A stretch of 64,000 nucleotides of DNA from Candidatus Limnocylindrales bacterium (GTDB lineage: Bacteria > Moduliflexota > Moduliflexia > Moduliflexales > JAUQPW01), in contig DATMBG010000022.1 of the NCBI GenBank assembly GCA_035559535.1, positions 124,001-188,000 on the forward strand, read 5' to 3'. How positions within the stretch are numbered: the stretch's first letter is position 1; the number at the start of each line of letters is the position of its first letter. The notes under the pieces are model-generated. The model searched no databases and was not told the origin of the DNA. It worked only from the letters and a program-made list of their open reading frames with translations. The position numbers were made by a program, and so were the translations under genes. Positions 1-64,000 of this stretch are shown here, piece by piece.

Positions 1-94
1 TGGTCCTTATGTAATGAGTGGCGAGTGAGGAGGAATAAGCGATGAATAAAGTGGCGAGGGGTGAATAGAAAAAGCTTTACCCATCACTCATTAC

Positions 95-1588
95 TTAGGA
101 GGTTTTACGTTTTCGTTTAACTGAAGAGGGAATATTTAGATCTTCCCGGTACTTAGCGATGGTTCTTCGGGCTATTTCAATACCATCTTTCTTTAAAAGA
201 TCCAGAATTTCCTTATCACTATAAGGATTCGCCGTATCCTCATTTAAAATAATGTTCTTTATTTTTTCTTTCACTGCAATAGAGGAAATATCATTACCGG
301 AAGTACGGCTTAGCCCACTGTGGAAAAAGAATTTAAGTTCAAAGATTCCCCTCGGCGTATGCATGTATTTATTGGTTGTCACCCGACTGACGGTGGATTC
401 GTGCATAGAAATATCTTCGGCCACATCGCGTAATACAAGGGGTTTTAAATGGCTGATTCCGTGATCCAGGAACTCGCTTTGAAATTTAATGATACTTTTA
501 CCCACTTTATAGATGGTTCGTTTACGCTGTTCAATGCTTCGAATGAGCCAGATAGCAGACCGCAGCTTTTGTTCCACATATTGTCGGGTGGATTCGGAGA
601 CCTCCGCATTGTTGTGTCGAAGGATGCTTTTATAAAGGCTATTGATTCGCAAGCGGGGAATATCTTCTTCATTCAAAACGACTTCGTATTCTGATCCCAT
701 TTTATAGACGTACAAATCGGGAATAATGTATCGGGTTTTTTCATCAGAATATTCCAACCCGGGCTTGGGATTTAGCTTTTTAAGAATTTTATGAGCCAGT
801 TTAATATCTTCGACCGTGGTATTAAATTTACTGGCCAGTTCTTGATATTTTCCTCTTACCAGAGGTTCCAGCAAGTTTTCCTGGATAATTTTTTCGATAA
901 CGGTATTTTGCAGCTTGAGGTGTTGGATCTGAATCAGAAAACACTCCCGATAGTCCCTGGCTCCGACCCCGGCCGGATCAAAATTCTGAATTTTTCTTAA
1001 AACCCTCTCCACATCTTCTACCCGACACAGGGCCTCCTGGGCAATGTCTTCCAAAGGCGTTCGTAAATATCCATCTTCTTCTATATTACCGATAATAAGC
1101 GTACCGATTCGCAGTTCTTCTTCACTGGAGGTAGTCAGTTGAAGTTGCCATATCAGATGGTCGATGAGGGAGGAGGATTTGGTCAGGATATTTTCATAAG
1201 AAGGTCCTTCGCTATCGGGATCCCACTCGGTAAATTCTCCTAACCCACTGGGATTATCTTCAAAATAATCTTCCCAATTAACCAAATCCGATGATTTTTT
1301 TTCCTCGGGTTCTGTTTCCAGGGGCTCTTCCCAGGTGGGAGGGGGACTCTCAATCTGAATAGATGACTCACCGTCTAGTTCTCGCTCGATTTCCTCGATC
1401 CCTATCTTTTCTTGATCCGGTTCATCCTCTAAAGAAACTTCCAACAAAGGATTCTCGATAACTTCTTGCTCAATCATCTCCTTCAGTTCCAATGCAGACA
1501 TTTGCAGCAGTTTAATAGCCTGCTGTAACATGGGCGTCATGACAAGACGCTGAGTCATTTTGAGATTGAGTCTGGTATCCATGATCAT
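95..1588 (-). CDS. rpoN: RNA polymerase sigma-54 factor
   Basis: Region I (MTPMLQQAIKLLQMS), HESTVSRVT helix-turn-helix and RpoN box ARRTIAKYR. Lies downstream of lptB. Start uncertain (1606/1588/1582). Confidence 0.97.
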   Translation of the reverse strand: MIMDTRLNLKMTQRLVMTPMLQQAIKLLQMSALELKEMIEQEVIENPLLEVSLEDEPDQEKIGIEEIERELDGESSIQIESPPPTWEEPLETEPEEKKSSDLVNWEDYFEDNPSGLGEFTEWDPDSEGPSYENILTKSSSLIDHLIWQLQLTTSSEEELRIGTLIIGNIEEDGYLRTPLEDIAQEALCRVEDVERVLRKIQNFDPAGVGARDYRECFLIQIQHLKLQNTVIEKIIQENLLEPLVRGKYQELASKFNTTVEDIKLAHKILKKLNPKPGLEYSDEKTRYIIPDLYVYKMGSEYEVVLNEEDIPRLRINSLYKSILRHNNAEVSESTRQYVEQKLRSAIWLIRSIEQRKRTIYKVGKSIIKFQSEFLDHGISHLKPLVLRDVAEDISMHESTVSRVTTNKYMHTPRGIFELKFFFHSGLSRTSGNDISSIAVKEKIKNIILNEDTANPYSDKEILDLLKKDGIEIARRTIAKYREDLNIPSSVKRKRKTS

Positions 1589-1672
1589 AGTACTAAACCA
1601 CTCCAACTTCCATATTCAAAGCTCAAGGTAAAGAATCTTTTACCTTGGGCCTCAAATGATGAAATCTCAAAA

Positions 1673-2401
1673 CTACAATACAAAATCCTCTCCCAAATAA
1701 AGTTCTTTGGCCTTTTTATTAAAAGCCAGTTCTAAAGGAGTTCCTGAAAAACGTATTTCCCCATCAGTGAGAATATAAGCCCGGTCTGTAGTCTTCAAAG
1801 TCTCACGGACATTATGGTCGGTAATTAAAACCCCGATTCCCCGATAAGCTAGTTGGGCGATGATATCTTGGATATCTGCTACCGCCTTGGGATCAATGCC
1901 GGCAAAAGGCTCATCTAACAGAATAAAAGAGGGAGAGGTAACCAACGCTCTGGTAATCTCAACCCGTCGCCGCTCCCCGCCGGAGAGCGTATACGCTTTG
2001 TTATATCGAACCCTTGCAATATCGAGTTCGTTTAACAAAACGTCCAGCCGTTCTTTACGCTCGGTAGCTGTAAGATTGAGGGTTTCCAAAATGGCTAAAA
2101 TGTTTTCTTCAACGGTTAATTTCCGAAACACAGAAGCTTCCTGGGGTAAATAACCTAATCCCTTGCGTGCCCGCATATACATGGGATACTCGGTAATATC
2201 TTCCTCCCCTAAGTACACCCGTCCCTCTTCAGGTCGTATGAGCCCGATGAGCATATAAAAGGTAGTCGTTTTACCCGCCCCATTAGGTCCCAACAGTCCA
2301 ACGACTTCCCCTTGCCGAACGCTCAAACTGACTCCATTTACCACCTTCCGGCCTTTGTAACTTTTCTGAAGATTCTCCGCACGTAACTCAATCACAACCA
2401 A
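1673..2401 (-). CDS. lptB: LPS export ABC transporter ATP-binding protein
   Basis: Walker [54 protein letters not shown]. Sits between lptA and rpoN. Confidence 0.96.
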
Positions 2402-2404
2402 CTA

Positions 2405-2521
2405 GGGAAGTAAGGGTATGGGAGTATGGGGGTAGGAGAGTAGGGAAGTAAGAGGGAAAGAGAAGATATGTTTATCACATTTCCACACTCCAATACTCCC
2501 ACACATCCGTACTCCCATACC
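2405..2521. repeat. Degenerate GGGAGTAT-type octamer array followed by its reverse-complement array (imperfect hairpin)
   Basis: gggaagtaagggtatgggagtatgggggtagg... followed by ...ttccacactccaatactcccacacatccgtactcccatac. Confidence 0.75.
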
Positions 2522-2536
2522 TTCTACTTTTCTACT

Positions 2537-3739
2537 CTACGGCTTCCGTCCCCCAGGATAAAGGGTTGCCTTAATGGGGGACTCTACCTCAGTTTTTTCG
2601 CTTTTTTTTTCCTCCGATTTAGCTTTGTTATCAGCTCCTACATTTTGATCTCCTGGGAGAACCGTTTTAACACGACTTTTCTTAGCAGCCGTGGTGGTGG
2701 TAGCCGGACCACCCTTCGCAACATATTTATCCACGGCCAGAAAAGCTTCTATAATCGGGGCTTCTAAGGTATTTTTCTTGACCTTGTCTTCTGCACGGGC
2801 TTTGTTTCCGTCTAAACCCTCCAGAACGGCTCGTTGGGTATCATCATAGTACGTACCGCGATCCCCGGTAAAGAGCATATTATCCTTTGTAATGTGAACA
2901 TTATCAAACACTTCTATTTTCAAAAGCTCATCCTTTTCGGCCTGCGCATAGGCAATCATTTTCTCAGCCTTTAACTCGGTTGTTGCCTTCACGGCCACTA
3001 CATTTCCAATGTAAGTTGCGGTACGGTTTACATTATCTAAAATAACCTTATCAGCTGTAATCACAATGGGAACATCTCCCTTAAAACTTTCCTTCAAAGA
3101 ACTCGGTTTGGAACCTGAAGTTTTCTCAACCTTCCCGGATGTAAATCCCTTGTTTGGCTCACCATCTGAAGTTTTCTCAGCCGATTTAGATTCGGATTCT
3201 TTCTTCGGATGAAGCGTCATAACCACACGTTCAGGTCTGTTATCCGCAAAAGCTTCCACCACATCTTTATCCAGATAAGCAATCAAACGGTTACCGGTTA
3301 GCGTATTATCCACCTGCCAGGCCTTGGCATTTCCCTCCACCTCCAGCTTTTGCTCCGCATCATAATAAGTACATGTGTTTCCCGTTGCCGTGATGGTCTC
3401 CCGAACTAGCCGACAATCTCCAACGGCCACAGCCTTCTCTAGTTTTTCCTGGTCGTTGGCATAAACGATGAGTTTATCGGTAAAAATATTGGTCTGATCC
3501 TGACTGACAACCACATTACCGGTATAAATGGCAATCTTTTTGGTATTATCAATTTCAAGCTCATCTGCCGTAATTTCGGTAGGCCCACGACTTTTTTTCA
3601 TCTTGTCTTGTAATTTTTCATCTTTTTTCTCGGTTTTGGTGGGCTCTTGAGATTGGTCTTGAGATTGAACGGATGGTGATAGGACTAAACAGGCTCCCAG
3701 CATCACGAATCCTATAAACCATCTCTCCAGCTTTTTCAT
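2537..3739 (-). CDS. lptA: LptA/OstA-family periplasmic LPS transport protein with two tandem OstA domains
   Basis: Signal peptide. Two repeats: PTEITADELEIDNTKKIAIYTGNVVV and PIVITADKVILDNVNRTATYIGNVVA. Located between lptC and lptB. Confidence 0.85.
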   Translation of the reverse strand: MKKLERWFIGFVMLGACLVLSPSVQSQDQSQEPTKTEKKDEKLQDKMKKSRGPTEITADELEIDNTKKIAIYTGNVVVSQDQTNIFTDKLIVYANDQEKLEKAVAVGDCRLVRETITATGNTCTYYDAEQKLEVEGNAKAWQVDNTLTGNRLIAYLDKDVVEAFADNRPERVVMTLHPKKESESKSAEKTSDGEPNKGFTSGKVEKTSGSKPSSLKESFKGDVPIVITADKVILDNVNRTATYIGNVVAVKATTELKAEKMIAYAQAEKDELLKIEVFDNVHITKDNMLFTGDRGTYYDDTQRAVLEGLDGNKARAEDKVKKNTLEAPIIEAFLAVDKYVAKGGPATTTTAAKKSRVKTVLPGDQNVGADNKAKSEEKKSEKTEVESPIKATLYPGGRKP

Positions 3740-3763
3740 AACTCCCCCCTTTAAGGTTCTGAA

Positions 3764-4417
3764 TTAATCTGCCTTAAATAAAGGCAGTTGATCGGTTATC
3801 TCCACAAAACGCCCATCCCCGGTTGACCCATGCGTATTAAAACTCGAGCTATTTTCATCCTGGGATAAAATGATCGTTTTGACATTACGGCCAAATTTAA
3901 AGGTCTTGACATCTACTTTAGCCTCAAAGGCTTCTCCGGTTGTAATCGTGCGTCCCTTTTCAAGGGTTACCGGATCTTTAGAAGAAATAAGTCCCGTGGT
4001 GGTATCATAGACCAACTGATGGGCCTGTAATTTAACCCCGTCTTCATTTACAGCGACCACATTTCCGGTAATCGTAACGGTTTTGGTGATATCCGATTTT
4101 AATCCTTCCTTCCCCGTAAGGCTTAAGGCCTTACCCTGGTCATCAAAGAATCGTGCATGGACATCACTCAGTCGGGTTTCCTTTTGATCATTGAAAATTT
4201 CTGCAGTCTTGGCGGTCAGGCTCCATAAAAGCTGGTTTCCCGAGGACTCCGTCAACTCTACATCGTTAATAACCACATCTGCATGGGTATCCAACGAGTT
4301 ATTTTTAACCGGCGGCACGGGAACCCTCTGATATGAGAAAACATAGAAACTACTGATGGCTATTATAGCCAGTAAGATAAATAAAAATAATCCTCTTAAT
4401 ACCTTAAACTTGATCAT
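3764..4417 (-). CDS. lptC: LPS export periplasmic protein LptC
   Basis: Single N-terminal TM helix, WSLTAKTAE, beta-jellyroll-like repeats (ITGNVVA), synteny with lptA-lptB. Confidence 0.85.
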   Translation of the reverse strand: MIKFKVLRGLFLFILLAIIAISSFYVFSYQRVPVPPVKNNSLDTHADVVINDVELTESSGNQLLWSLTAKTAEIFNDQKETRLSDVHARFFDDQGKALSLTGKEGLKSDITKTVTITGNVVAVNEDGVKLQAHQLVYDTTTGLISSKDPVTLEKGRTITTGEAFEAKVDVKTFKFGRNVKTIILSQDENSSSFNTHGSTGDGRFVEITDQLPLFKAD

Positions 4418-4892
4418 GATGGAAATAAGGGAGCAAAGTCCTATAGGTAGATTTGATATGCTCTGGGATGACCCGTACCTCCGCGATTACGGTCATATAG
4501 TTGGTGTCTCCTCCCCATCGGGGAACGATATGAACGTGGATATGATCTTTGACTCCAGCCCCCGCAACGGCTCCTATGTTGATCCCCATATTAAACCCTT
4601 CCGGGTGAAAAGCTTTCCTGAGAATGGTTTCACACCGTTGTACCTCCGAGAAAACATCCAAGATTTCCTCTTGAGTCAAATCGGCAAGATAAGGCACATG
4701 CCGATAAGGAATGATCATCAAATGCCCGTTATTATAAGGATAAAGATTCATCATGATAAACGAATGCTTACCTCGATACAATACGTAATGGACCTCATCT
4801 TCTTTTTCTGCCAACGCAGTGCAAAATAGACAACCCTTTTTTTTATCAGATAAAATATACTCGATTCTCCAAGGTGCCCAGAGGGTTTCCAC
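4404..4892 (-). CDS. HIT domain protein (Ap4A phosphorylase/FHIT-like)
   Basis: LWAPWR N-terminus, CLFC, NLYPYNNGHLM, HIHVHIVPRW triad. Confidence 0.92.
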   Translation of the reverse strand: METLWAPWRIEYILSDKKKGCLFCTALAEKEDEVHYVLYRGKHSFIMMNLYPYNNGHLMIIPYRHVPYLADLTQEEILDVFSEVQRCETILRKAFHPEGFNMGINIGAVAGAGVKDHIHVHIVPRWGGDTNYMTVIAEVRVIPEHIKSTYRTLLPYFHHDQV

Positions 4893-5153
4893 AAAGTCTA
4901 AACTGATAGTTCACAGGAGGTAGGATCTAAAAAATTTTCTACTCCTTACTCCTTATGACCCAGTATTACCAATTCTTAGGCATATGTTATGCATACGCAA
5001 CTTTAGTTTTATTAGATTTTTTTTCTTTGTCAAGTTCTTATATTGGAAATTTTTTACTTCTCCAATTGATAGGCTCTCCCGCCTCTAGAAACGATCTTAC
5101 CAGGGAACTTTATCCACTTCTTATCTCCTTACTGGATAACTCCAAAAATCGCC

Positions 5154-6353
5154 CTATGCCCACTCTAAAGCCTGGCGTAAATCTTCCAGGATATCTTCCA
5201 GATCTTCAATTCCTACTGATAATCGGATAAGTCCTTCGGTAATACCTAATTTCTCTCGCTCCTCCTTAGGCATCCGGCGATGAGAAGTGGCTGCAGGAAT
5301 AGTGACCAGCCCCTCAACCCCTCCCAAACTACCGGCTAAGTGAAAGAGTTTTAAGTGGCGTACAACCTTTTCTGCTTCTGCACCCCCGGACACCTCAAAA
5401 CTGAGCATTCCCCCAAATCCTCGCATCTGCTTCCTGGCGATTTCATGTTGGGGATGATCTTCGAGTCCCGGGTAAAAAACTTTTCGTACCTTAGGATGGT
5501 TTTGAAGAAATCGAGCAACCTGTAAGCCATTGTGATTATGACGTTCCATTCTGGCTCCTAAGGTTTTAATCCCTCGATTCAATAACCAGGCGGTATGAGG
5601 ATCCGGAATTCCACCGTATACATATCGGATATACTGAATTCGGCTCATCAGTTCCTGGCTTCCTATCACAACACCGGCCAAAATATCGCTATGACCTCCT
5701 AAATACTTCGAACCACTATGAATTTCAATATCCACTCCCAGGTTTAACGGCTTCTGATTAAAAGGTGAAGCAAACGTATTATCGATGACGGTAAGGATCT
5801 TATGCTTCTTTCCAATCTCAACGATTTTTTCGATATCCAACACCTTCAACATGGGATTCGTAGGGGTTTCAAAGTAAATGATTCGGGTGGAAGGGCGAAG
5901 GGCTGTTTCCAAGGCCCTTAAATCCCCGGTTTCAATAAAAGTAGTCTCTACCTGAAATCGGGGAAGCTCATTTTTAAGAAAGTTAAAGCTTCCTCCATAA
6001 ATATCTTGAAAAGCTACAATATGATCTCCGGAACTGACCAAAGCCAGGAAGGTAGAAGTAATGGCGGCCATTCCAGAAGCAAAAACTAAAGCCCTTTCTC
6101 CTTGGGCAAGGGTCGCAATTTTAGCTTCGACGGCCTGGAAGGTAGGATTGCTGGCACGGGTATAGAAAAAGCCCTTTTTCTTACCGCTAATGACCTCTTT
6201 GAAGGTCTCCATATCCGGTTGAGCATACATCACCGTGGGATAAATAGGGAGACCAATGGATCCGGTTGCCGGGTCTGGAGGGTCTCCGGCAGATACTGCC
6301 TGAGTATGAAATCCTTTCATCCGATTCATCTGATCCTGCCGCTCCTGTTCCAT
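5154..6353 (-). CDS. Cys/Met metabolism PLP enzyme (cystathionine gamma-synthase / methionine gamma-lyase family)
   Basis: YTRASNPT, FASGMAAI, ETPTNP, DNTFASP, HSGSKYLGGHSD (PLP Lys), IRLSVGIED. ATG at 6353 follows an AAGGAG RBS. Confidence 0.93.
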   Translation of the reverse strand: MEQERQDQMNRMKGFHTQAVSAGDPPDPATGSIGLPIYPTVMYAQPDMETFKEVISGKKKGFFYTRASNPTFQAVEAKIATLAQGERALVFASGMAAITSTFLALVSSGDHIVAFQDIYGGSFNFLKNELPRFQVETTFIETGDLRALETALRPSTRIIYFETPTNPMLKVLDIEKIVEIGKKHKILTVIDNTFASPFNQKPLNLGVDIEIHSGSKYLGGHSDILAGVVIGSQELMSRIQYIRYVYGGIPDPHTAWLLNRGIKTLGARMERHNHNGLQVARFLQNHPKVRKVFYPGLEDHPQHEIARKQMRGFGGMLSFEVSGGAEAEKVVRHLKLFHLAGSLGGVEGLVTIPAATSHRRMPKEEREKLGITEGLIRLSVGIEDLEDILEDLRQALEWA

Positions 6354-6452
6354 ATTTCTACGCTCCTTCAATCTTGAACAATTTCCCGTAAATCCTCTTG
6401 ATTCTGTTTTTATAATACAGTACAGTATCCTTACTTCGATTTCAAGGAACTT

Positions 6453-6593
6453 TATCAATTTAGTAGATGGAAAAAGAAACACTCCCCATCCCCCCTCCAG
6501 GGGGGACTGACATGGGGTTGCTGCTGCTGAATCCCCCCTGGAGGGGGGATGGGGAGTGTTCAGACAGAAAAAGGGACACCTACTAAATTGTTA
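6453..6593. mobile_element. MITE-like element with TA-bounded terminal inverted repeats enclosing a perfect 29-bp GC-rich inverted repeat
   Basis: Outer IR tatcaatttagtagatg / cacctactaaattgtta (15/17 match). Inner IR 6478-6506 vs 6532-6560 is perfect. The same end motif recurs at 19645-19662 and, degenerate, at 8171-8188. Confidence 0.65.
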
Positions 6594-6705
6594 TAGTGAC
6601 ATAAGACTTCGTTTTCCTTGACAAACCAGCCTTTATGGGTTATCAACCTGAATAGTTTGACCCGAGAACAAAGCTTTTACTTTAACTGAAAAGGAGATTT
6701 TATTT

Positions 6706-8115
6706 ATGACTTCAAAACCATCCGGAACTCTTCTTGCTTCCTTACAATCTGTAGATGCCGAAAGAATTCGGGAGATCAGTCGAAAGCATCTTTGGCAACC
6801 CCTCCTCCAACATAGCCTGTTAGAAACCCAAAAACCCCTGATTATCACAGAAGGAAAGGGCTGCTATTTGATAGATTCCGAGGGTCATGAATATTTAGAT
6901 GCCTTCTCTGGGCTCTGGGCCGTTAACATAGGGTACGGTCGGCAGGAGATAGCCGATGCGGTTTATCGACAGATGAACCAGCTTAATTACTATCCACTCA
7001 GCCAGCTCAACGTTCCGGCAGCGCTTTTAGCCGAAAAGCTTGCTTCGATCCTTCCTGGAGATCTGGAGCGAATTTTCTTCGTTAATAGTGGATCGGAAGC
7101 GGTGGAAACGGCCCTCAAAATCGCCCGGCAATACGGACGGCAGAAATATCCTGGGGAAAATCGCTATAAAATCATCTCGCGATATCGAAGTTACCACGGA
7201 TTCACCATGGGTGCCCTCTCCGCCACAGGACAGAAAATGCGGAAGAGAAAATTTGAGCCCCTGGTTCCCGGTTTTCTCCATGCCCATCCTCCCTACTGTT
7301 ACCGTTGTCCCCTTAACCTCAAGTACCCGGAATGCAATATTCAATGTGCTGAGGAGATTGGAAATATCATTCAACACGAAGGGAAAGAATCCGTTGCAGC
7401 GGTTATTGCAGAACCGATTATCGGAGGAGGTGGCGTGATTGTTCCCCCACCCGAATACTTTCCCAAACTCAGGAAGATCTGTGATGATCATGGAGTATTG
7501 CTGATTGCCGATGAGGTGATTACCGGATTTGGGCGAACGGGTACCCTTTTTGCTTCAGAAGCCTTTAATATTAGACCGGATATGATCACTCTGGCCAAGG
7601 GAATTAGCAGTGCTTATCTGCCTTTAGCAGCCTGTGCCACAACTCCCCAAGTGTTCGATGCATTTCTGGGGAGTCCAGGAGCCGAACTGGAGTTCGGTCA
7701 GGTCAGTACCTTTGGGGGCCACCCGGTAGCCTGTGCAGCCGGTCTGGCCAATTTAGATATCCTCCTTCGAGAACGACTCTGGGAGAATTCTGCAGAAGTA
7801 GGCTCGTATCTTCTAAAGGGATTGGAACAGCTCAAGGAATTTCCCATTGTAGGTGATGTACGCGGCAAGGGGCTCCTGGCCGGAATCGAGATTGTGATAG
7901 ATGAAAACAAAACCCCCGCAGACGATAAAACTATCGGGACGATCTTGAAAGAAGCCCGGGAGGAAGGGGTTATCGTAGGCCGTATGGCCATGGCAGTTAC
8001 AGATTACAATAATGTCGTGGCCCTTTCTCCTCCCTTATCCCTCAAAAAAGAGGAGGCCGACCGAATTGTGAACGCGTTACAAAAATCCATCGGGAAAGTA
8101 GCAAGAAGTTTGTGA
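6706..8115 (+). CDS. Class III PLP aminotransferase (omega-amino acid/taurine/polyamine type)
   Basis: YLDAFSGLW, NSGSEAVETA, SYHGFT, AEPIIGGGG, IADEVITGFGRTG, TLAKG. Confidence 0.93.
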   Translation: MTSKPSGTLLASLQSVDAERIREISRKHLWQPLLQHSLLETQKPLIITEGKGCYLIDSEGHEYLDAFSGLWAVNIGYGRQEIADAVYRQMNQLNYYPLSQLNVPAALLAEKLASILPGDLERIFFVNSGSEAVETALKIARQYGRQKYPGENRYKIISRYRSYHGFTMGALSATGQKMRKRKFEPLVPGFLHAHPPYCYRCPLNLKYPECNIQCAEEIGNIIQHEGKESVAAVIAEPIIGGGGVIVPPPEYFPKLRKICDDHGVLLIADEVITGFGRTGTLFASEAFNIRPDMITLAKGISSAYLPLAACATTPQVFDAFLGSPGAELEFGQVSTFGGHPVACAAGLANLDILLRERLWENSAEVGSYLLKGLEQLKEFPIVGDVRGKGLLAGIEIVIDENKTPADDKTIGTILKEAREEGVIVGRMAMAVTDYNNVVALSPPLSLKKEEADRIVNALQKSIGKVARSL

Positions 8116-8498
8116 GGATTTTAATCTATTACCCACCAGCCTGGAAAGTGGTAAGGGAGAGGGGTATCTGTATCCATTTAGCAGGTGGAAGGAAAAAAGT
8201 GACCTTTCCTAAACAGTCATGACCCGTTGGATCGTCGCAAGGTATGAAAATCGTAGGGCGTTTTCGTAAGACAATTATATGGGAGTGCGGGCGGGGACGC
8301 TTGCCATATCCCTAAGTTCTGTGCCAAACGTATCCAGTTTAAAACTCCCGAAGATGTGGCGGAGAGCTTTGAGGATTGTTAGAATTTTACAGTTATTAAC
8401 AGACCGCTCCTCCAGGGTTTAAACCCTTAACTTAACCCCTTACCCTGTAAGGGTAGCCCAGGAGCCAGAAGGTAGGTGTATCATTAAAAAGGAGATAT

Positions 8499-8768
8499 AT
8501 GGAGTTTAAAACCAGTGACCTGAAAATGTTAAGCCAGAGATTAGAAGAATTGGCCAGTAATGGGAATAGAACGGCCATTCGGATACAAAAGACCTTACAT
8601 AGAACCATTGAGGAAGTCAGGGAAGTATGGCACGAATTAGATGATTTACCCTTGTCTGAATGGAACGAAGAGGCCAGGGAACTTTTTGAAGTAGTCGATA
8701 GCCTTCTAAAGGTTCTTTGTATCTTCTCGGTAGATGAAGGGAATATCTCTTTATCGCAATCCTGCTAA
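8499..8768 (+). CDS. Hypothetical small helical protein
   Basis: Strong AAGGAG RBS before the ATG. 89 aa, acidic and helical. No family recognised. Confidence 0.65.
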   Translation: MEFKTSDLKMLSQRLEELASNGNRTAIRIQKTLHRTIEEVREVWHELDDLPLSEWNEEARELFEVVDSLLKVLCIFSVDEGNISLSQSC

Positions 8769-8881
8769 AGGTAACCATCGGATCGAGCTCTTCTATTCTT
8801 TGGGATGGATGTCTTCTTTTGTGAGCGGGGTTGTCAGTTTACAGGGTTTACCGTTCACATAGGAAGAACGAAGAAAGATCC

Positions 8882-9322
8882 ATGAGTGATTGGATAGATC
8901 GATTAGAGAGAATTGATCCGAAACTCGTCCTGCATATTCGGGTTGACGAACTTACCATTACGGAGATTAACGAATTGCTGGATTTGTGGGAAGAACACTC
9001 CAATGACGAGTTCACCGAGGCCATTAAGGAGATGCTTTTTCACCGGGAAGGTTTTATAGGGAAAACTCTTTTGAAGGATTTGAAACAAAAGCTCCAGGTA
9101 AAGGAGGTAGATTCCCCGGACCGGAAGAAGATTCAGATTTTTGGGGAGGAGCATGTCATTACCCGGCACGGTAATTTTTTCTTACTGGACGGGAAATATC
9201 CCTTTGTTCATTATAGGCGCATAAACCGCGGCTTTTGGGTAGATCCCGACAGTGGTTATATCCTTTACCGTTTTGGAAGGTGGATGGTAAAGGATAACTG
9301 GCCGGTGTGTTTAAACGAATAG
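8882..9322 (+). CDS. Hypothetical protein
   Basis: ORF with protein-like composition. Likely start MSDWIDR at 8882 (ORF open from 8831). No family recognised. Confidence 0.6.
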   Translation: MSDWIDRLERIDPKLVLHIRVDELTITEINELLDLWEEHSNDEFTEAIKEMLFHREGFIGKTLLKDLKQKLQVKEVDSPDRKKIQIFGEEHVITRHGNFFLLDGKYPFVHYRRINRGFWVDPDSGYILYRFGRWMVKDNWPVCLNE

Positions 9323-9345
9323 AGATAAGACTTTGGATCAATTCC

Positions 9346-10236
9346 TCAATAAGGTTCGTCTCCGATTACCGTACAGCGTCGCATGACCCGGCGCTCCCGG
9401 GTCGTATCATAGGCTGTTGCCCGGTGTAACAGACAGCGATTATCCCAAACGAGAACCTGTCTGGGCTCCCATTTATGGCAATAGATGAGATGATCAGGCG
9501 TGGCAAGCCGATTGACTTCTTCAATGAGGGCCCGACCTTCCTCGTAGTCCATACCCTGAATAGATTCTGCATGGTCTCCCAAAAAAATACATTTACGCTT
9601 CGTCTCCGGGTGGGTACGAATAATGGGATGGTCTACGGGGGGGACCTGGGCCTTTTGTTCCTCGGTTAACCGATCTTCCCCATGGCGACGGGTACGCGAG
9701 AAGTCCAAATTATGGATGGCCCGAAGTCCGCTGAGTCGTTCCTTCATTTCCTCACTTAATTCTTCATAAGCTCTGTACATGTCGCAAAAATAGGTTTCTC
9801 CACCCCTGGAGGGTACGATTTCTGCGTACATAATCGTGGCATGGCCAGTGCGGCGTCGCCAGGACCCGTCGGTATGCCAGTACAGGGTACCCTTGTCCGG
9901 GTGTTTCCCATTGGGATTGCCGGCCTCGTCCAGGTTGGAAAGAAAATAGATCTCGGGATAGTCCTTGTAACCATGATATTGATCCATCACATGGACCTGC
10001 ACTTCACCAAAATTCCGGGCAAACTGAACCTGCAACGCCGGAAGCAGGTCTACATCCCGGAACAAGATAACCTGGTAGGTGAGAAAGGCCTCGTAGATGG
10101 CAGGGAATATCTCTTCCCTGACCCCTTCGCTGAGAGTAATCCCGACGATTTCAGCTCCAAGGACTGGAGATAAAGGTCTGACTTCAAACGGCCAGTTATA
10201 AGATCGGTTCGCTTTATGAAAAGCTTGAAGGTTCAT
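9346..10236 (-). CDS. TauD/TfdA-family Fe(II)/2-oxoglutarate dioxygenase
   Basis: WHTDGS (HxD), GGETYFCDMYRAY, HPIIRTHPET, VWDNRCLLHRA. Confidence 0.94.
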   Translation of the reverse strand: MNLQAFHKANRSYNWPFEVRPLSPVLGAEIVGITLSEGVREEIFPAIYEAFLTYQVILFRDVDLLPALQVQFARNFGEVQVHVMDQYHGYKDYPEIYFLSNLDEAGNPNGKHPDKGTLYWHTDGSWRRRTGHATIMYAEIVPSRGGETYFCDMYRAYEELSEEMKERLSGLRAIHNLDFSRTRRHGEDRLTEEQKAQVPPVDHPIIRTHPETKRKCIFLGDHAESIQGMDYEEGRALIEEVNRLATPDHLIYCHKWEPRQVLVWDNRCLLHRATAYDTTRERRVMRRCTVIGDEPY

Positions 10237-10278
10237 TATTTCCTCCTCTTCTATTTATTCTATTCCTTTATCAGGAGC

Positions 10279-11715
10279 CTACGAACTGCCGGCATAGGTA
10301 TATAAAATATCCACATAGGATTTCTCTGCCTCAACAATCCCTGCGACCTTCCCATCTCCCTCGATAACCAGATATTCATCTGGACTATGGGCATTACCAC
10401 CATGTCCCAAACCCCCACTACAATAGGGGAGGTTGATAGGATTTCCACAGTAAAGGTACATAGGCCAGCTCCCGCCGGAGATAGGCCATATTTGGGGTTC
10501 TATTCCGTTCTTTCGATAGGTTTGAATAACGGCCTGGGCAATAGCCGTTTTATGACTGACCTTAGCAGGAGGATAACCGGCCAGGGGCTTTATAAGGATA
10601 TCCTTATAACCTCGCCGATCCAAATGGGCTCTGAGCTTGCTCATGACCTCACTAACGGTCATTTTAGGGACCAGGCGAATATCTGCGGTACAGGCAACTT
10701 TATGGGGAAGGACGGTTTTGGAACCTGCACCGATATGACCTCCATAAATGCCTTGAATATTCAGGGTAGGACTGTAAAGAAACCTGATGAGCAAATCCCG
10801 TCCCTGGAGGTCGTCGATCCAATGATCGATTTTAAACATGCGCTGCCAGACTTCCGGATTGAAGGTTTTTTCCAATTGATCGATGAGTTCCAGATCTTCC
10901 TCCGAGGGAGGAAGAACATTATCATAGAAGCCTTCTATTTGTACGGTATTTCCATCTTCGGAAGTCAAGGAAGCCAGGGCATGAATAAAGCGCCAGATAG
11001 GACTATCCGCGGCAGCTTTCATGCTACTATGTACATCAAACTCCTTGGGACCCCGGCCCCAGAGACTGCCCGAGCATTCCAACTCAAATTCGAAAATTCC
11101 CTTGGCGCCCATTGCCATTCGAATACTCCCGTCAATTTGCTGGGAAGGGCCTGTATTGAGGACCGCATCGGCCCGACGCAATCGATCCTGATATTGACGG
11201 ATAAACTGCTCTAAATGAGGACTTCCCAGTTCTTCCTCTCCTTCCGCCGTAAACATGATATTCACCGGTAGTTTTCCCTCAACGGCGATGATGGATTCCA
11301 GGGCATTGAGCCACATCCGATACCCTCCTTTACTGTTAAAAGCTCCTCGGGCTATGACCACCTTTTTAAAAGGTGGTTTTTCCACCAACGTCGCATCAAA
11401 GGGCGGGAAAGTCCAAACCTCTCCGGCTACCGGCTGAACATCGTACATACAATAGTTGATCAGTGTTTTAGGAGCTCCCACATCATAGTGGGCCCAAATA
11501 CAGGGATGACCCTCTGTTTCCACCAGCTCAACTTCTCGACATCCCAGCTTGCGATAATACTCCATAAGGAGATCTGCACACTCTCGAATTCCCTTGTTTT
11601 CCGTACTAATACTGGGCTGACGCAGATATTCCTGCACCTTAGCAATGTGCTCCGATTTATGATCTTCTATATACCGATAGATTTTTTCAAGATCTGGCAT
11701 CGCACAAAGACCCAT
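10279..11715 (-). CDS. M20/M25/M40 family metallo-hydrolase with atypical metal ligands
   Basis: YCMYDVQP, RGAFNSKG, EGEEELGS, AHSPDEY. Probable start MPDLEK at 11700. Confidence 0.88.
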   Translation of the reverse strand: MGLCAMPDLEKIYRYIEDHKSEHIAKVQEYLRQPSISTENKGIRECADLLMEYYRKLGCREVELVETEGHPCIWAHYDVGAPKTLINYCMYDVQPVAGEVWTFPPFDATLVEKPPFKKVVIARGAFNSKGGYRMWLNALESIIAVEGKLPVNIMFTAEGEEELGSPHLEQFIRQYQDRLRRADAVLNTGPSQQIDGSIRMAMGAKGIFEFELECSGSLWGRGPKEFDVHSSMKAAADSPIWRFIHALASLTSEDGNTVQIEGFYDNVLPPSEEDLELIDQLEKTFNPEVWQRMFKIDHWIDDLQGRDLLIRFLYSPTLNIQGIYGGHIGAGSKTVLPHKVACTADIRLVPKMTVSEVMSKLRAHLDRRGYKDILIKPLAGYPPAKVSHKTAIAQAVIQTYRKNGIEPQIWPISGGSWPMYLYCGNPINLPYCSGGLGHGGNAHSPDEYLVIEGDGKVAGIVEAEKSYVDILYTYAGSS

Positions 11716-11792
11716 GAACCAATAACCATTAATCCATAGCCATGAACAACTAATTAATCAGCCTCTACAGCCATACCCCATCTACTCAGGGT

Positions 11793-12032
11793 TCATGACT
11801 CGACTAATTTCCTTACGTAAACTTTATACTCCCCTTCGACCTCCTCTTCGATTCCTAAAAATTCATGACCGGTACTCTTACACCAATTGGGCATATCTAC
11901 TTTAATCCCTTCATCATCGGAAAGAACTTCCAGAATCTGTCCCACCTGCATACTCTTAAATTTTTTTGCCGTTTTGATGATGGGAATAGGACACAGGAGG
12001 CCTAACGTATCCAGCGTAGCATCTGCCTGCAT
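11793..12032 (-). CDS. tusA: TusA/SirA-family sulfur carrier
   Basis: LDTLGLLCPIP (CPxP motif), LEVLSDD, 79 aa. Confidence 0.92.
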   Translation of the reverse strand: MQADATLDTLGLLCPIPIIKTAKKFKSMQVGQILEVLSDDEGIKVDMPNWCKSTGHEFLGIEEEVEGEYKVYVRKLVES

Positions 12033-12164
12033 AACTCTGTCTGTTGTTCGTAATCTGTCGTCCGTTGACGAAGATCCAGGTCTGTAAAACGTTTCCCATA
12101 GACCGGACCCCTATTCCCCTGCACAGCCAACCGTGCTCCTACAAACCCAGGGACAACGGACGGA

Positions 12165-13214
12165 TCAGATACGAAACTCCTCCAGTTCTTGTCCGATAAT
12201 CGGGTGAACCTCTACGATTCCCTCTGTAGCGTTTCTGCGGTATTGAACCCGAACGGTTTCGGCGGTTTTTCCATCACTATGTCCGGCTGTAATTCCGGCG
12301 ATGAGTTCTATATCTTCCGGTAATACTTCCCCGTCTGTAACGGTTAAAGGACCTTTATAGTCCAAAGTTTCAAAAAACCAGTGGTCACCTTTTTTACAGA
12401 AGTTCGCAAGGAATTTATTTTCGGCTTCATCACGACCTACAATCACCTTCAGATCTTCGGATAATCGAAAATGCCGTCCTACCTTTGCCAAAATAAAGTC
12501 GTCCATGACGATCCGCTCTTTTCCCTTGTAGGTAATCAAATCCCGCAACTTCCTGGCATAATTCTGATCGGTTAGAAAACAACATCCTCCCGACGGTTGT
12601 GGATATTCTTCAATACCAAACTCGGCAGCAAGTTGCATCTGAACCTGGCGGGACCGTCCCTGAATGTCATAGAGCTTGTTTCGATCGACCCATCCTTTGA
12701 TTTCCGGAACGGTGGGAGGCAGTAACTTAGCGGAGAGTGGTCGCAACAGGAGACCCTCCAGGCCACTTTCCCTGGCGATTAGCAGAAGCTCACGCATGTG
12801 TTGGGATTTAGGACGCTGACCCAGAACTTCACCGGTAAAGACAAATTGAGCTCCAACCTCCTCCATATATTCTTTGGCTTTTTGAAACATATAGATCCGG
12901 CAATCTACACAGGGGTTCATGGCAGATCCATATCCGTACTTAGGCTCGAACAAAACCGTTTTATAATAATCTTCTGAGATATCCATCAACTCCACTTTAA
13001 TGCCCAGGTCTGCACCGGCTCTTAAAGCTTCATTTTGAATGATTTTGTTTTTATCTTTATTTCGCCGAATCTTTCTCCGATGTTCTGTTACACAAAACCC
13101 GGTGTAAAAGTTAATCCCCTGAACCTCAATACCCATGTTGCTGATTATTTTGACGGCCAGGGTACTATCTAGCCCACCGGAGAGGAGCGCGATAGCTTTT
13201 ATTTTTTCGGTCAT
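12165..13214 (-). CDS. PP-loop tRNA sulfurtransferase-like protein (ThiI/MnmA-related, no THUMP domain; DUF814/NFACT-R-like C-terminus)
   Basis: SGGLDS PP-loop, NPCVDCR, TGEVLGQRPKSQ, LLRPL, PSGGCC, GRHFRL...IVGRDEAEN. Lies between iscS and tusA. Confidence 0.82.
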   Translation of the reverse strand: MTEKIKAIALLSGGLDSTLAVKIISNMGIEVQGINFYTGFCVTEHRRKIRRNKDKNKIIQNEALRAGADLGIKVELMDISEDYYKTVLFEPKYGYGSAMNPCVDCRIYMFQKAKEYMEEVGAQFVFTGEVLGQRPKSQHMRELLLIARESGLEGLLLRPLSAKLLPPTVPEIKGWVDRNKLYDIQGRSRQVQMQLAAEFGIEEYPQPSGGCCFLTDQNYARKLRDLITYKGKERIVMDDFILAKVGRHFRLSEDLKVIVGRDEAENKFLANFCKKGDHWFFETLDYKGPLTVTDGEVLPEDIELIAGITAGHSDGKTAETVRVQYRRNATEGIVEVHPIIGQELEEFRI

Positions 13215-13334
13215 AATTAATCCCTGAATCCTTCATCCTGAACCATTAACCTCTTATACTCATTTATAAACAGGTGGCTCCTTGGAAGTTAAAAGCCTGA
13301 GGGCCAGGTTTTTTAACCTGATCCCCCTCTCTCA

Positions 13335-13536
13335 TACGCGCCAGGGTAAGCGTGAGATCCCTGAGGAGGGCCCTTAATGCCAAATATCAAACGAGACGTT
13401 GTACGGGCGCAAGGCCTTGCGCCCCTACCTTAGGTTTGCAGGAGAAGGAACTTTGAAGCGAGGTTCCTTTCCCCCTCCCCTTCCTCCCGTTCACGGGGGG
13501 AAGGGACCTGCTGGGGACGCCTTAACCCGGCGCGTA
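13335..13536. mobile_element. MITE-like element, TIR family TA(C/G)GCGCCAGGATAAG, containing a GTAG-type REP
   Basis: tacgcgccagggtaag (13335-13350) and cttaacccggcgcgta (13521-13536). Internal palindrome gtacgggcgcaaggccttgcgcccctac. Confidence 0.65.
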
Positions 13537-13637
13537 TGCCCCCTTCCCCCCCATAAGGGCCAGTCTAAAAAAGATCCCCTTGAAAGCAATCCCCCGCCAG
13601 AACTTTTTCGATAATTTAACAGGTTCGGGTTAATTAT

Positions 13638-14804
13638 TCAGGATGAAGGATTCATTACAGAGATACTTCTTAGCTTTTCCACCAGAGGTGGAAAGGTTTC
13701 TATCACAACGTCTATATCTTCTTCTCTGGTGTAAATTCCGGTTGAGAAAAGCAGTGAACCCTCTGCCAGTTCCAAAGGAATCCCCATGGCTTTCAGAACA
13801 TGGGAGGGTTTCCTGGCCGTAAAGGTACAGGTGGAACCTGGAGAAACCGCAATTCCCTTCCTGTCGAGAAGCAAAGTCAGGGCATCCCCCTTCACACATT
13901 CAACACAAAAACTCAGATAATGGGGAAGTCTTTGGGTAGGATGCCCGTTTAAGTAAAGACCCGATACTTTCTTTAAGAGGGCATCCCCCAGCCGATTTCG
14001 TAAAAACAAAATGTGATCTATTCGTTGGGTCATTTCTTTTCTGGCCAGCTCTGCCGCTTTTCCAAGCCCTACAATGCCTGAAATATTTTCGGTACCTGCC
14101 CGCCGTCCTTCTTCCTGCGTACCCCCATGGATCAACGGATAAATCCTTACACCTTCTCGAATGTATAAGGCCCCGACCCCTTTCGGACCGTAGAATTTAT
14201 GCCCCGAAAGACTCAGTAAATCAACTCCCAGCATGTCTACATCTACCGGTAAAATACCCACGACCTGTGTGGCATCGGTATGAAAATAAACTCCCTTCTC
14301 CCGGGTAATCCGACCGATTTCTGCTATGGGCTCTAAGGTTCCCACCTCATGGTTCCCATACATAATGGATACCAAAATCGTTCTCTCTGTGATTGCTTCG
14401 GCAATTTCTTCGGGATCAACCATTCCATATTTGTTTACAGGTACATAGGTCACCGTAAATCCCAGTTTTTCCAGAAATTTAAGGGCATAAAGTACCGATT
14501 GATGTTCAATCTGAGAGGTAACGATATGGGTTCCTTTCTTCTGATTCGCAAAGGCTACTCCTTTAATAGCAAAATTATTAGCTTCTGTACCACCCGAAGT
14601 AAAAACAATCTCCTCCGACTTAGCACCCATGAGCAGGGCAACCTGTTGTCTGGCTTCTTCTAGAGCTTCCCGAGGTTTTTTACTTTCTTCATAAAGACTT
14701 CCAGGATTCCCGAAAAATTCCCCCAAATAAGGGAGCATCGCCTCCCTCACTTCAGGATGCACAGGGGTCGTTGTGGCATAATCCAAATAAATTTTCTTCA
14801 TCAT
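13638..14804 (-). CDS. iscS: Cysteine desulfurase (IscS/NifS group I)
   Basis: IYLDYATTTP, FTSGGTEANN, HTDATQ, SGHKFYGPKG (PLP Lys), SPGSTCT catalytic-Cys loop, PSHVL. Confidence 0.93.
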   Translation of the reverse strand: MMKKIYLDYATTTPVHPEVREAMLPYLGEFFGNPGSLYEESKKPREALEEARQQVALLMGAKSEEIVFTSGGTEANNFAIKGVAFANQKKGTHIVTSQIEHQSVLYALKFLEKLGFTVTYVPVNKYGMVDPEEIAEAITERTILVSIMYGNHEVGTLEPIAEIGRITREKGVYFHTDATQVVGILPVDVDMLGVDLLSLSGHKFYGPKGVGALYIREGVRIYPLIHGGTQEEGRRAGTENISGIVGLGKAAELARKEMTQRIDHILFLRNRLGDALLKKVSGLYLNGHPTQRLPHYLSFCVECVKGDALTLLLDRKGIAVSPGSTCTFTARKPSHVLKAMGIPLELAEGSLLFSTGIYTREEDIDVVIETFPPLVEKLRSISVMNPSS

Positions 14805-15075
14805 AGGGATTCATAAAGAATATAATCGAAATACCTCTCATCTTCAACCTTCTAACAAGCTTTCTTGTCCGAAGTTAACAAAATATCCTCCATAGAGGGA
14901 CTTTCAAGGGTCAACTTATCCTTCCAACCCCTCCCCATCCCCCCGCATGCGAGGAGAGGAAAGGGAGAGCGGCAAGATAAGGTAAGATAAAAATCGTATT
15001 ACTTAAATTTGATCCCATAGAGCTGCTTTCACTTCCCGACTCCCTTCTCCCCTTGTGTGGGAGAGGGACCTGGCA

Positions 15076-15235
15076 TAGGTGCCAGGATAAGAAGGTTAGC
15101 CCCGGCGGGGTGACCTGTTTCACAGGCCGCTCCTCCGGAGCTTGAAAAAATCTGAATGACTGGATCCCCCAACTTGCGTCGGAGGCTACCCACAGTTCGC
15201 CCCTGACGGGGCCTTTCAACTTATCCTGGCGCCTC
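15076..15235. mobile_element. MITE-like element (copy 1 of the element repeated at 19708-19895)
   Basis: TIRs ggtgccaggataag / cttatcctggcgcc. Internal sequence (cgctcctccgga.cttgaaaaaa.tctgaatgactggatcc...ttcgcccctgacgg) is shared with 19708-19895. Confidence 0.75.
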
Positions 15236-15450
15236 TAGAGCCGGGGGTGAGGGCCGCTCAAAAGTCAAGCAAAACTAACTAAATAGTGTAATAGATGAAA
15301 AGTCCTGTTTCTAAGGGGTTTGATAGGATAACCTTAAAAGAAGTACAAACTTTATTGAAAGACTTAGAAAGACAGATTAAAATAGTTGAAACATAAAAAT
15401 ATTGCAGTTTGTAGAAATCAGGATAAGAATCCAACAGGAAGGTAGAGTCT

Positions 15451-16512
15451 ATGAAACGTAAAACGACGGTGAGTATTGAGGGGCCTTCTTTTTTCATTAA
15501 CGGTCAACCGACTTATCCAGGTCGTTGGTACCAGGGGCTCAAAGTAGAAGGTTTGCTTTTTAATGCCCGGATGGTTCAGGGGATTTTTGACGATCTTAAT
15601 CCGGAAACACGAAGTCGGTGGAATTATCCCGATGGACCCTGGGATGCAACACGCAATACGGAGGAATTTGTTGCCGCCATGCCTGTTTGGCGGTCTTATG
15701 GACTGTTGAGCTTTACCATCAACCTTCAGGGTGGGAGTCCGGAAGGTTACAGTAGCTCTCAACCCTGGCACAATTCTGCTTTTGAGGCCGACGGACGACT
15801 ACGCAGCGATTATCTGGCACGACTGGAAAGGATTCTGGATACTGCCGATGAATTGGGTATGGCTCCTATTTTAGGATTCTTCTACTTTGGACAGGATTGG
15901 CGGTTGAACAACGAGCAAGCTGTAATACGCGCAACAGAGAATGCTACAGACTGGTTGCTGGAAAAAAGTTATACCCACGTACTTGTGGAAATCGGTAATG
16001 AAGTGGATTTACCTTACTACCGGCATGAGATCATTCGAGCACCGCGCTGCCATGAACTGATAGAAATTGTGAAAACCCGGTCGACCGGGAAGGTTAAATC
16101 ACCTGCCGGGCGATTGTTGGTGAGCACCAGTATGCAAGGCGGGGCCATTCCCCCGAATAATATAGTTGCTGCGGCGGATTTTATACTCTTGCATGGGAAT
16201 CATGTTTCTGAAACGGCCCGGATTCGGGAGATGGTAGACCAATGTCGCCAGCTATCCGGCTACCGAGATCAGCCTATTTTGTTTAATGAGGACGATCATT
16301 TTGATTTCGACCGGGAGGACAATCATATACTTGCAGCCCTCAGCCGGTATGCAAGCTGGGGATATTTTGATTATCGCATGCCGGGGGAAGGCTATCCGGA
16401 AGGGTTTCAAAGTGTTCCGGTGGATTGGACTATCAGTTCCCATCGTAAACGTGGGTTTTTTAATTTACTGGCCAAAGTAACAGGTAGCAATCCGCAGATC
16501 CTTTCAAGGTAA
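15451..16512 (+). CDS. Putative glycoside hydrolase-like TIM-barrel protein
   Basis: FFINGQPTY N-terminus, RLERILDTADELGM, GNEVD (putative acid/base) and LFNEDDH (putative nucleophile), resembling clan GH-A. Confidence 0.6.
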   Translation: MKRKTTVSIEGPSFFINGQPTYPGRWYQGLKVEGLLFNARMVQGIFDDLNPETRSRWNYPDGPWDATRNTEEFVAAMPVWRSYGLLSFTINLQGGSPEGYSSSQPWHNSAFEADGRLRSDYLARLERILDTADELGMAPILGFFYFGQDWRLNNEQAVIRATENATDWLLEKSYTHVLVEIGNEVDLPYYRHEIIRAPRCHELIEIVKTRSTGKVKSPAGRLLVSTSMQGGAIPPNNIVAAADFILLHGNHVSETARIREMVDQCRQLSGYRDQPILFNEDDHFDFDREDNHILAALSRYASWGYFDYRMPGEGYPEGFQSVPVDWTISSHRKRGFFNLLAKVTGSNPQILSR

Positions 16513-16666
16513 AACCAGATAGGCTTACCTTGTTCTCACCCCTTCTCCCATAAAAAGGAGTGGAGGACCTTATAGGGGTCGCTTCAATGGGGTCGCTCTT
16601 TGATCTATAGATAGTAGCCGCATAATTTAACAATTTAAAATCCCCTAACCTAAGGAGGAAGAAATT

Positions 16667-18277
16667 ATGCAAAATTTCTGTTGGTTTTTCCCTTTTCCTA
16701 TCACCCGAATAACTCTTATCGGATTACTTTTACTCAGTCTGGCTTCAGGGGCCGAACCTGCAGAGCCAAAGATGGGTGGGACCTTGAAATTTGTTCCACA
16801 GGCCGATTTGAAGATTCTGGATCCGATCTGGACTTCGGCTTACATAACCCGCAACCATGGTTATATGATCTACGATACCCTTTTTTCCCTGGATGAAAAT
16901 TTGAAACCACAGCCCCAGATGGTAAAAACCTGGCAGGTCAGTGAGGATGGTTTACAATATACCTTTACCTTACGAGAGGGTCTTAAGTTCCATGATGGTA
17001 AACCTGTCGTTGCAGAAGATGTCGTGGCTTCTCTTAAGAGATGGGGCCAGCGGGATGTTTTAGGTAAACTATTGATGGATTTTACCGCCAGACTGGAGGC
17101 CATAGATGAAAAAACTTTTCGATTGGTACTTAAAGAACCCTTTAACCTGGTTTTAGAGGCTCTGGCCAAGCCGAGCGGGAGTGTTCCTTTCATTATGCCG
17201 GCCCGGATTGCGGCAACTCCCGCGGATGAGCAGATTAAAGAGACCATTGGCTCAGGACCCTTCAAATTTGTGAAAGAGGAATGGGAACCCGGGCATCGGG
17301 TTGTTTACATACGTAACCCGGAATACATCCCTCGAGCCGAACCGGCCCACTCGGGTACCGGGGGTAAACGGGTATATGTGGATCGGGTAGAATGGATCTA
17401 CATTCCCGACCCGGCCACGGCCAGTGCGGCACTGGAGGCAGGAGAAGTGGACTTTTGGGAAAACCCACCAATTGATTTTGTAGTTCGATTAAAACAGAAT
17501 CCGCAAATTACAGTCTCTATCGTTGATCCGTTGGGTACCCAGGGAGTGCTACGACCCAATCATTTACACCCTCCCTTCAACAATGTAAAAGCCCGTCAAG
17601 CTTTACTTTGGATGGTCAGTCAGGAAATTTACATGCAAGCAGCCATCGGAGATAAAAATTTCTGGCGAACCTGTCCGGGGTTTTTTATATGCGGGGGGCC
17701 CTGGGAAACTGATGTGGGTTCGGAGCCTCTGAAGCAGCAAAATCTGGAGAAGGCCCGACAGTTAATGAAAGAAGCCGGCTATGATGGACGACCGGTAGTC
17801 TTGATGGATCCGACCGATATGCCCATTTTGCATGTAGCCACCCTGGTAACCCAACAACTGTTAACCCAAATCGGGGTCAAGGTAGACCTTCAGGCCATGG
17901 ACTGGAGTACCCTGGTCTCTCGCCGGGCTGAGAAGAAACCACCGGAGGAAGGGGGATGGAATCTGTTTCATACCTGGTCGGTAGGATCCGATGTCATGAA
18001 CCCGGCGGTCAGTTCCGCCAGTTCTGGGGCTTGTGACAAGGCCTGGTTTGGCTGGTATTGTAGTCCACGAATGGAAGAGCTACGAGCCGAATGGGTTCGC
18101 ACCCAGGACCCGGTCCGACAAAAACAATTGGTGGAAGAAATCCAAAAACTGGCTTTCGAAGAAGTACCTTATGTGCCCTTTGGACAATGGTTCTTGCCCA
18201 CAGCTTATCGCAAGGATGTAAAAGGTGTACTTCAGTTCCCGGCCCCTATCTTGTGGAATATCTGGCTGGATCGATAG
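16667..18277 (+). CDS. ABC transporter substrate-binding protein (family 5, DppA/OppA-like)
   Basis: Signal peptide, LDPIWT, IYDTLF, YTFTLREGLKFHDG, IGSGPFKF. No permease adjacent. Confidence 0.93.
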   Translation: MQNFCWFFPFPITRITLIGLLLLSLASGAEPAEPKMGGTLKFVPQADLKILDPIWTSAYITRNHGYMIYDTLFSLDENLKPQPQMVKTWQVSEDGLQYTFTLREGLKFHDGKPVVAEDVVASLKRWGQRDVLGKLLMDFTARLEAIDEKTFRLVLKEPFNLVLEALAKPSGSVPFIMPARIAATPADEQIKETIGSGPFKFVKEEWEPGHRVVYIRNPEYIPRAEPAHSGTGGKRVYVDRVEWIYIPDPATASAALEAGEVDFWENPPIDFVVRLKQNPQITVSIVDPLGTQGVLRPNHLHPPFNNVKARQALLWMVSQEIYMQAAIGDKNFWRTCPGFFICGGPWETDVGSEPLKQQNLEKARQLMKEAGYDGRPVVLMDPTDMPILHVATLVTQQLLTQIGVKVDLQAMDWSTLVSRRAEKKPPEEGGWNLFHTWSVGSDVMNPAVSSASSGACDKAWFGWYCSPRMEELRAEWVRTQDPVRQKQLVEEIQKLAFEEVPYVPFGQWFLPTAYRKDVKGVLQFPAPILWNIWLDR

Positions 18278-18457
18278 AAGACCTATCTCGTCCAGCCTGA
18301 AAGGGCAGGTCGAACGTCCCCGTTTGACAGGGTTAGAGGACTATGTCCACCAGACTCTCAGGGCCCCGAGAGCTTCCCTCCTTACAGATTGGATTCCATC
18401 GAACCGGGTTATAAATCCGTAAACTTGACTTTCTCAATGACTTTTCTTATATTCGGC

Positions 18458-19357
18458 CTATGCCAGGTGTTGTTTGAACCAGTCCACGGCCACACCCGCC
18501 GTTTTAGATACCCACGGCTCTGTATAAGCATCAAAATGTTTGCAGGGTTGAATGGAAATGGCCTTGGGTTGTAATGCCCGTTCGTAAGCGGCTACTGCAA
18601 GATCGGTGGGAGTTAGGGTATCATAGCCGGCAACTACCATCAGTAGGGGGGTCGGTGAGATAAGATGGATAGAACCGGCCGGATCGTACTCCAGGAATTT
18701 CTCCAGAGATTCCACAGTGACTTGATTGCGCCAGTTGGGCGCAAGGGTATTGCCTGCATGGGTGAACCATTGGTAAGACTCAGGCGTAGGAAGGACCGAA
18801 GGCTCTCCTTCGGGGGCTACAACCTTGAGATAGTTAACCTGACCGGTTTTATAGCGCTGGATTCGATCCTGGATCAGAAAATTAAGGAACTGAACAAAAT
18901 GATCCGGTCGGTTGAGACGTAACGCATTGTTCCAGCCGTTGACCAAAGGGACCTGTGAAACCACCGCTTTGATCCGTTTATCAAAGGCAGCCAAATGCAA
19001 AACATGAGCCCCGCTGTAGGACGTTCCCCACACCCCAATCCGATCCGGGTCTACTTGAGGGTGATCGGAAATCCAGGTGATGGCATTGCGGTAGTCTTCA
19101 ATCTGCTCCATGGGAAATATCTGACTGCGAGGTTCACCTTCACTGTCACCAAGATAGCGATAATCGAAAACAAGGGTTATAAAACCGGCTTCGGTAAACC
19201 GTTCGGCAAAGTTGGGTAAGTACATCTCTTTCACAGCCGAAAAACCATGGGCCATCACAATGGCAGGGGCTTTTTTACCCGCAGGAAGATTTTCAGGTAG
19301 GTAAAGCCAGCCTGCACAACGTAACCCCTGACTCATAAAAGTAATGTTCTGACGCAT
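18458..19357 (-). CDS. Alpha/beta hydrolase
   Basis: MAHGFSAVKE, FDYRYLGDSEGEPR, GTSYSG nucleophile elbow, D and H near the C-terminus. ATG at 19357 follows GGAGG. Confidence 0.9.
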   Translation of the reverse strand: MRQNITFMSQGLRCAGWLYLPENLPAGKKAPAIVMAHGFSAVKEMYLPNFAERFTEAGFITLVFDYRYLGDSEGEPRSQIFPMEQIEDYRNAITWISDHPQVDPDRIGVWGTSYSGAHVLHLAAFDKRIKAVVSQVPLVNGWNNALRLNRPDHFVQFLNFLIQDRIQRYKTGQVNYLKVVAPEGEPSVLPTPESYQWFTHAGNTLAPNWRNQVTVESLEKFLEYDPAGSIHLISPTPLLMVVAGYDTLTPTDLAVAAYERALQPKAISIQPCKHFDAYTEPWVSKTAGVAVDWFKQHLA

Positions 19358-19707
19358 AGATCCTCCTTTTTTCAGAATCCAGAAATTCAAAGTCAGAAAA
19401 AAAGGAAAGTAGAGATCTAAAGTAGAGATCTTTTGATTTCTGACTTCGAATTTCTAAGACCATCTCCGTATTGAAACACTAGATAAGTCCTAAGAACAAC
19501 TCCGATAACTGCCTGCTGAAGAGCGCCTGCTTCAAGTTACACGATATCTCTGGGTAGATTGGGCATAAGTAGATAGTATTCCACTCTTATAAGATTTGCC
19601 CAGGAAGGTCAACTTTATTTTTTAATAGGTAACTGTAACCATTTCCACCTACTAAATTGATACGGATACTTTTAATAGGTAGGAGAGAAACACTCCCCCT
19701 AACCCCA

Positions 19708-19895
19708 TACACGCCAGGATAAGTAGGTTAACCATCCCAGGTTGGCAATTAGGTTAGCCCAGGCGGGACGATCTGTTTAACAGGTCGCTCCTCCGGAACT
19801 TGAAAAAATTCTGAATGACTGGATCCTCCGACTTGCGTTGGGGGCTACCAAACTGTTCGCCCCTGACGGAGCTTTTCAGTTTAAGCCGGTGCGTA
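19708..19895. mobile_element. MITE-like element (copy 2)
   Basis: tacacgccaggataag ... tttaagccggtgcgta. Internal sequence is highly similar to 15076-15235. Confidence 0.72.
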
Positions 19896-20125
19896 GGGGA
19901 GCAGGGTAGAAAAAATCTACCCCCTGAAAGGAATATAGAATGATGTCATGGTATGGGTTTCAAGAAAAAAATCTCGCAGGAGGCAGTTTAAGTTTCCTGA
20001 TTCCCCTGGGAACTTTTCTTGTAGAGTAAAGTCTTTATTGACAAATTATCAAAGGTTTCTCTTCCGGGGATATAAAAAGTAAAGCATTTGCCGATTAATG
20101 AAGAGGTCCTTGGTTTGTACGGTCA

Positions 20126-21670
20126 ATGCTTTGCTCCTCTTTCCTTACGACTATGTGGATATTTTTATTACTTACTTTGTTGTTATCTCCCTTTTCTGCT
20201 ATGGGAGCGGATTCAAAATCGATTCCTATGGGTTACGAGGAAGCCCGACATTTGCTCAATCGAACTTCCTTCGCCGCCGATGAGGGTCAGGTTCAAGAAT
20301 TTGCTGGATTGACCCGGGAACAGGCTGTAGACAGGCTGTTGAGTTCTATTCAAACCCAGGCTCAAACGCCACCTCCGGAATGGGTCAATGAAGTCATATC
20401 TCTCCGAAAAATTCGAAGTATGAGTGAAGAAGAGCGAGAAAATTTCCGCAAGCGATATCGTGAATACGGAATTGAACTGCGGGCGTGGTGGTATCAGGAA
20501 ATGTTGTCAACCCCTTCACCCTTCACCGAAAAGATGACGTTGTTCTGGCATAACCACTTTACCTCCAGCCTGCAAAAAGTTAAAGCACCCCAGTTCATGT
20601 ATCATCAAAATGTACTCCTGCGGCAATATGCCTTAGGGAACTTTGGCGAGATGCTCCACGCGGTTTCTAAAGATCCTGCCATGATCGTCTATCTGGACAA
20701 TGTCTCCAATCGTAAAGGTCAACCCAATGAAAACTTTGCCCGAGAAGTTATGGAACTGTTTACCCTGGGAGAAGGTCACTACACCGAACAAGACGTCAAA
20801 GAAGCCGCGCGGGCTTTTTCCGGCTGGAGTCTGGACCGTGAAACCGGACAGTTCCGTTTTTATCCCCATCTGCACGATGAAGGGTTAAAAACTATTCTCG
20901 GTCAGACGGGTAATTTCGATGGAGACGCCGTGTTGGATATTCTTTTGTCTAAACCTCAAACCGCGGAGTTTATTACCACTAAACTCTGGCGTGAGTTTAT
21001 TTCCCCGACCCCTAACCCTAGGGAAGTTAAACGCATGGCCGCGTTATTCCGGGACAGTCATTACGACATCAAGACTTTAATGCGAGCCTTATTAACCTCT
21101 GAGGATTTCTATGCTAAAGAGAATCGGGGGGTTTTGATCAAGTCGCCCGTGGAGTTTATTGTGGGGACACTCCGTCAATTTAATATTCAACCTCCGGATA
21201 TGCGGCCACTTGCGTTTGCTGCCCGTCAACTGGGACAGGATATTTTTATGCCACCCAATGTAAAAGGATGGCCGGGGGGCGAAAGCTGGATCAACAGCAA
21301 CACCCTGTTGATCCGTAAACAATTACTGGAACATTTATTCCGGGCCAGGGAAATGCCGGATGGATCCGGTCCTATCCTTGAAAGATCGGCCATGGGAAGT
21401 TCTCAGGCCCTTCAATCTGATCTGGATTCAAAACCGAATTCCCCCTCTGACCGGGAGCCGAGGAAGATGACACGACTCCAACGGGCTCTAAACTTTCAGT
21501 TTGATAGTGACACCTGGTGTGCTCAATTCAAAGGGAACCTCATAGAAAAACAGAATCAGATGACCAGACTCCTCCTGGCGATAGAACCCTTACAAAAACC
21601 CCAACCCACAACCGATTGTATTGAATTTATCCGTCAATTGGTTTTAGATCCGGTTTATCAACTCAAGTAA
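20126..21670 (+). CDS. DUF1800 family protein
   Basis: EKMTLFWHNHF, DPAMIVYLDN, PNENFAREVMELFTLG, PPNVKGWPGG. Paired with DUF1501. Start may be 20153. Confidence 0.92.
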   Translation: MLCSSFLTTMWIFLLLTLLLSPFSAMGADSKSIPMGYEEARHLLNRTSFAADEGQVQEFAGLTREQAVDRLLSSIQTQAQTPPPEWVNEVISLRKIRSMSEEERENFRKRYREYGIELRAWWYQEMLSTPSPFTEKMTLFWHNHFTSSLQKVKAPQFMYHQNVLLRQYALGNFGEMLHAVSKDPAMIVYLDNVSNRKGQPNENFAREVMELFTLGEGHYTEQDVKEAARAFSGWSLDRETGQFRFYPHLHDEGLKTILGQTGNFDGDAVLDILLSKPQTAEFITTKLWREFISPTPNPREVKRMAALFRDSHYDIKTLMRALLTSEDFYAKENRGVLIKSPVEFIVGTLRQFNIQPPDMRPLAFAARQLGQDIFMPPNVKGWPGGESWINSNTLLIRKQLLEHLFRAREMPDGSGPILERSAMGSSQALQSDLDSKPNSPSDREPRKMTRLQRALNFQFDSDTWCAQFKGNLIEKQNQMTRLLLAIEPLQKPQPTTDCIEFIRQLVLDPVYQLK

Positions 21671-21753
21671 TCCGGAAAAAGAGGGAGTAGAAGAAAGAAA
21701 CCGGGTTGATCTTAATCCCAGGTTTTTGACTCCTGACTCCTGAAACCCAAGGT

Positions 21754-22914
21754 ATGAATCGCCGTGATTTTCTTAAAGTTTTAAGCCTGACTCCCTTCAT
21801 TTCTTATATTCCTGACTTATCCTTTGCCGCCACATCCCAGACCAACTGGAATAATTTATTCATTTTATTGGAACTGAAGGGAGGAAATGATGGGTTAAAT
21901 ACGGTTATCCCCTATACCGATCCGACCTATTATGACCTGCGGCCTCGGCTCGGAATCACCCGGGATAAGGTCCTACAACTGGATGAGAAAGTAGGTTTCC
22001 ATCCGGCCCTGGAAGCTTTAATGCCGGTGTGGAAAAATGGCGAGTTAGCCGTAATTCAGAGTGTGGGTTATCCAGAACCGAATCTTTCTCATTTTCGTTC
22101 TATTGAGATCTGGGAAACAGCTTCCAATAGCAATCAATACTTATCAGAAGGTTGGTTATCACGGGTTTTTACTGCCTATCCTCCCCCCAAAACTTTTGCT
22201 GCCGACGCCATCGTGGTGGGAAGTTCTGATCTGGGACCTCTGGGTGGGGGTACCGCCCGAGTGGTTGTACTTTCCAATATCCAAAGATTCCTGGCCCAGG
22301 CTAAACAAAATGGTATCCCCAACGGCAGGCCTGCCAATCCGGCATTGGCACATATTCTCAAGGTCGAGGAAGATATTCGTCAGGCGGCTGAGGGTTTGAA
22401 AACCTCCGACGTGCTTAAAACTGAGTTCCCGGACTCTCCTTTTGGAAATGCTTTAAAAACCGCATCTCGAATTATTGCAGGTAATTCAGGTGTCGCCGTT
22501 ATCAAGGTTTCTTTAGATGGATTCGATACCCACAGCAATCAATCCAACCGGCAAGAACGTTTACTCCGTGAGATGGCTGAAGGCCTAAGCGCTTTCAGGG
22601 AAGCATTGATGGAAATCAACCGTTGGAATTCGACCCTCATCATGAGTTACTCGGAATTTGGCCGCAGACCCAGGGAAAACTTAAGTACCGGCACAGATCA
22701 TGGTACGGCCAATGTTCATTTCATGTTGGGTGGACGTGTGAAAGGAGGTCTATACGGTCAGATCCCTCAGCTTAAATCACTGGAGGGGGACAATCTCCGC
22801 TTTGCCCTAGATTTCCGTAGTCTGTATGCAACTGTTATAGAAAAGTGGTGGGGCCTCAACGCAAGCCCCGTACTAGGCAGGAAATTTGAGGTGTTGGATA
22901 TATTAAAAGTTTAA
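21754..22914 (+). CDS. DUF1501 family protein with Tat signal
   Basis: MNRRDFLK twin-arginine motif, LKGGNDGLNTVIPY, SHFRS, GFDTH, SEFGR, GTDHG. Confidence 0.92.
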   Translation: MNRRDFLKVLSLTPFISYIPDLSFAATSQTNWNNLFILLELKGGNDGLNTVIPYTDPTYYDLRPRLGITRDKVLQLDEKVGFHPALEALMPVWKNGELAVIQSVGYPEPNLSHFRSIEIWETASNSNQYLSEGWLSRVFTAYPPPKTFAADAIVVGSSDLGPLGGGTARVVVLSNIQRFLAQAKQNGIPNGRPANPALAHILKVEEDIRQAAEGLKTSDVLKTEFPDSPFGNALKTASRIIAGNSGVAVIKVSLDGFDTHSNQSNRQERLLREMAEGLSAFREALMEINRWNSTLIMSYSEFGRRPRENLSTGTDHGTANVHFMLGGRVKGGLYGQIPQLKSLEGDNLRFALDFRSLYATVIEKWWGLNASPVLGRKFEVLDILKV

Positions 22915-22974
22915 ACTTCATCAGCCTTTAGTATTTTTTATAAGTTGTTGATTTTGTTTATCTCGAAGAATATA

Positions 22975-23042
22975 GAAGTAAGGGAGTATCGGAGTAAATA
23001 CTCCCACACTTCCATACCCCCATACTTCCACACTCCCACACC
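22975..23042. repeat. Octamer-repeat inverted array between convergent genes
   Basis: gaagtaagggagtatcggagta followed by atactcccacacttccatacccccatacttccacactcccac. Confidence 0.7.
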
Positions 23043-23102
23043 AGTAAAGGCAAGACTTGTCTTGCCCCTTCAAGGTAGGATAAAACGCCATTTGCCTTAC
23101 TT

Positions 23103-24191
23103 TTAACGCTTAGAATAAAAATGGAGGGTAATATGGGGAAAAGACCAGAGGGCAATATAATCCACATCAAATAACACATTCAGGGATTGGAAAGGGTGTA
23201 GATGGGATAATCCATAAAGGGCCAGAAAAAACAGATTAGCTAAGAGGAGTAGACCCAGAAAATGGGACGGGGAATGTTTGAACTTCCAGAAAGGGTCTCC
23301 CTGGTAATTGGCCGGAGGTCGGATACCAGTTAGGGGATTCGAGCCCTGGGACCTCAGCTCCGAAACCTGGGATTGGGAGTAAAGAACCCTTTCGATACCA
23401 AACAGATACCAGGTTATATAATGATAAAAAATCACAATTTTATTAAAACGGCCGGCAGATACACTGCTTACGATAAATTGATGGTAAAGAAGGACCAGCC
23501 CAATGATTCCTAAAGTATAAGCGGTACTTCGTAGAAAGGGATGCTCTTCTCCCTGGTGGGTTCGATAAAAGGAACTGATTCCCCAAATCAAAGCCACTCC
23601 CAGCAAAGCATAAAATCCCCAGGAGGACAGGCCCCGGTAAAAAGCAGCCAGATCATACTCTGAAGGCGGGACCAGGCCGTTGGTATAATTGGTATACAAC
23701 AGGGCAATAAAAACCAGAATCATAAAAATCCCATGAGCCTGAACTTTTTTATCCAATTTAGTATGCCTGAAATCAGAACTTCGCTGGACATAGAAAACAT
23801 GTTCATCGCGAATCATGTGGATAATAAAATAAACCATGAAAGGGAAGCCCCGGTACTGAATAGGAACCCAACCATAATAGATAACAGGAAAAATAAGGAT
23901 CAAAGGGAAGAAAGTTAAGAAGAAAAAAAGCTTTTTCTTGCGGGTTGTCAGCGTTCTCCTTAAGACATTGTAGTGAAACAAGTAAGAAACACCAAAATGA
24001 ACTTGACTGGTAATCATAAAGAAGACTTCCAGGCTATCAAACCCAAAAAACTTGGCTGTAAGCGACAGGGAAACAAACGTGATCCCCAGACTCAGGAGGA
24101 CATTATCTACAAAGTATTTCTGGGGGTTCCAGGAAAAGGTTTTCTCCTTGAGGATGGGAGAAATCGAGGTTTTTAAAGTCATTTGTTCCAT
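23103..24191 (-). CDS. Polytopic membrane protein with four His-containing motifs (possible metalloenzyme)
   Basis: Many hydrophobic segments. QVHFGVSY, IHMIRDEH, FYHYITWY, FPHITLH. Last gene of the cluster. Confidence 0.7.
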   Translation of the reverse strand: MEQMTLKTSISPILKEKTFSWNPQKYFVDNVLLSLGITFVSLSLTAKFFGFDSLEVFFMITSQVHFGVSYLFHYNVLRRTLTTRKKKLFFFLTFFPLILIFPVIYYGWVPIQYRGFPFMVYFIIHMIRDEHVFYVQRSSDFRHTKLDKKVQAHGIFMILVFIALLYTNYTNGLVPPSEYDLAAFYRGLSSWGFYALLGVALIWGISSFYRTHQGEEHPFLRSTAYTLGIIGLVLLYHQFIVSSVSAGRFNKIVIFYHYITWYLFGIERVLYSQSQVSELRSQGSNPLTGIRPPANYQGDPFWKFKHSPSHFLGLLLLANLFFLALYGLSHLHPFQSLNVLFDVDYIALWSFPHITLHFYSKR

Positions 24192-24259
24192 ACGCTTAGT
24201 CGGTTAAGAGCTTTTGATAAAAGCCCCCATCGCCCGATTGAAATTTATCAAAAGTTCTT

Positions 24260-25768
24260 TTAACCGATTTCCCTTAACTCTCTTTTTTTAATCTTACCTG
24301 TTTCCGTTCTGGGGAGTTTATCACAGATAATAATATATTTGGGTCTTTTGATCGGACTTAAGCGGCCGACACAGAATCTCAGGATTTGATCAGAATCTAA
24401 ATAGAAACCTTCTTTAGGAACTATATAAGCCTGAATGGCTTCTCCTAACCACTCATCCGGTACCCCGACTACGGCACAATCTGCAACCCCCTCATGACCG
24501 ATCAAAACAGCCTCAATCTCAGAGGGGTGGATATTTTCGCTGCCACTCTTAATCAGGTCTTTCTGACGTCCTGCCAGGTATAAATACCCTTCTTCATCCA
24601 TCCATCCCAGATCTCCGGTATGAATTCCATCTTCTTTAAAAACCTGCCGGGTTGCTTCTTCATTTTTATAATACCCTATGGCACTATGATCACACCGAAT
24701 AACAATCTCCTTTTCGGACCCTTCCTCTCCCTTTGCAAGGTGAACCTGCACCTCCGGAATAATGCGCCCACAAGATCCCGCTTTTTCTTGAAGTTTTTCC
24801 GGAGGTAAAACTGTGACCAAACCCACTTCGGTCAGGCCATAGGTCAGATAAATATCTACCCGGGGAAAAGCCTCACGAAGGTTCCGGATCAGTTGGGGCG
24901 TAACCTGGCCTGCTCCGATTCGGAAGTATCTTAAAGAAGTTAAGGTATAGCGCCGAATATCGCCCCGGGATAATAAGGTGTGGTAAACTGTTGGTACCGC
25001 CGAGAGTCCCGTAACTTGCTCTGCTTCCATGGAGGCCAGAACCGAGTTCGGGGAAAGAAAATTCCGCTCCAGAATTACGGTTGCCCCAACCATGAGATGG
25101 GCCAGAAGAAAAATTTTATTCATCCCGAAAAACAAAGGAAGCACAAGGGAAGTTCGATCTCTGGCCGAGATTTGGAAGTATTTAATATTCAGCTCCGCAT
25201 TCCGGATAAGATTCTTGTGGGGAAGAAGTACACCTTTAGGAATTCCTGTAGTTCCGGAAGTGTAATTGATACAGGCAATAGAAGGCGAATCCCCTCCTCT
25301 ACTTCGATTCTCCAGTTCTTCCCTTCTTCCCTTCTCCCCTTCTCTGATTTTCCCTTTCTCCCCCTCATCGGTTAACAAAATGGTAAGAGATTCAAACTGA
25401 CTTGAAATCTGCTCCCATAAATTCCTTTGAATCTTCTCGGTAATAAGCATTTTAATCTCGCATTGCCGGACAATACGGATGATTTCCTCGGGTTTAAAGG
25501 ACGGATTTATGTCTACAACGATCCCTCCCACCTTCCAGATGGCAAAAAGGGCCAGAACCAGCTCCGGGGAGTTCCAGCAACAAATTCCGATTCTTTCCCC
25601 CGGCGTTACTCCTCTTCGAATAAGATCATGAGCCAGCCGATTTGTTTGTTCTTCAAGTTCTCGATAGGTGTAACGTATTCCTTGTGAAACCAGTGCTGTT
25701 GCTTCTGGAAACCGATTTGCGCTCTGACTCAGTAAGTCTGCTAAGGTTTTTATAGACATAGAGTTCAT
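24260..25768 (-). CDS. AMP-dependent ligase (ANL superfamily)
   Basis: YTSGTTGIPKG, TYGLTE, HTGDLG, GRQKDLIKSG, LPRTETGKI. Confidence 0.93.
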   Translation of the reverse strand: MNSMSIKTLADLLSQSANRFPEATALVSQGIRYTYRELEEQTNRLAHDLIRRGVTPGERIGICCWNSPELVLALFAIWKVGGIVVDINPSFKPEEIIRIVRQCEIKMLITEKIQRNLWEQISSQFESLTILLTDEGEKGKIREGEKGRREELENRSRGGDSPSIACINYTSGTTGIPKGVLLPHKNLIRNAELNIKYFQISARDRTSLVLPLFFGMNKIFLLAHLMVGATVILERNFLSPNSVLASMEAEQVTGLSAVPTVYHTLLSRGDIRRYTLTSLRYFRIGAGQVTPQLIRNLREAFPRVDIYLTYGLTEVGLVTVLPPEKLQEKAGSCGRIIPEVQVHLAKGEEGSEKEIVIRCDHSAIGYYKNEEATRQVFKEDGIHTGDLGWMDEEGYLYLAGRQKDLIKSGSENIHPSEIEAVLIGHEGVADCAVVGVPDEWLGEAIQAYIVPKEGFYLDSDQILRFCVGRLSPIKRPKYIIICDKLPRTETGKIKKRELREIG

Positions 25769-25826
25769 AACAGACTATCTCTCTCAACCCGGTGGGGAAG
25801 GAGAATAAGGTAAAGAAATTCTGATC

Positions 25827-27680
25827 TTACCCATTAAAAACTTTGTGCCACCGTTCCAGAAAATAAAGACGGATCAAAGCATAATGTTTCTGGGTAAAAA
25901 GACCCGATGAACCTTCCTGGAAAGATGCCAGGAAAGCGTCTAACTTTTCTCTATTGAAATAAGCCTCGATGGCGAGGTGGGGTTGTTTCAAAGAAGTCAG
26001 CATGGCGTTTATTAATTCCTGGACCTCGAAGGGAGGAGGCATGGGACTTTTCTTGCGCATAAGAATGGTTTCCGGAAAATCCGGGAGATATTTCCGAATC
26101 ATGCGTTTTAAAAAATGTTTTTCATCGGATTTTTGAGTTTTGATCTCACCGGGAAGATTTAGTATCCACTCTACCAACCGATGGTCCAGAAAGGGAACGC
26201 GAACTTCTACCGAGGAGGCCATACTATGACGGTCTTCAATCTCCAGCATTTCGTGAAGATGCAATTTAACGAATAAATAACTTAGTTTGTTAAAGAAATC
26301 CGATGTTTTAGCCCTGGCCAGGTACTCTTCAAACCGGTCCTGATGGACTTCCCAGTAGAAGGTTTCCCATCGAAATTCATCTGTAACCAGGGTCTCTAAG
26401 AAGTCCACAGCACTGATGGGATAATCCGGTTTTCTGGGATCTGTACGCCAGATCCAGGGAAAGAACGTGGTATTCTGACGATCCTTCCGTTGTAACCAGT
26501 AGTAATAACCCCCAAAAAGTTCGTCGGCCCCCTGTCCGGATAAAAGAACCCGAACCTTTTGAGAAGCTTCCTGATTTAACAGAAAGTGACCATATTCCGA
26601 GAGGGTAACCAGAGGTTTTTCCCGATGCCAGATCATTCGATCAATGGCTTCACAAAGTGAGTCTGTAGGGAGAATGTAGAGATGATGATCCGTCTTAAGC
26701 TTTTGGGCGAAAAGCGATGCATAATACGTATCATCCCCCCGGACTTCCCCTACGATACGATGAGGGTTCTGTTTAAAAACTTCGGTATTTCGGGTATATC
26801 CAATGTTAAAGGTCTTTAAAAAAGGATGATACTTCAGGGCGAGTGCCGTTACAAGGCTTGAATCCAGACCTCCACTTAAACAGGCACCCAATGGGACATG
26901 GGAAAATAACTCCTGGTGGACAGACTCATCCAAAAAATTGTAGAGGTTCTCCAGGTCATCCTCGTCCTGATTTCGGGTTCTCGACGTCCAATATCCCATT
27001 TCTGAAAAAGGCACATCCCAGTACTCTCGAATTTTTAAACCCTTTCTGGAAACTTCCAGAAAATGGCCCGGACTCAAGGCCTGAATACCCCGAAATAGGG
27101 TGTTAGGAACCAAAGGAAACCCGCAGAACAGATACTCTGCTATGGCTTCGGGGTTTACTTCTACCGGGTGATCGGATTGGGCTAAGATAGCCTTGATTTC
27201 TGAGGCAAAGACAAATTTACCGGATTTCATCCCATAGAACAAAGGCTTTATTCCCAGACGATCCCGTGCCAGAAAAAGTTTCTCCTGCTTCTCATCCCAT
27301 ATGGCAAAGGCAAACATTCCATTTAAAAGATGGAGGCAATCGATTCCATAGACTTCATACGCCCGAAGAATAACTTCCGTATCGCTTCCGGTTACAAAAC
27401 AATATCCACGTTTTTCTAAATTTTCTCGGATCTCTCGATGATTGTAAATTTCTCCATTAAATACAATCCACAGGGACTGTTCCCGGTTCGATAGAGGCTG
27501 AGCCCCTGATTCTAAATCGATAATGGAAAGTCGCTGACTGCCCAGTCCTATAAACTCTCGAAAGTAAATTCCATTCTGATCCGGTCCTCGATGAGCCAGG
27601 GCACGATTCATAGCTCGAAGGGTCTCAGGATCGACCTTTTCTGAGTGATCGGTGATAAAAATTCCAGAAATTCCACACAT
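25827..27680 (-). CDS. asnB: Asparagine synthase-like glutamine amidotransferase
   Basis: MCGI N-terminal nucleophile, HRGPD, RLSIID, FNGEIYN, SGGLDSS, SGQGADELFGGY, RVPFLD. Confidence 0.93.
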   Translation of the reverse strand: MCGISGIFITDHSEKVDPETLRAMNRALAHRGPDQNGIYFREFIGLGSQRLSIIDLESGAQPLSNREQSLWIVFNGEIYNHREIRENLEKRGYCFVTGSDTEVILRAYEVYGIDCLHLLNGMFAFAIWDEKQEKLFLARDRLGIKPLFYGMKSGKFVFASEIKAILAQSDHPVEVNPEAIAEYLFCGFPLVPNTLFRGIQALSPGHFLEVSRKGLKIREYWDVPFSEMGYWTSRTRNQDEDDLENLYNFLDESVHQELFSHVPLGACLSGGLDSSLVTALALKYHPFLKTFNIGYTRNTEVFKQNPHRIVGEVRGDDTYYASLFAQKLKTDHHLYILPTDSLCEAIDRMIWHREKPLVTLSEYGHFLLNQEASQKVRVLLSGQGADELFGGYYYWLQRKDRQNTTFFPWIWRTDPRKPDYPISAVDFLETLVTDEFRWETFYWEVHQDRFEEYLARAKTSDFFNKLSYLFVKLHLHEMLEIEDRHSMASSVEVRVPFLDHRLVEWILNLPGEIKTQKSDEKHFLKRMIRKYLPDFPETILMRKKSPMPPPFEVQELINAMLTSLKQPHLAIEAYFNREKLDAFLASFQEGSSGLFTQKHYALIRLYFLERWHKVFNG

Positions 27681-27725
27681 AACTGAAAGTCTAAAGTTTA
27701 AAATTCGAAGCCTTTTAGACTTTCC

Positions 27726-28214
27726 TCAATTTGAGGCTTCAAACTTTGGACTTTGGACTGAATAGGCGACGCAGGTGTTTCGAACCGAAAGTTGATGTTG
27801 CTCCAGGAAAGCTATTTTCTCTTCAGGGGGATACGGCTGTTGGGGATTACCCATCTCCATACACTTTTTGGCTAAAAGTCCTTGAATCGAGATATGACAG
27901 GCATCCAATATAAGGTTGGTGAGATGAGTACATCCTTCCTTTCCACCGATTTGCCGCTCCAGAAGAAAGGTCAGACCTGGCCTGATCTGGAGTCCCACGC
28001 ATTTAGATATCTGAGTCAAAGCTGCGGGACAGATAGGATAGGGAGTTTGATTTATCCGGGGTTTAATCGAAACGATCACCAGATCCGGATACTGGAAGAT
28101 CACTTCAACCCCCATATCATGGAAAGAATCTTTCATACTTACCGTTACAACCAACCGGTTTTCTAGGTCATCCCAGAGAACTTTATAATCTTTTTTTCGA
28201 TGAAAAAGCTCCAT
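27726..28214 (-). CDS. DUF2889-like protein (Cys/His-rich)
   Basis: FHDM, PYPICP, GCTHL and NTC motifs. Confidence 0.7.
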   Translation of the reverse strand: MELFHRKKDYKVLWDDLENRLVVTVSMKDSFHDMGVEVIFQYPDLVIVSIKPRINQTPYPICPAALTQISKCVGLQIRPGLTFLLERQIGGKEGCTHLTNLILDACHISIQGLLAKKCMEMGNPQQPYPPEEKIAFLEQHQLSVRNTCVAYSVQSPKFEASN

Positions 28215-28232
28215 ATTCTCCCATTCTCCCGT

Positions 28233-29825
28233 TCACTTCAATAAAGACCTTTGGGTTTTACCCAACACGGTCTTGGGAAGGGAATCTGAGAATTCAATCA
28301 CTTTAGGTACTTTAAAAGATTCCAGGTAACGGGCGCAGTACCCCATCAGTTCATGGGGATCGGGTGTAAATTTGGGGTCACAAACGACCCAGGCTTTTAC
28401 CACTTCCCCTAAGATTCCGGCTGGATCTGGGATGCCTGTCACCGCAGCTTCTCTAACCGCCGGATGCTTACGCAAGACGGCCTCTATTTCCTCTGGACTG
28501 ATCTTCTCTCCCCCACTGTTAATCAATTCATCGGTACGACCCAGTAAGAAGAGATAGTTTTCTGAGTCTAAGTAGCCATAATCCGGGGTCAACAGAGTTC
28601 CATCGGACCACAAGCATTGTTGCGTAAGATCTGGTCGATTCCAATAACCTTTCATAATCATGGAACTTTTAACCGCCACACGACCCGGTTTGTTAACTCC
28701 TAGGGGTTGACCCTGCTCATCTAAAATCGAAAGTGTTACCCCTGGATAAGGCTGTCCTACGGAACCCGCCTTCCGATCCGGTTCTGTAACTTCCCGGAAA
28801 CACACCCGACTGACCTCTGTAAGACCATAGGTTACAAATAACCGCGTGGTCGGTAAGGCTGTTTTGAGTTGGGTGAGGAGAGAAGGAGGAGCCGGTGAAG
28901 TACCCAGGGTAATATAGCGCAGATGCCTTTGGCATCTTTTCAACAGGGATTCATAGCGATCCATAAAAAGCGTTAATCCACCTGGAACTCCGGAGAATCC
29001 CGTGACCTGTTCCCCATGAAATTGCTTTAAAACCTGGGCCGGGTAGGTCAAATTCTTTGCCAGAATTAAAGTTCCCCCTGCTCGCAAACAACCGTCTATC
29101 TCCCGGAGTCCGTATAGATGGAAAAGAGGGACCAGAATCCCCATTCGATCCCGAGAAGTTAATTTCAGAAACTCTTTTCCGGTTTCCGCAATAACCTCTA
29201 AATTTCCGTGGGTCAGCATAACCCCCTTCGGTTGTCCGGTTGTTCCACTGGTATAAATAATAGCGGCCAGATCGTCTTCGATGTCCTTCTCCCGCCCTTC
29301 TATATTCCTTTGCATGCCGGAGGAATTGAGGGCATAGGCGCCAGGATAAAGCTTGGCTGAAGGCGTAACCGGAGGATGAGGATGCGAGACCCCAAAGGGG
29401 CGGGAATATGAAGAGAGAAAGAAAATTTCCACCTCACCTTCTCCCAGAGTTATGGGATCCCCAAAACCCAAAGAAATCAGATCTCCGGCATAGGAATGGA
29501 TTCGCTTTTCCAGGAACAACGCTTTGGGTGAGCAATCTTCAAGGGTATGGGTTAAGGCCTCTAAGGTCGTGGAGGGATTTAAAGGAACGACCACTCCCCC
29601 AACTTGAAGGATAGCAAGATAAGCGATCACAAAGTCTGGAGAATTATCCAGGAGCAGACAAATGCGATCTCCTGGAGCTATTCCGTTCTGTTGTAAAATA
29701 CCGGCAAGTCGATCCACCAAAGTATCTAACTGCGCATAGGTAAGACGATACTCTTCCTGGACTACTGCCTCTTTTCCTGGAGAAAGAGCCCTGTATTGTT
29801 TTAAAAACTCGTGTAATCTGGCCAT
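28233..29825 (-). CDS. AMP-dependent ligase (ANL superfamily)
   Basis: YTSGTTGQPKG, TYGLTE, GRTDELINSGGEK, LPKTVLGK. Immediately follows an ACP. Confidence 0.93.
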   Translation of the reverse strand: MARLHEFLKQYRALSPGKEAVVQEEYRLTYAQLDTLVDRLAGILQQNGIAPGDRICLLLDNSPDFVIAYLAILQVGGVVVPLNPSTTLEALTHTLEDCSPKALFLEKRIHSYAGDLISLGFGDPITLGEGEVEIFFLSSYSRPFGVSHPHPPVTPSAKLYPGAYALNSSGMQRNIEGREKDIEDDLAAIIYTSGTTGQPKGVMLTHGNLEVIAETGKEFLKLTSRDRMGILVPLFHLYGLREIDGCLRAGGTLILAKNLTYPAQVLKQFHGEQVTGFSGVPGGLTLFMDRYESLLKRCQRHLRYITLGTSPAPPSLLTQLKTALPTTRLFVTYGLTEVSRVCFREVTEPDRKAGSVGQPYPGVTLSILDEQGQPLGVNKPGRVAVKSSMIMKGYWNRPDLTQQCLWSDGTLLTPDYGYLDSENYLFLLGRTDELINSGGEKISPEEIEAVLRKHPAVREAAVTGIPDPAGILGEVVKAWVVCDPKFTPDPHELMGYCARYLESFKVPKVIEFSDSLPKTVLGKTQRSLLK

Positions 29826-29827
29826 GT

Positions 29828-30121
29828 TTATTGAATCCCAAACTTTTCTCCAAGGTACTTCATTACGGCTTCTAAAGAGCCAAAGTTTTCGGGCATGATA
29901 TCTTCCCCTGGAATTTTGATCTTGCAGAGTTTTTCAATAAACACAACAAAATCCAGAAGAGAAAGGGAATCAAAGATCCCTTGATCGATAAAAGAATCTG
30001 TACTTTGAAGGGTAGTAATCCCCTTCCCCTGTAAAGCCGGCAAACTCAGAATATAATTTTCGAGCGCCTGTGTTACGTTTGTGGGTTGTCTGTTGACGAT
30101 CTTCGGTTGTTCCCGGTCCAA
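29828..30121 (-). CDS. Acyl/aminoacyl carrier protein
   Basis: GIFDSLSLLDFV (Ppant Ser) and IMPENFGSL, a DltC-like pattern. Confidence 0.85.
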   Translation of the reverse strand: MDREQPKIVNRQPTNVTQALENYILSLPALQGKGITTLQSTDSFIDQGIFDSLSLLDFVVFIEKLCKIKIPGEDIMPENFGSLEAVMKYLGEKFGIQ

Positions 30122-30197
30122 TTTTTATCGTCCGTTATCTGTTATCTGCCGTTTTCGGCTATAGAAGAAAAACAACCGACAACAGGTAACGGGTCCA

Positions 30198-31430
30198 TCA
30201 ACCAAAAAATAGACGCTGATAAGCCTGGAGGGTTACTTCCAACGGCTTACCGGTGATTCCATCCCAAAAACTTCGATGAATAAGGGCTATAAACGAAAAG
30301 GTAAGGGCAGTTTTTAGAGCTAAAAGGAGGATTCTTATCCCAGGACTCTTCACTTTAAGAGAAAATTCTTTTATCCATGGAGTCTGGGAAATCTTTGAAA
30401 TAACGGCAATGGCTAAACCAAAGGATCCAAAGGCCAGGGTTAGTTGAATGACAGCATCCCACGTTATGGCCGGTGTTACCAGAAGATGCCAGAGACCGCT
30501 GACTAAAAAGGTCGTTAGGATTTTAGCAGTTATCTGCTTATGCCCCCAGAAGGGATAAAAAACATGGGTCATGAGCCATCGATAAGTCGAAATGTTGGAA
30601 GTTTTCCAATATTGAACAGGGCTGGAGGACAGAAGTGGATTTGCAAAATTTTCATAAAGATTAAATCCCAGAAGTCGAGACAGGGCAATCGCCATATCTG
30701 TAAAACCGGAAAAAGCCCAATAAAAGCGAATTAAAAGCAGGCAAAAAGTACCCCATAGGAAAAGTCTCGGGTCCAGGTGTTGAAGAAAAGGATGGGGGAC
30801 AGAACCCTCCGCCCATTGTTGCAGTTTATTGTAGAGATTCTGAGAGTAAGGAGTCAAAACAAAAAACTTAATCCCTCCCCAGGTCATTTTAAGGAGGTTA
30901 TAAGGAACCAGTTGGGACCAATTAGAAATCTGAGGTTGATAACTCTTATAAAAATCATTGAACGAAACCACAGGTCCGGCGAATAGGGTAGGAAGAAAAA
31001 ATATATAAAGGAGAAACTGATTGAATCGATCCCAACCGGTTAAAGAGGTTTTAGGACGTTTACTGAGGACAAAATCTATACTTCGAAGCAGGAAAAAGGC
31101 CTCTATTCCCTGACGACCCCAGAAGACATACTTGATGGCTGGTCGGGGGAATTGGTATTTAAGGAAAACAAAAGCGACTAAAACCCCCAAAACCAAAATG
31201 AACTTCTGATTTCGGGTTCGGTTTGTTTCCCCAATGAGATAGATGGTCAGGGCCGTCAGGGTAAATATTAGAAAATTTAACGGGGGAAACAGCCATAAAA
31301 GGGCTCCCAGGCTAATAAAGAGCATGGAGTATTCACGAACCTGGAATTTTCCCGTCCATTCCGAGGAAGGCTTTGCCGGAGTTACGTAAAAAATCGGAGT
31401 CGTTGTCAGGAGACCGGTAAGATTTTTCAT
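30198..31430 (-). CDS. MBOAT family membrane acyltransferase (DltB/AlgI-like)
   Basis: FLPTLFAGPV, FSGFTDMAIALSRLLG, ENFANP, SGLWH catalytic His. ATGA overlap with the upstream asnB. Confidence 0.88.
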   Translation of the reverse strand: MKNLTGLLTTTPIFYVTPAKPSSEWTGKFQVREYSMLFISLGALLWLFPPLNFLIFTLTALTIYLIGETNRTRNQKFILVLGVLVAFVFLKYQFPRPAIKYVFWGRQGIEAFFLLRSIDFVLSKRPKTSLTGWDRFNQFLLYIFFLPTLFAGPVVSFNDFYKSYQPQISNWSQLVPYNLLKMTWGGIKFFVLTPYSQNLYNKLQQWAEGSVPHPFLQHLDPRLFLWGTFCLLLIRFYWAFSGFTDMAIALSRLLGFNLYENFANPLLSSSPVQYWKTSNISTYRWLMTHVFYPFWGHKQITAKILTTFLVSGLWHLLVTPAITWDAVIQLTLAFGSFGLAIAVISKISQTPWIKEFSLKVKSPGIRILLLALKTALTFSFIALIHRSFWDGITGKPLEVTLQAYQRLFFG

Positions 31431-33244
31431 ACCTTAAAAACCCGATGCAAAAGTTCCAGGGTTAAAAGATACATGGAAATCTGCCACTGGGTCAGCAGAT
31501 CCACCCCTTCAAACTCATTTTTTCTTTCCAAGAAATCCTCTAATCGAGAAGGGTCGAAATAGGAAATAGCCCTTGAGTGGGGGCTTAAAAGGAGATCCCG
31601 GGTGAGCCGGAGTTGGTTGAACACCGAGGGTGGATCCCGGGGTATGGGCATGTGGGTTTTTTTTCGGTAAAGGATGGAATCTGGGAGAAAGCCCCGGAGC
31701 ATTTTTTTGAAGATATATTTACTCTGACCGTTTTTAACTTTTAATTCTGAGGGCATAGGCGCCAGGAGTTCAACCAATCGGTGGTCCAGAAAGGGAGGTC
31801 GTGTTTCCACCCCAAAAGCCAGGGAGGTCCGATCATGGAACTCCAAAAGCTCCAGAAGGAAGAACTTTAAATACAGATAAAGGGCCTGGTATAAGATATC
31901 CTGGTTAGAAACCCGGATCAGATGATCCGACAACTTTTGACCGAAGAGCTCTTCGGGTCTGATCGTCTTGCGAAACTCCTGGGAAAAGAGCTTGAGCATA
32001 ACTTTCCAGGAAGGGGCCCAGGGAAAGTAAGTAATTTGTCGGGTTTTTAAAATATCATCAAGACCCAGACCTCGCGATCCCAGATATCCGGCCAGGAGTT
32101 CATCGGCCCCTTCTCCACAGAGAACTACGGTGGCATAATCTTTAAGCTTTTCATAGAGGAGGTACATGGTGGCAGCCCCTTTATTAAAGGGTCTTTCTAA
32201 ATGCCAGGTCAATCGTTCCAGGGTGGAAAAATAGGCTTCAGGGGAAATTAAAAATTCATGATGTTTCGTTCCCAACGTTTGGGCGACGATTCTGGCATAG
32301 GTAGCATCATGGTCTTCCCCTTTCCAGGGATTTGGAAAGTCAATGGTAAAAGTTTGCAAAGAACCCGATAGCATCTGGCCGGCCCAGGTTGCGATGCTGC
32401 TGGAATCTGTACCTCCACTGAGTAAAACACCTAAAGGAACCTCTCCGACCAACCGAAGCCGGACGGCATCTTTAAGGAGTTCCATGAGGTGCTGCCCGTA
32501 ATACTTTTCCATCTCTTCCCCTTTAAGAGGGATGGGTTGGGTTGTCTCCGGAGAAGGAATTTCCCAATATTTTTTCAAACGATAATGAAAACCGGGTCTA
32601 CCGGTGTGAGCCATGGCGGTTAAGGTACAACCAGGAGGAAGGGTCCATATCCCTTTAAACAGGGTATGGGCTTCTAAAAGGGCTCCACAAAGGAGTACCT
32701 CAGCAACAGCTTCCAGATTAATATCCGGGGAAATGGCAGGATGTTGTAAAATAGCTTTAGCTTCCGATGCAAAAATAAATTGCCCATCGGCTATGGTATA
32801 GTGAAGAGGAACAATTCCCATCCGATCCCGGGCCAGAAAAAGTTTTTTTCCGGGATGATCCCAAATGGCAAAGGCAAACTGGCCGTTAAATTGTTCTACA
32901 CAATCCTCTCCGAAAGCTTCATAAGCATGTAAAACGACTTCCGTATCTGAGTCTGTTTTAAAACGATATCCCCGGCTTTTCAGAAGACGTTGAAGCTGTC
33001 GATAATTAAAAATTTCCCCATTATAGGTGATCCAGATCGAGCCATCTTCATTGGACATGGGTTGACGCCCGTATTCACGATCGATAATGGACAATCGCCG
33101 GTTTCCCAAACCTACCCGGTTGTTAAGATAGACGCCTACATCGTCAGGACCTCGATGACGCTGGATTTCATTCATTTTTTCCAGGGTTTCTACCTCAACA
33201 GGCTTATCTAAAGCAAAATTAAAGATTCCACTAATACCACACAT
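31427..33244 (-). CDS. asnB: Asparagine synthase-like glutamine amidotransferase
   Basis: MCGI, HRGPD, YNGEIFN, SGGTDSS, CGEGADELLAGY, RPPFLD. Confidence 0.93.
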   Translation of the reverse strand: MCGISGIFNFALDKPVEVETLEKMNEIQRHRGPDDVGVYLNNRVGLGNRRLSIIDREYGRQPMSNEDGSIWITYNGEIFNYRQLQRLLKSRGYRFKTDSDTEVVLHAYEAFGEDCVEQFNGQFAFAIWDHPGKKLFLARDRMGIVPLHYTIADGQFIFASEAKAILQHPAISPDINLEAVAEVLLCGALLEAHTLFKGIWTLPPGCTLTAMAHTGRPGFHYRLKKYWEIPSPETTQPIPLKGEEMEKYYGQHLMELLKDAVRLRLVGEVPLGVLLSGGTDSSSIATWAGQMLSGSLQTFTIDFPNPWKGEDHDATYARIVAQTLGTKHHEFLISPEAYFSTLERLTWHLERPFNKGAATMYLLYEKLKDYATVVLCGEGADELLAGYLGSRGLGLDDILKTRQITYFPWAPSWKVMLKLFSQEFRKTIRPEELFGQKLSDHLIRVSNQDILYQALYLYLKFFLLELLEFHDRTSLAFGVETRPPFLDHRLVELLAPMPSELKVKNGQSKYIFKKMLRGFLPDSILYRKKTHMPIPRDPPSVFNQLRLTRDLLLSPHSRAISYFDPSRLEDFLERKNEFEGVDLLTQWQISMYLLTLELLHRVFKV

Positions 33245-33247
33245 TTT

Positions 33248-33502
33248 TTAACCTCTTATCCTCTTACGTTGGATATAATCACAAATGGTATGGATACTCT
33301 GAAAATTTTCAGGTTGAAACTCTGCAGGAGATACAGTCAGATCAAATTGCCCTTCCAGAAAGTCGATCAAGTGGATCAAAGTCAAGGAGTTAAGAATACC
33401 GGTTTGCAAAAGCGGAGTATTTTTATCTAATTTTTCAACCTCAGCTTCCGGTAAAATCTGTTCGGCCAGGAATTTTCTAATTATTTTCTCCACTTCATCC
33501 AT
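33248..33502 (-). CDS. Acyl/aminoacyl carrier protein (NSL variant)
   Basis: GILNSLTLIHLI, FQPENFQSI, 84 aa. Confidence 0.82.
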   Translation of the reverse strand: MDEVEKIIRKFLAEQILPEAEVEKLDKNTPLLQTGILNSLTLIHLIDFLEGQFDLTVSPAEFQPENFQSIHTICDYIQRKRIRG

Positions 33503-33506
33503 AGGT

Positions 33507-34625
33507 TTAATCCGTTAAATTTAATAATACCCCTTCTTCAGGAGGAATGGCCCTCTGATCGGCCAACTTCCTTAAAGCAGCCACCGTGGTAGCTGCTGTA
33601 TAACCGCAGTCTATTTTTTCTAACTGAAACAGCAGCGCTTTGGCCTCTTTAATCTCCGTTTCTGTAACGCTGATAAAGGTACCCTTTGTTTCTTGAACCA
33701 ATCGATAAATATAAGGATAGCTGGTTACAGGATTGCCTCTTAGAATGGCTTTGGCGATTCCCTTAGGGTTTTTAACGATATGATGTTCCCGAATCACCGG
33801 GGATCCCTCTTCGAAGGCCTTAACCATAGGACAACAACCCTCTTGCTGGACACAAACCATTCGGGGAATATATCGGATTCTCCCCAAAGTCTGAAATTCT
33901 TTAGCCCCCTTGTAGGTTCCATAAACCCCCATGGCACTGCTGACGGCTTGAAAATACCATCGGATCTCCACAGGAACCTGATCAACGGCTTCCAGGAAGG
34001 CCAATTTGAGTCCTTCCCGTCGAGCCGGATTAAAAAAACCCGCCTCGAAGGGTAAATGATGGTGGAAAGCATATTCTCGTGCCTGATTAAAAGCTTCTGC
34101 AAAAGTCCTTCCTGTCAAAACATGGAGTAGAACACCGGGATTAAAATCCGAAAACCGAACCCGCTCCTGGAATTCTCCCCCAATGAAAAGATGCATTTTA
34201 AAATAGGGATATTTGAGAATTCCATATGCCAGGGCATTGGAGCTATTCCCGGTCGAAGAACTTACAAACTCTGTAATCTGAAGCTCTTTAAAAAAAGATA
34301 AAACCACAGCAGCCATTCGATCTTTTGTTGTACCGGTCGGATTTCGAGATTCGACTTTTAAGAAAACCTGTTTCAGCCCCAAGGCTTCTCCAAGAGCTTT
34401 CGCATGTACACAGGGGGTATTACCTTCTCCTAAAGGAAGGAGGTTTTGAGAATCCTGGATAGGAAGCAAATCAAAATATTTTTCCAGGGAGTGCGGCGAA
34501 TCGTAGATCTTGACCCGAGATAAATCGTAATAAATATCCACAAGACCCCCACAATAGGTACACTTAGGAGTATACGCATGGGGAAAGGTTTTTTGGCATT
34601 GGTTACAGCGATGAGTTAGTTTCAA
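33507..34625 (-). CDS. Threonine synthase-like fold-type II PLP enzyme
   Basis: N-terminal CxxC...CxxC zinc ribbon, LGEGNTP, NPTGTTKDR (PLP Lys), SSTGN, NPARREGLK. Confidence 0.88.
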   Translation of the reverse strand: MKLTHRCNQCQKTFPHAYTPKCTYCGGLVDIYYDLSRVKIYDSPHSLEKYFDLLPIQDSQNLLPLGEGNTPCVHAKALGEALGLKQVFLKVESRNPTGTTKDRMAAVVLSFFKELQITEFVSSSTGNSSNALAYGILKYPYFKMHLFIGGEFQERVRFSDFNPGVLLHVLTGRTFAEAFNQAREYAFHHHLPFEAGFFNPARREGLKLAFLEAVDQVPVEIRWYFQAVSSAMGVYGTYKGAKEFQTLGRIRYIPRMVCVQQEGCCPMVKAFEEGSPVIREHHIVKNPKGIAKAILRGNPVTSYPYIYRLVQETKGTFISVTETEIKEAKALLFQLEKIDCGYTAATTVAALRKLADQRAIPPEEGVLLNLTD

Positions 34626-34636
34626 CTTTGTATTTT

Positions 34637-34716
34637 TACTCTACCCTTGCAAGGGTTGATAAATCCTTAGCAGGTAAAGGAAATTCAGCACTTAAAATTT
34701 TTGCAAACGTAGAGTA
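34637..34716. mobile_element. Short TA-bounded inverted-repeat element (MITE-like)
   Basis: tactctacccttgcaa ... ttgcaaacgtagagta (14/16 IR). Followed by a GC-rich REP-like palindrome at about 34730-34815. Confidence 0.5.
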
Positions 34717-34820
34717 CTTTTATCTAACTCCTCCCCCAATCCTTCTCCCATATCAAGGGTGGGGGGGAAATCCACAGATTACCCCTATCTCCTCAAGAGA
34801 AAGGACTGGGGGTTAAGGAA

Positions 34821-36104
34821 TTATACCTGTTCTACAACCGTGACATTTCCAAAGGGAATCCCATAAGTTGAAGGATTGGATTTTCCAAGCTTTTCCAATG
34901 CGAGTTTTTTTGCTTCTTCCAAATGAGTAGCCGGAATAAAGCCCAGGAGTTCTACCTGATCTTTCGGACATCGGGAGATCAAGATCACCTGAATTCGCTG
35001 CAAAATCTCTTTAAGCAGGTAAGAATTATGCCCGGTGAGATCGTATTGGGTCTTTACAGCTTTGGCTAATTCCGGGAGAGAGGAAAATTTTGCCCAACGC
35101 AAGAAGCCTTCCTTAATACCCTGGGGACAGGCCGCCAGGAGGATGAAGACCCCGCCATCGACCACACACGTATGGGTATTCATAAGGGTTTTGAGTGCTT
35201 GCATGAAGGAAATATCATAAGGATGACCTCCACAACTGGCCATGGCCAGTTCTGCCTTTTCTTTAAAGGAAACCTTAAAAAGGTTATCTACCACCTGACA
35301 CCCCATGACGTGGGCAGAAACGGGATGACCCGCATAGACGTGGGTTAATTCATGGTTTAAATTCACGAGGGTATTTACCAGGAAACTAGGTCGAAATAAA
35401 GCGGCTGCTTCCAGCATGTCCAGATGGACAGGATTTCCTTCCAGACAACCATTCCTGGCCAGGATATTTCGCGGTTGAACTTCATTACCGGACATAACCA
35501 GTTTGTGATTATGTAAAATCGTTTCATATCCCGATACCCCAGGTAAGACAGCTTTACGACCGCCCGTGAATCCGGCAAAATAATGATGGGTAATCCGGCC
35601 TGTCAAAATCTTAATATCCGCTTCATAAGCCAGTCGATTGACCTCGATGGCATTCCCAAAGGAGGTTTTTCCCAAATAAACATGGTTTTCTTTGTTCATG
35701 CAGTCGTGCCCTATCACTCGGATTTCTTTATCAAAGTGAGGCCCCAAGATGATATTCATATCTTCGGTTGTAAACCGCTCATGAGTCCCCGTTGCAATAA
35801 TAACCGTGATATCCTGCTTACGGATTCCGGCCCGGAGCAGTTCCCGGATCAAAAGCGGCATAAAAATATCGCCCCGGGTTACACGGTCCTTACCGGATAC
35901 CAGAATTACAGCCGTTCGCCCAGATTTAGCCAATTCATATAGGGGTTCCCTTTCAATGGGTTTTTGAAGGGCTTTTTCTACTAAAAAGTCGGGGGGATGG
36001 GCAGGGGAAACGGAACGCGGCGTGAGAATGCCCAGAAAATTTCTTTGGGGAACCTCTGTTTGTACAACTTCAGAGCCATAACCTAACCGGATAATCTCAA
36101 ACAT
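34821..36104 (-). CDS. larA: Nickel-pincer-dependent lactate racemase family protein (LarA homolog)
   Basis: DRVTR, IATGTH, GHD, YLGKTSFG, HHYFAGFTGGRKAV, HNH, GNPVHLDM, GGHPYD. GGAGG RBS. Confidence 0.88.
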   Translation of the reverse strand: MFEIIRLGYGSEVVQTEVPQRNFLGILTPRSVSPAHPPDFLVEKALQKPIEREPLYELAKSGRTAVILVSGKDRVTRGDIFMPLLIRELLRAGIRKQDITVIIATGTHERFTTEDMNIILGPHFDKEIRVIGHDCMNKENHVYLGKTSFGNAIEVNRLAYEADIKILTGRITHHYFAGFTGGRKAVLPGVSGYETILHNHKLVMSGNEVQPRNILARNGCLEGNPVHLDMLEAAALFRPSFLVNTLVNLNHELTHVYAGHPVSAHVMGCQVVDNLFKVSFKEKAELAMASCGGHPYDISFMQALKTLMNTHTCVVDGGVFILLAACPQGIKEGFLRWAKFSSLPELAKAVKTQYDLTGHNSYLLKEILQRIQVILISRCPKDQVELLGFIPATHLEEAKKLALEKLGKSNPSTYGIPFGNVTVVEQV

Positions 36105-36167
36105 AACGGATCCTCCCGCTCATTTGAGCTTTTAAGATAACCGTCGAAAGTAACGAAAGTAAAAAAT

Positions 36168-36184
36168 TGCATGGAATGTGCCAA
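36168..36184 (-). promoter_or_regulatory. Sigma-54 (-24/-12) promoter for the larA-headed cluster
   Basis: Minus strand reads TTGGCACATTCCATGCA, an exact GG-N10-GC spacing with the TGGCAC core, about 64 bp upstream of the larA ATG. Confidence 0.72.
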
Positions 36185-36344
36185 CTTCATAGTTTTGGGA
36201 CCCGGAGTTCAAGGACACGGAGACCTTGGGACTGAGAGACGCGGGGAAATGTCTCCATGTTCCCAAGTCCCAGTTATCTTGGTGATGAATAAGGGCAAAT
36301 CTTCATGTAAAAGCAAAATAAACTTCGCACCTTTCATTTTCCCC

Positions 36345-36373
36345 TTGACTTAAAAGTTCAGGCTGAATAAGAT
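36345..36373 (+). promoter_or_regulatory. Putative sigma-70 promoter for the pilin-like genes
   Basis: TTGACT-N17-TAAGAT, 60 bp upstream of the ATG at 36434. Confidence 0.4.
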
Positions 36374-36433
36374 CATATTTGCTCCAAGTTATGGGATTTT
36401 CATACCTTAAACCTTCATGATTTCCCAGGGTTC

Positions 36434-37264
36434 ATGATAAAGATTTCATCTGCGCAGGGTTTTACGCTCTTAGAGACCCTCATGGTGACGGTTTTGTTTA
36501 CAACGGTTCTGATTTTATCTTTGGAATTTTTTCAACAACACCAGAAAATCTACTTCCGGTATCGGAGCGACGCGGAGATTATTCAAAATGCCCGAATGGC
36601 TTTAGATGCCATTTGTTCAGATTTGAGGGTTGCCGGTTATCATTTAGACCGGCAACAAAATCAGCCTGTTTTTATCGAAGCGGCTCCGTTTCAAATTATC
36701 TTGAATGCAGATAAGGACCCCGGTGAGCCGGTTTTGATTAAAAACGGTTTTGTCATGCTATCCAGTGGTACCCCCTATATTAACTCCCAGGATTACTCTA
36801 CAGGGGCTGAAACTATTCGATGGACTTTAGATTCGAATGATGATGGTCTCATCGATAACCGGGATATCGATGATAATCCAGAGGAGCGGGCCTCCCGATT
36901 TAACGACAATGATTTCGTTTTAATTCGAGAACTGAACGGAGGGCCGGATCAGCAGGTGGCTCTCTATCTCAGAGGGCCAATAGATGCTAAAAACAATCGT
37001 ACCTATGTGTCTCCTTTGTTTCAATATTGGATTTTGTCTTCCAATGGCTCTTTAATTTTATGGGGGGATACCGATGGGAATGGATTTTTAGAGGGGAATG
37101 AAATCTATTTCCCACCCCTGACTTCTCAAAGTGTTTTGGAGAAAATCAGGCGGATTACCGTGATGGTTTCGGTAGAGTCCGATGAGTGGGATCCTTTTCG
37201 TAATCCACCCGGCCATCGACAGGTCATCTTGAGTTCCGAGGTTGCAGTAAGGAACAACTTTTAA
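36434..37264 (+). CDS. Type IV minor pilin/pseudopilin (PilW-like)
   Basis: Prepilin cleavage motif QG|FTLLE plus a hydrophobic helix, QNARMALDAICSDLRVAGY, DxxxDG loops. Confidence 0.85.
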   Translation: MIKISSAQGFTLLETLMVTVLFTTVLILSLEFFQQHQKIYFRYRSDAEIIQNARMALDAICSDLRVAGYHLDRQQNQPVFIEAAPFQIILNADKDPGEPVLIKNGFVMLSSGTPYINSQDYSTGAETIRWTLDSNDDGLIDNRDIDDNPEERASRFNDNDFVLIRELNGGPDQQVALYLRGPIDAKNNRTYVSPLFQYWILSSNGSLILWGDTDGNGFLEGNEIYFPPLTSQSVLEKIRRITVMVSVESDEWDPFRNPPGHRQVILSSEVAVRNNF

Positions 37265-37341
37265 CATTCATAAAAAAGTCTAAACTCCGGAGTTGCCCTA
37301 TTTTTCCACTGTGGAACGATCTCAAGGAACCCTGACGGCGT

Positions 37342-37791
37342 ATGAAACGATCCTTACTTCTCTCCTCAAGAGGTTTTAGTCTCATAGAAGTTCTCATGGC
37401 TTCGGCCATCCTGGGTTTTGCATTGCTCAGTTTATCTCAATTGTTTTTACAAAGCTCCCTGGAAATTTATCGGGCGAAGAACAGATCTCGGGCAACCCAC
37501 CTGGTGGATGAGATGATGGAAATTATGGCGGCTTCTCCCTATCCCATTGAAAATTATCAGGGTTTCTCTACCAACTCCTCTCCTGCAAATACGAACCCGG
37601 TAAAAGAAGACCTGCTCCGTTGGAAACGAAACGTAAAAGCTTTCCAGGATACCGCTTTAGGAACAATTTCCGTTGTTCAAGATAACTATCGAAAAACGGT
37701 TATTATCGATCTGGATTATCCAAATTTTGGGAAGAGAGATCAGGTAGAAATCAAACGCATTTTTTCAAGTCCGTTTCCTATTTCCCCTTGA
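37342..37791 (+). CDS. Type IV minor pilin (PilV-like)
   Basis: RG|FSLIEVLMA prepilin motif, RSRATHLVDEMME, DLLRWK. Confidence 0.85.
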   Translation: MKRSLLLSSRGFSLIEVLMASAILGFALLSLSQLFLQSSLEIYRAKNRSRATHLVDEMMEIMAASPYPIENYQGFSTNSSPANTNPVKEDLLRWKRNVKAFQDTALGTISVVQDNYRKTVIIDLDYPNFGKRDQVEIKRIFSSPFPISP

Positions 37792-37985
37792 TAGGGAGAC
37801 CTGATTATATTTCAATTTGTAAGGCGGCTTTCCCTATGAAGTTTTTCTATCCCTGGAATGCAACTTCTTTAAAAGGAATTGATAGGATGTGATCTATTCA
37901 ACCAGAGTGGATACTAACCCGATGCCTGTATGGTAAAAAAATCAAAGAGGGGATATTTTAGAGGGTAAGGAGGAGAGATAAATTT

Positions 37986-38777
37986 ATGGAAGATATCCCC
38001 ATCCAGGACCTGTTGGAGGGGGCATCCAGGGCAAATCCCTTTTCTCTCTGGTTTCCTTTACCGGAGGTCCTTCTATTGGGAAATGACGAAGTCCATGTCT
38101 GGCGTGCGACCCTGAATGTAGAGATTTCGTATCTACACAACCTGCAGCAACTTCTCTCGGCGGATGAGCAGGTCCGGGCCGGGCGTTTTTACTTTCAGAA
38201 GGATCGTGAACGCTTTATCATCACACGGGGATTGTTAAGGAGGATCCTGGGACGTTATCTGGAGAGGGAACCGGGCCAATTGCAATTTGGCTATGGACCC
38301 TATGGAAAGCCTTATCTCACAGGAGAATTTAGCTACAGTAGATTGCGTTTCAACTTAGCTTATTCCCAGGAGCTTGCCCTCTACGCCATTACACAAGGTC
38401 GTGAAGTTGGGATAGATATTGAATATATCCGACCTCATCCGGCCAATATGCAGATAGCGCATCGGTTCTTTTCACCCTGCGAAGTTATGGCTTTAAAGGC
38501 CCTTCCTTTCCATCTGCAGCAAGAAGCATTCTTTAATTGCTGGACTCGCAAAGAAGCTTATATAAAGGCCAGAGGAAAGGGTCTTTCGTTTCCTTTGAAT
38601 CAATTCTCTGTATCCCTGGCACCCGGCGAGCCTGCCGCTCTACTCAATGTCCTGGAAGATCCCCAAGAAACCTCCCGTTGGTCACTTCAGACGCTGGAAC
38701 CGGGTTCCGGCTACGTGGCAGCTCTTGCCGTAGAAGGACAGGATTGGCGGCTTAAATGTTGGCAGGTACAGGGGTAG
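37986..38777 (+). CDS. Sfp/HetI-type 4'-phosphopantetheinyl transferase
   Basis: VHVW, LSADEQVRA, GPYGKP, FNLAYS, VGIDIE, WTRKEAYIKARGKGL. Confidence 0.93.
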   Translation: MEDIPIQDLLEGASRANPFSLWFPLPEVLLLGNDEVHVWRATLNVEISYLHNLQQLLSADEQVRAGRFYFQKDRERFIITRGLLRRILGRYLEREPGQLQFGYGPYGKPYLTGEFSYSRLRFNLAYSQELALYAITQGREVGIDIEYIRPHPANMQIAHRFFSPCEVMALKALPFHLQQEAFFNCWTRKEAYIKARGKGLSFPLNQFSVSLAPGEPAALLNVLEDPQETSRWSLQTLEPGSGYVAALAVEGQDWRLKCWQVQG

Positions 38778-38848
38778 AGGGAAAGGCTTCCAGAACCCAT
38801 CCTATTTCCCTACCCTTTTAACCTCTCTTATTTATTACTCTACACTTA

Positions 38849-40837
38849 TTACTCTACACTCCGGACAGGACTATCTAAATACTCCCGACACCAGAGTTCA
38901 AAAATCAAAAGGGCCCAGAGGTGTTGGCTGTAATCTTTAAGGCCTTTTTGGTGTTCCTCGATAAGCAATCGGATATAATCCACGTTGAAAAGGCCGCGTT
39001 CCCGTAAGCGCTCTCCTAACAAGATATCTTCAAGTAAAGGTTTGAGATCTGTTCGAAACCACTCCAGGAGAGGTACTCCAAATCCATGTTTTCTTCTATG
39101 AATAATTTGAGAGGGAAGGATGCCGTGCAAGGCATGTTTGAAGATGTATTTGGTCGTAAGACCTTTCACTTTAAGATCTGAAGGGATCTGAGCCGCAAAT
39201 TCTACCAGTTCATGGTCCAGAAAAGGAACCCGTCCTTCCAGTGAAACTGCCATGGTCATTCGATCCTCCTTGACCAAAAGATCATCCGGAAGGAGCGTAT
39301 GAAAATCGGCATATAGAGCTTTATCCAGATCCGACAGGCTGGAGGCCTTTCGATAATATTGAGTAATAATTTCGTCTGAAGGACGTAATCCTTTAAAATG
39401 GGGAGAGGAAGGATTATAGAGGGCTTGCTTCATATCCTCGGTGAAGAAGGAAATGGTGGTGATATGTCGCAAATTAGGGGGTAAGTTACGGCATTCCAGA
39501 AATCTTTTAAAAAACAGAAAATATTCCCCAAGACTGGAAGTTCGAGAAACGGGCAGATGCTTTGAAATTTTCTCAAAGTAGTGTTGAAGCATGATGGGAA
39601 TTCGGCTGTAGTATCGAATCAAATTATCGATTAAATAACGTCGGTAGCCTCCGAAAATTTCATCGCCTCCCGTTCCTGAAAGGGCTACAATTACCTGTTC
39701 TCGAGCTAATCTGGCCAGATAATAGGTGGGAATGGCAGAAGGATCCGCAAAGGGTTCATCAAAATGCTTTATAAGCAAAGGAATAATATCAATGGCCCGG
39801 GGCTCTACCTCGAATTCGTAGTGTTCTGTGGCAAATCGTTCGGATACTTGTTTGGCATAGCGTCGTTCGTCATAATATCCGGCATTTTTAAATCCAATGG
39901 AGAAAGTCTTAATGGGTTGAATTTTACTGGCAAAGGCCACAATAGCACTGGAGTCGATTCCACCGCTCAGGAGGATTCCCACGGGGACATCGCTTACAAG
40001 ATGGCGTTTAACAGATTTTTGTAAGAGTTCTATCAACCCTTCCGAGTAAAACTTTTCATCCTTTGGACTTACAGGCAGTCTTTTAACCTCTGGGACCCTA
40101 TCGGATCGATCTTCTTCACTTGGCCCTGAGGTAGGAGGAGTCGATCTATCCACTCGACTCCCAACGGGCAAACTCCAATATCTCTGGAGGAAGATTTCAC
40201 CGTCTTTGTACTCCAGAACATGACCCGGCTGGAGTTTTTTGATTCCTTTAAATATGGTATCCGGGCCGGGAATGTAGAGATAGCTCAGATAATTGTGCAA
40301 AGCCTGAAAGTTAAGTTCTCTTTTAAAGGAAGGATCTTGAAGCAGGGACTTAATCTCAGAAGCAAAACAAAGTTTTTCCCGATCGATACGGTAAAACAGA
40401 GGTTTTATACCTATTCGGTCTCGGGCTAAAAAGAAAGCATGTTCCCGACTATCCCACAAGGCAAAAGCAAACATTCCGTAAAGTTCACGGATACACTCTT
40501 TGCCCAGGTCTTCATAGAGGTGGACGATGACTTCTGTATCACTGAGGGTTTTAAACTTATGATTGCGTTTTTCTAACTGTTCCCGAAGCTCCTTATAGTT
40601 ATAAATCTCCCCGTTGAATACGACCCATACCGACCGATTTTCATTGCTGATGGGTTGATGACCTCCCGTTACATCAATGACACTTAATCTCCGGACCCCC
40701 AGACCAACCTGACCGGACATGTAATAACCTTCTTCATCAGGTCCACGGTGTTTAAGAACCGAAGTCATCCGGCGTACAAGGTTTTTATCGATTTCTTTTT
40801 TTTCATTGAAATTAAGGACACCACATATACCGCACAT
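38849..40837 (-). CDS. asnB: Asparagine synthase (glutamine-hydrolysing), polysaccharide-associated type
   Basis: MCGI, HRGPD, SGGIDSS, DEPFADPS, SGTGGDEIFGGY, KEDRMTMAVSLEGRVPFLD. Confidence 0.93.
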   Translation of the reverse strand: MCGICGVLNFNEKKEIDKNLVRRMTSVLKHRGPDEEGYYMSGQVGLGVRRLSVIDVTGGHQPISNENRSVWVVFNGEIYNYKELREQLEKRNHKFKTLSDTEVIVHLYEDLGKECIRELYGMFAFALWDSREHAFFLARDRIGIKPLFYRIDREKLCFASEIKSLLQDPSFKRELNFQALHNYLSYLYIPGPDTIFKGIKKLQPGHVLEYKDGEIFLQRYWSLPVGSRVDRSTPPTSGPSEEDRSDRVPEVKRLPVSPKDEKFYSEGLIELLQKSVKRHLVSDVPVGILLSGGIDSSAIVAFASKIQPIKTFSIGFKNAGYYDERRYAKQVSERFATEHYEFEVEPRAIDIIPLLIKHFDEPFADPSAIPTYYLARLAREQVIVALSGTGGDEIFGGYRRYLIDNLIRYYSRIPIMLQHYFEKISKHLPVSRTSSLGEYFLFFKRFLECRNLPPNLRHITTISFFTEDMKQALYNPSSPHFKGLRPSDEIITQYYRKASSLSDLDKALYADFHTLLPDDLLVKEDRMTMAVSLEGRVPFLDHELVEFAAQIPSDLKVKGLTTKYIFKHALHGILPSQIIHRRKHGFGVPLLEWFRTDLKPLLEDILLGERLRERGLFNVDYIRLLIEEHQKGLKDYSQHLWALLIFELWCREYLDSPVRSVE

Positions 40838-40844
40838 AATTCAC

Positions 40845-41618
40845 TTATATATTAGACAACTCCTTCCTGGCCTTCTCCGCATAACCATTATTCGGATAAT
40901 TTTGAATCAATCTCTTTAAATATAACTCTGCTTCTTCTTTCTGACCCAACTTGAGATAATTCATACCCAGGTAGAAGAGGGTTTTATCAATGACCTCGGT
41001 ATCTGCATATTCTTGTAAAATGACCCGGAGACGATCAATAGAAGCTTTGTAAGCCTGTTCACGCAGGTAAAATTCGGCAATCAAAAACTCGTGCTCGGCC
41101 AATCTATTCCGGCATTTATGGATTTTTTCTTGGGCTTTTTGAGCATACTCGCTATTCGGATACTTTGTTTTAACCTTATCGAATTCTTCCAAAGCCCTAC
41201 GGGTGTTAGTCTGATCTCGATCTGCAGAAAGTATCTGTTTATAGTAACACATACCCAACTTATACTGGGCCTTTGGCACTTCAGGATGGGTTGGATAGAG
41301 ATTTATAAAACTCTGATAAGCGGCAATGGCTTCTTCATATTGCTTTTGAGCATAGTAGCTTTCGGCGATATAAAATTGGGTTTTACTCAGGTATTTGCTC
41401 TTAGGATACTGCTCCTTTAAAGTTTTAAACTCTTCAAGGGCTCGAGCATACTTCTTTTTATTAAATAACGTCTCTCCTTTTTTAAAGAGCATTTCATCGG
41501 CTGCCTGGGAGGGGTGATGCTTAGTTGCTTTAGAACATCCTGGACTGGTTATTAAAACAAACCCAATCAACAAAATAACACTTAAAACTTTTTGAGAGTT
41601 GAAGATTATTTTATTCAT
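40845..41618 (-). CDS. bamD: Outer membrane protein assembly factor BamD
   Basis: Lipobox (SPGC), TPR helices, DRDQTNTRRA, NRLAEHEFLIAEFY. ORF open from 41657. Confidence 0.9.
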   Translation of the reverse strand: MNKIIFNSQKVLSVILLIGFVLITSPGCSKATKHHPSQAADEMLFKKGETLFNKKKYARALEEFKTLKEQYPKSKYLSKTQFYIAESYYAQKQYEEAIAAYQSFINLYPTHPEVPKAQYKLGMCYYKQILSADRDQTNTRRALEEFDKVKTKYPNSEYAQKAQEKIHKCRNRLAEHEFLIAEFYLREQAYKASIDRLRVILQEYADTEVIDKTLFYLGMNYLKLGQKEEAELYLKRLIQNYPNNGYAEKARKELSNI

Positions 41619-41637
41619 AATTTTGGGTTGTAAGGGA

Positions 41638-42828
41638 CTAGTTGAGGGTATCACCACCTTTCTCCTTTTCTAGCTGGGCATCGACACGGGTAGATCTACC
41701 ATCACTAACTTGAATATCGATTACAAAATGTTTATAACCCGGTTTAATCACTCGAAGTTTATAGATACCTGGAGGTTTATTCAGAGATATAGGAGTATAG
41801 CCTATATCCTCCCCTTCTAGAAAAACTTTAGCCGAAGGAGGATTGGACTCGATTTTAACCTCGCCTATTTCCGGAGTCAGTTCTCTCTGGATTTTCCTGG
41901 TAACCAGGTCCTCTACCACAACGGTTTCCGTCAGGGTCCGATATTTACTTTTCTTCAAAGTAAGTTCATAAGGACCCGGTTTCAACTCCTTTTTCAAAGG
42001 AGTCTCACCGTAATACACATCGTTGATATGAACTTCAACGCCAGGTGGGTTGGTTACAATATCTAAAATTCCGGTCCTCTCTTTAAGGGTTACGTTAATT
42101 TCCAGGACCTCATCGGCTACAAGGACTGCCTCACCCACATGATCCCGAAATCCTTCTTTTTTAAGAACCAACTTGTATTTACCAACCGGTTTATCATGGG
42201 TTAAGGGGGTCGTTCCAATAAATTTATCATCGATATAGACTTTGGCTTCTGAAGGCTCTGAGGTAATAACTAATCTTCCCACCTGGGGAATTAAATTTAC
42301 TTCCACCTCTGACGTAGTATCATCCTGAATAATCACAGGTCTTTGGTCGACATAGTATTGGTCTTTAACAATTTTTAACTCATACTCTCCAGGAGGTTTC
42401 TCGATCACTAAAGGAGTTACCTTATCCAGTTTGACCCCGTCGATATATACCGCGGCCTTTGGTGGGGCCGTTTTGATTTCTACTTTTCCTCGCTGCTCTG
42501 AAAGTTCTGCATCTAGAAAAGCCGTCTGTTTTTTATTTACCCAAACTTTTCTTGCATAGGTCCGATAACCTTTTAACAGGAGTTTTACATCATACTCCCC
42601 TTCTGCTAATTTCTCCATGAAAGGAGTTTTTCCTACATAGGTATTATTCAAGTAAACCGATGCGTTGGAAGGGGAAGAAGTAATTCTTAAAGTGCCTTTC
42701 TTATCAAAGTAGCCGTAGAAAACCTGCAGATAGGAAAAAATTCCACCAAAATCAGCAAAACGATTTAGCAGTGCCGTAATACAAACAAGGACAAATCCCA
42801 CAGAAATAACAGCTAGAAATCGCCTCAT
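41638..42828 (-). CDS. PEGA domain-containing protein (five repeats)
   Basis: Repeated L.I.S.P..A.VY.D...G.TP units after an N-terminal hydrophobic segment. Confidence 0.9.
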   Translation of the reverse strand: MRRFLAVISVGFVLVCITALLNRFADFGGIFSYLQVFYGYFDKKGTLRITSSPSNASVYLNNTYVGKTPFMEKLAEGEYDVKLLLKGYRTYARKVWVNKKQTAFLDAELSEQRGKVEIKTAPPKAAVYIDGVKLDKVTPLVIEKPPGEYELKIVKDQYYVDQRPVIIQDDTTSEVEVNLIPQVGRLVITSEPSEAKVYIDDKFIGTTPLTHDKPVGKYKLVLKKEGFRDHVGEAVLVADEVLEINVTLKERTGILDIVTNPPGVEVHINDVYYGETPLKKELKPGPYELTLKKSKYRTLTETVVVEDLVTRKIQRELTPEIGEVKIESNPPSAKVFLEGEDIGYTPISLNKPPGIYKLRVIKPGYKHFVIDIQVSDGRSTRVDAQLEKEKGGDTLN

Positions 42829-42910
42829 AGCGCCATCCTCGACGAGAAATCCTTGCTGTTTACAGGATTACTTTATGTAAAGCCTCTAACCTCAGGAGAA
42901 CCCTCATACC

Positions 42911-43753
42911 TCATGGATTTTTGTAGGTAATCTTATCTAGAGCGGCAGCCATATCATCAATTGCTTCACTGAGCTGGATAACTGTGCTGAATACCCCATT
43001 TAAATCCAAAGAACCTGTGTGAATATCGGAAAATTTAAGCCTGATGATCGAGAGATGCACTTCCCTGAGTGAAGTTATAAAGTTCGTTAATTTAGATGTG
43101 ACATATTCTATCCCTTTTTCAATTTCTTGATGGCTTTTAAGCTGTTTAAGCAAAGAATTTCGAGTTCGAATCCACTCTAATTTGATAAATTCGTCGGAAC
43201 GGGCATTCTGGATCTTCTTCTCTAAATGCTTCAGAACAGCCCGGGTACGTGCCATGTCATGGCAACGTAAATCTTCATGAATCCCGTGAATCTTCTTTAC
43301 AATACTGAAAATTTTAAGGATTAAATGTTGAACAGCGGGAAAGATTTCTTTAAAAGATTCTGTAAGATAAATCTCCTTATCTTTATCCTTGATCGCTTTT
43401 TTAATCTCTCTGTAAAGGGTTACACTTTGGTGGATGAAATCCATATAGGGATCTTCCAGCTCGGACTTGAGTTGACGGTAGTTTTCTTCGATTTCATCAT
43501 ACCCCAAGTCCATATAGCGCAGGAGCCCCGTTTTTAGGGAAGCCCAGGTTTTCTTATCGCTTAACCAGATAGCCAGGCATAAAAAAATCCCTACATAGGT
43601 AAACCCCATATTAACCGCCAGGCCCGTCCATATTGAAATGCCTGATACAATGCCAAGCCATATGGGATGAGCAAAGAAACTAAAGATATCTCGTTTCTCT
43701 TCCTTTGTAGTTGGAAAGGAAGACGGTGTGCCTTGAGCTTCCAGACGTTCCAT
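42911..43753 (-). CDS. Hypothetical membrane-anchored helical/coiled-coil protein
   Basis: Two N-terminal hydrophobic segments followed by a long amphipathic helical region. Co-oriented with the PEGA gene and bamD. Confidence 0.7.
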   Translation of the reverse strand: MERLEAQGTPSSFPTTKEEKRDIFSFFAHPIWLGIVSGISIWTGLAVNMGFTYVGIFLCLAIWLSDKKTWASLKTGLLRYMDLGYDEIEENYRQLKSELEDPYMDFIHQSVTLYREIKKAIKDKDKEIYLTESFKEIFPAVQHLILKIFSIVKKIHGIHEDLRCHDMARTRAVLKHLEKKIQNARSDEFIKLEWIRTRNSLLKQLKSHQEIEKGIEYVTSKLTNFITSLREVHLSIIRLKFSDIHTGSLDLNGVFSTVIQLSEAIDDMAAALDKITYKNP

Positions 43754-43900
43754 GATCTAAAATAATGTAAATATTATTGGGAACATGTCAAGAAAAAACG
43801 AAAAGATACGGTCATCTACCTTCCCATGTATCCTTCACAACTTGCAATTGAAAGCGTTTTCACTTGACAATTCCGCCCAAATCCATGATAAAGTCACATT

Positions 43901-44362
43901 ATGATACGGTGGAAGATGAAACTTTTTAAATATTTCCAACTCTGGGTGTATTTAAGCTTCCTGGTAGGTTGTAGCTATGAAACAGCATCTCGTCCCTTAT
44001 CTCGGGAAGAATCTTATGGCTATCGATTAAAATTCATTCAAGAACCCCCCGCCAGGTTACTCAAATCTTTAGCTCTCCAGAATAAGGGGTATGTGATTGC
44101 TATCCAGGATAAAAAGGTATTTATAGACTTAACCGCTCAGGATGGAATTCAACGGGGGATGCCTTTGGGAGTTTACCGGGAAGGAACCGAAACCGAGCTT
44201 AAACATCCGGTAACCGGAGAAACTCTGGCCATATTAAGAAAGGAGCTGGGAACTATCCGGGTTTGGGAAGTCTCCGATAAATTTTCAGTTGCCTATCTGG
44301 AATCCCTGGTTAAAGGTGAGGAAATCCGTTTGGGAGACCGTGTGTGGCCAATTCAGTATTAA
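43901..44362 (+). CDS. Lipoprotein with FlgT C-terminal-like domain
   Basis: Lipobox LVGC; VFIDLTAQDGIQRG...LKHPVTGETL...IRLGDRV. Confidence 0.7.
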   Translation: MIRWKMKLFKYFQLWVYLSFLVGCSYETASRPLSREESYGYRLKFIQEPPARLLKSLALQNKGYVIAIQDKKVFIDLTAQDGIQRGMPLGVYREGTETELKHPVTGETLAILRKELGTIRVWEVSDKFSVAYLESLVKGEEIRLGDRVWPIQY

Positions 44363-44377
44363 AGAGATTAAAAAATC

Positions 44378-45061
44378 ATGTCCATGATCCAGATGTATAA
44401 CGTCTATAAGGTCTATGAAGGTGGCGTACGAGCGCTGGAGGATATCACTTTAAGCATTGAAAAAGGTGAGTTTGTTTTTTTAACAGGCCCCAGTGGAGCC
44501 GGAAAAACCACGTTATTGAAAATCATATTTCGCGAAGAACTCCCCACATCCGGTAATGTCCTGGTCAATAATTTTAATATCGCCCGACTTCAAAGATCCA
44601 GTGTCCCTTATCTGAGAAGAAACATCGGGGTCGTTTTCCAGGATTTTAAGCTTTTAAAAAAGAAAACGGTTTTTGAAAACGTTGCTTTCGCCCTTAAAGT
44701 CATAGGCGCGCCCCGACGCGAGATTGACCAGCGGGTTTTACAAATACTTCGCCTCCTGGATTTAAAAGATAAAATGGATATGCTCCCCCATCTTCTCTCC
44801 GGAGGCGAACAACAGCGGGTCGCCATCGCAAGAGCTCTGGTTAACCACCCCACCATCGTGTTGGCAGACGAACCCACGGGAAATCTCGATCAGGAACTAT
44901 CCCTGGAAATTATGAGTCTCTTCGAGGATATTAATGCCCGAGGTACAACGGTGGTGGTGGCCACCCATAACCGCATGATCATCCGGGAAATGAGGAAAAA
45001 AGTCTTTTGTCTGGATAAGGGTCGATTGGTCCGTATCGTAGACAATGGGAAAGATCTTTAG
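44378..45061 (+). CDS. ftsE: Cell division ATP-binding protein FtsE
   Basis: GPSGAGKTT, PYLRRNIGVVFQDFKLL, LSGGEQQRV, ADEPTGNLD, INARGTTVVVATH. Confidence 0.92.
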   Translation: MSMIQMYNVYKVYEGGVRALEDITLSIEKGEFVFLTGPSGAGKTTLLKIIFREELPTSGNVLVNNFNIARLQRSSVPYLRRNIGVVFQDFKLLKKKTVFENVAFALKVIGAPRREIDQRVLQILRLLDLKDKMDMLPHLLSGGEQQRVAIARALVNHPTIVLADEPTGNLDQELSLEIMSLFEDINARGTTVVVATHNRMIIREMRKKVFCLDKGRLVRIVDNGKDL

Positions 45062-45167
45062 AAGTATGGGAGTGTGGGGGAGTATGGAAGTATGGGAGTT
45101 CTATCTTCTACACCTACACCCCCACACTTCTACACCCCCACACCCCCATACTTCCATACTCCCATAC
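45062..45167. repeat. Octamer-repeat inverted array between convergent ftsE and rsmI (possible bidirectional terminator)
   Basis: aagtatgggagtgtgggggagtatggaagtatgggag ... cacccccatacttccatactcccatactt. Confidence 0.78.
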
Positions 45168-45168
45168 T

Positions 45169-45849
45169 TTACCGCTTTCCTTCCAGGACCAGGGTAATTT
45201 CTCCTTTGATGGGGGTATTTTCAAATTTCTCGATAAGGGTACTCAGAGGGCCCCGTAAAACCTCTTCGAATTTTTTGGTAAGTTCCCGGGCTACGGCGGC
45301 CTTTCGATCTCCCAAAATTTCTTTCAGATCCTTCAAGGTTTCTAGAAAACGATGGGGGGACACATACATAATTAAAGTTCTCGGTTCCTCTCGAAGAGAT
45401 TCTATCTTTTTAAGCCGCTTACTTCTCTTATGGGGTAAAAATCCGATAAATACAAAACTATCAATGGGAAGACCGGAGACCACAGCAGCACTTACAAAAG
45501 CCGTAGGTCCGGGGATACAGACCACCGGAATATTATTTTCTATAGCCTGTTGAAGCAATCGATAGGCAGGATCCGATATGCCCGGGGTTCCGGCTTCGGA
45601 AACAAGGGCGATGTTGAGTCCGGATTTTAATTTATTTATTAACTCAATGGCTTTAAATTCTTCATTGGCATCAAAATAACTGGTAATCGGAACATGAATA
45701 TCATAGAAGGATAGAAGTTTTCGCGTTGTTCGCGTATCCTCAGCAGCAATAAGATCGACTTCCCTGAGAATGCGGAGAGCGCGTAGGGTAATATCTTCTA
45801 AGTTGCCAATGGGGGTACTGACAATATAAAGAGTCCCGGTTTTGGACAT
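45169..45849 (-). CDS. rsmI: 16S rRNA (cytidine1402-2'-O)-methyltransferase
   Basis: LYIVSTPIGNLEDIT, AAEDTR, VSEAGTPGISDP, ARELTKKFEE, KGEI. Confidence 0.95.
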   Translation of the reverse strand: MSKTGTLYIVSTPIGNLEDITLRALRILREVDLIAAEDTRTTRKLLSFYDIHVPITSYFDANEEFKAIELINKLKSGLNIALVSEAGTPGISDPAYRLLQQAIENNIPVVCIPGPTAFVSAAVVSGLPIDSFVFIGFLPHKRSKRLKKIESLREEPRTLIMYVSPHRFLETLKDLKEILGDRKAAVARELTKKFEEVLRGPLSTLIEKFENTPIKGEITLVLEGKR

Positions 45850-46089
45850 AATCCTTCATCCAGGATGATAGATGATTCATCCTGGAACTTTTGGTCAGGT
45901 TGTGAAAAATAGAATTAAGATTTTTTCTCTAGACAACTCGCCAGGAGTATATTACCAATTTAAGGAGTCAGGGGTTAAAAAACAAAAATCAGAAGTCAGA
46001 AAAGTAAAGTTTCTACTCACGTGGTGAGGGAATTGTTTTTATTCAATCCCCTGACTCTTGGATTCTGACTTCTGATCTTAAAAAGATGT

Positions 46090-47286
46090 ATGATGCGATT
46101 ATCTCAACGTGCCAGTGCCATAAAGCCGTCTTCAACCTTGGAAATTACCACCTTAGCTAAGAAAATGCGAGCCGAAGGGATTGATGTCATCGGATTTGGT
46201 GCGGGTGAGCCGGATTTTGATACCCCTTCCAATGTAAAAGAAGCAGCCATTCGAGCTATTCAAGAGGGTTTTACAAAATACACCCCGGTTCCGGGTATTG
46301 ACGAACTGAGGGCCGCCATTGCTAAGAAACTTGAAAAGGACAATAACCTGATTTATCGACCTTCTGAAGTAATTGTTTCTTGTGGAGCTAAACATGTTCT
46401 TTTCAATGCCATCATGGCCCTGTTTGAGGAAGGGGATGAAGTGATCGTGGCTTCTCCTTATTGGGAAACCTTCTTAGAGCAAATACAGCTCATGGGAGCT
46501 ACACCGGTGATTGTTTACACAGATGAGTCGACCGATTTTCAAGTCACCCGGGAACTTCTAGAAACAGCCATAACAAAAAAAACCAAAGGTCTGATTCTCA
46601 ATACGCCCTGCAATCCCACGGGAGCAGTTATAGACCGTGAGCATTTAAAGGCCATAGCCGCTCTGGCCGTAGAAAAAAATATCTATGTAATTTCTGATGA
46701 GACGTATGAAAAACTGGTTTATGAGGATGCCGAACACGTAAGCATTGCATCCTTAAATCCAGAAATTAAAGAACTGACCCTTACCGTCGGAGCCTTATCT
46801 AAGTCCTATTCCATGACAGGATGGAGAATCGGCTATGCAGCGGGTCCTGCCGAAGTGATCAAAGCCATGGTTAATCTTCAGAGTCAGAGTACCTCTAATC
46901 CTACTTCCATTGCCCAAAAAGCAGCCTTGGAAGCCCTTACAGGACCTCAGGAGGCTCTCAGCGAGATGCGCCTGGAGTTTTTGAGAAGGAGGAATTATAT
47001 CGTTCAGGAATTAAACACGATCCCTGGAATTTCTTGCTTAAAACCCAAGGGAGCTTTCTATGTGTTTCCCAAGGTATCCAGCCTTTATGGAAGGACCTAC
47101 CAGGGACGTACCATCTCCAACTCTAAGGATCTGGCATCTTATTTGCTAGCTGAAGCCAGGGTAGCAGTGGTTCCCGGTTCGGCCTTTGGTTCCGATCAGC
47201 ACGTGAGATTATCCTATGCTTTATCCATGGAACACATCCGGGAAGGATTACATCGGATAAAAGAAGCTATTGGGAAACTCCTCTAA
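46090..47286 (+). CDS. aspC: Class I aspartate aminotransferase
   Basis: GAGEPDFDTP, NTPCNPTG, SDETY, SKSYSMTGWRIG, VVPGSAFG. Confidence 0.92.
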   Translation: MMRLSQRASAIKPSSTLEITTLAKKMRAEGIDVIGFGAGEPDFDTPSNVKEAAIRAIQEGFTKYTPVPGIDELRAAIAKKLEKDNNLIYRPSEVIVSCGAKHVLFNAIMALFEEGDEVIVASPYWETFLEQIQLMGATPVIVYTDESTDFQVTRELLETAITKKTKGLILNTPCNPTGAVIDREHLKAIAALAVEKNIYVISDETYEKLVYEDAEHVSIASLNPEIKELTLTVGALSKSYSMTGWRIGYAAGPAEVIKAMVNLQSQSTSNPTSIAQKAALEALTGPQEALSEMRLEFLRRRNYIVQELNTIPGISCLKPKGAFYVFPKVSSLYGRTYQGRTISNSKDLASYLLAEARVAVVPGSAFGSDQHVRLSYALSMEHIREGLHRIKEAIGKLL

Positions 47287-47401
47287 AACTTAAAGTAAAG
47301 TCCTTTTTCTGTCACCAGATCCCAATAAATTCCCTTGACTTATAGCCAGGAAGGTGCTAAATATGGGTTCTTTAAAAGAACCAGGTTTTTGAGGAAATTC
47401 T

Positions 47402-48160
47402 ATGACTCTGCAAGAAAATATATTGACTTCCCAAACCCGAGGGGTAAGGTGTAAGGAGTGTGGAGACACGGGATGGCGGGTAAAAAATCAAGGTTCTGTG
47501 GAAACTGTGGAGAGATGTACATGCTACCGCATGAAGAGGAAAGAACATCTTCTTCTAAAAGCCTGTATTCCGGAGAGATATATGCAATGCTCTCTGGAAA
47601 ATTATAACCCACAGCCCTACCCGGATTGTGATGCCTCCATAGGTCGTGCCAAAGTTCTGGTTGAGCAATTTGTAAAAGAATATCCGGCCCGGAAAATAGG
47701 ATTGTTATTCATGGGAGGTTGTGGAGTCGGCAAAACCCATCTGGCGGTAGCCGCCATTAAATATCTCATTCTTGAAAAAGGCATCCCTTGTCTGTTCTAC
47801 GATTTCAGAAACCTCATAAAGGAGCTGCAGAATTCTTATTCCCGAGACTCTGAGTATTCGGAGTCAGACATTCTAGAGCCTGTACTATCCAGAGAAGTCC
47901 TTGTGTTAGATGAATTGGGGGCCAAAGTTATGAGTCCCTGGATACGGGATATCTTTACGCATATTCTCATTCAAAGGTACAATAACAATCTGGTTACTCT
48001 GATCACCTCTAACTGGATGGACGAAGAGGATAGAGGAATCCAGGAAGAAACCTTAGAGGATCGTATTGGCTATCGGCTACGGTCCAGACTCTATGAAATG
48101 TGCAAAACCATCGTGATAAAAGGGAAGGATTATAGAAAGTTTCGTGAGATTCGGAATTGA
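47402..48160 (+). CDS. DnaC/IstB-like AAA+ ATPase with N-terminal zinc-binding motif
   Basis: CKEC...CTC, GGCGVGKTHLA, LVLDELG, ITSN, RLRSRLYEMC, GKDYR. Confidence 0.88.
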   Translation: MTLQENILTSQTRGVRCKECGDTGWRVKNQGSVETVERCTCYRMKRKEHLLLKACIPERYMQCSLENYNPQPYPDCDASIGRAKVLVEQFVKEYPARKIGLLFMGGCGVGKTHLAVAAIKYLILEKGIPCLFYDFRNLIKELQNSYSRDSEYSESDILEPVLSREVLVLDELGAKVMSPWIRDIFTHILIQRYNNNLVTLITSNWMDEEDRGIQEETLEDRIGYRLRSRLYEMCKTIVIKGKDYRKFREIRN

Positions 48161-48269
48161 AACGCAAGGATCCTCGCCGAGGATAAGAACCAGATAAAGG
48201 GGTCAGAAGGAGAACCTGGGGTATTGGGAATATGCTCCTGGATAAGGCTTATCAGAGATATTTTTTATC

Positions 48270-48298
48270 TTGACAGGATTTCTAGCGTTTGTTACCTT
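48270..48298 (+). promoter_or_regulatory. Putative sigma-70 promoter of the mgl operon
   Basis: TTGACA-N17-TACCTT with an extended -10 TGn. Confidence 0.42.
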
Positions 48299-48377
48299 TT
48301 CTCTACATCTGCAGAGGGGGTTTTAAAGTTATTTCAGAGCATAACTTACATCTTTATGAAGTCCGAAGGAGGGCTTA

Positions 48378-49502
48378 ATGATCATTCCGAGAGGTAAAGT
48401 TATCCACGAAGCCCTGAGTACATCCTTTACGGATATTAACGAGCTTCTCAGAGATCTTGCAGAAAATAGTTTTACTGGTTGTTGCCAGGTTAGTTTTTGG
48501 GAATACGAGGGGATCTTATTCATGGATACAGGCAAGATTGTCAGTGCCTTAGAAGAAATTCAAAAAGATCCCCCGGTCTGTACAAGTGGTGAAAAAGCAG
48601 TAAGAAGCATTCTGGCCAAATCCAGAGAAAAGGATGGAACGGTAACCGTTTTTCGGTTATCCAACGAACTGGTAGCCACCCTGGCCGCATCCTTAAAAAG
48701 TACCATTGTTTTAAAAGATTTGACCACAGAACTAACCAGTCTTGAAAAGCTCATTCAAAAACTCCGAAAGGAAGAACACACTGGATATATTGAGGTCATT
48801 TTAAATAACCAGGAAGGAAAAGGTTATATTTATTTCCAAGACGGTCGGGTGATGGAGAGTGTTTATAAATCCGACGAGGGAGAACTTATCTCAGGAGCTC
48901 AGGGGCTTAAGAAATTATTAGGGCTGAGTGCAGAGGTTGGAGCCGTTTTCAATGTGTATAAGGCAGATGTTGCTGCTGTCATAGAAGATACCACCAAGAT
49001 AATGGAAGGGGAGGTTTTAGATTCGGTTCTGACCGTATTTCAAAATATTTTACTTAATTTGGAAAAAGCAATCAATGACGCCATAGGCCAGGGGAAATTT
49101 TTGGAAATTTTCAAAAGGGTTTTAACGGCCTATGCCAATAAATATCCCTTTTTAGATCCCTTTGCCGGTGAGTTTAACTATAAGGATGGAGCCCTCTCTT
49201 TTGAAGGAACCGTAACCGTAGATGAGTTTGTAGAAGGGGTTTGTGATACCATTCGGCAGACCGTGGAAGAGGCGGCTAAAAGAACTCCAAAGGAAAAACT
49301 TCTGTATAATATTCATAACCGCTTCCAAACTATAAAAGGAGAATACAAACAAGATATCGAAAATCTTAAACTGATGAGTAGATTACCCGAACTTCTGGTA
49401 GAGCCTGCCGAACCTCCAAAACCTGCTAAGGAAAACCTGGAGGAATCCAAGGAAAAGAAAGGGTTATTGAGTAGACTCCGGTTAAACATCAAATCTGAAT
49501 AG
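48378..49502 (+). CDS. Hypothetical protein with two PATAN/DUF4388-like repeats
   Basis: Repeated L..L..E..TG....(EG)...G.I.F..G.I pattern. First gene of the MglA operon. Confidence 0.6.
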   Translation: MIIPRGKVIHEALSTSFTDINELLRDLAENSFTGCCQVSFWEYEGILFMDTGKIVSALEEIQKDPPVCTSGEKAVRSILAKSREKDGTVTVFRLSNELVATLAASLKSTIVLKDLTTELTSLEKLIQKLRKEEHTGYIEVILNNQEGKGYIYFQDGRVMESVYKSDEGELISGAQGLKKLLGLSAEVGAVFNVYKADVAAVIEDTTKIMEGEVLDSVLTVFQNILLNLEKAINDAIGQGKFLEIFKRVLTAYANKYPFLDPFAGEFNYKDGALSFEGTVTVDEFVEGVCDTIRQTVEEAAKRTPKEKLLYNIHNRFQTIKGEYKQDIENLKLMSRLPELLVEPAEPPKPAKENLEESKEKKGLLSRLRLNIKSE

Positions 49503-49512
49503 GGTTTGAAAA

Positions 49513-50313
49513 ATGCTTGAGAAGATCAAGGATTTTAGTCTTTCGGCTAAACTGGCCTCTCTGATTGTAATTGCGTTACTCCTTTACGGTTTTTGTATTT
49601 TTTTCCTGTTGAGTTATCTACTTGATCAGAAATTTAATAGTGTTTATCCTACCGTTCGAGGAATGATGGTCGCCCAGATGGTAGCCCATAATCTGGCCAA
49701 TACTTCATTAAACGGAAGCAGTATGACTAAAAGTCAGATCCAGCAGACTTTAAATTCTTATGATCCATATAAAAGATACGGACTCTTCTATATCATTGTG
49801 CAAAATGATAAAAATGAGGTGGTGGCCACCACGTTAGAAACGACCCCCTCTCCGGAACTGATTAAAGCAAATGAACTGACCCAGGGAAAAGAAATACAAA
49901 ACAGGCGGTTTAAGTCGGGGGATAACACCATCCAGGACGTTGCCGTACCTATTGGGGATTCCCAACAACCTAAAGGAGTTGTTCGAGCCGGGGTCCTGGA
50001 GCAGAGTGGAAGTGAAACAGGTTGGGAAATAATCAAAGAGGGAAAAATCCATGAGGTTTTGAATCCTCTTCTATGGGGAATTTTTACCGGAGCTATTGTG
50101 ATAGGCTCCCTTCTGATGCTTTTCTTTTCTAAGATTATCGTGCAACGTGTTCAGTACCTGATTGATGTCGCAGACAAAATGAGTTTTGGAGATTTGGATG
50201 TGAAGATCGTTCCAGGTCCTAAGGATGAACTGGGAATATTGGGGGAAACTTTAGAAAGTATGCGGGCCAATCTCAAAGACGCCATCGAAAGACTTAAAAA
50301 GCGAAAACAGTAA
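49513..50313 (+). CDS. Two-TM membrane sensor with extracytoplasmic domain and terminal HAMP domain, no output domain
   Basis: TM1, sensor-like region, TM2, then HAMP (LIDVADKMSFGDLDVKI...DELGILGETLESMR), then stop. Confidence 0.82.
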   Translation: MLEKIKDFSLSAKLASLIVIALLLYGFCIFFLLSYLLDQKFNSVYPTVRGMMVAQMVAHNLANTSLNGSSMTKSQIQQTLNSYDPYKRYGLFYIIVQNDKNEVVATTLETTPSPELIKANELTQGKEIQNRRFKSGDNTIQDVAVPIGDSQQPKGVVRAGVLEQSGSETGWEIIKEGKIHEVLNPLLWGIFTGAIVIGSLLMLFFSKIIVQRVQYLIDVADKMSFGDLDVKIVPGPKDELGILGETLESMRANLKDAIERLKKRKQ

Positions 50314-50352
50314 TTTCTTTTTAAACTCAGTCTTTAATGAGGAGTAGGGACC

Positions 50353-50856
50353 ATGCCGAAAAAGATAGATGGAAGTAAAATTACCATATTATCCTCTGAA
50401 CAGTATGAAGCCATTAAAAAGTGTTTAGGAGAACTTTACTCCAAGACCAAGGCAAATGCGGTTCTTTTTGCCGATATAGCCGGTCAGCTTATAGGTGAGC
50501 GGGGAGATACCTCCCATATTAATACAACGGTTCTGGCCGCTTTGGCTGCAGCCGATTTTTCGGCCACTGCGGAAATGGCCAAATTGGTCGGAGAAGAAGC
50601 CCGATTTAAGCTTCTCTTCCATGAGGGGGAAAAGAATAATGTCTACCTTACCAATGTCGGAGATGAGTATTTTTTGATTATCATTTTTCAATCTAATGTG
50701 GCTTTGGGGATGGTAAGGGTTTATACCAAAAAAGCGGTCGAAGCCCTGGATAAGATCATCAAAGAGGGGGGTAGCAGTAAAACTGTTACAGATATTATTG
50801 ATGATGATTTTGGAGAACTCCTGGCAAATGAGTTAGATAGCTCATTTAAAGAGTAA
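50353..50856 (+). CDS. mglB: Roadblock/LC7 protein MglB
   Basis: DIAGQLI, LAALAAADFSATAEMAKLVGE.RF..LFHEGEK, LGMVR. Confidence 0.88.
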   Translation: MPKKIDGSKITILSSEQYEAIKKCLGELYSKTKANAVLFADIAGQLIGERGDTSHINTTVLAALAAADFSATAEMAKLVGEEARFKLLFHEGEKNNVYLTNVGDEYFLIIIFQSNVALGMVRVYTKKAVEALDKIIKEGGSSKTVTDIIDDDFGELLANELDSSFKE

Positions 50857-50879
50857 CTTGTCTCCTATCTATCACGACT

Positions 50880-51464
50880 ATGTATATTAACTGGGCTTTA
50901 CAGCAAATCAATCTGAAGATCGTTTATTATGGCCCCGGTGTCAGTGGAAAAACCACCAATTTGCTTTATATTCACTCTAAAGTGGCTCCAGAACTTAAAG
51001 GAGAGCTCGTTTCCCTTCAAACCCAAGAAGACCGTACCATCTTTTTTGACTTCCTCCAACTGGAGGTAGGTAAAATAAAAGGGAAAAAACCAAAATTCAA
51101 TTTATATACCGTCCCAGGTCAGGTGTATTATGCTTATAGTCGAAAGGTCATCCTAAATGGAGTGGATGGGGTGGTATTTGTAGCCGATTCTCAATTCGAT
51201 CGACTGGAAGCCAATCTTGAAACCCTGAACGATCTGGAGAATAATTTGAAACAGGATGGACATAAGATGGATGAGTTTCCTTGGGTTATTCAATACAACA
51301 AGCGAGATCTTCCCAATGTAGCCCCTATTCCTTATTTACAACTCAAACTGAATAAATATAACGTTCCCTATTTTGAAGCGGTGGCCAATAAAGGGATCGG
51401 AGTTTTTGAAACCCTTAAGGCAGTCATTAACCTGGTAGTGGCTAACGTCAGGAAAAAACTCTGA
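50880..51464 (+). CDS. mglA: MglA-family small GTPase
   Basis: KIVYYGPGVSGKTTN, DRTIFFDF, YTVPGQV, GVDGVVFVADS, QYNKRDL. Confidence 0.95.
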   Translation: MYINWALQQINLKIVYYGPGVSGKTTNLLYIHSKVAPELKGELVSLQTQEDRTIFFDFLQLEVGKIKGKKPKFNLYTVPGQVYYAYSRKVILNGVDGVVFVADSQFDRLEANLETLNDLENNLKQDGHKMDEFPWVIQYNKRDLPNVAPIPYLQLKLNKYNVPYFEAVANKGIGVFETLKAVINLVVANVRKKL

Positions 51465-51844
51465 TGGATCAAGATCTTCCCTCAACTCAAAATCTCATTG
51501 AAGAAAAGCTTCAAGAAATCAGTAAAGAAGGCCGCTTTGATCTGCTGGTTCTATTTAGTGAAGAAGGTCTTCCCATGATTCAGATTCCATCATCTAAGTA
51601 TGATAAAGACAATTTTATTGCCCTTTCTATCCTGCTCAACGACCTGGCAAAAGTCGCAGAAACGTTAGATTCTTCCCTCAAAGTCGTGGAAACTTCTATT
51701 ACCACATACCATAAAACCAAAATCGTGGGTCGTATTTTTTATGTCAACGGAATTCGCTTGAATCTGGTCGCCATCGTCCCACCTGAAGTGGCCTATCGTA
51801 AATTTTTCAATAAGGCAGTTAAAGCCCTTTCGGCTATTTTATAA
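51464..51844 (+). CDS. Second roadblock/LC7-like protein
   Basis: LVLFSEEGLPM, ALSILL. 1-bp overlap (TGATG) with mglA. Confidence 0.7.
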   Translation: MDQDLPSTQNLIEEKLQEISKEGRFDLLVLFSEEGLPMIQIPSSKYDKDNFIALSILLNDLAKVAETLDSSLKVVETSITTYHKTKIVGRIFYVNGIRLNLVAIVPPEVAYRKFFNKAVKALSAIL

Positions 51845-51848
51845 CTTT

Positions 51849-52193
51849 CTAACCCGGCGGCCATCTCATACCTCTCCCCCCTAAAAGATGGAGATGAAGA
51901 TGGTAAACCGACTGTCCCCCTTCGGGATTACAATTTATAACCAATCGGAACCCACGATGATGAACGTTTTTTAAAGTCGCAATTTTTTTTGCTACCAGGA
52001 TCATTCTTCCCATGAGCATCTCTTCCTGATCTGGAACATCCATTAAAGTAGCTATATGCTTTTTGGGAATGATGAGAACATGAACCGGAGCTTGAGGATC
52101 GATATCTTCAAAGGCAAAAACCTGATCATCTTCATACACAACGGTACTCGGAAGCTCTTTTTTAACGATCTGGCAAAAAATACATCTCCTCAT
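51849..52193 (-). CDS. Histidine triad nucleotide-binding protein (HinT-like)
   Basis: [40 protein letters not shown]. Confidence 0.95.
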
Positions 52194-52567
52194 GATCCGT
52201 AAACCTTCTTTTCATCGAACACCTTTTCCTGAATGATAGTACTGGTTTCTAAATCCTTCTCCAGGCGCCTGTAAAAACAACTACGATAACCTTCATGGCA
52301 CGCACCGACCACCTGTTCCACTTTAATTAACAGACAATCCCCATCACAATCCAAAAATACCTCCCGTACAAATTGATAATGACCGGAAGTTTCTCCTTTT
52401 GTCCATAACTTCTTCCGGGATCGGCTCCAAAAATAAACTTTACCCGTCTCAAAGGTTTTTTCTAAGGCGGTACGGTTCATATAACCCATCATGAGGACCT
52501 CATTATTTTCTGCATCTTGAACAATGGCCGGAATTAAACCATTTGAATCAAATCTGAGCGCTGTCAT
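52190..52567 (-). CDS. hisI: Phosphoribosyl-AMP cyclohydrolase
   Basis: [44 protein letters not shown]. Likely start MTALRF at 52567. Confidence 0.95.
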
Positions 52568-52622
52568 GGAGTACTCTTTTGGACTATAAAGCCCCAAAGG
52601 CACAAAGGAAACCGGATAAAAA

Positions 52623-52740
52623 AGTATGGGAGTGTGGGAGTATGGGAGTATGGGAGTATGGGAGTATGGGAGTATGGGAGTATGGGAGTATGGGAGTGTG
52701 GGAGTATGGGAGTGTGGGAGTATGGGAGTGTGGGAGTATG
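52623..52740 (+). repeat. Tandem octamer repeat (AGTRTGGG) x ~14.75
   Basis: Direct head-to-tail units agtatggg/agtgtggg with no spacers. Confidence 0.97.
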
Positions 52741-52918
52741 AAAGTGGGAGGATGTAGGAGATTCACCTATATCCCTCTACCTCCATACTTTCGTGATATT
52801 CTTTGTACCTTTAGAGCGAATAGGATTAAAAAGTTATCCACGATGTTAATCATAATTCACCATACCCCCAATATCTATGACTCCACATGCCTTGTCAACA
52901 GTTAATTGCGAATTCTTT

Positions 52919-53740
52919 TTAATAATCCCAGGGTCCTCTAGATAAATAGTAGTCGTCCACCACTCTAAAGGTAAATTGATTAGTCGCCTCCAGCCGCCTA
53001 TAACCATATCGGGTCTCGGACCACAATTTGACCGTATAGGTTAAAACTCCCGGCGGGGTCTCTCGATCTACAACCAGATCCAATTCGTAGACCCCTGGAG
53101 ATCTTTTCCAGGCTTCCACCCGTTTCCATAAATGACCCCAACTGTTATAAATTTCGAAGTAATATCGAATCGAAGGTTTGGAAGAAGCATTGGTTCTAAC
53201 CGTTATAACCCCACTCCCACCTTGAGGTATAGACCAGGGAGTTACATAGGCACTGATCCATAAATCATCCGGGTAAGGACGGTCATCGCAATCCAGGACC
53301 CTAAAACGAACCCGATTAGCATAACCATAACCCGAATCCCCATCCACATTTACCCAGAGTGATTCGGTGCCTGGAGGACCTTCGACCTCAAACATGACAT
53401 CCATCAAATCCGATAGATAATAAGTACCCGGATTTAATCTGCCACTGTAAAGGGTTCGGGTAATACCTCGGGTATCTCGATTCATAAGGTAAATGTATTG
53501 GGAATAATCCCCTCGATTGGTTAACCGGATATCTATCCGGTCTCTACCTATGCAAAAAGAAGTTTTCGGATATTTGGTATAGTAATCTACGGTTTCTATA
53601 CTTATCCGGACCCTGGGTTGAGGAACCAGCTTGCGATACTCCGCTCCCCAGGTTTCTCCAATAAAATTCGTTAAATTTCCGATTCCTGATAAAAGTAGAG
53701 TTAAAATTAAAAACACTTTATATCCGCGAGATGGAAGCAT
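52919..53740 (-). CDS. Secreted hypothetical protein with two beta-rich (Ig-like) domains
   Basis: Signal peptide. Two segments ending in PPG-x-(S/T)-beta strand. Tyr/Arg-rich. Confidence 0.7.
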   Translation of the reverse strand: MLPSRGYKVFLILTLLLSGIGNLTNFIGETWGAEYRKLVPQPRVRISIETVDYYTKYPKTSFCIGRDRIDIRLTNRGDYSQYIYLMNRDTRGITRTLYSGRLNPGTYYLSDLMDVMFEVEGPPGTESLWVNVDGDSGYGYANRVRFRVLDCDDRPYPDDLWISAYVTPWSIPQGGSGVITVRTNASSKPSIRYYFEIYNSWGHLWKRVEAWKRSPGVYELDLVVDRETPPGVLTYTVKLWSETRYGYRRLEATNQFTFRVVDDYYLSRGPWDY

Positions 53741-53792
53741 ACTCTTTATCCTCCTTTTTAATCAAGTTTAAGAAGTATAGGACATAGTGCTT

Positions 53793-53910
53793 TGTTACTT
53801 TAATTTTGCTTAATGTTTAAGTGGCCCTCACCCCCGGCCCCTCTCCCACGCTTCGGGAGAGGGGAGCTGGGGAGTGAAAGCAACCCTATGAGGTCAAAAT
53901 TAAGGTAACA
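53793..53910. mobile_element. MITE-like element enclosing a GC-rich REP-like palindrome
   Basis: IR tgttactttaattttg / caaaattaaggtaaca (15/16) around ccctcacccccggcccctctcccacgcttcgggagagggg. Confidence 0.55.
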
Positions 53911-54286
53911 GTGTAACAGGAGCCTGCCTGGGAGCGCAGGCATCCCGCCCGACATTAATTATTTGAAACAAGATTTACAAGAGTTTGGAAGTGCAGGCAT
54001 CCTGCCTGGTTTGATAGTTGTAACCGGTTTTTCTACTTAGAAAGATGTAGAAAGTGGTGAAAGGTTGCAGAATTATCGATTTGATATAAAAATCGGAAAT
54101 TAAAATCTTAGTTCTGAACTCTCTTGAAATATATCTTGACAAACCCTAAGGGAACGTTCTAATCTTTCTTAATAGAAAACAAGCGTAAAGGAGTCAAACG
54201 CTAAATCAGGTTTAGATTTCAGAGATCAGCTCTCATTTAACTATCTAAATAATGAGTGGCAGATTCATTTAGGAGGAGAAAACCTC

Positions 54287-55699
54287 ATGTATCAAAGGAT
54301 CAAGAACCATAAGATATTTACCCTCATTGTCATCTTCAGTCTAGTCTTTGGGATTAGTCTGACTTCAAAAGTTCTTGCCACCCAATCTAACGCCTATGAA
54401 AAGCTGAAAATACTCAGCGAAGTTTTATACTTAATCCAAACCAATTATGTTGAAGAGGTGAATACGCAGGACTTGATTTACGGGGCCATCAATGGAATGC
54501 TTAAAGTTTTAGATCCCCATAGTTCTTTTATGCCCCCGGATGTTTATCAGGAAATGCAGGTAGAAACCAAAGGGAGTTTTGGGGGGTTAGGGATTCAAAT
54601 TGCCATTAAGGATAATCAATTAACCGTCATTGCCCCTATTGAAGATACGCCTGCGTATCGTGCCGGGATTGAGGCTGGAGATAAGATCGTTAAAATAGAA
54701 GACAAGCCGACGAAGGATATGACGCTGATGGATGCTGTGAAAATGCTTCGAGGTCCTAAAGGAACTAAAGTAACCATCACCATCATGCGGGAAGGATTCG
54801 AGAAACCCAAAGATTTCGTTTTAACCCGGGATGTCATCGAGATAAAAAGTGTTAGCTGGAAAGTCTTGGAAGGAAATATCGGATATATTCGGTTAAAACA
54901 GTTCCAGGAAAATACGGCCGATGAGCTTGAGACGGCATTGGACAAACTAGAAGAAGCCGGCATCAAAGCCATGATCCTGGATCTGCGTAATGATCCGGGC
55001 GGACTCCTCAATGCAGCGGTAGATGTAGCCGATAAATTCCTGGAGAAAGGTAAGTTGATTGTCTATACCAAGGGTCGGGCGAAAAATCAGGATATGCGTT
55101 TTGTGGCCCGTCAAGGAGCTACCCATCCTTACCATCCCCTGGTGGTATTGGTTAATCACGGAAGTGCCAGTGCTTCTGAAATCGTTGCCGGGGCCATTCA
55201 GGATCATGGAAGAGGCCTTATTGTAGGAACCAAAACCTTTGGTAAAGGTTCTGTACAGAGCGTCGTACCTCTTTCAGATAATTCAGGACTTCGGCTGACT
55301 ACCGCTAAATATTATACCCCCAATGGACGAACAATCCATGAAAAGGGAATTATCCCCGATGTAATCGTTGAGCTTCCTAAATCGGGCCAGGATACCGAAG
55401 AAGCGGCTCTGGAAGCTTTATCAAAGGAAAAACCTAAAGAAAAATCCGAATCTTCCGATAAGGGAAAATCCCCACAGGTCCCAACCGAAAAGGGCACACA
55501 GCCGGAAAGTAAAAATCCATCGGATAGCTCTCAACAGAAAACCGGTGAAGGCAGTGATACGAGTAAAGAAGGAAAAGAAGAAACGGTTAAAAAAGATCCC
55601 CAACTGGAAAAAGATGTTCAGTTACAACGGGCTGTGGATATCCTCAAAGGGATCATGATATTCGAAAAACAAAAACTGATGGAGGCGAAAAAGCCTTAA
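54287..55699 (+). CDS. ctpA: Carboxyl-terminal processing protease (S41 family)
   Basis: LDPHS, PDZ (GGLGI), LDLRNDPGG, SASASEIVAG, TFGKGSVQ, TTAKYYTP. Confidence 0.95.
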   Translation: MYQRIKNHKIFTLIVIFSLVFGISLTSKVLATQSNAYEKLKILSEVLYLIQTNYVEEVNTQDLIYGAINGMLKVLDPHSSFMPPDVYQEMQVETKGSFGGLGIQIAIKDNQLTVIAPIEDTPAYRAGIEAGDKIVKIEDKPTKDMTLMDAVKMLRGPKGTKVTITIMREGFEKPKDFVLTRDVIEIKSVSWKVLEGNIGYIRLKQFQENTADELETALDKLEEAGIKAMILDLRNDPGGLLNAAVDVADKFLEKGKLIVYTKGRAKNQDMRFVARQGATHPYHPLVVLVNHGSASASEIVAGAIQDHGRGLIVGTKTFGKGSVQSVVPLSDNSGLRLTTAKYYTPNGRTIHEKGIIPDVIVELPKSGQDTEEAALEALSKEKPKEKSESSDKGKSPQVPTEKGTQPESKNPSDSSQQKTGEGSDTSKEGKEETVKKDPQLEKDVQLQRAVDILKGIMIFEKQKLMEAKKP

Positions 55700-55835
55700 A
55701 AAATAGAAAGGAGACGTGTGATAACGAAACATCGGTTCTAGTTCTCCCCCACGTCTCCTTATTTCTGTGTTATTGTATCCTTTATCCCTCATGTCCTTAA
55801 CTTCTTGACTTTTATCTCAAGCGGTACCCGATCCC

Positions 55836-57155
55836 GTGGAAGACGAAAAGGAGCAGCATCCAGCTCAACTGGATATACCTCAGAATCCGGCAGTTTTAAG
55901 ATCATTCTGGATTGTCTTTTTATTCTTCGCTTTTCTTTTTTCCATAGGTTTATTAACGCGACCTTTTTTTCCAGCCCTCAAAGGATTAAAGAATTATATC
56001 TTCCATGAGATTTTTAAAAAACCTGACTTTGGCCATACGGTCTTTAATCTGGATACCATAATCAGTAAAGAACTTACCGATCTGGGTCTTTCCAAAGATC
56101 AGATCCAGGTCCAGATCTCTCAGAATGTTGATGCATTCCATCAGGAGTGGACTTCTTACCTCTATGAGATTAAACTTCCCCCGGAATATAATTTCTCGGA
56201 TATCCAGCAAAGATTTTATCAGGCGATAAAGTCCGCCCGGGGAAGGCTCTTCGAAGTTTATAAAGGGGAGGTTCCTCAAGAGGTCTTTGTTTTGACCCTT
56301 GGCATAGAACAAACCATTACCCATACCCTTCGATTTATAAAACAGACCCTCCCGGATTTGAAAGAATCTCTCCCACCAGCTCTGCCGGGGCCTGAAGAGA
56401 AACGACCTCAAGTGGCCATCGTGATGGATGATGTAGGCTTCAGTGAAGAAGCAGTTCATAAAATCCTCCAGTTAGGGGAACCTTTTACTTTCGCCATCAT
56501 TCCCCATCTGGAGAAATCCGTTGCCATTGCGGAACTTCTCAATGAAAAAAAGCAAGAAATTATCCTCCATATTCCCATGGAGCCCGAAGAGGATTCCTTT
56601 ATAAATCTGGGGAAAGGAGGGCTCTGGACCCATATGAGCAATGAGCAGATCCGACAAACTGTACGAGAAGATATTGAAGCAGTCCCTTATATCAAAGGGG
56701 TCAGTAATCATATGGGTTCTCGATTCACTACAAGAGCCGAAAAAATGCGGGTGGTTTTAGAGGAGATAAAAAAATATCATCTTTTCTTCCTGGATAGTCG
56801 AACCAGCAGCCAAACCGTGGGCTATCAACTCGCCAGGAAAATGGGTCTTAGATCTCTAGAGCGAGATATTTTCCTGGATGATGTGGAAGAGTTAAATGCT
56901 ATCCGGGCCCAGTTGAAAAAGGTCGAGAATTTAGCCCTTAGAGATGGAAGAGTCATTGCCATTGGCCATCCCAGATCTATCACCATTGAAGCCCTCCGTC
57001 TAATGCTCCCTGAGTTTAAGAAAAAAAATATTGAGATGGTCGGTTTATCTAAACTCATCGATGAAACTCAGACAGAAAGCGGACATCAGGATTCAGAAGT
57101 TAGAAATCATGAATCAGAGACCAGAAGCCAGAAATCAGAAGTCAGAAAATTCTGA
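55836..57155 (+). CDS. Divergent polysaccharide deacetylase family protein (YibQ-like)
   Basis: AIVMDDVG, LHIPMEP, SNHMGSRFT, FLDSRT, RDIFLD, AIGHP. Follows ctpA. Confidence 0.92.
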   Translation: MEDEKEQHPAQLDIPQNPAVLRSFWIVFLFFAFLFSIGLLTRPFFPALKGLKNYIFHEIFKKPDFGHTVFNLDTIISKELTDLGLSKDQIQVQISQNVDAFHQEWTSYLYEIKLPPEYNFSDIQQRFYQAIKSARGRLFEVYKGEVPQEVFVLTLGIEQTITHTLRFIKQTLPDLKESLPPALPGPEEKRPQVAIVMDDVGFSEEAVHKILQLGEPFTFAIIPHLEKSVAIAELLNEKKQEIILHIPMEPEEDSFINLGKGGLWTHMSNEQIRQTVREDIEAVPYIKGVSNHMGSRFTTRAEKMRVVLEEIKKYHLFFLDSRTSSQTVGYQLARKMGLRSLERDIFLDDVEELNAIRAQLKKVENLALRDGRVIAIGHPRSITIEALRLMLPEFKKKNIEMVGLSKLIDETQTESGHQDSEVRNHESETRSQKSEVRKF

Positions 57156-57179
57156 CTTCCGGCTTCTGATCTCTCTTTT

Positions 57180-58328
57180 TTGTTGTCAGAAAAATTTCGG
57201 ATTCTCCAAATTACAACGGGAACTACCTGGAGTGGCGGGCAAGAACAGGTTTATCAGCTCAGTAAAGGGCTTGCTGAAAAGGGTCATGAGGTTACTGTGA
57301 TATGTCCACCGGGAAGTAGTTTGGGCGACAAACTGGAAAAAATCCATATACCTGTGGAGCGTATCCCGATGCGTAAGGAATGGGACTTTCTAGCTGTCCC
57401 TCAAATTATCCGGGTACTGGTTCAGCGAAAAGTGGATCTGATTAATGCCCATAGACCGACGGCGCATATGCTGGCCTGGATTGCGACCTTTTTCCGGAAG
57501 ACTCGGGCCTTCATCGTAACACGCCGTGTTGCACTTCCCATAAAAAATCCCCTCTCTGCAAAATTTAAATACCGTTTTAGAGTATCAAAAATCATTGCGG
57601 TTTCGCAAAGTGTTAAACAGGTTTTAATAGACTCCGGAATCCCTTCCACCCAGATTGAAGTCATCTACAGTGGTACGGATCTGGCGCGATTTAATCCGGC
57701 TCAGGTGGACGGAACTTCCTTCAGGAAAAACCTTGGACTGGATCTTTCCCAACCCTTGATAGGGGCCATTGGAAATCACTCTTCCCACAACTTTAGAGGT
57801 TACTCCTATTTTTTAGAGGCTGCAGCCAGGATCCTTCAGGTTGCTCCCCGGGCACGATTTATCTTGATCGGACGGGGAACGAATTCCCAAGAACTTCTTG
57901 CTTTAAGCAAAAAGCTTCATTTAGATCCTCATCTCTCCTTTCTTGGATTTCGAGAGGATATTCCAGAAGCACTGGCCGCCCTAGATATTTTAGTAAATCC
58001 TGCTCTTACAGAGGGATTCTCCGGGGTCATTCGAGAGGCAATGGCCATGAGAAAACCTGTGGTAGCTACCCGGGTAGGTGGGAACCGGGAGCTGATCCAG
58101 GACGGAATCAACGGATTTTTAGTACCCCCTGCCGATGCCCATAGCCTGGCCGAGAAAATACTTTATCTTCTGAATCACAAAGACCTTGCATTGAACATGG
58201 GAAATCAGGGTCATGCACTGGTTGAAGAAAAATTCTCTATCCAGAAGATGGTGGAAAATACAGAGCGGCTATACGAACAGGTCCTTCAGAATACAGATAA
58301 CCCTTCAAATGCCTGTTCCCTATTATGA
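57180..58328 (+). CDS. Glycosyltransferase family 4
   Basis: WSGGQEQV, IIAVSQSV, FLGFREDI, EGFSGVIREAMA, VVATRVGG. Confidence 0.92.
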   Translation: MLSEKFRILQITTGTTWSGGQEQVYQLSKGLAEKGHEVTVICPPGSSLGDKLEKIHIPVERIPMRKEWDFLAVPQIIRVLVQRKVDLINAHRPTAHMLAWIATFFRKTRAFIVTRRVALPIKNPLSAKFKYRFRVSKIIAVSQSVKQVLIDSGIPSTQIEVIYSGTDLARFNPAQVDGTSFRKNLGLDLSQPLIGAIGNHSSHNFRGYSYFLEAAARILQVAPRARFILIGRGTNSQELLALSKKLHLDPHLSFLGFREDIPEALAALDILVNPALTEGFSGVIREAMAMRKPVVATRVGGNRELIQDGINGFLVPPADAHSLAEKILYLLNHKDLALNMGNQGHALVEEKFSIQKMVENTERLYEQVLQNTDNPSNACSLL

Positions 58329-59449
58329 TCTCACCTTCCACGGCAGTTCTTTTATACCATCATGTAGATCCCCACGATGCCATTAAACCGGAAGTGTTTG
58401 ATTGGCAGATGAAGTATCTTCAACAGCATGGCTATTCGGTTGTTTCCCTCGGTGAATTGGTACAGGGGATGAAAGGGGAGCGGGATCTTCCTAAAAAATC
58501 CGTTGTAATTACCTTCGATGACGGTTTTTTAAATACCTGGGTGTACGCCTATCCGATTTTAAAAAAGTATCAGTTTAAAGCCACCCTCTTTATGATCACG
58601 GGTCTTGCAGGAAATCCCTCGACTCCGCCCCGTTTTAACCTGGAGGACGTTTTGAAGCGAAGGTGTCAGGAAAAAGATCTGTACCGGCGAGGTCATATTT
58701 TCCATCCTTCCCTTTCAGAGAGAGCACAGGATCCAGATCGTGAACTTCCGGATTTTCTAACCTGGAAAGAATTAAGGATCATGGAAGCCAGCGGAATTAT
58801 CGATGTTCAATCCCACAGTCGCTGGCACAGTTCGGTCTATCGAAGCGAAAAAATTGTAGAATTTCATATCCCTGCCTTTGTAAATAGAAAATGGCCCATA
58901 GAAGGGGATTGCCGATTGGGGACCCCCATGTATCAACGCGGTTCGGCAATGGCTACGCGGAAGTATCTGGGTGATCCGCTCCTGGCCGAAACTCTGATCC
59001 AGTATGTTAACCGGCACGGGGGTGAAGATTTCTTTAAAGGCAAAAGAAAAGCCGACATCGATAAAGCCCTGATGGAAGTCGTCCGGGCCTACAAAGCCTG
59101 CCACAAAGTAGAAGATCGTTATGAGGATGAATTTTCCTGGCAGGAGCGGGTGAAAGCAGAACTCTTAGAGTCGAAACGAGATATTGAAAAGCACCTGGAC
59201 AAAACCTGTCGTTATTTAGCCTGGCCCTGGGGGGAATATAACGCGGCAGCCCTTGCAATAGCCCGGGAAGTAGGCTACGAAGCGGCAGTTACCACAGAAC
59301 GAGGGGCTAACGTCCCCGGAGGGGATGTGATGCGAATTAAACGGTTTAAAATCTGGAAACCCGGCCGGCTGGCCTTCGTTTTAGGGCTCCTTATCCATAC
59401 CCATGCAACCTTTGCCCGAATCTATGCCCGACTCTATGGCTGGCTATAA
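58325..59449 (+). CDS. Polysaccharide deacetylase family protein
   Basis: LLYHHV, ITFDDG, QSHSRWH, LAWPWG. ATGA overlap with the GT4 gene. Confidence 0.9.
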   Translation: MISPSTAVLLYHHVDPHDAIKPEVFDWQMKYLQQHGYSVVSLGELVQGMKGERDLPKKSVVITFDDGFLNTWVYAYPILKKYQFKATLFMITGLAGNPSTPPRFNLEDVLKRRCQEKDLYRRGHIFHPSLSERAQDPDRELPDFLTWKELRIMEASGIIDVQSHSRWHSSVYRSEKIVEFHIPAFVNRKWPIEGDCRLGTPMYQRGSAMATRKYLGDPLLAETLIQYVNRHGGEDFFKGKRKADIDKALMEVVRAYKACHKVEDRYEDEFSWQERVKAELLESKRDIEKHLDKTCRYLAWPWGEYNAAALAIAREVGYEAAVTTERGANVPGGDVMRIKRFKIWKPGRLAFVLGLLIHTHATFARIYARLYGWL

Positions 59450-59491
59450 AGAATCTGATCGGGAACCGGTTAAAACCATGAATCCTTACCA

Positions 59492-59546
59492 TGTAAGGGC
59501 GTAAGGCCTTACGCCCCTTGTACGGGCGGAGGGCCTCCGCCCCTAC
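59492..59546. repeat. Tandem pair of GTAG-type REP palindromes
   Basis: gtaagggcgtaaggccttacgccccttgtacgggcggagggcctccgcccctac. Same family as 13400-13428. Confidence 0.75.
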
Positions 59547-59756
59547 TTCCAATAGCGCACGGGCATAATCTAGCAAGCAGCAATGTGCTCTCGTCTTTGA
59601 TCTGGAAATTCTGCAATAATTTCCTCAGTAGTATGGGCCGGCTGCAAGGTACCTAAGAATAAGACTCCCAGGAATTTTAGTCCCTTTTATTCGGGGTTTA
59701 CCCCGAAGCACATCAGCCGTACTTATAATACGATCTCTCCAGTCTACCCGTATCAT
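59543..59756 (-). pseudogene. DUF433-family antitoxin-like pseudogene (probable integron cassette ORF)
   Basis: AGGAGG RBS then MIRVDWRDRIISTADVLRGKPRIKGTKIP.SLIL.YLAAG / HTTEEIIAEFPD...IAAC / LDYARALL. Two compensating frameshifts with a premature stop between them. Confidence 0.8.
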
Positions 59757-59775
59757 ATCCTCCTTTCGCATTAGG

Positions 59776-59852
59776 GCCTAAAGGCCTGCACTTCACCTGC
59801 GGCGAACCGAACGCAACGAGGCGAAGCCGTCAGGTGCAAGCGCATGTTAGCA
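59776..59852 (-). mobile_element. Integron attC recombination site (solo, slightly degenerate)
   Basis: Minus strand: TGCTAAC-atgcgcttGcacctgAcggc...gccgcaggtgaagtgc-aggcc-TTTAGGC. R''/R' boxes and L''/L' pairing with two extrahelical bases. R' is TTT rather than GTT. Confidence 0.75.
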
Positions 59853-60099
59853 CGCACTAGGGTAGCGCTGTCCGTTTGCCCGGTACCAGGCTTTCTCGTA
59901 AAATCAGGTTATCGATATTCGTAATATCCTACGACTCTTATCATCTGCATTTGCTTGACAACTTTAATTTCAGCTACTTAGATAAACTACTACAGAAAGA
60001 TTGTCCGAAAAAAAACGGTTAGTTCTGCAAATCGGTCATAACGTGTTGATGCAATTTAGATAATGTGACTCACTTTAAAATACTTGTACATATTATGTC

Positions 60100-60134
60100 A
60101 AGAAAATTTTTCTTAAGTTAAGAAAAATTTTCTT
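60100..60134. promoter_or_regulatory. Perfect 17-bp inverted repeat (operator- or terminator-like)
   Basis: aagaaaatttttcttaa-g-ttaagaaaaattttctt. Confidence 0.45.
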
Positions 60135-60164
60135 AACTATAGTTTTTACAGGTATTGCAGCAAA

Positions 60165-61658
60165 TCACTCCTGCTCCAAAGTTGCAAGTATCTCTTTACA
60201 GTACCCCTCAGCGGTCTGTCGTTCATAATCGTAAAGCGATTGATCTCGATTGTGAGCCAAAGGAGTTCTTATTTTTGATAATAATTGGGCACGTTGATCC
60301 CAGTAGTTCTTGTCTTTGCCAAAAATATCTCTGAAAATTGCCCATTCAGCAAAGATAATGTCGAACAGGTCTCGCGGATAAGTGAACTCGATCAAATTTC
60401 GAGATGCTCTGCTTCCAAAAGACTTTTCCTCTCTCTGTTGTACTTCTGTACACCTCTCAAAAATCGGCTTCAAATTTGGTCTCGCCTTACACAACTTATC
60501 AACCCACTGCTCACCATACTGTTCTCTCATCTTTTCTGTAATCAGCCGTCGCAAAGCCACCTCAGTTTTCTTCCATAAAGGCCATAAATCAACCTGGCGC
60601 CCAATCATTTTCAAATAGGTCTGAAAATGTTCTGAAAATGCCACATAATTCCCTTGTTCAGTGAGTTTGACGAGGCCATATCTTTGTAGTTCTTCCGCAT
60701 CGGTTGGTCGGGCCTCAATAACAGGGCCGAATAGAATTTGCAGAATCTTACTTAGGCTTTTATCCTCACGAAGTACGTCAAGCATGTGTTCATAATGATG
60801 AATAAAAGATTGTTCGACTCGCTTAACCGCTTGGCTTACATCAACTACATTAGTTTCCCGAAATAGTTCCACCACCTCGTATCCCACCATATCGAGAAGA
60901 TAAGGATGACCGCCGCAATAATACAGAAAGCCTTCTCTAATTTGCGGTGTTATGCTGATACCAATTGATGATAAACGTGCAAGATACGCCTCAAATGCCT
61001 CATCATCAAACATACCAAGATAATAGTTCTGGAAAACACCTTCTAACGTTGAAATAGCCTTTGTCTGGAATTCAATACTCTGCAGAGATCTGCGAGATGT
61101 TGTTATTAAAGTCACCCGCCATTCCGGGCGATATGACAATTCGCGAAGCCCTTGAAAACTTGAAATATCTCCCCGAAAAAGATGACGTGCATGATCAAAC
61201 TCGTCCAGAATAAAAAGAATGCGTATTCCGGCTTGGCGAACTTTCTCAAAATATCGCTGTATACGTCCGTAACCTTCACTCCACGAGACCTCATCTTTTA
61301 GGGCGCCTTCTGCCGCTCTCTTTACTGTATCAGTCAACCATCCCAGACCTTCTATCTCATCATAACTGTTTGTGACAAGCGAGCGGAAAAATATCGGCGC
61401 TTGATCAAAGGTCGCCAGATTGATCCAAATCGGAATGCGTTTTTTCTCCAGCAAGTCACTTTTGCGTGTCATTATGGAATGATAAACCAGACTACTCTTT
61501 CCAATTCGATAATCACCAATAAGTGCCAGATTTCCTGGCTCTGTTGGTCGGATGACTCGATTTTCAACGGCACGAATGGCATCAGGGCGGTTTATAAAGC
61601 GCTCTCCATATACAATGTTTCCGTAATCACTGAAAGGATTAGCAAAATCACGCTCCAT
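60165..61658 (-). CDS. STAND-like P-loop ATPase with C-terminal HEPN-like (Swt1-type) domain
   Basis: NPF...FINR, Walker A GDYRIGKSS, Walker B FILDEFD, GGHPYLL. C-terminal helical domain with E..LRRLI and RTPLAH (RxxxxH). Confidence 0.8.
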   Translation of the reverse strand: MERDFANPFSDYGNIVYGERFINRPDAIRAVENRVIRPTEPGNLALIGDYRIGKSSLVYHSIMTRKSDLLEKKRIPIWINLATFDQAPIFFRSLVTNSYDEIEGLGWLTDTVKRAAEGALKDEVSWSEGYGRIQRYFEKVRQAGIRILFILDEFDHARHLFRGDISSFQGLRELSYRPEWRVTLITTSRRSLQSIEFQTKAISTLEGVFQNYYLGMFDDEAFEAYLARLSSIGISITPQIREGFLYYCGGHPYLLDMVGYEVVELFRETNVVDVSQAVKRVEQSFIHHYEHMLDVLREDKSLSKILQILFGPVIEARPTDAEELQRYGLVKLTEQGNYVAFSEHFQTYLKMIGRQVDLWPLWKKTEVALRRLITEKMREQYGEQWVDKLCKARPNLKPIFERCTEVQQREEKSFGSRASRNLIEFTYPRDLFDIIFAEWAIFRDIFGKDKNYWDQRAQLLSKIRTPLAHNRDQSLYDYERQTAEGYCKEILATLEQE

Positions 61659-61666
61659 CTTTCACC

Positions 61667-64000
61667 TCACCGATGAGCGAGCAGCCATTCCCTGAATAGC
61701 CCAACGCGAATAGAGTAGTATTGCCCTCGTTCGCGTTCGATAACGTCTCGCCTAACAAGATCTTCGAGAATCTCATCAGCGGGTGTTTTCGTCTCGCAAG
61801 CAATATTGCTTCGGCCGCAGGGTCCGGTGCGACTATTTTCGGCAATCGAGGTCAGTACTTTTAACACATCTTTATCGCTAATCGCATCCGGCGATGTATC
61901 GCCAGAGTTGATCAAGTTGTCAAACTTGTCTTTTCCTAGCGCATTCACCCCGCGAATGAGCTCGTCTTTCACCTGTTCCACATCAGCCTCTGTAACAAGA
62001 CTGGCACGTTTGCGATTCATATACTCAACCAATCTATTACACAAAATCTGGATGTAGAAAGGACTTCCCGCTGTAAGCTCCAGAATACGCTCAATGGCGC
62101 GTTCCCGATAACGGCTTTCCCCGAAACGTCCACCGATACGAATCGGCTCATCAATCAATCGCATAGCATCTTCTCTCCTGAGATAAGTCACCCTTTCATC
62201 TTGCGTTGTCCCAAATTCGTTTGGAAAACGTTGCTTGAACTTGGGCATCACATCCTGTCCAACGAGCACCGCGTTGAAAAAGTTATCTTGTAATAAGGCT
62301 TTCCAGTTCTTCATAAATGATTCTGGGATGAACTCATTCATAATATACCCATAAATGTATGAGAACTCGTCTATCAACAGAATAACTCGCATCCCTTGCC
62401 AGTCAGGTAAATTGGTAGTAGCCCGGCGAAAACTTTCAAAAATATCTCTGAAAAGTACTAATGGGCTTGGGTGCTGATAAAATTCCAAATCTGCAGGGAA
62501 TGAAATCCCTGGCGGATTTTTGCCTTGTGAAACTTTATCCTCAATAGCATCTCGCAGCGCCTTCAGGATTGTCCAAAGAATCTGATAGAGGAAAGGAACT
62601 TTTGAGTGTTCATCTAGAATCGCTCCGATATTGCCTATATTAAGAACAAGCAAATCATCTTTTGTCTCCAGTCTCTTTTTTAGATGATACAGAATAGATG
62701 ACTTGCCAGCGCGCTTTTGCCCATAAATCACTACACACTTACTTTGGCTTCGCGATGTTTCAAGCGCTTTGGCCACATTTGCAATCAGGTCATCGCGCCC
62801 ATAGAACATCGTTGGCTCGCCGACAATGCCACCTTCGGCATAAGGAGCGTATGGGTTTTCAATTTCCTCAAAATCCTGTTCTGAACTTAACCGAATTGAG
62901 AAATTGGCAGCAGGCGTCTGTTGAATTTCTCCAGACCGCGTGCGGTAACGAGCATGTATAGGAAGTGAAAAAGCTTGGGCAGAGAGGGCCTCTTCACTCA
63001 GTTGAATAGGGACCCTCAAGATGCGCTGCTCGCCACCTCGCAAAGACCCATCCAATCTGACAGAAAACGTATCCTCATACTCTTGCACAACTAACTCTAA
63101 CGCCTCCGCAGGACTGCATCCTGTTCGATTACTAACTACGACCTGGACTTCTATAGAACGGTCATTGTCAGGTGTACAGGTTTCAATAGGCAAGCGTAAG
63201 GTCAATTGAGGCGTTGAAGTTTCATAGAGCTGTTCCAGGTAAACTTTTGTCTTCTCTTGGATACTCTTGACAAGCGGATACATCTCCTCTACCGAAATCT
63301 TTGTTGAACTTGCTTCAATCTCTCTCAGCAAGTCCTGGCATCTGTTCTCAATTTGAATGCAAAGTCGTTCCTTTTCTTCAAAGACTGTTTGAACACATAG
63401 GTCTAGAGCGGTTTCCAGTACTTTCTGTATTTGTATAGCCCTCTGTCGATCTAGGTCAAAAAAGAGATTTTCAGCAATCGCCTTGACCCTTTCTATACCG
63501 TGTTCAAGGGAAGCGGCGGTCAGTTCAACCTGAGCCAACGCGCGAAGCTCATTGAGCAAGGAACGTTGTTCATCCAGTTTTTTCCTCACCAATTCGTTCC
63601 ATAATTTGACAAAATCATCTAATTTTTTGACGGGCCCAACGCTTATACCTGATGCCCTTAAATACTCTAGCGCCATTGCCTGTAGTGACGATTTGTCATA
63701 AAGGCGGTTAAGCAAGCGACTAGCCGCATACCGGCTGCGGAAAACAAGATAAGCAATCGCCTCAAAGACTTTGTTTCGATCTGGGTGATGAGTTAGCACA
63801 TATTCGAGTGTTTCATCAATGGAAGGTATGCTGGGCTTGATGGGAATTTGCGCTGGTCCCATAGTCGAAAACAGAAATCTTACCAGAGCATTAACTGCAT
63901 CTTGTTCAATCCCTTGGCTCCGATCTCCATCGTATGCACTTAACGACTCGCAGTAAAACTCCCGTGCTGCGTCTAACGGTCTATTTTCAACAACAATTGC
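61667..64000 (-). CDS. Large protein with helical region, beta-sandwich segment and C-terminal STAND-like ATPase (5' end lies outside the window)
   Basis: Frame stays open from 63862 to the window edge (AIVVENRPLDAAREFY...). NPY...MFYGR, Walker A GQKRAGKSS, Walker B LLIDEF, GSPFYIQ, winged-helix-like tail. Confidence 0.85.
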   Translation of the reverse strand, partial: AIVVENRPLDAAREFYCESLSAYDGDRSQGIEQDAVNALVRFLFSTMGPAQIPIKPSIPSIDETLEYVLTHHPDRNKVFEAIAYLVFRSRYAASRLLNRLYDKSSLQAMALEYLRASGISVGPVKKLDDFVKLWNELVRKKLDEQRSLLNELRALAQVELTAASLEHGIERVKAIAENLFFDLDRQRAIQIQKVLETALDLCVQTVFEEKERLCIQIENRCQDLLREIEASSTKISVEEMYPLVKSIQEKTKVYLEQLYETSTPQLTLRLPIETCTPDNDRSIEVQVVVSNRTGCSPAEALELVVQEYEDTFSVRLDGSLRGGEQRILRVPIQLSEEALSAQAFSLPIHARYRTRSGEIQQTPAANFSIRLSSEQDFEEIENPYAPYAEGGIVGEPTMFYGRDDLIANVAKALETSRSQSKCVVIYGQKRAGKSSILYHLKKRLETKDDLLVLNIGNIGAILDEHSKVPFLYQILWTILKALRDAIEDKVSQGKNPPGISFPADLEFYQHPSPLVLFRDIFESFRRATTNLPDWQGMRVILLIDEFSYIYGYIMNEFIPESFMKNWKALLQDNFFNAVLVGQDVMPKFKQRFPNEFGTTQDERVTYLRREDAMRLIDEPIRIGGRFGESRYRERAIERILELTAGSPFYIQILCNRLVEYMNRKRASLVTEADVEQVKDELIRGVNALGKDKFDNLINSGDTSPDAISDKDVLKVLTSIAENSRTGPCGRSNIACETKTPADEILEDLVRRDVIERERGQYYSIRVGLFREWLLAHR

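Follow-up and report, generated by a model that had tools for sequence, protein, structure and literature searches.

The window, a stretch of 64,000 nucleotides from a Candidatus Limnocylindrales bacterium, carries an array of 11 co-oriented ORFs on its minus strand (23103–36104). From larA onwards they encode a LarA-like protein, a ThrC-like enzyme, a carrier protein (ACP1), an AsnB-type amidotransferase (AsnB1), an MBOAT protein, a second carrier (ACP2), an ANL ligase (ligase 1), a DUF2889 protein, AsnB2, ligase 2 and a polytopic His-rich membrane protein. The intergenic gaps lie between -4 and 195 bp (195, 4, 3, -4, 76, 2, 18, 45, 58 and 68 bp in this order), the negative value being a 4-bp overlap of the asnB1 stop with the MBOAT start. 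This agrees with a sequence-only reading of the same DNA, which had described 11 co-oriented genes with small gaps and an overlap, and every domain assignment made there was upheld by Pfam. Its lower boundary of 23103 also stands, but the upper one has to be moved from 36184 to 36104, where larA begins behind a GGGAGGA ribosome-binding site. As stated in that reading, ketosynthase (KS) and condensation domains are absent from the Pfam results for all 11 proteins, and none of the 11 genes encodes a thioesterase or any other enzyme for release or joining. Neither glycan nor lipid A genes are seen next to the operon in the window. The host encodes BamD and an LptD_N/LptA-family protein and is therefore a diderm.

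All 11 genes recur in the same order in a sister species of the same genus (G001), with 82–98% amino-acid identity. The gene set was also found on 13 metagenome contigs with 40–60% protein identity, and all 13 loci recovered with the MBOAT keep it, in pieces or whole. The G+C content of these loci is 0.485–0.729 versus 0.446 here, and their gene order varies from co-linear to two convergent modules. Conservation of the linkage in G001 and in 13/13 metagenome loci shows that these genes did not come together by chance. The invariant core is formed by the divergent MBOAT, ACP2, an ANL ligase and one or more Gln-dependent AsnB proteins; wherever a locus is of sufficient length for a judgement, the MBOAT, ACP2 and ligase 1 occur together with at least one AsnB. 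LarA, the ThrC-like enzyme, ACP1, DUF2889, AsnB2 and ligase 2 are accessory parts. Locus L083 contains only asnB1, MBOAT, ACP2, ligase 1 and the membrane protein gene. In loci L089 and L092 the 10 kb preceding the MBOAT contain neither asnB1, thrC, larA nor ACP1, and in L084 asnB1 directly follows thrC without ACP1 in between. Consequently, a scheme with two arms is not universal.

The MBOAT (30198–31430, 410 residues, PF03062 with 55 bits) is the most cluster-specific and most tightly linked component of the operon and the sole PF03062 match in the host genome. Of the nine metagenome loci with visible upstream DNA, seven have asnB1 directly before it. Its subfamily comprises 28 proteins at E <= 4e-37, the next match being at 1e-15, and Asn261, His297 and His315 are invariant in 22/22 sequences. 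A complex of MBOAT and ACP2 was predicted with an ipSAE of 0.66 (0.66, 0.65 and 0.67 in the individual runs; best of three controls, 0.00), a mark that 58 of 80 solved complexes attain but only 2 of 110 mismatched pairs; as a DltB–DltC complex has already been solved, this result may mirror likeness to DltB–DltC rather than provide independent evidence. The runs share at least 92% of their contacts, with a partner pLDDT of 76 or more. In the predicted complex residues 51–53 of ACP2, including Ser52, and residues 70–79 (PENF motif) contact MBOAT residues 284–300 beside the invariant His297, so that the phosphopantetheine serine would be placed against a conserved MBOAT loop. In five loci from five other lineages the MBOAT reading frame extends by 598 residues. 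This extension is thioredoxin-like (E 3.7e-16 to 3u5r) with an invariant CxxCH motif and also carries a possible copper-monooxygenase-like domain; in two further loci the thioredoxin-like/CxxCH module has a gene of its own, which immediately follows that of the MBOAT. Attachment of c-type haem takes place outside the cytoplasm, and fusion of the MBOAT to such a module argues for an extracytoplasmic destination.

ACP1 (33248–33502, 84 residues) is encoded 4 bp past thrC and 3 bp ahead of asnB1. It matches the Pfam PP-binding family with 26 bits (cut-off 20.8) and has an invariant Ser39 within an NSL motif. ACP2 (29828–30121, 97 residues) scores 20.2 bits, marginally below the same cut-off; Ser52 in its DS(L/M)S motif is invariant in 10/10 sequences. 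The true start of ACP2 may lie a few codons downstream. On the plus strand, an Sfp/HetI-type 4'-phosphopantetheinyl transferase (PPTase; 37986–38777, 263 residues, ACPS and AASDHPPT_N domains, 256 bits against the HetI model with a cut-off of 370) lies 1.88 kb from the larA start, close to the 1.9 kb given earlier, and in loci L086, L090 and L091 a homologue directly adjoins ACP2.

Both ligases contain AMP-binding and AMP-binding_C domains (ligase 1, 28233–29825, 530 residues, AMP-binding E 5e-81; ligase 2, 24260–25768, 502 residues, E 1.2e-80). Among solved structures the nearest stand-alone relatives of ligase 1 are an oxalate-CoA ligase and malonyl-CoA synthetase, and the best relatives of ligase 2 are oxalyl-CoA synthetase 6qjz and oxalate-CoA ligase 5ie0. 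Their A4 region reads PLFH or PLFF and not FDxS, the A4-region motif of amino-acid adenylation domains. The genes for ACP2 and ligase 1 are adjacent in the window, in G001 and in L083, L085, L086, L090, L091, L093 and L095, and ligase 2 always comes after asnB2. AsnB1 (31427–33244, 605 residues) and AsnB2 (25827–27680, 617 residues) consist of GATase_7 and Asn_synthase domains and pass the TIGR01536 cut-off of 267 bits with 460 and 488 bits, respectively. AsnB2 represents an orthologue group of its own, with 50–56% identity to AsnB2 proteins elsewhere versus 35–39% to AsnB1. Both proteins begin with MCGI and retain the Cys2 nucleophile; amidation is therefore plausible.

The LarA homologue (34821–36104, 427 residues, Lar_N with E 1.6e-61 and LarA_C) has malate racemase Mar2 (6d6z, E 7.8e-67) as its best solved relative and shares its fold, but with 374 and 357 bits it stays below what the NCBIfam models LarAH10 (540 bits) and Mar (500 bits), respectively, require. 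Measured against Mar2 (LarAH6), all catalytic and cofactor (NPN-binding) residues are intact, and Asp73, Arg74, His108, His174, Lys184, His200 and Lys305 are invariant in 4/4 cluster orthologues. At the specificity positions the homologue has Y-F, L/I-K and G-H-N, whereas Mar2 has Y-K, Q-K and GHK. According to the portion of PMC7583248 consulted, Lys173 and Lys351 of Mar2 are proposed to bind the second carboxylate of malate. Both lysines are replaced, by Phe176 and Asn360, in 4/4 cluster orthologues and in a homologue from an Acidobacteriota genome (G528), and the catabolic context of Mar2 differs from the biosynthetic one here. The NPN biosynthesis genes larB, larC and larE were found in the host genome. 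With these genes present and the LarA residues intact, a D-configured 2-hydroxy acid is plausible. The earlier suggestion of an amidated or D-configured unit thus stands as a plausible one, by way of Cys2 in both AsnB proteins for the former and of LarA with larB, larC and larE for the latter.

The ThrC-like enzyme (33507–34625, 372 residues) belongs to the fold-type II PLP family (PALP, E 2.7e-43) and has an N-terminal Cys-rich ribbon; the lysine in its NPTGTTKDR motif is presumably the PLP lysine. It scores 92.8 bits against TIGR00260 (cut-off 167.1), which three other matches in the genome exceed, and it is not the housekeeping threonine synthase. Three metagenome loci pair the genes for ThrC-like and LarA proteins, and so does an unrelated A-T-TE cassette, locus L121 of G528. 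The LarA protein of this cassette is from the same subgroup (HYF, LK and AHN signatures), its ThrC-like protein is from the same subfamily (49% identity), and both genes immediately precede that of a carrier-protein loading enzyme. In contrast to the operon, L121 has no MBOAT, AsnB or DUF2889, and its carrier is fused to adenylation and thioesterase domains; it is likewise uncharacterised. As the ThrC-like subfamily is much larger than that of the MBOAT (1235 proteins at E <= 1e-60 versus 28) and pairs with LarA and A-T-TE without an MBOAT, this arm can serve other end points.

In the DUF2889 protein (27726–28214, 162 residues, PF11136 with 66 bits) Cys62, Cys95 and Cys148 are invariant and Asp29, His32 and His97 are at least 92% conserved among 71 sequences, making a Cys3-His metal or sulfur site a candidate. 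Foldseek returned no match for the AF2 model (pLDDT 94.5); the top VIA-align rows include IscU, NifU and SufU chains with Z of 5.4–7.2. The His-rich membrane protein (23103–24191, 362 residues) matches no Pfam family above cut-off and no NCBIfam family, and has only 7 homologues among 5.8 billion proteins searched, one of which follows ligase 1 in L083. Its residues His125, Arg128, Asp129, Glu130, His257, Arg268, His310 and His353 are invariant, and the AF2 model is all-helical, though with a pLDDT of only 59.9.

On balance, we consider it somewhat probable that the operon is a dedicated Dlt-like acyl-export pathway to a cell-envelope target. With the Gram-positive Dlt system (DltA ligase, DltC carrier, DltB MBOAT, DltD, DltX) it shares the logic of ligase, carrier, MBOAT and export and, in the predicted complex, the carrier serine at a conserved MBOAT loop. 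This logic had been recognized in the sequence-only reading, and the conserved ACP2–ligase 1–MBOAT linkage, the PPTase beside ACP2, the predicted docking of Ser52 and the MBOAT fusions to a periplasm-type module speak in its favour. It is very improbable, however, that an ordinary known MBOAT system is present, either Dlt D-alanylation or O-acetylation of the AlgI, PatA or WssH type, even though the gene logic is that of Dlt and several subfamily members are labelled DltB or AlgI by JGI. The NCBIfam models for DltB (TIGR04091, 44 versus 375 bits) and DltC (29.7 versus 68 bits) remain far under their cut-offs, every equivalog cut-off is missed, and no DltA model appears among the best 25 NCBIfam rows of either ligase. 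DltD was not found in the 95.8%-complete host genome. Moreover, the ligases are of acyl-CoA-synthetase type rather than D-Ala adenylating enzymes, the host is diderm, and carriers, ligases and AsnB proteins are each present as a pair, besides the additional LarA, ThrC-like and DUF2889 genes. In E-value, the MBOAT subfamily stands over 20 orders of magnitude apart from generic MBOATs. Model scores, missing DltD, extra genes and this gap already contradict the ordinary reading. In polysaccharide and peptidoglycan O-acetylation (AlgI/AlgJ/AlgF/AlgX, PatA/PatB, WssH-type), an MBOAT and a periplasmic partner of SGNH or AlgX type yield an acyl-decorated envelope polymer without carrier protein or ligase. 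The proposed partner in the present operon is a His-rich membrane protein outside known families and, in other lineages, the MBOAT-fused thioredoxin-like/CxxCH module. The XrtA/PEP-CTERM (exosortase A) models TIGR03098 and TIGR03108, whose names refer to an AMP-forming ligase and to an amidotransferase of AsnB type, rank fairly high in the NCBIfam results of the cluster proteins, but the ligases (278 and 343 versus 592 bits) and AsnB1 and AsnB2 (444 and 432 versus 817 bits) miss their cut-offs, and this set is itself uncharacterised (model type hypoth_equivalog). The neighbouring asnB3 (38849–40837) is closer to that amidotransferase, with 622 versus 817 bits.

Chance juxtaposition of unrelated genes, for which nothing but the 195-bp gap and those of 45–76 bp can be quoted, is scarcely credible given the asnB1/MBOAT overlap, and linkage on 13 contigs of differing G+C and gene order refutes it. 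The operon could instead make a soluble or secreted metabolite from carrier-bound amidated acids, the MBOAT only O-acylating it or helping in its export. A dedicated Sfp-type PPTase, the lack of glycan and lipid A genes beside the operon within the window and weak matches of ACP1 and ACP2 to carriers from secondary metabolism (AmcB of cispentacin and AsbD of petrobactin) are consistent with this, as is the LarA/ThrC-like pair in Acidobacteriota, which adjoins an A-T-TE NRPS-like protein and a methyltransferase without an MBOAT. We nevertheless regard such a product as unlikely, since the 11 genes provide no condensation, KS or release function and the MBOAT is the most tightly linked component, with an extracytoplasmic fusion in five loci. 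Lipid remodelling appears quite improbable: fatty-acyl-AMP/ACP ligases and a LarA racemising 2-hydroxy fatty acids or other hydrophobic 2-hydroxy acids would feed an MBOAT that acylates a membrane lipid, giving an aminolipid-type product with a head group amidated by the AsnB enzymes. The top NCBIfam name of both ligases, the generic long-chain-fatty-acid-CoA ligase PRK06187 (352 and 404 versus 476 bits), keeps a fatty-acyl reading in consideration. A carrier protein named after the OlsHI ornithine-lipid pathway as best NCBIfam row of ACP1 (55.9 versus 130 bits) and LarA specificity positions less polar than those of Mar2 fit as well, and LarAH10, the top LarA row, is described in the consulted part of PMC11770544 as a hydrophobic 2-hydroxyacid racemase family. 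However, all these scores are under cut-off, the nearest solved stand-alone ligases act on oxalate and malonate, and a thioester-tethered mono-carboxylic fatty acid would leave the AsnB pair no carboxylate. According to excerpts of PMC12493201, OlsH requires neither ACP nor CoA.

For the Dlt-like acyl-export pathway the in silico basis is gene content, conserved linkage, intact catalytic residues and ACP2–MBOAT docking; from there we infer the substrates, in which order amidation and loading take place, the pairing of ACP1 with ligase 2 and the acceptor. Both private carrier proteins would be primed by the Sfp-type PPTase. The acyl-CoA-synthetase-type ligases would then adenylate small carboxylic acids, most likely short dicarboxylic or 2-hydroxy acids, and thioesterify them onto the carriers, ligase 1 serving ACP2 and ligase 2 probably ACP1. 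The two glutamine-hydrolysing AsnB-type enzymes may adenylate the remaining free carboxylate and convert it to a carboxamide, and the conserved pair of LarA nickel-pincer racemase and ThrC-family PLP enzyme may supply a non-standard building block, which would be either a modified amino acid or a D-2-hydroxy acid. At the cytoplasmic face the DltB-like MBOAT would take the acyl unit off the phosphopantetheine arm of ACP2 and pass it to an acceptor at the outer face of the inner membrane. DltD is absent, and the cluster encodes no outer-side transferase of SGNH or AlgX type, so that whatever follows the MBOAT reaction lacks a catalyst of a known type. The His-rich membrane protein is the putative outer-side partner here, a role presumably filled elsewhere by the MBOAT-fused thioredoxin-like/CxxCH/possible copper-monooxygenase-like module. 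Full-text literature searches returned no description of this combination, in line with the earlier view that it is unlike any characterised pathway. The eleven-gene operon is real, rare and uncharacterised; its logic is that of Dlt, but it is a different system.

The operon (23103-36104, minus strand) comprises 11 ORFs that share one orientation. In this order they encode a LarA homologue, a ThrC-family PLP enzyme, the carrier protein ACP1, the amidotransferase AsnB1, an MBOAT protein, a second carrier protein (ACP2), the ANL ligase 1, a DUF2889 protein, AsnB2, ligase 2 and a 362-aa membrane protein that matches no family. The spacers calculated from the coordinates are 195, 4, 3, -4, 76, 2, 18, 45, 58 and 68 bp; the AsnB1 stop codon overlaps the MBOAT start by 4 bp. 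The domain names proposed in an earlier sequence-only reading were all borne out, gene by gene, by Pfam and NCBIfam. It had also found neither ketosynthase nor condensation domains, and these hallmarks of NRPS/PKS assembly lines are indeed absent from the 11 proteins (Pfam, E <= 0.01). The Sfp-type PPTase that it placed nearby is an Sfp/HetI-type PPTase at 37986-38777, on the strand opposite to the operon. Its operon end of 36184 lies about 80 bp too far, because larA begins at 36104 behind a GGGAGGA site.

A terminator-like hairpin, a consensus match only, is located about 100 bp past the last gene (23005-22982). The promoter scan was no better than shuffled sequence (20 found, mean of 23.3 in shuffles). 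Across the whole window no Rfam family reached its gathering score, and upstream of larA and thrC the Rfam rows were chance-level miRNA hairpins only. Hence, Rfam gives no riboswitch clue to a ligand. The 195-bp larA-thrC spacer (34626-34820, minus strand) folds into two strong hairpins with an MFE of -72 kcal/mol (z -4.08), and none of 200 shuffles folds as well. It is present in a single copy in the window's own genome (G000), and the copy in the sister genome of the same genus (G001) is 91% identical. Inside the operon this spacer may serve for attenuation, processing or stability.

Several neighbouring genes were also noted. A DUF1800 and DUF1501 gene pair (20126-22914, plus strand) directly adjoins the operon, likewise in G001. 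Two pilin-like genes (36434-37791, plus strand) lie between operon and PPTase and are also present in G001; a prepilin N-methylation motif marks one of them and a weak ComGE-like match the other. They were not seen in the metagenome loci described below. An IstB-like IS21 helper ATPase (47402-48160, plus strand), about 11 kb from the operon, is a possible mobile-element remnant.

The MBOAT subfamily is small and sharply set off, with 28 proteins at E <= 4e-37 and the next match at 1e-15 in a search of 5.8 billion proteins. A metagenome scan with an 8-sequence MBOAT alignment recovered 13 loci (L083-L095), which were then searched with the window's proteins by tblastn. The patterns of a separate scan with a 22-sequence MBOAT alignment were too generic; all 80 loci kept contained ordinary MBOATs of 24-32% identity. 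In the first half of the operon, asnB1 is immediately 5' of the MBOAT gene in seven of the nine loci with visible upstream DNA, and the full larA-thrC-ACP1-asnB1-MBOAT run is present in L085, L087 and L088. In the second half, ACP2 adjoins ligase 1 wherever both are visible (L083, L085, L086, L090, L091, L093 and L095). The ACP2-ligase 1-DUF2889-asnB2-ligase 2 run is whole in L085, L086, L090 and L091; in L087, L088, L089 and L093 only part of it is present, at contig ends. A PPTase homologue directly adjoins ACP2 in L086, L090 and L091. The two halves are co-linear in the window and in L093 and convergent in L085-L091.

The paralogues behave as separate proteins. In the tblastn comparison AsnB1 is 53-58% identical to its own orthologues and AsnB2 50-56%, against 35-39% in the cross-comparisons of the two groups; the ligases and carriers likewise split into distinct orthologue groups. 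The G+C content of the metagenome loci is 0.485-0.729, compared with 0.446 in the window. Some loci are variants. L083 is reduced to asnB1-MBOAT-ACP2-ligase 1-membrane protein, L089 and L092 have no larA, thrC, ACP1 or asnB1 within 10 kb upstream, and in L084 asnB1 directly follows thrC. Consequently, the MBOAT, ACP2 and ligase 1, together with one AsnB or more, make up the invariant core.

Conservation of the gene set elsewhere, on which the sequence-only reading had turned, is thus present, in part or in full, on 13 metagenome loci and complete in G001, where all 11 genes occur in identical order with 82-98% identity. The least conserved protein between G000 and G001 is ligase 1 (82%, compared with 88-98% for the others); in G001 it is matched over 577 codons (7554-9284 of L116, the operon's locus in that genome), about 47 more than the 530 in the window (28233-29825). 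Among the species genomes sampled the MBOAT subfamily is rare. It was found in two of 41 relatives, G000 itself and G001. At E <= 1e-40 no member turned up in three further samples of 401 genomes each, drawn from the phyla of a Planctomycetaceae, a Blastocatellia and a Polyangiaceae MAG.

Carrier-protein-fed MBOAT export is known from teichoic acid D-alanylation. The protein of the cluster is a member of the MBOAT superfamily (PF03062, 55.2 bits, cut-off 27) and the sole MBOAT in G000. Residues N261, H297 and H315, presumably the catalytic MBOAT positions, are the same in all 22 subfamily sequences aligned. A predicted complex of MBOAT and ACP2 had an ipSAE of 0.66, compared with 0.00 for the best of three controls. 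For reference, 58 of 80 solved complexes and 2 of 110 mismatched pairs reach this level. Agreement between the runs is at least 92% of contacts and the partner pLDDT is at least 76; the model places ACP2 residues 51-53 and 70-79 against MBOAT residues 284-300. Since the DltB-DltC complex has already been solved, this docking result may mirror likeness to it. In ACP2 the serine of the DS(L/M)S motif is invariant, and a G-x-x-(N/D)-S-L region and a PENF motif are common to ACP1 and ACP2.

The likeness to Dlt does not extend to the individual families. The MBOAT scores 44.1 bits on the DltB model TIGR04091 (cut-off 375), a likeness at superfamily level only. ACP1 reaches 29.7 bits on the DltC model NF003464 (cut-off 68), and ACP2 has no DltC row in NCBIfam at E <= 0.001. 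DltA models are absent among the best 25 of the 107 and 108 NCBIfam families matching the two ligases. DltD (PF04914) has no match in G000, which is 95.8% complete, with B. subtilis and L. lactis as positive controls. The system works like Dlt, yet its MBOAT and ACP1 stay below the DltB and DltC cut-offs, neither ligase is DltA-type by its best 25 rows, and DltD had no match. AsnB1 and AsnB2 (444 and 432 bits) also fall below the cut-off of 817 for the XrtA/PEP-CTERM amidotransferase TIGR03108, as do the cluster ligases (278 and 343 bits) below that of 592 for the XrtA/PEP-CTERM ligase TIGR03098. Both XrtA-associated models are themselves uncharacterised. The sequence-only reading had not recognised the combination from any characterised pathway, and full-text searches of the literature likewise gave no description of it.

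AsnB1 and AsnB2 score 460 and 488 bits on TIGR01536 (cut-off 267), a pass that does not establish aspartate as the substrate, and both begin with MCGI, so that the Cys2 nucleophile is kept. Judged by these features, both enzymes are expected to hydrolyse glutamine and to convert an adenylated carboxylate to an amide. A third AsnB paralogue of 662 aa (38849-40837, minus strand) matches the XrtA/PEP-CTERM amidotransferase model best, with 622 bits and a cut-off of 817. It adjoins BamD (40845-41657) and a five-repeat PEGA-domain protein (41638-42828) and is not kept with the cluster in the metagenome loci. The closest stand-alone solved relatives of both ligases are oxalate-CoA and malonyl-CoA ligases. 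At the position of FDxS, the motif of amino-acid adenylation domains, the ligases read PLFH or PLFF. These features faintly point to non-amino, possibly dicarboxylic, acids as ligase substrates. An ornithine-lipid lead to OlsH/OlsI from the NCBIfam row of ACP1 was discarded; its score is below the cut-off, and according to an excerpt of the OlsH/OlsI paper OlsH uses neither ACP nor CoA.

In the LarA homologue, Lar_N and LarA_C domains were found, and among solved structures the malate racemase Mar2 is nearest (E 7.8e-67). The equivalents of LarA D72, R75, H108, H174, K184, H200 and K298 are invariant in all four cluster orthologues. An excerpt of PMC7583248 describes D72, H108, H174 and K298 as catalytic in the LarA superfamily and R75, K184 and H200 as NPN ligands. 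By its domains, catalytic residues and NPN-ligand residues the protein can be placed in this superfamily. The same excerpt defines three specificity regions of the LarA family and proposes that two Mar2 lysines hold the second carboxylate of malate. These regions read Y-F, L/I-K and G-H-N in the LarA homologue, compared with Y-K, Q-K and GHK in Mar2, and thus both lysines are gone. The protein also misses the NCBIfam equivalog cut-offs for Mar (LarAH6/Mar2; 357 of 500 bits) and for LarAH10 (374 of 540 bits), a hydrophobic 2-hydroxyacid racemase according to an excerpt of PMC11770544. Because the malate lysines are lost and the operon holds two amidotransferases, a carboxamide-bearing 2-hydroxy acid is an attractive candidate substrate. 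The NPN biosynthesis genes larB, larC and larE are present in G000, with NF033503 (306 bits), PF01969 (500 bits) and TIGR00268 (359 bits) all above cut-off; LarE and LarB adjoin each other on contig C37. There are six Lar_N matches in G000, on contigs C10, C22, C29, C21 and C51; the six include a second one on the window's own contig (C22:267676-268245), and the source organism seems unusually rich in LarA homologues.

The ThrC-like enzyme does not reach the threonine synthase equivalog level (TIGR00260, 92.8 bits, cut-off 167.1), which three other G000 loci pass. Its subfamily is large, and from its 1235 proteins at E <= 1e-60 the LarA and ThrC-like pair appears to be widespread; a ThrC-like search of 301 genomes in the phylum of a Longimicrobiales MAG gave 0 matches. 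Several ThrC-like and MBOAT-subfamily matches have longest contigs of equal size (111906, 18644, 12119 and 10818), which suggests, short of proof, that they sit on the same contigs. In the Acidobacteriota genome G528 a locus on contig C52 (L121, 6987-12938) encodes a methyltransferase, a LarA homologue, a ThrC-like enzyme and one A-T-TE protein; genes for a MOSC protein and a TetR regulator come next. This cassette, a second and likewise uncharacterised home of the pair, is without MBOAT and AsnB. Its LarA is of the same subgroup as that of the cluster, its ThrC-like enzyme of the same subfamily, and both precede the A-T-TE protein, whose A domain is nearer to ligase 2 than to ligase 1 (112 and 70 bits). 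Consequently, LarA and the ThrC-like enzyme form a portable building-block pair for carrier-protein systems.

The DUF2889 protein (PF11136, 66.3 bits, cut-off 25) has three invariant cysteines and near-invariant D29, H32 and H97 in 71 sequences. Its model is confident (pLDDT 94.5). Foldseek gave no match in the PDB at E <= 0.001, a profile search of PDB sequences returned two chance-level rows only, and the ESM Atlas search returned DUF2889 clusters only. VIA-align retrieved several chains of the IscU, NifU and SufU type, namely 1q48 (Z 7.2), 5uft (6.3), 4eb5 (6.1), 8ztq and 2qq4 (both 5.7) and 6a6f (5.4), but unrelated folds stood among them with equal or similar Z. A Cys3-His metal or sulfur site may reasonably be proposed as a lead, but as no more than that.

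The MBOAT frame runs on for 598 residues in L086 (2116-5130), L087 (4534-7455), L089 (10001-12961), L090 (534-3458) and L091 (204-3146), and in L085 (6794-8665) and L088 (7253-9133) a gene of its own downstream encodes this module. The module of about 600 aa contains a thioredoxin-like domain (E 3.7e-16 to 3u5r; AhpC-TSA) in which one CPV(S/A) cysteine is conserved; a CxxCH haem motif, which is invariant, and then MPPW are also present. In the C-terminal domain, HH, H, HxH and M residues are conserved, which we take to be PHM/DBH-like motifs, and the Cu2_monoox_C row reaches 19.9 bits (cut-off 23). The PDB profile search matched the thioredoxin-like domain alone and no copper monooxygenase. 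A copper-monooxygenase-like C-terminal domain is kept as a lead. A c-type haem motif places a protein outside the cytoplasm, and CxxCH in the fused module therefore argues that the MBOAT may deliver to the outer side of the inner membrane. G000 has no orthologue of the module. In its place the window's genome and L083 have the His-rich membrane protein, which has only seven relatives and shares invariant His, Arg, Asp and Glu residues with them. It matches unnamed clusters only in the ESM Atlas, and its AF2 model is poor (pLDDT 59.9).

We consider it somewhat more probable than its opposite that the operon as a whole follows a Dlt-like scheme. The PPTase would prime the carriers, ligase 1 would load ACP2 and ligase 2 probably ACP1. 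The AsnB enzymes would convert a free carboxylate to an amide, LarA and the ThrC-like enzyme would furnish the unusual acid, and the MBOAT would export the unit to an acceptor. The pair also precedes an A-T-TE protein in the Acidobacteriota cassette, and the cluster might make a soluble natural product instead; with an MBOAT in the invariant core and no assembly-line domains, we regard this as unlikely. Lipid remodelling is quite improbable. With the scores on the Dlt models, a canonical Dlt, Alg or Pat system deserves very little credence. Chance juxtaposition of genes, against which the recurrent gene runs stand, deserves next to none.

A more specific form of the Dlt-like scheme is conceivable but doubtful, namely a new class of envelope modification in diderms. 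LarA and the ThrC-like enzyme would make a new non-proteinogenic block, which would be carried on private ACPs, amidated by AsnB and exported by the MBOAT without DltD, DltX or SGNH helpers. The block could be a carboxamide-bearing acid derived from a D-2-hydroxy acid, e.g. D-2-hydroxysuccinamate, or a dicarboxylic amino acid with an ether or amine bridge, the product of a PLP-dependent beta- or gamma-replacement. New outer-side partners would be the His-rich membrane enzyme in the window and elsewhere the fused module with its thioredoxin-like, CxxCH and possibly copper-monooxygenase-like parts, and DUF2889 would provide an IscU-like Cys3-His metal or sulfur centre of the pathway.

If this holds true, carrier-protein-fed MBOAT export would extend to diderms and to a different, amidated cargo, with outer-side partners that resemble no helper studied so far. 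A nickel-pincer racemase of the LarA family, in partnership with a ThrC-like PLP enzyme, would for the first time have a role in biosynthesis, and DUF2889 and two proteins without any family would gain a functional context. In known systems amidation and esterification of the surface alter charge and resistance to antimicrobial peptides. Hence, the product could matter for the envelope physiology of poorly studied phyla.
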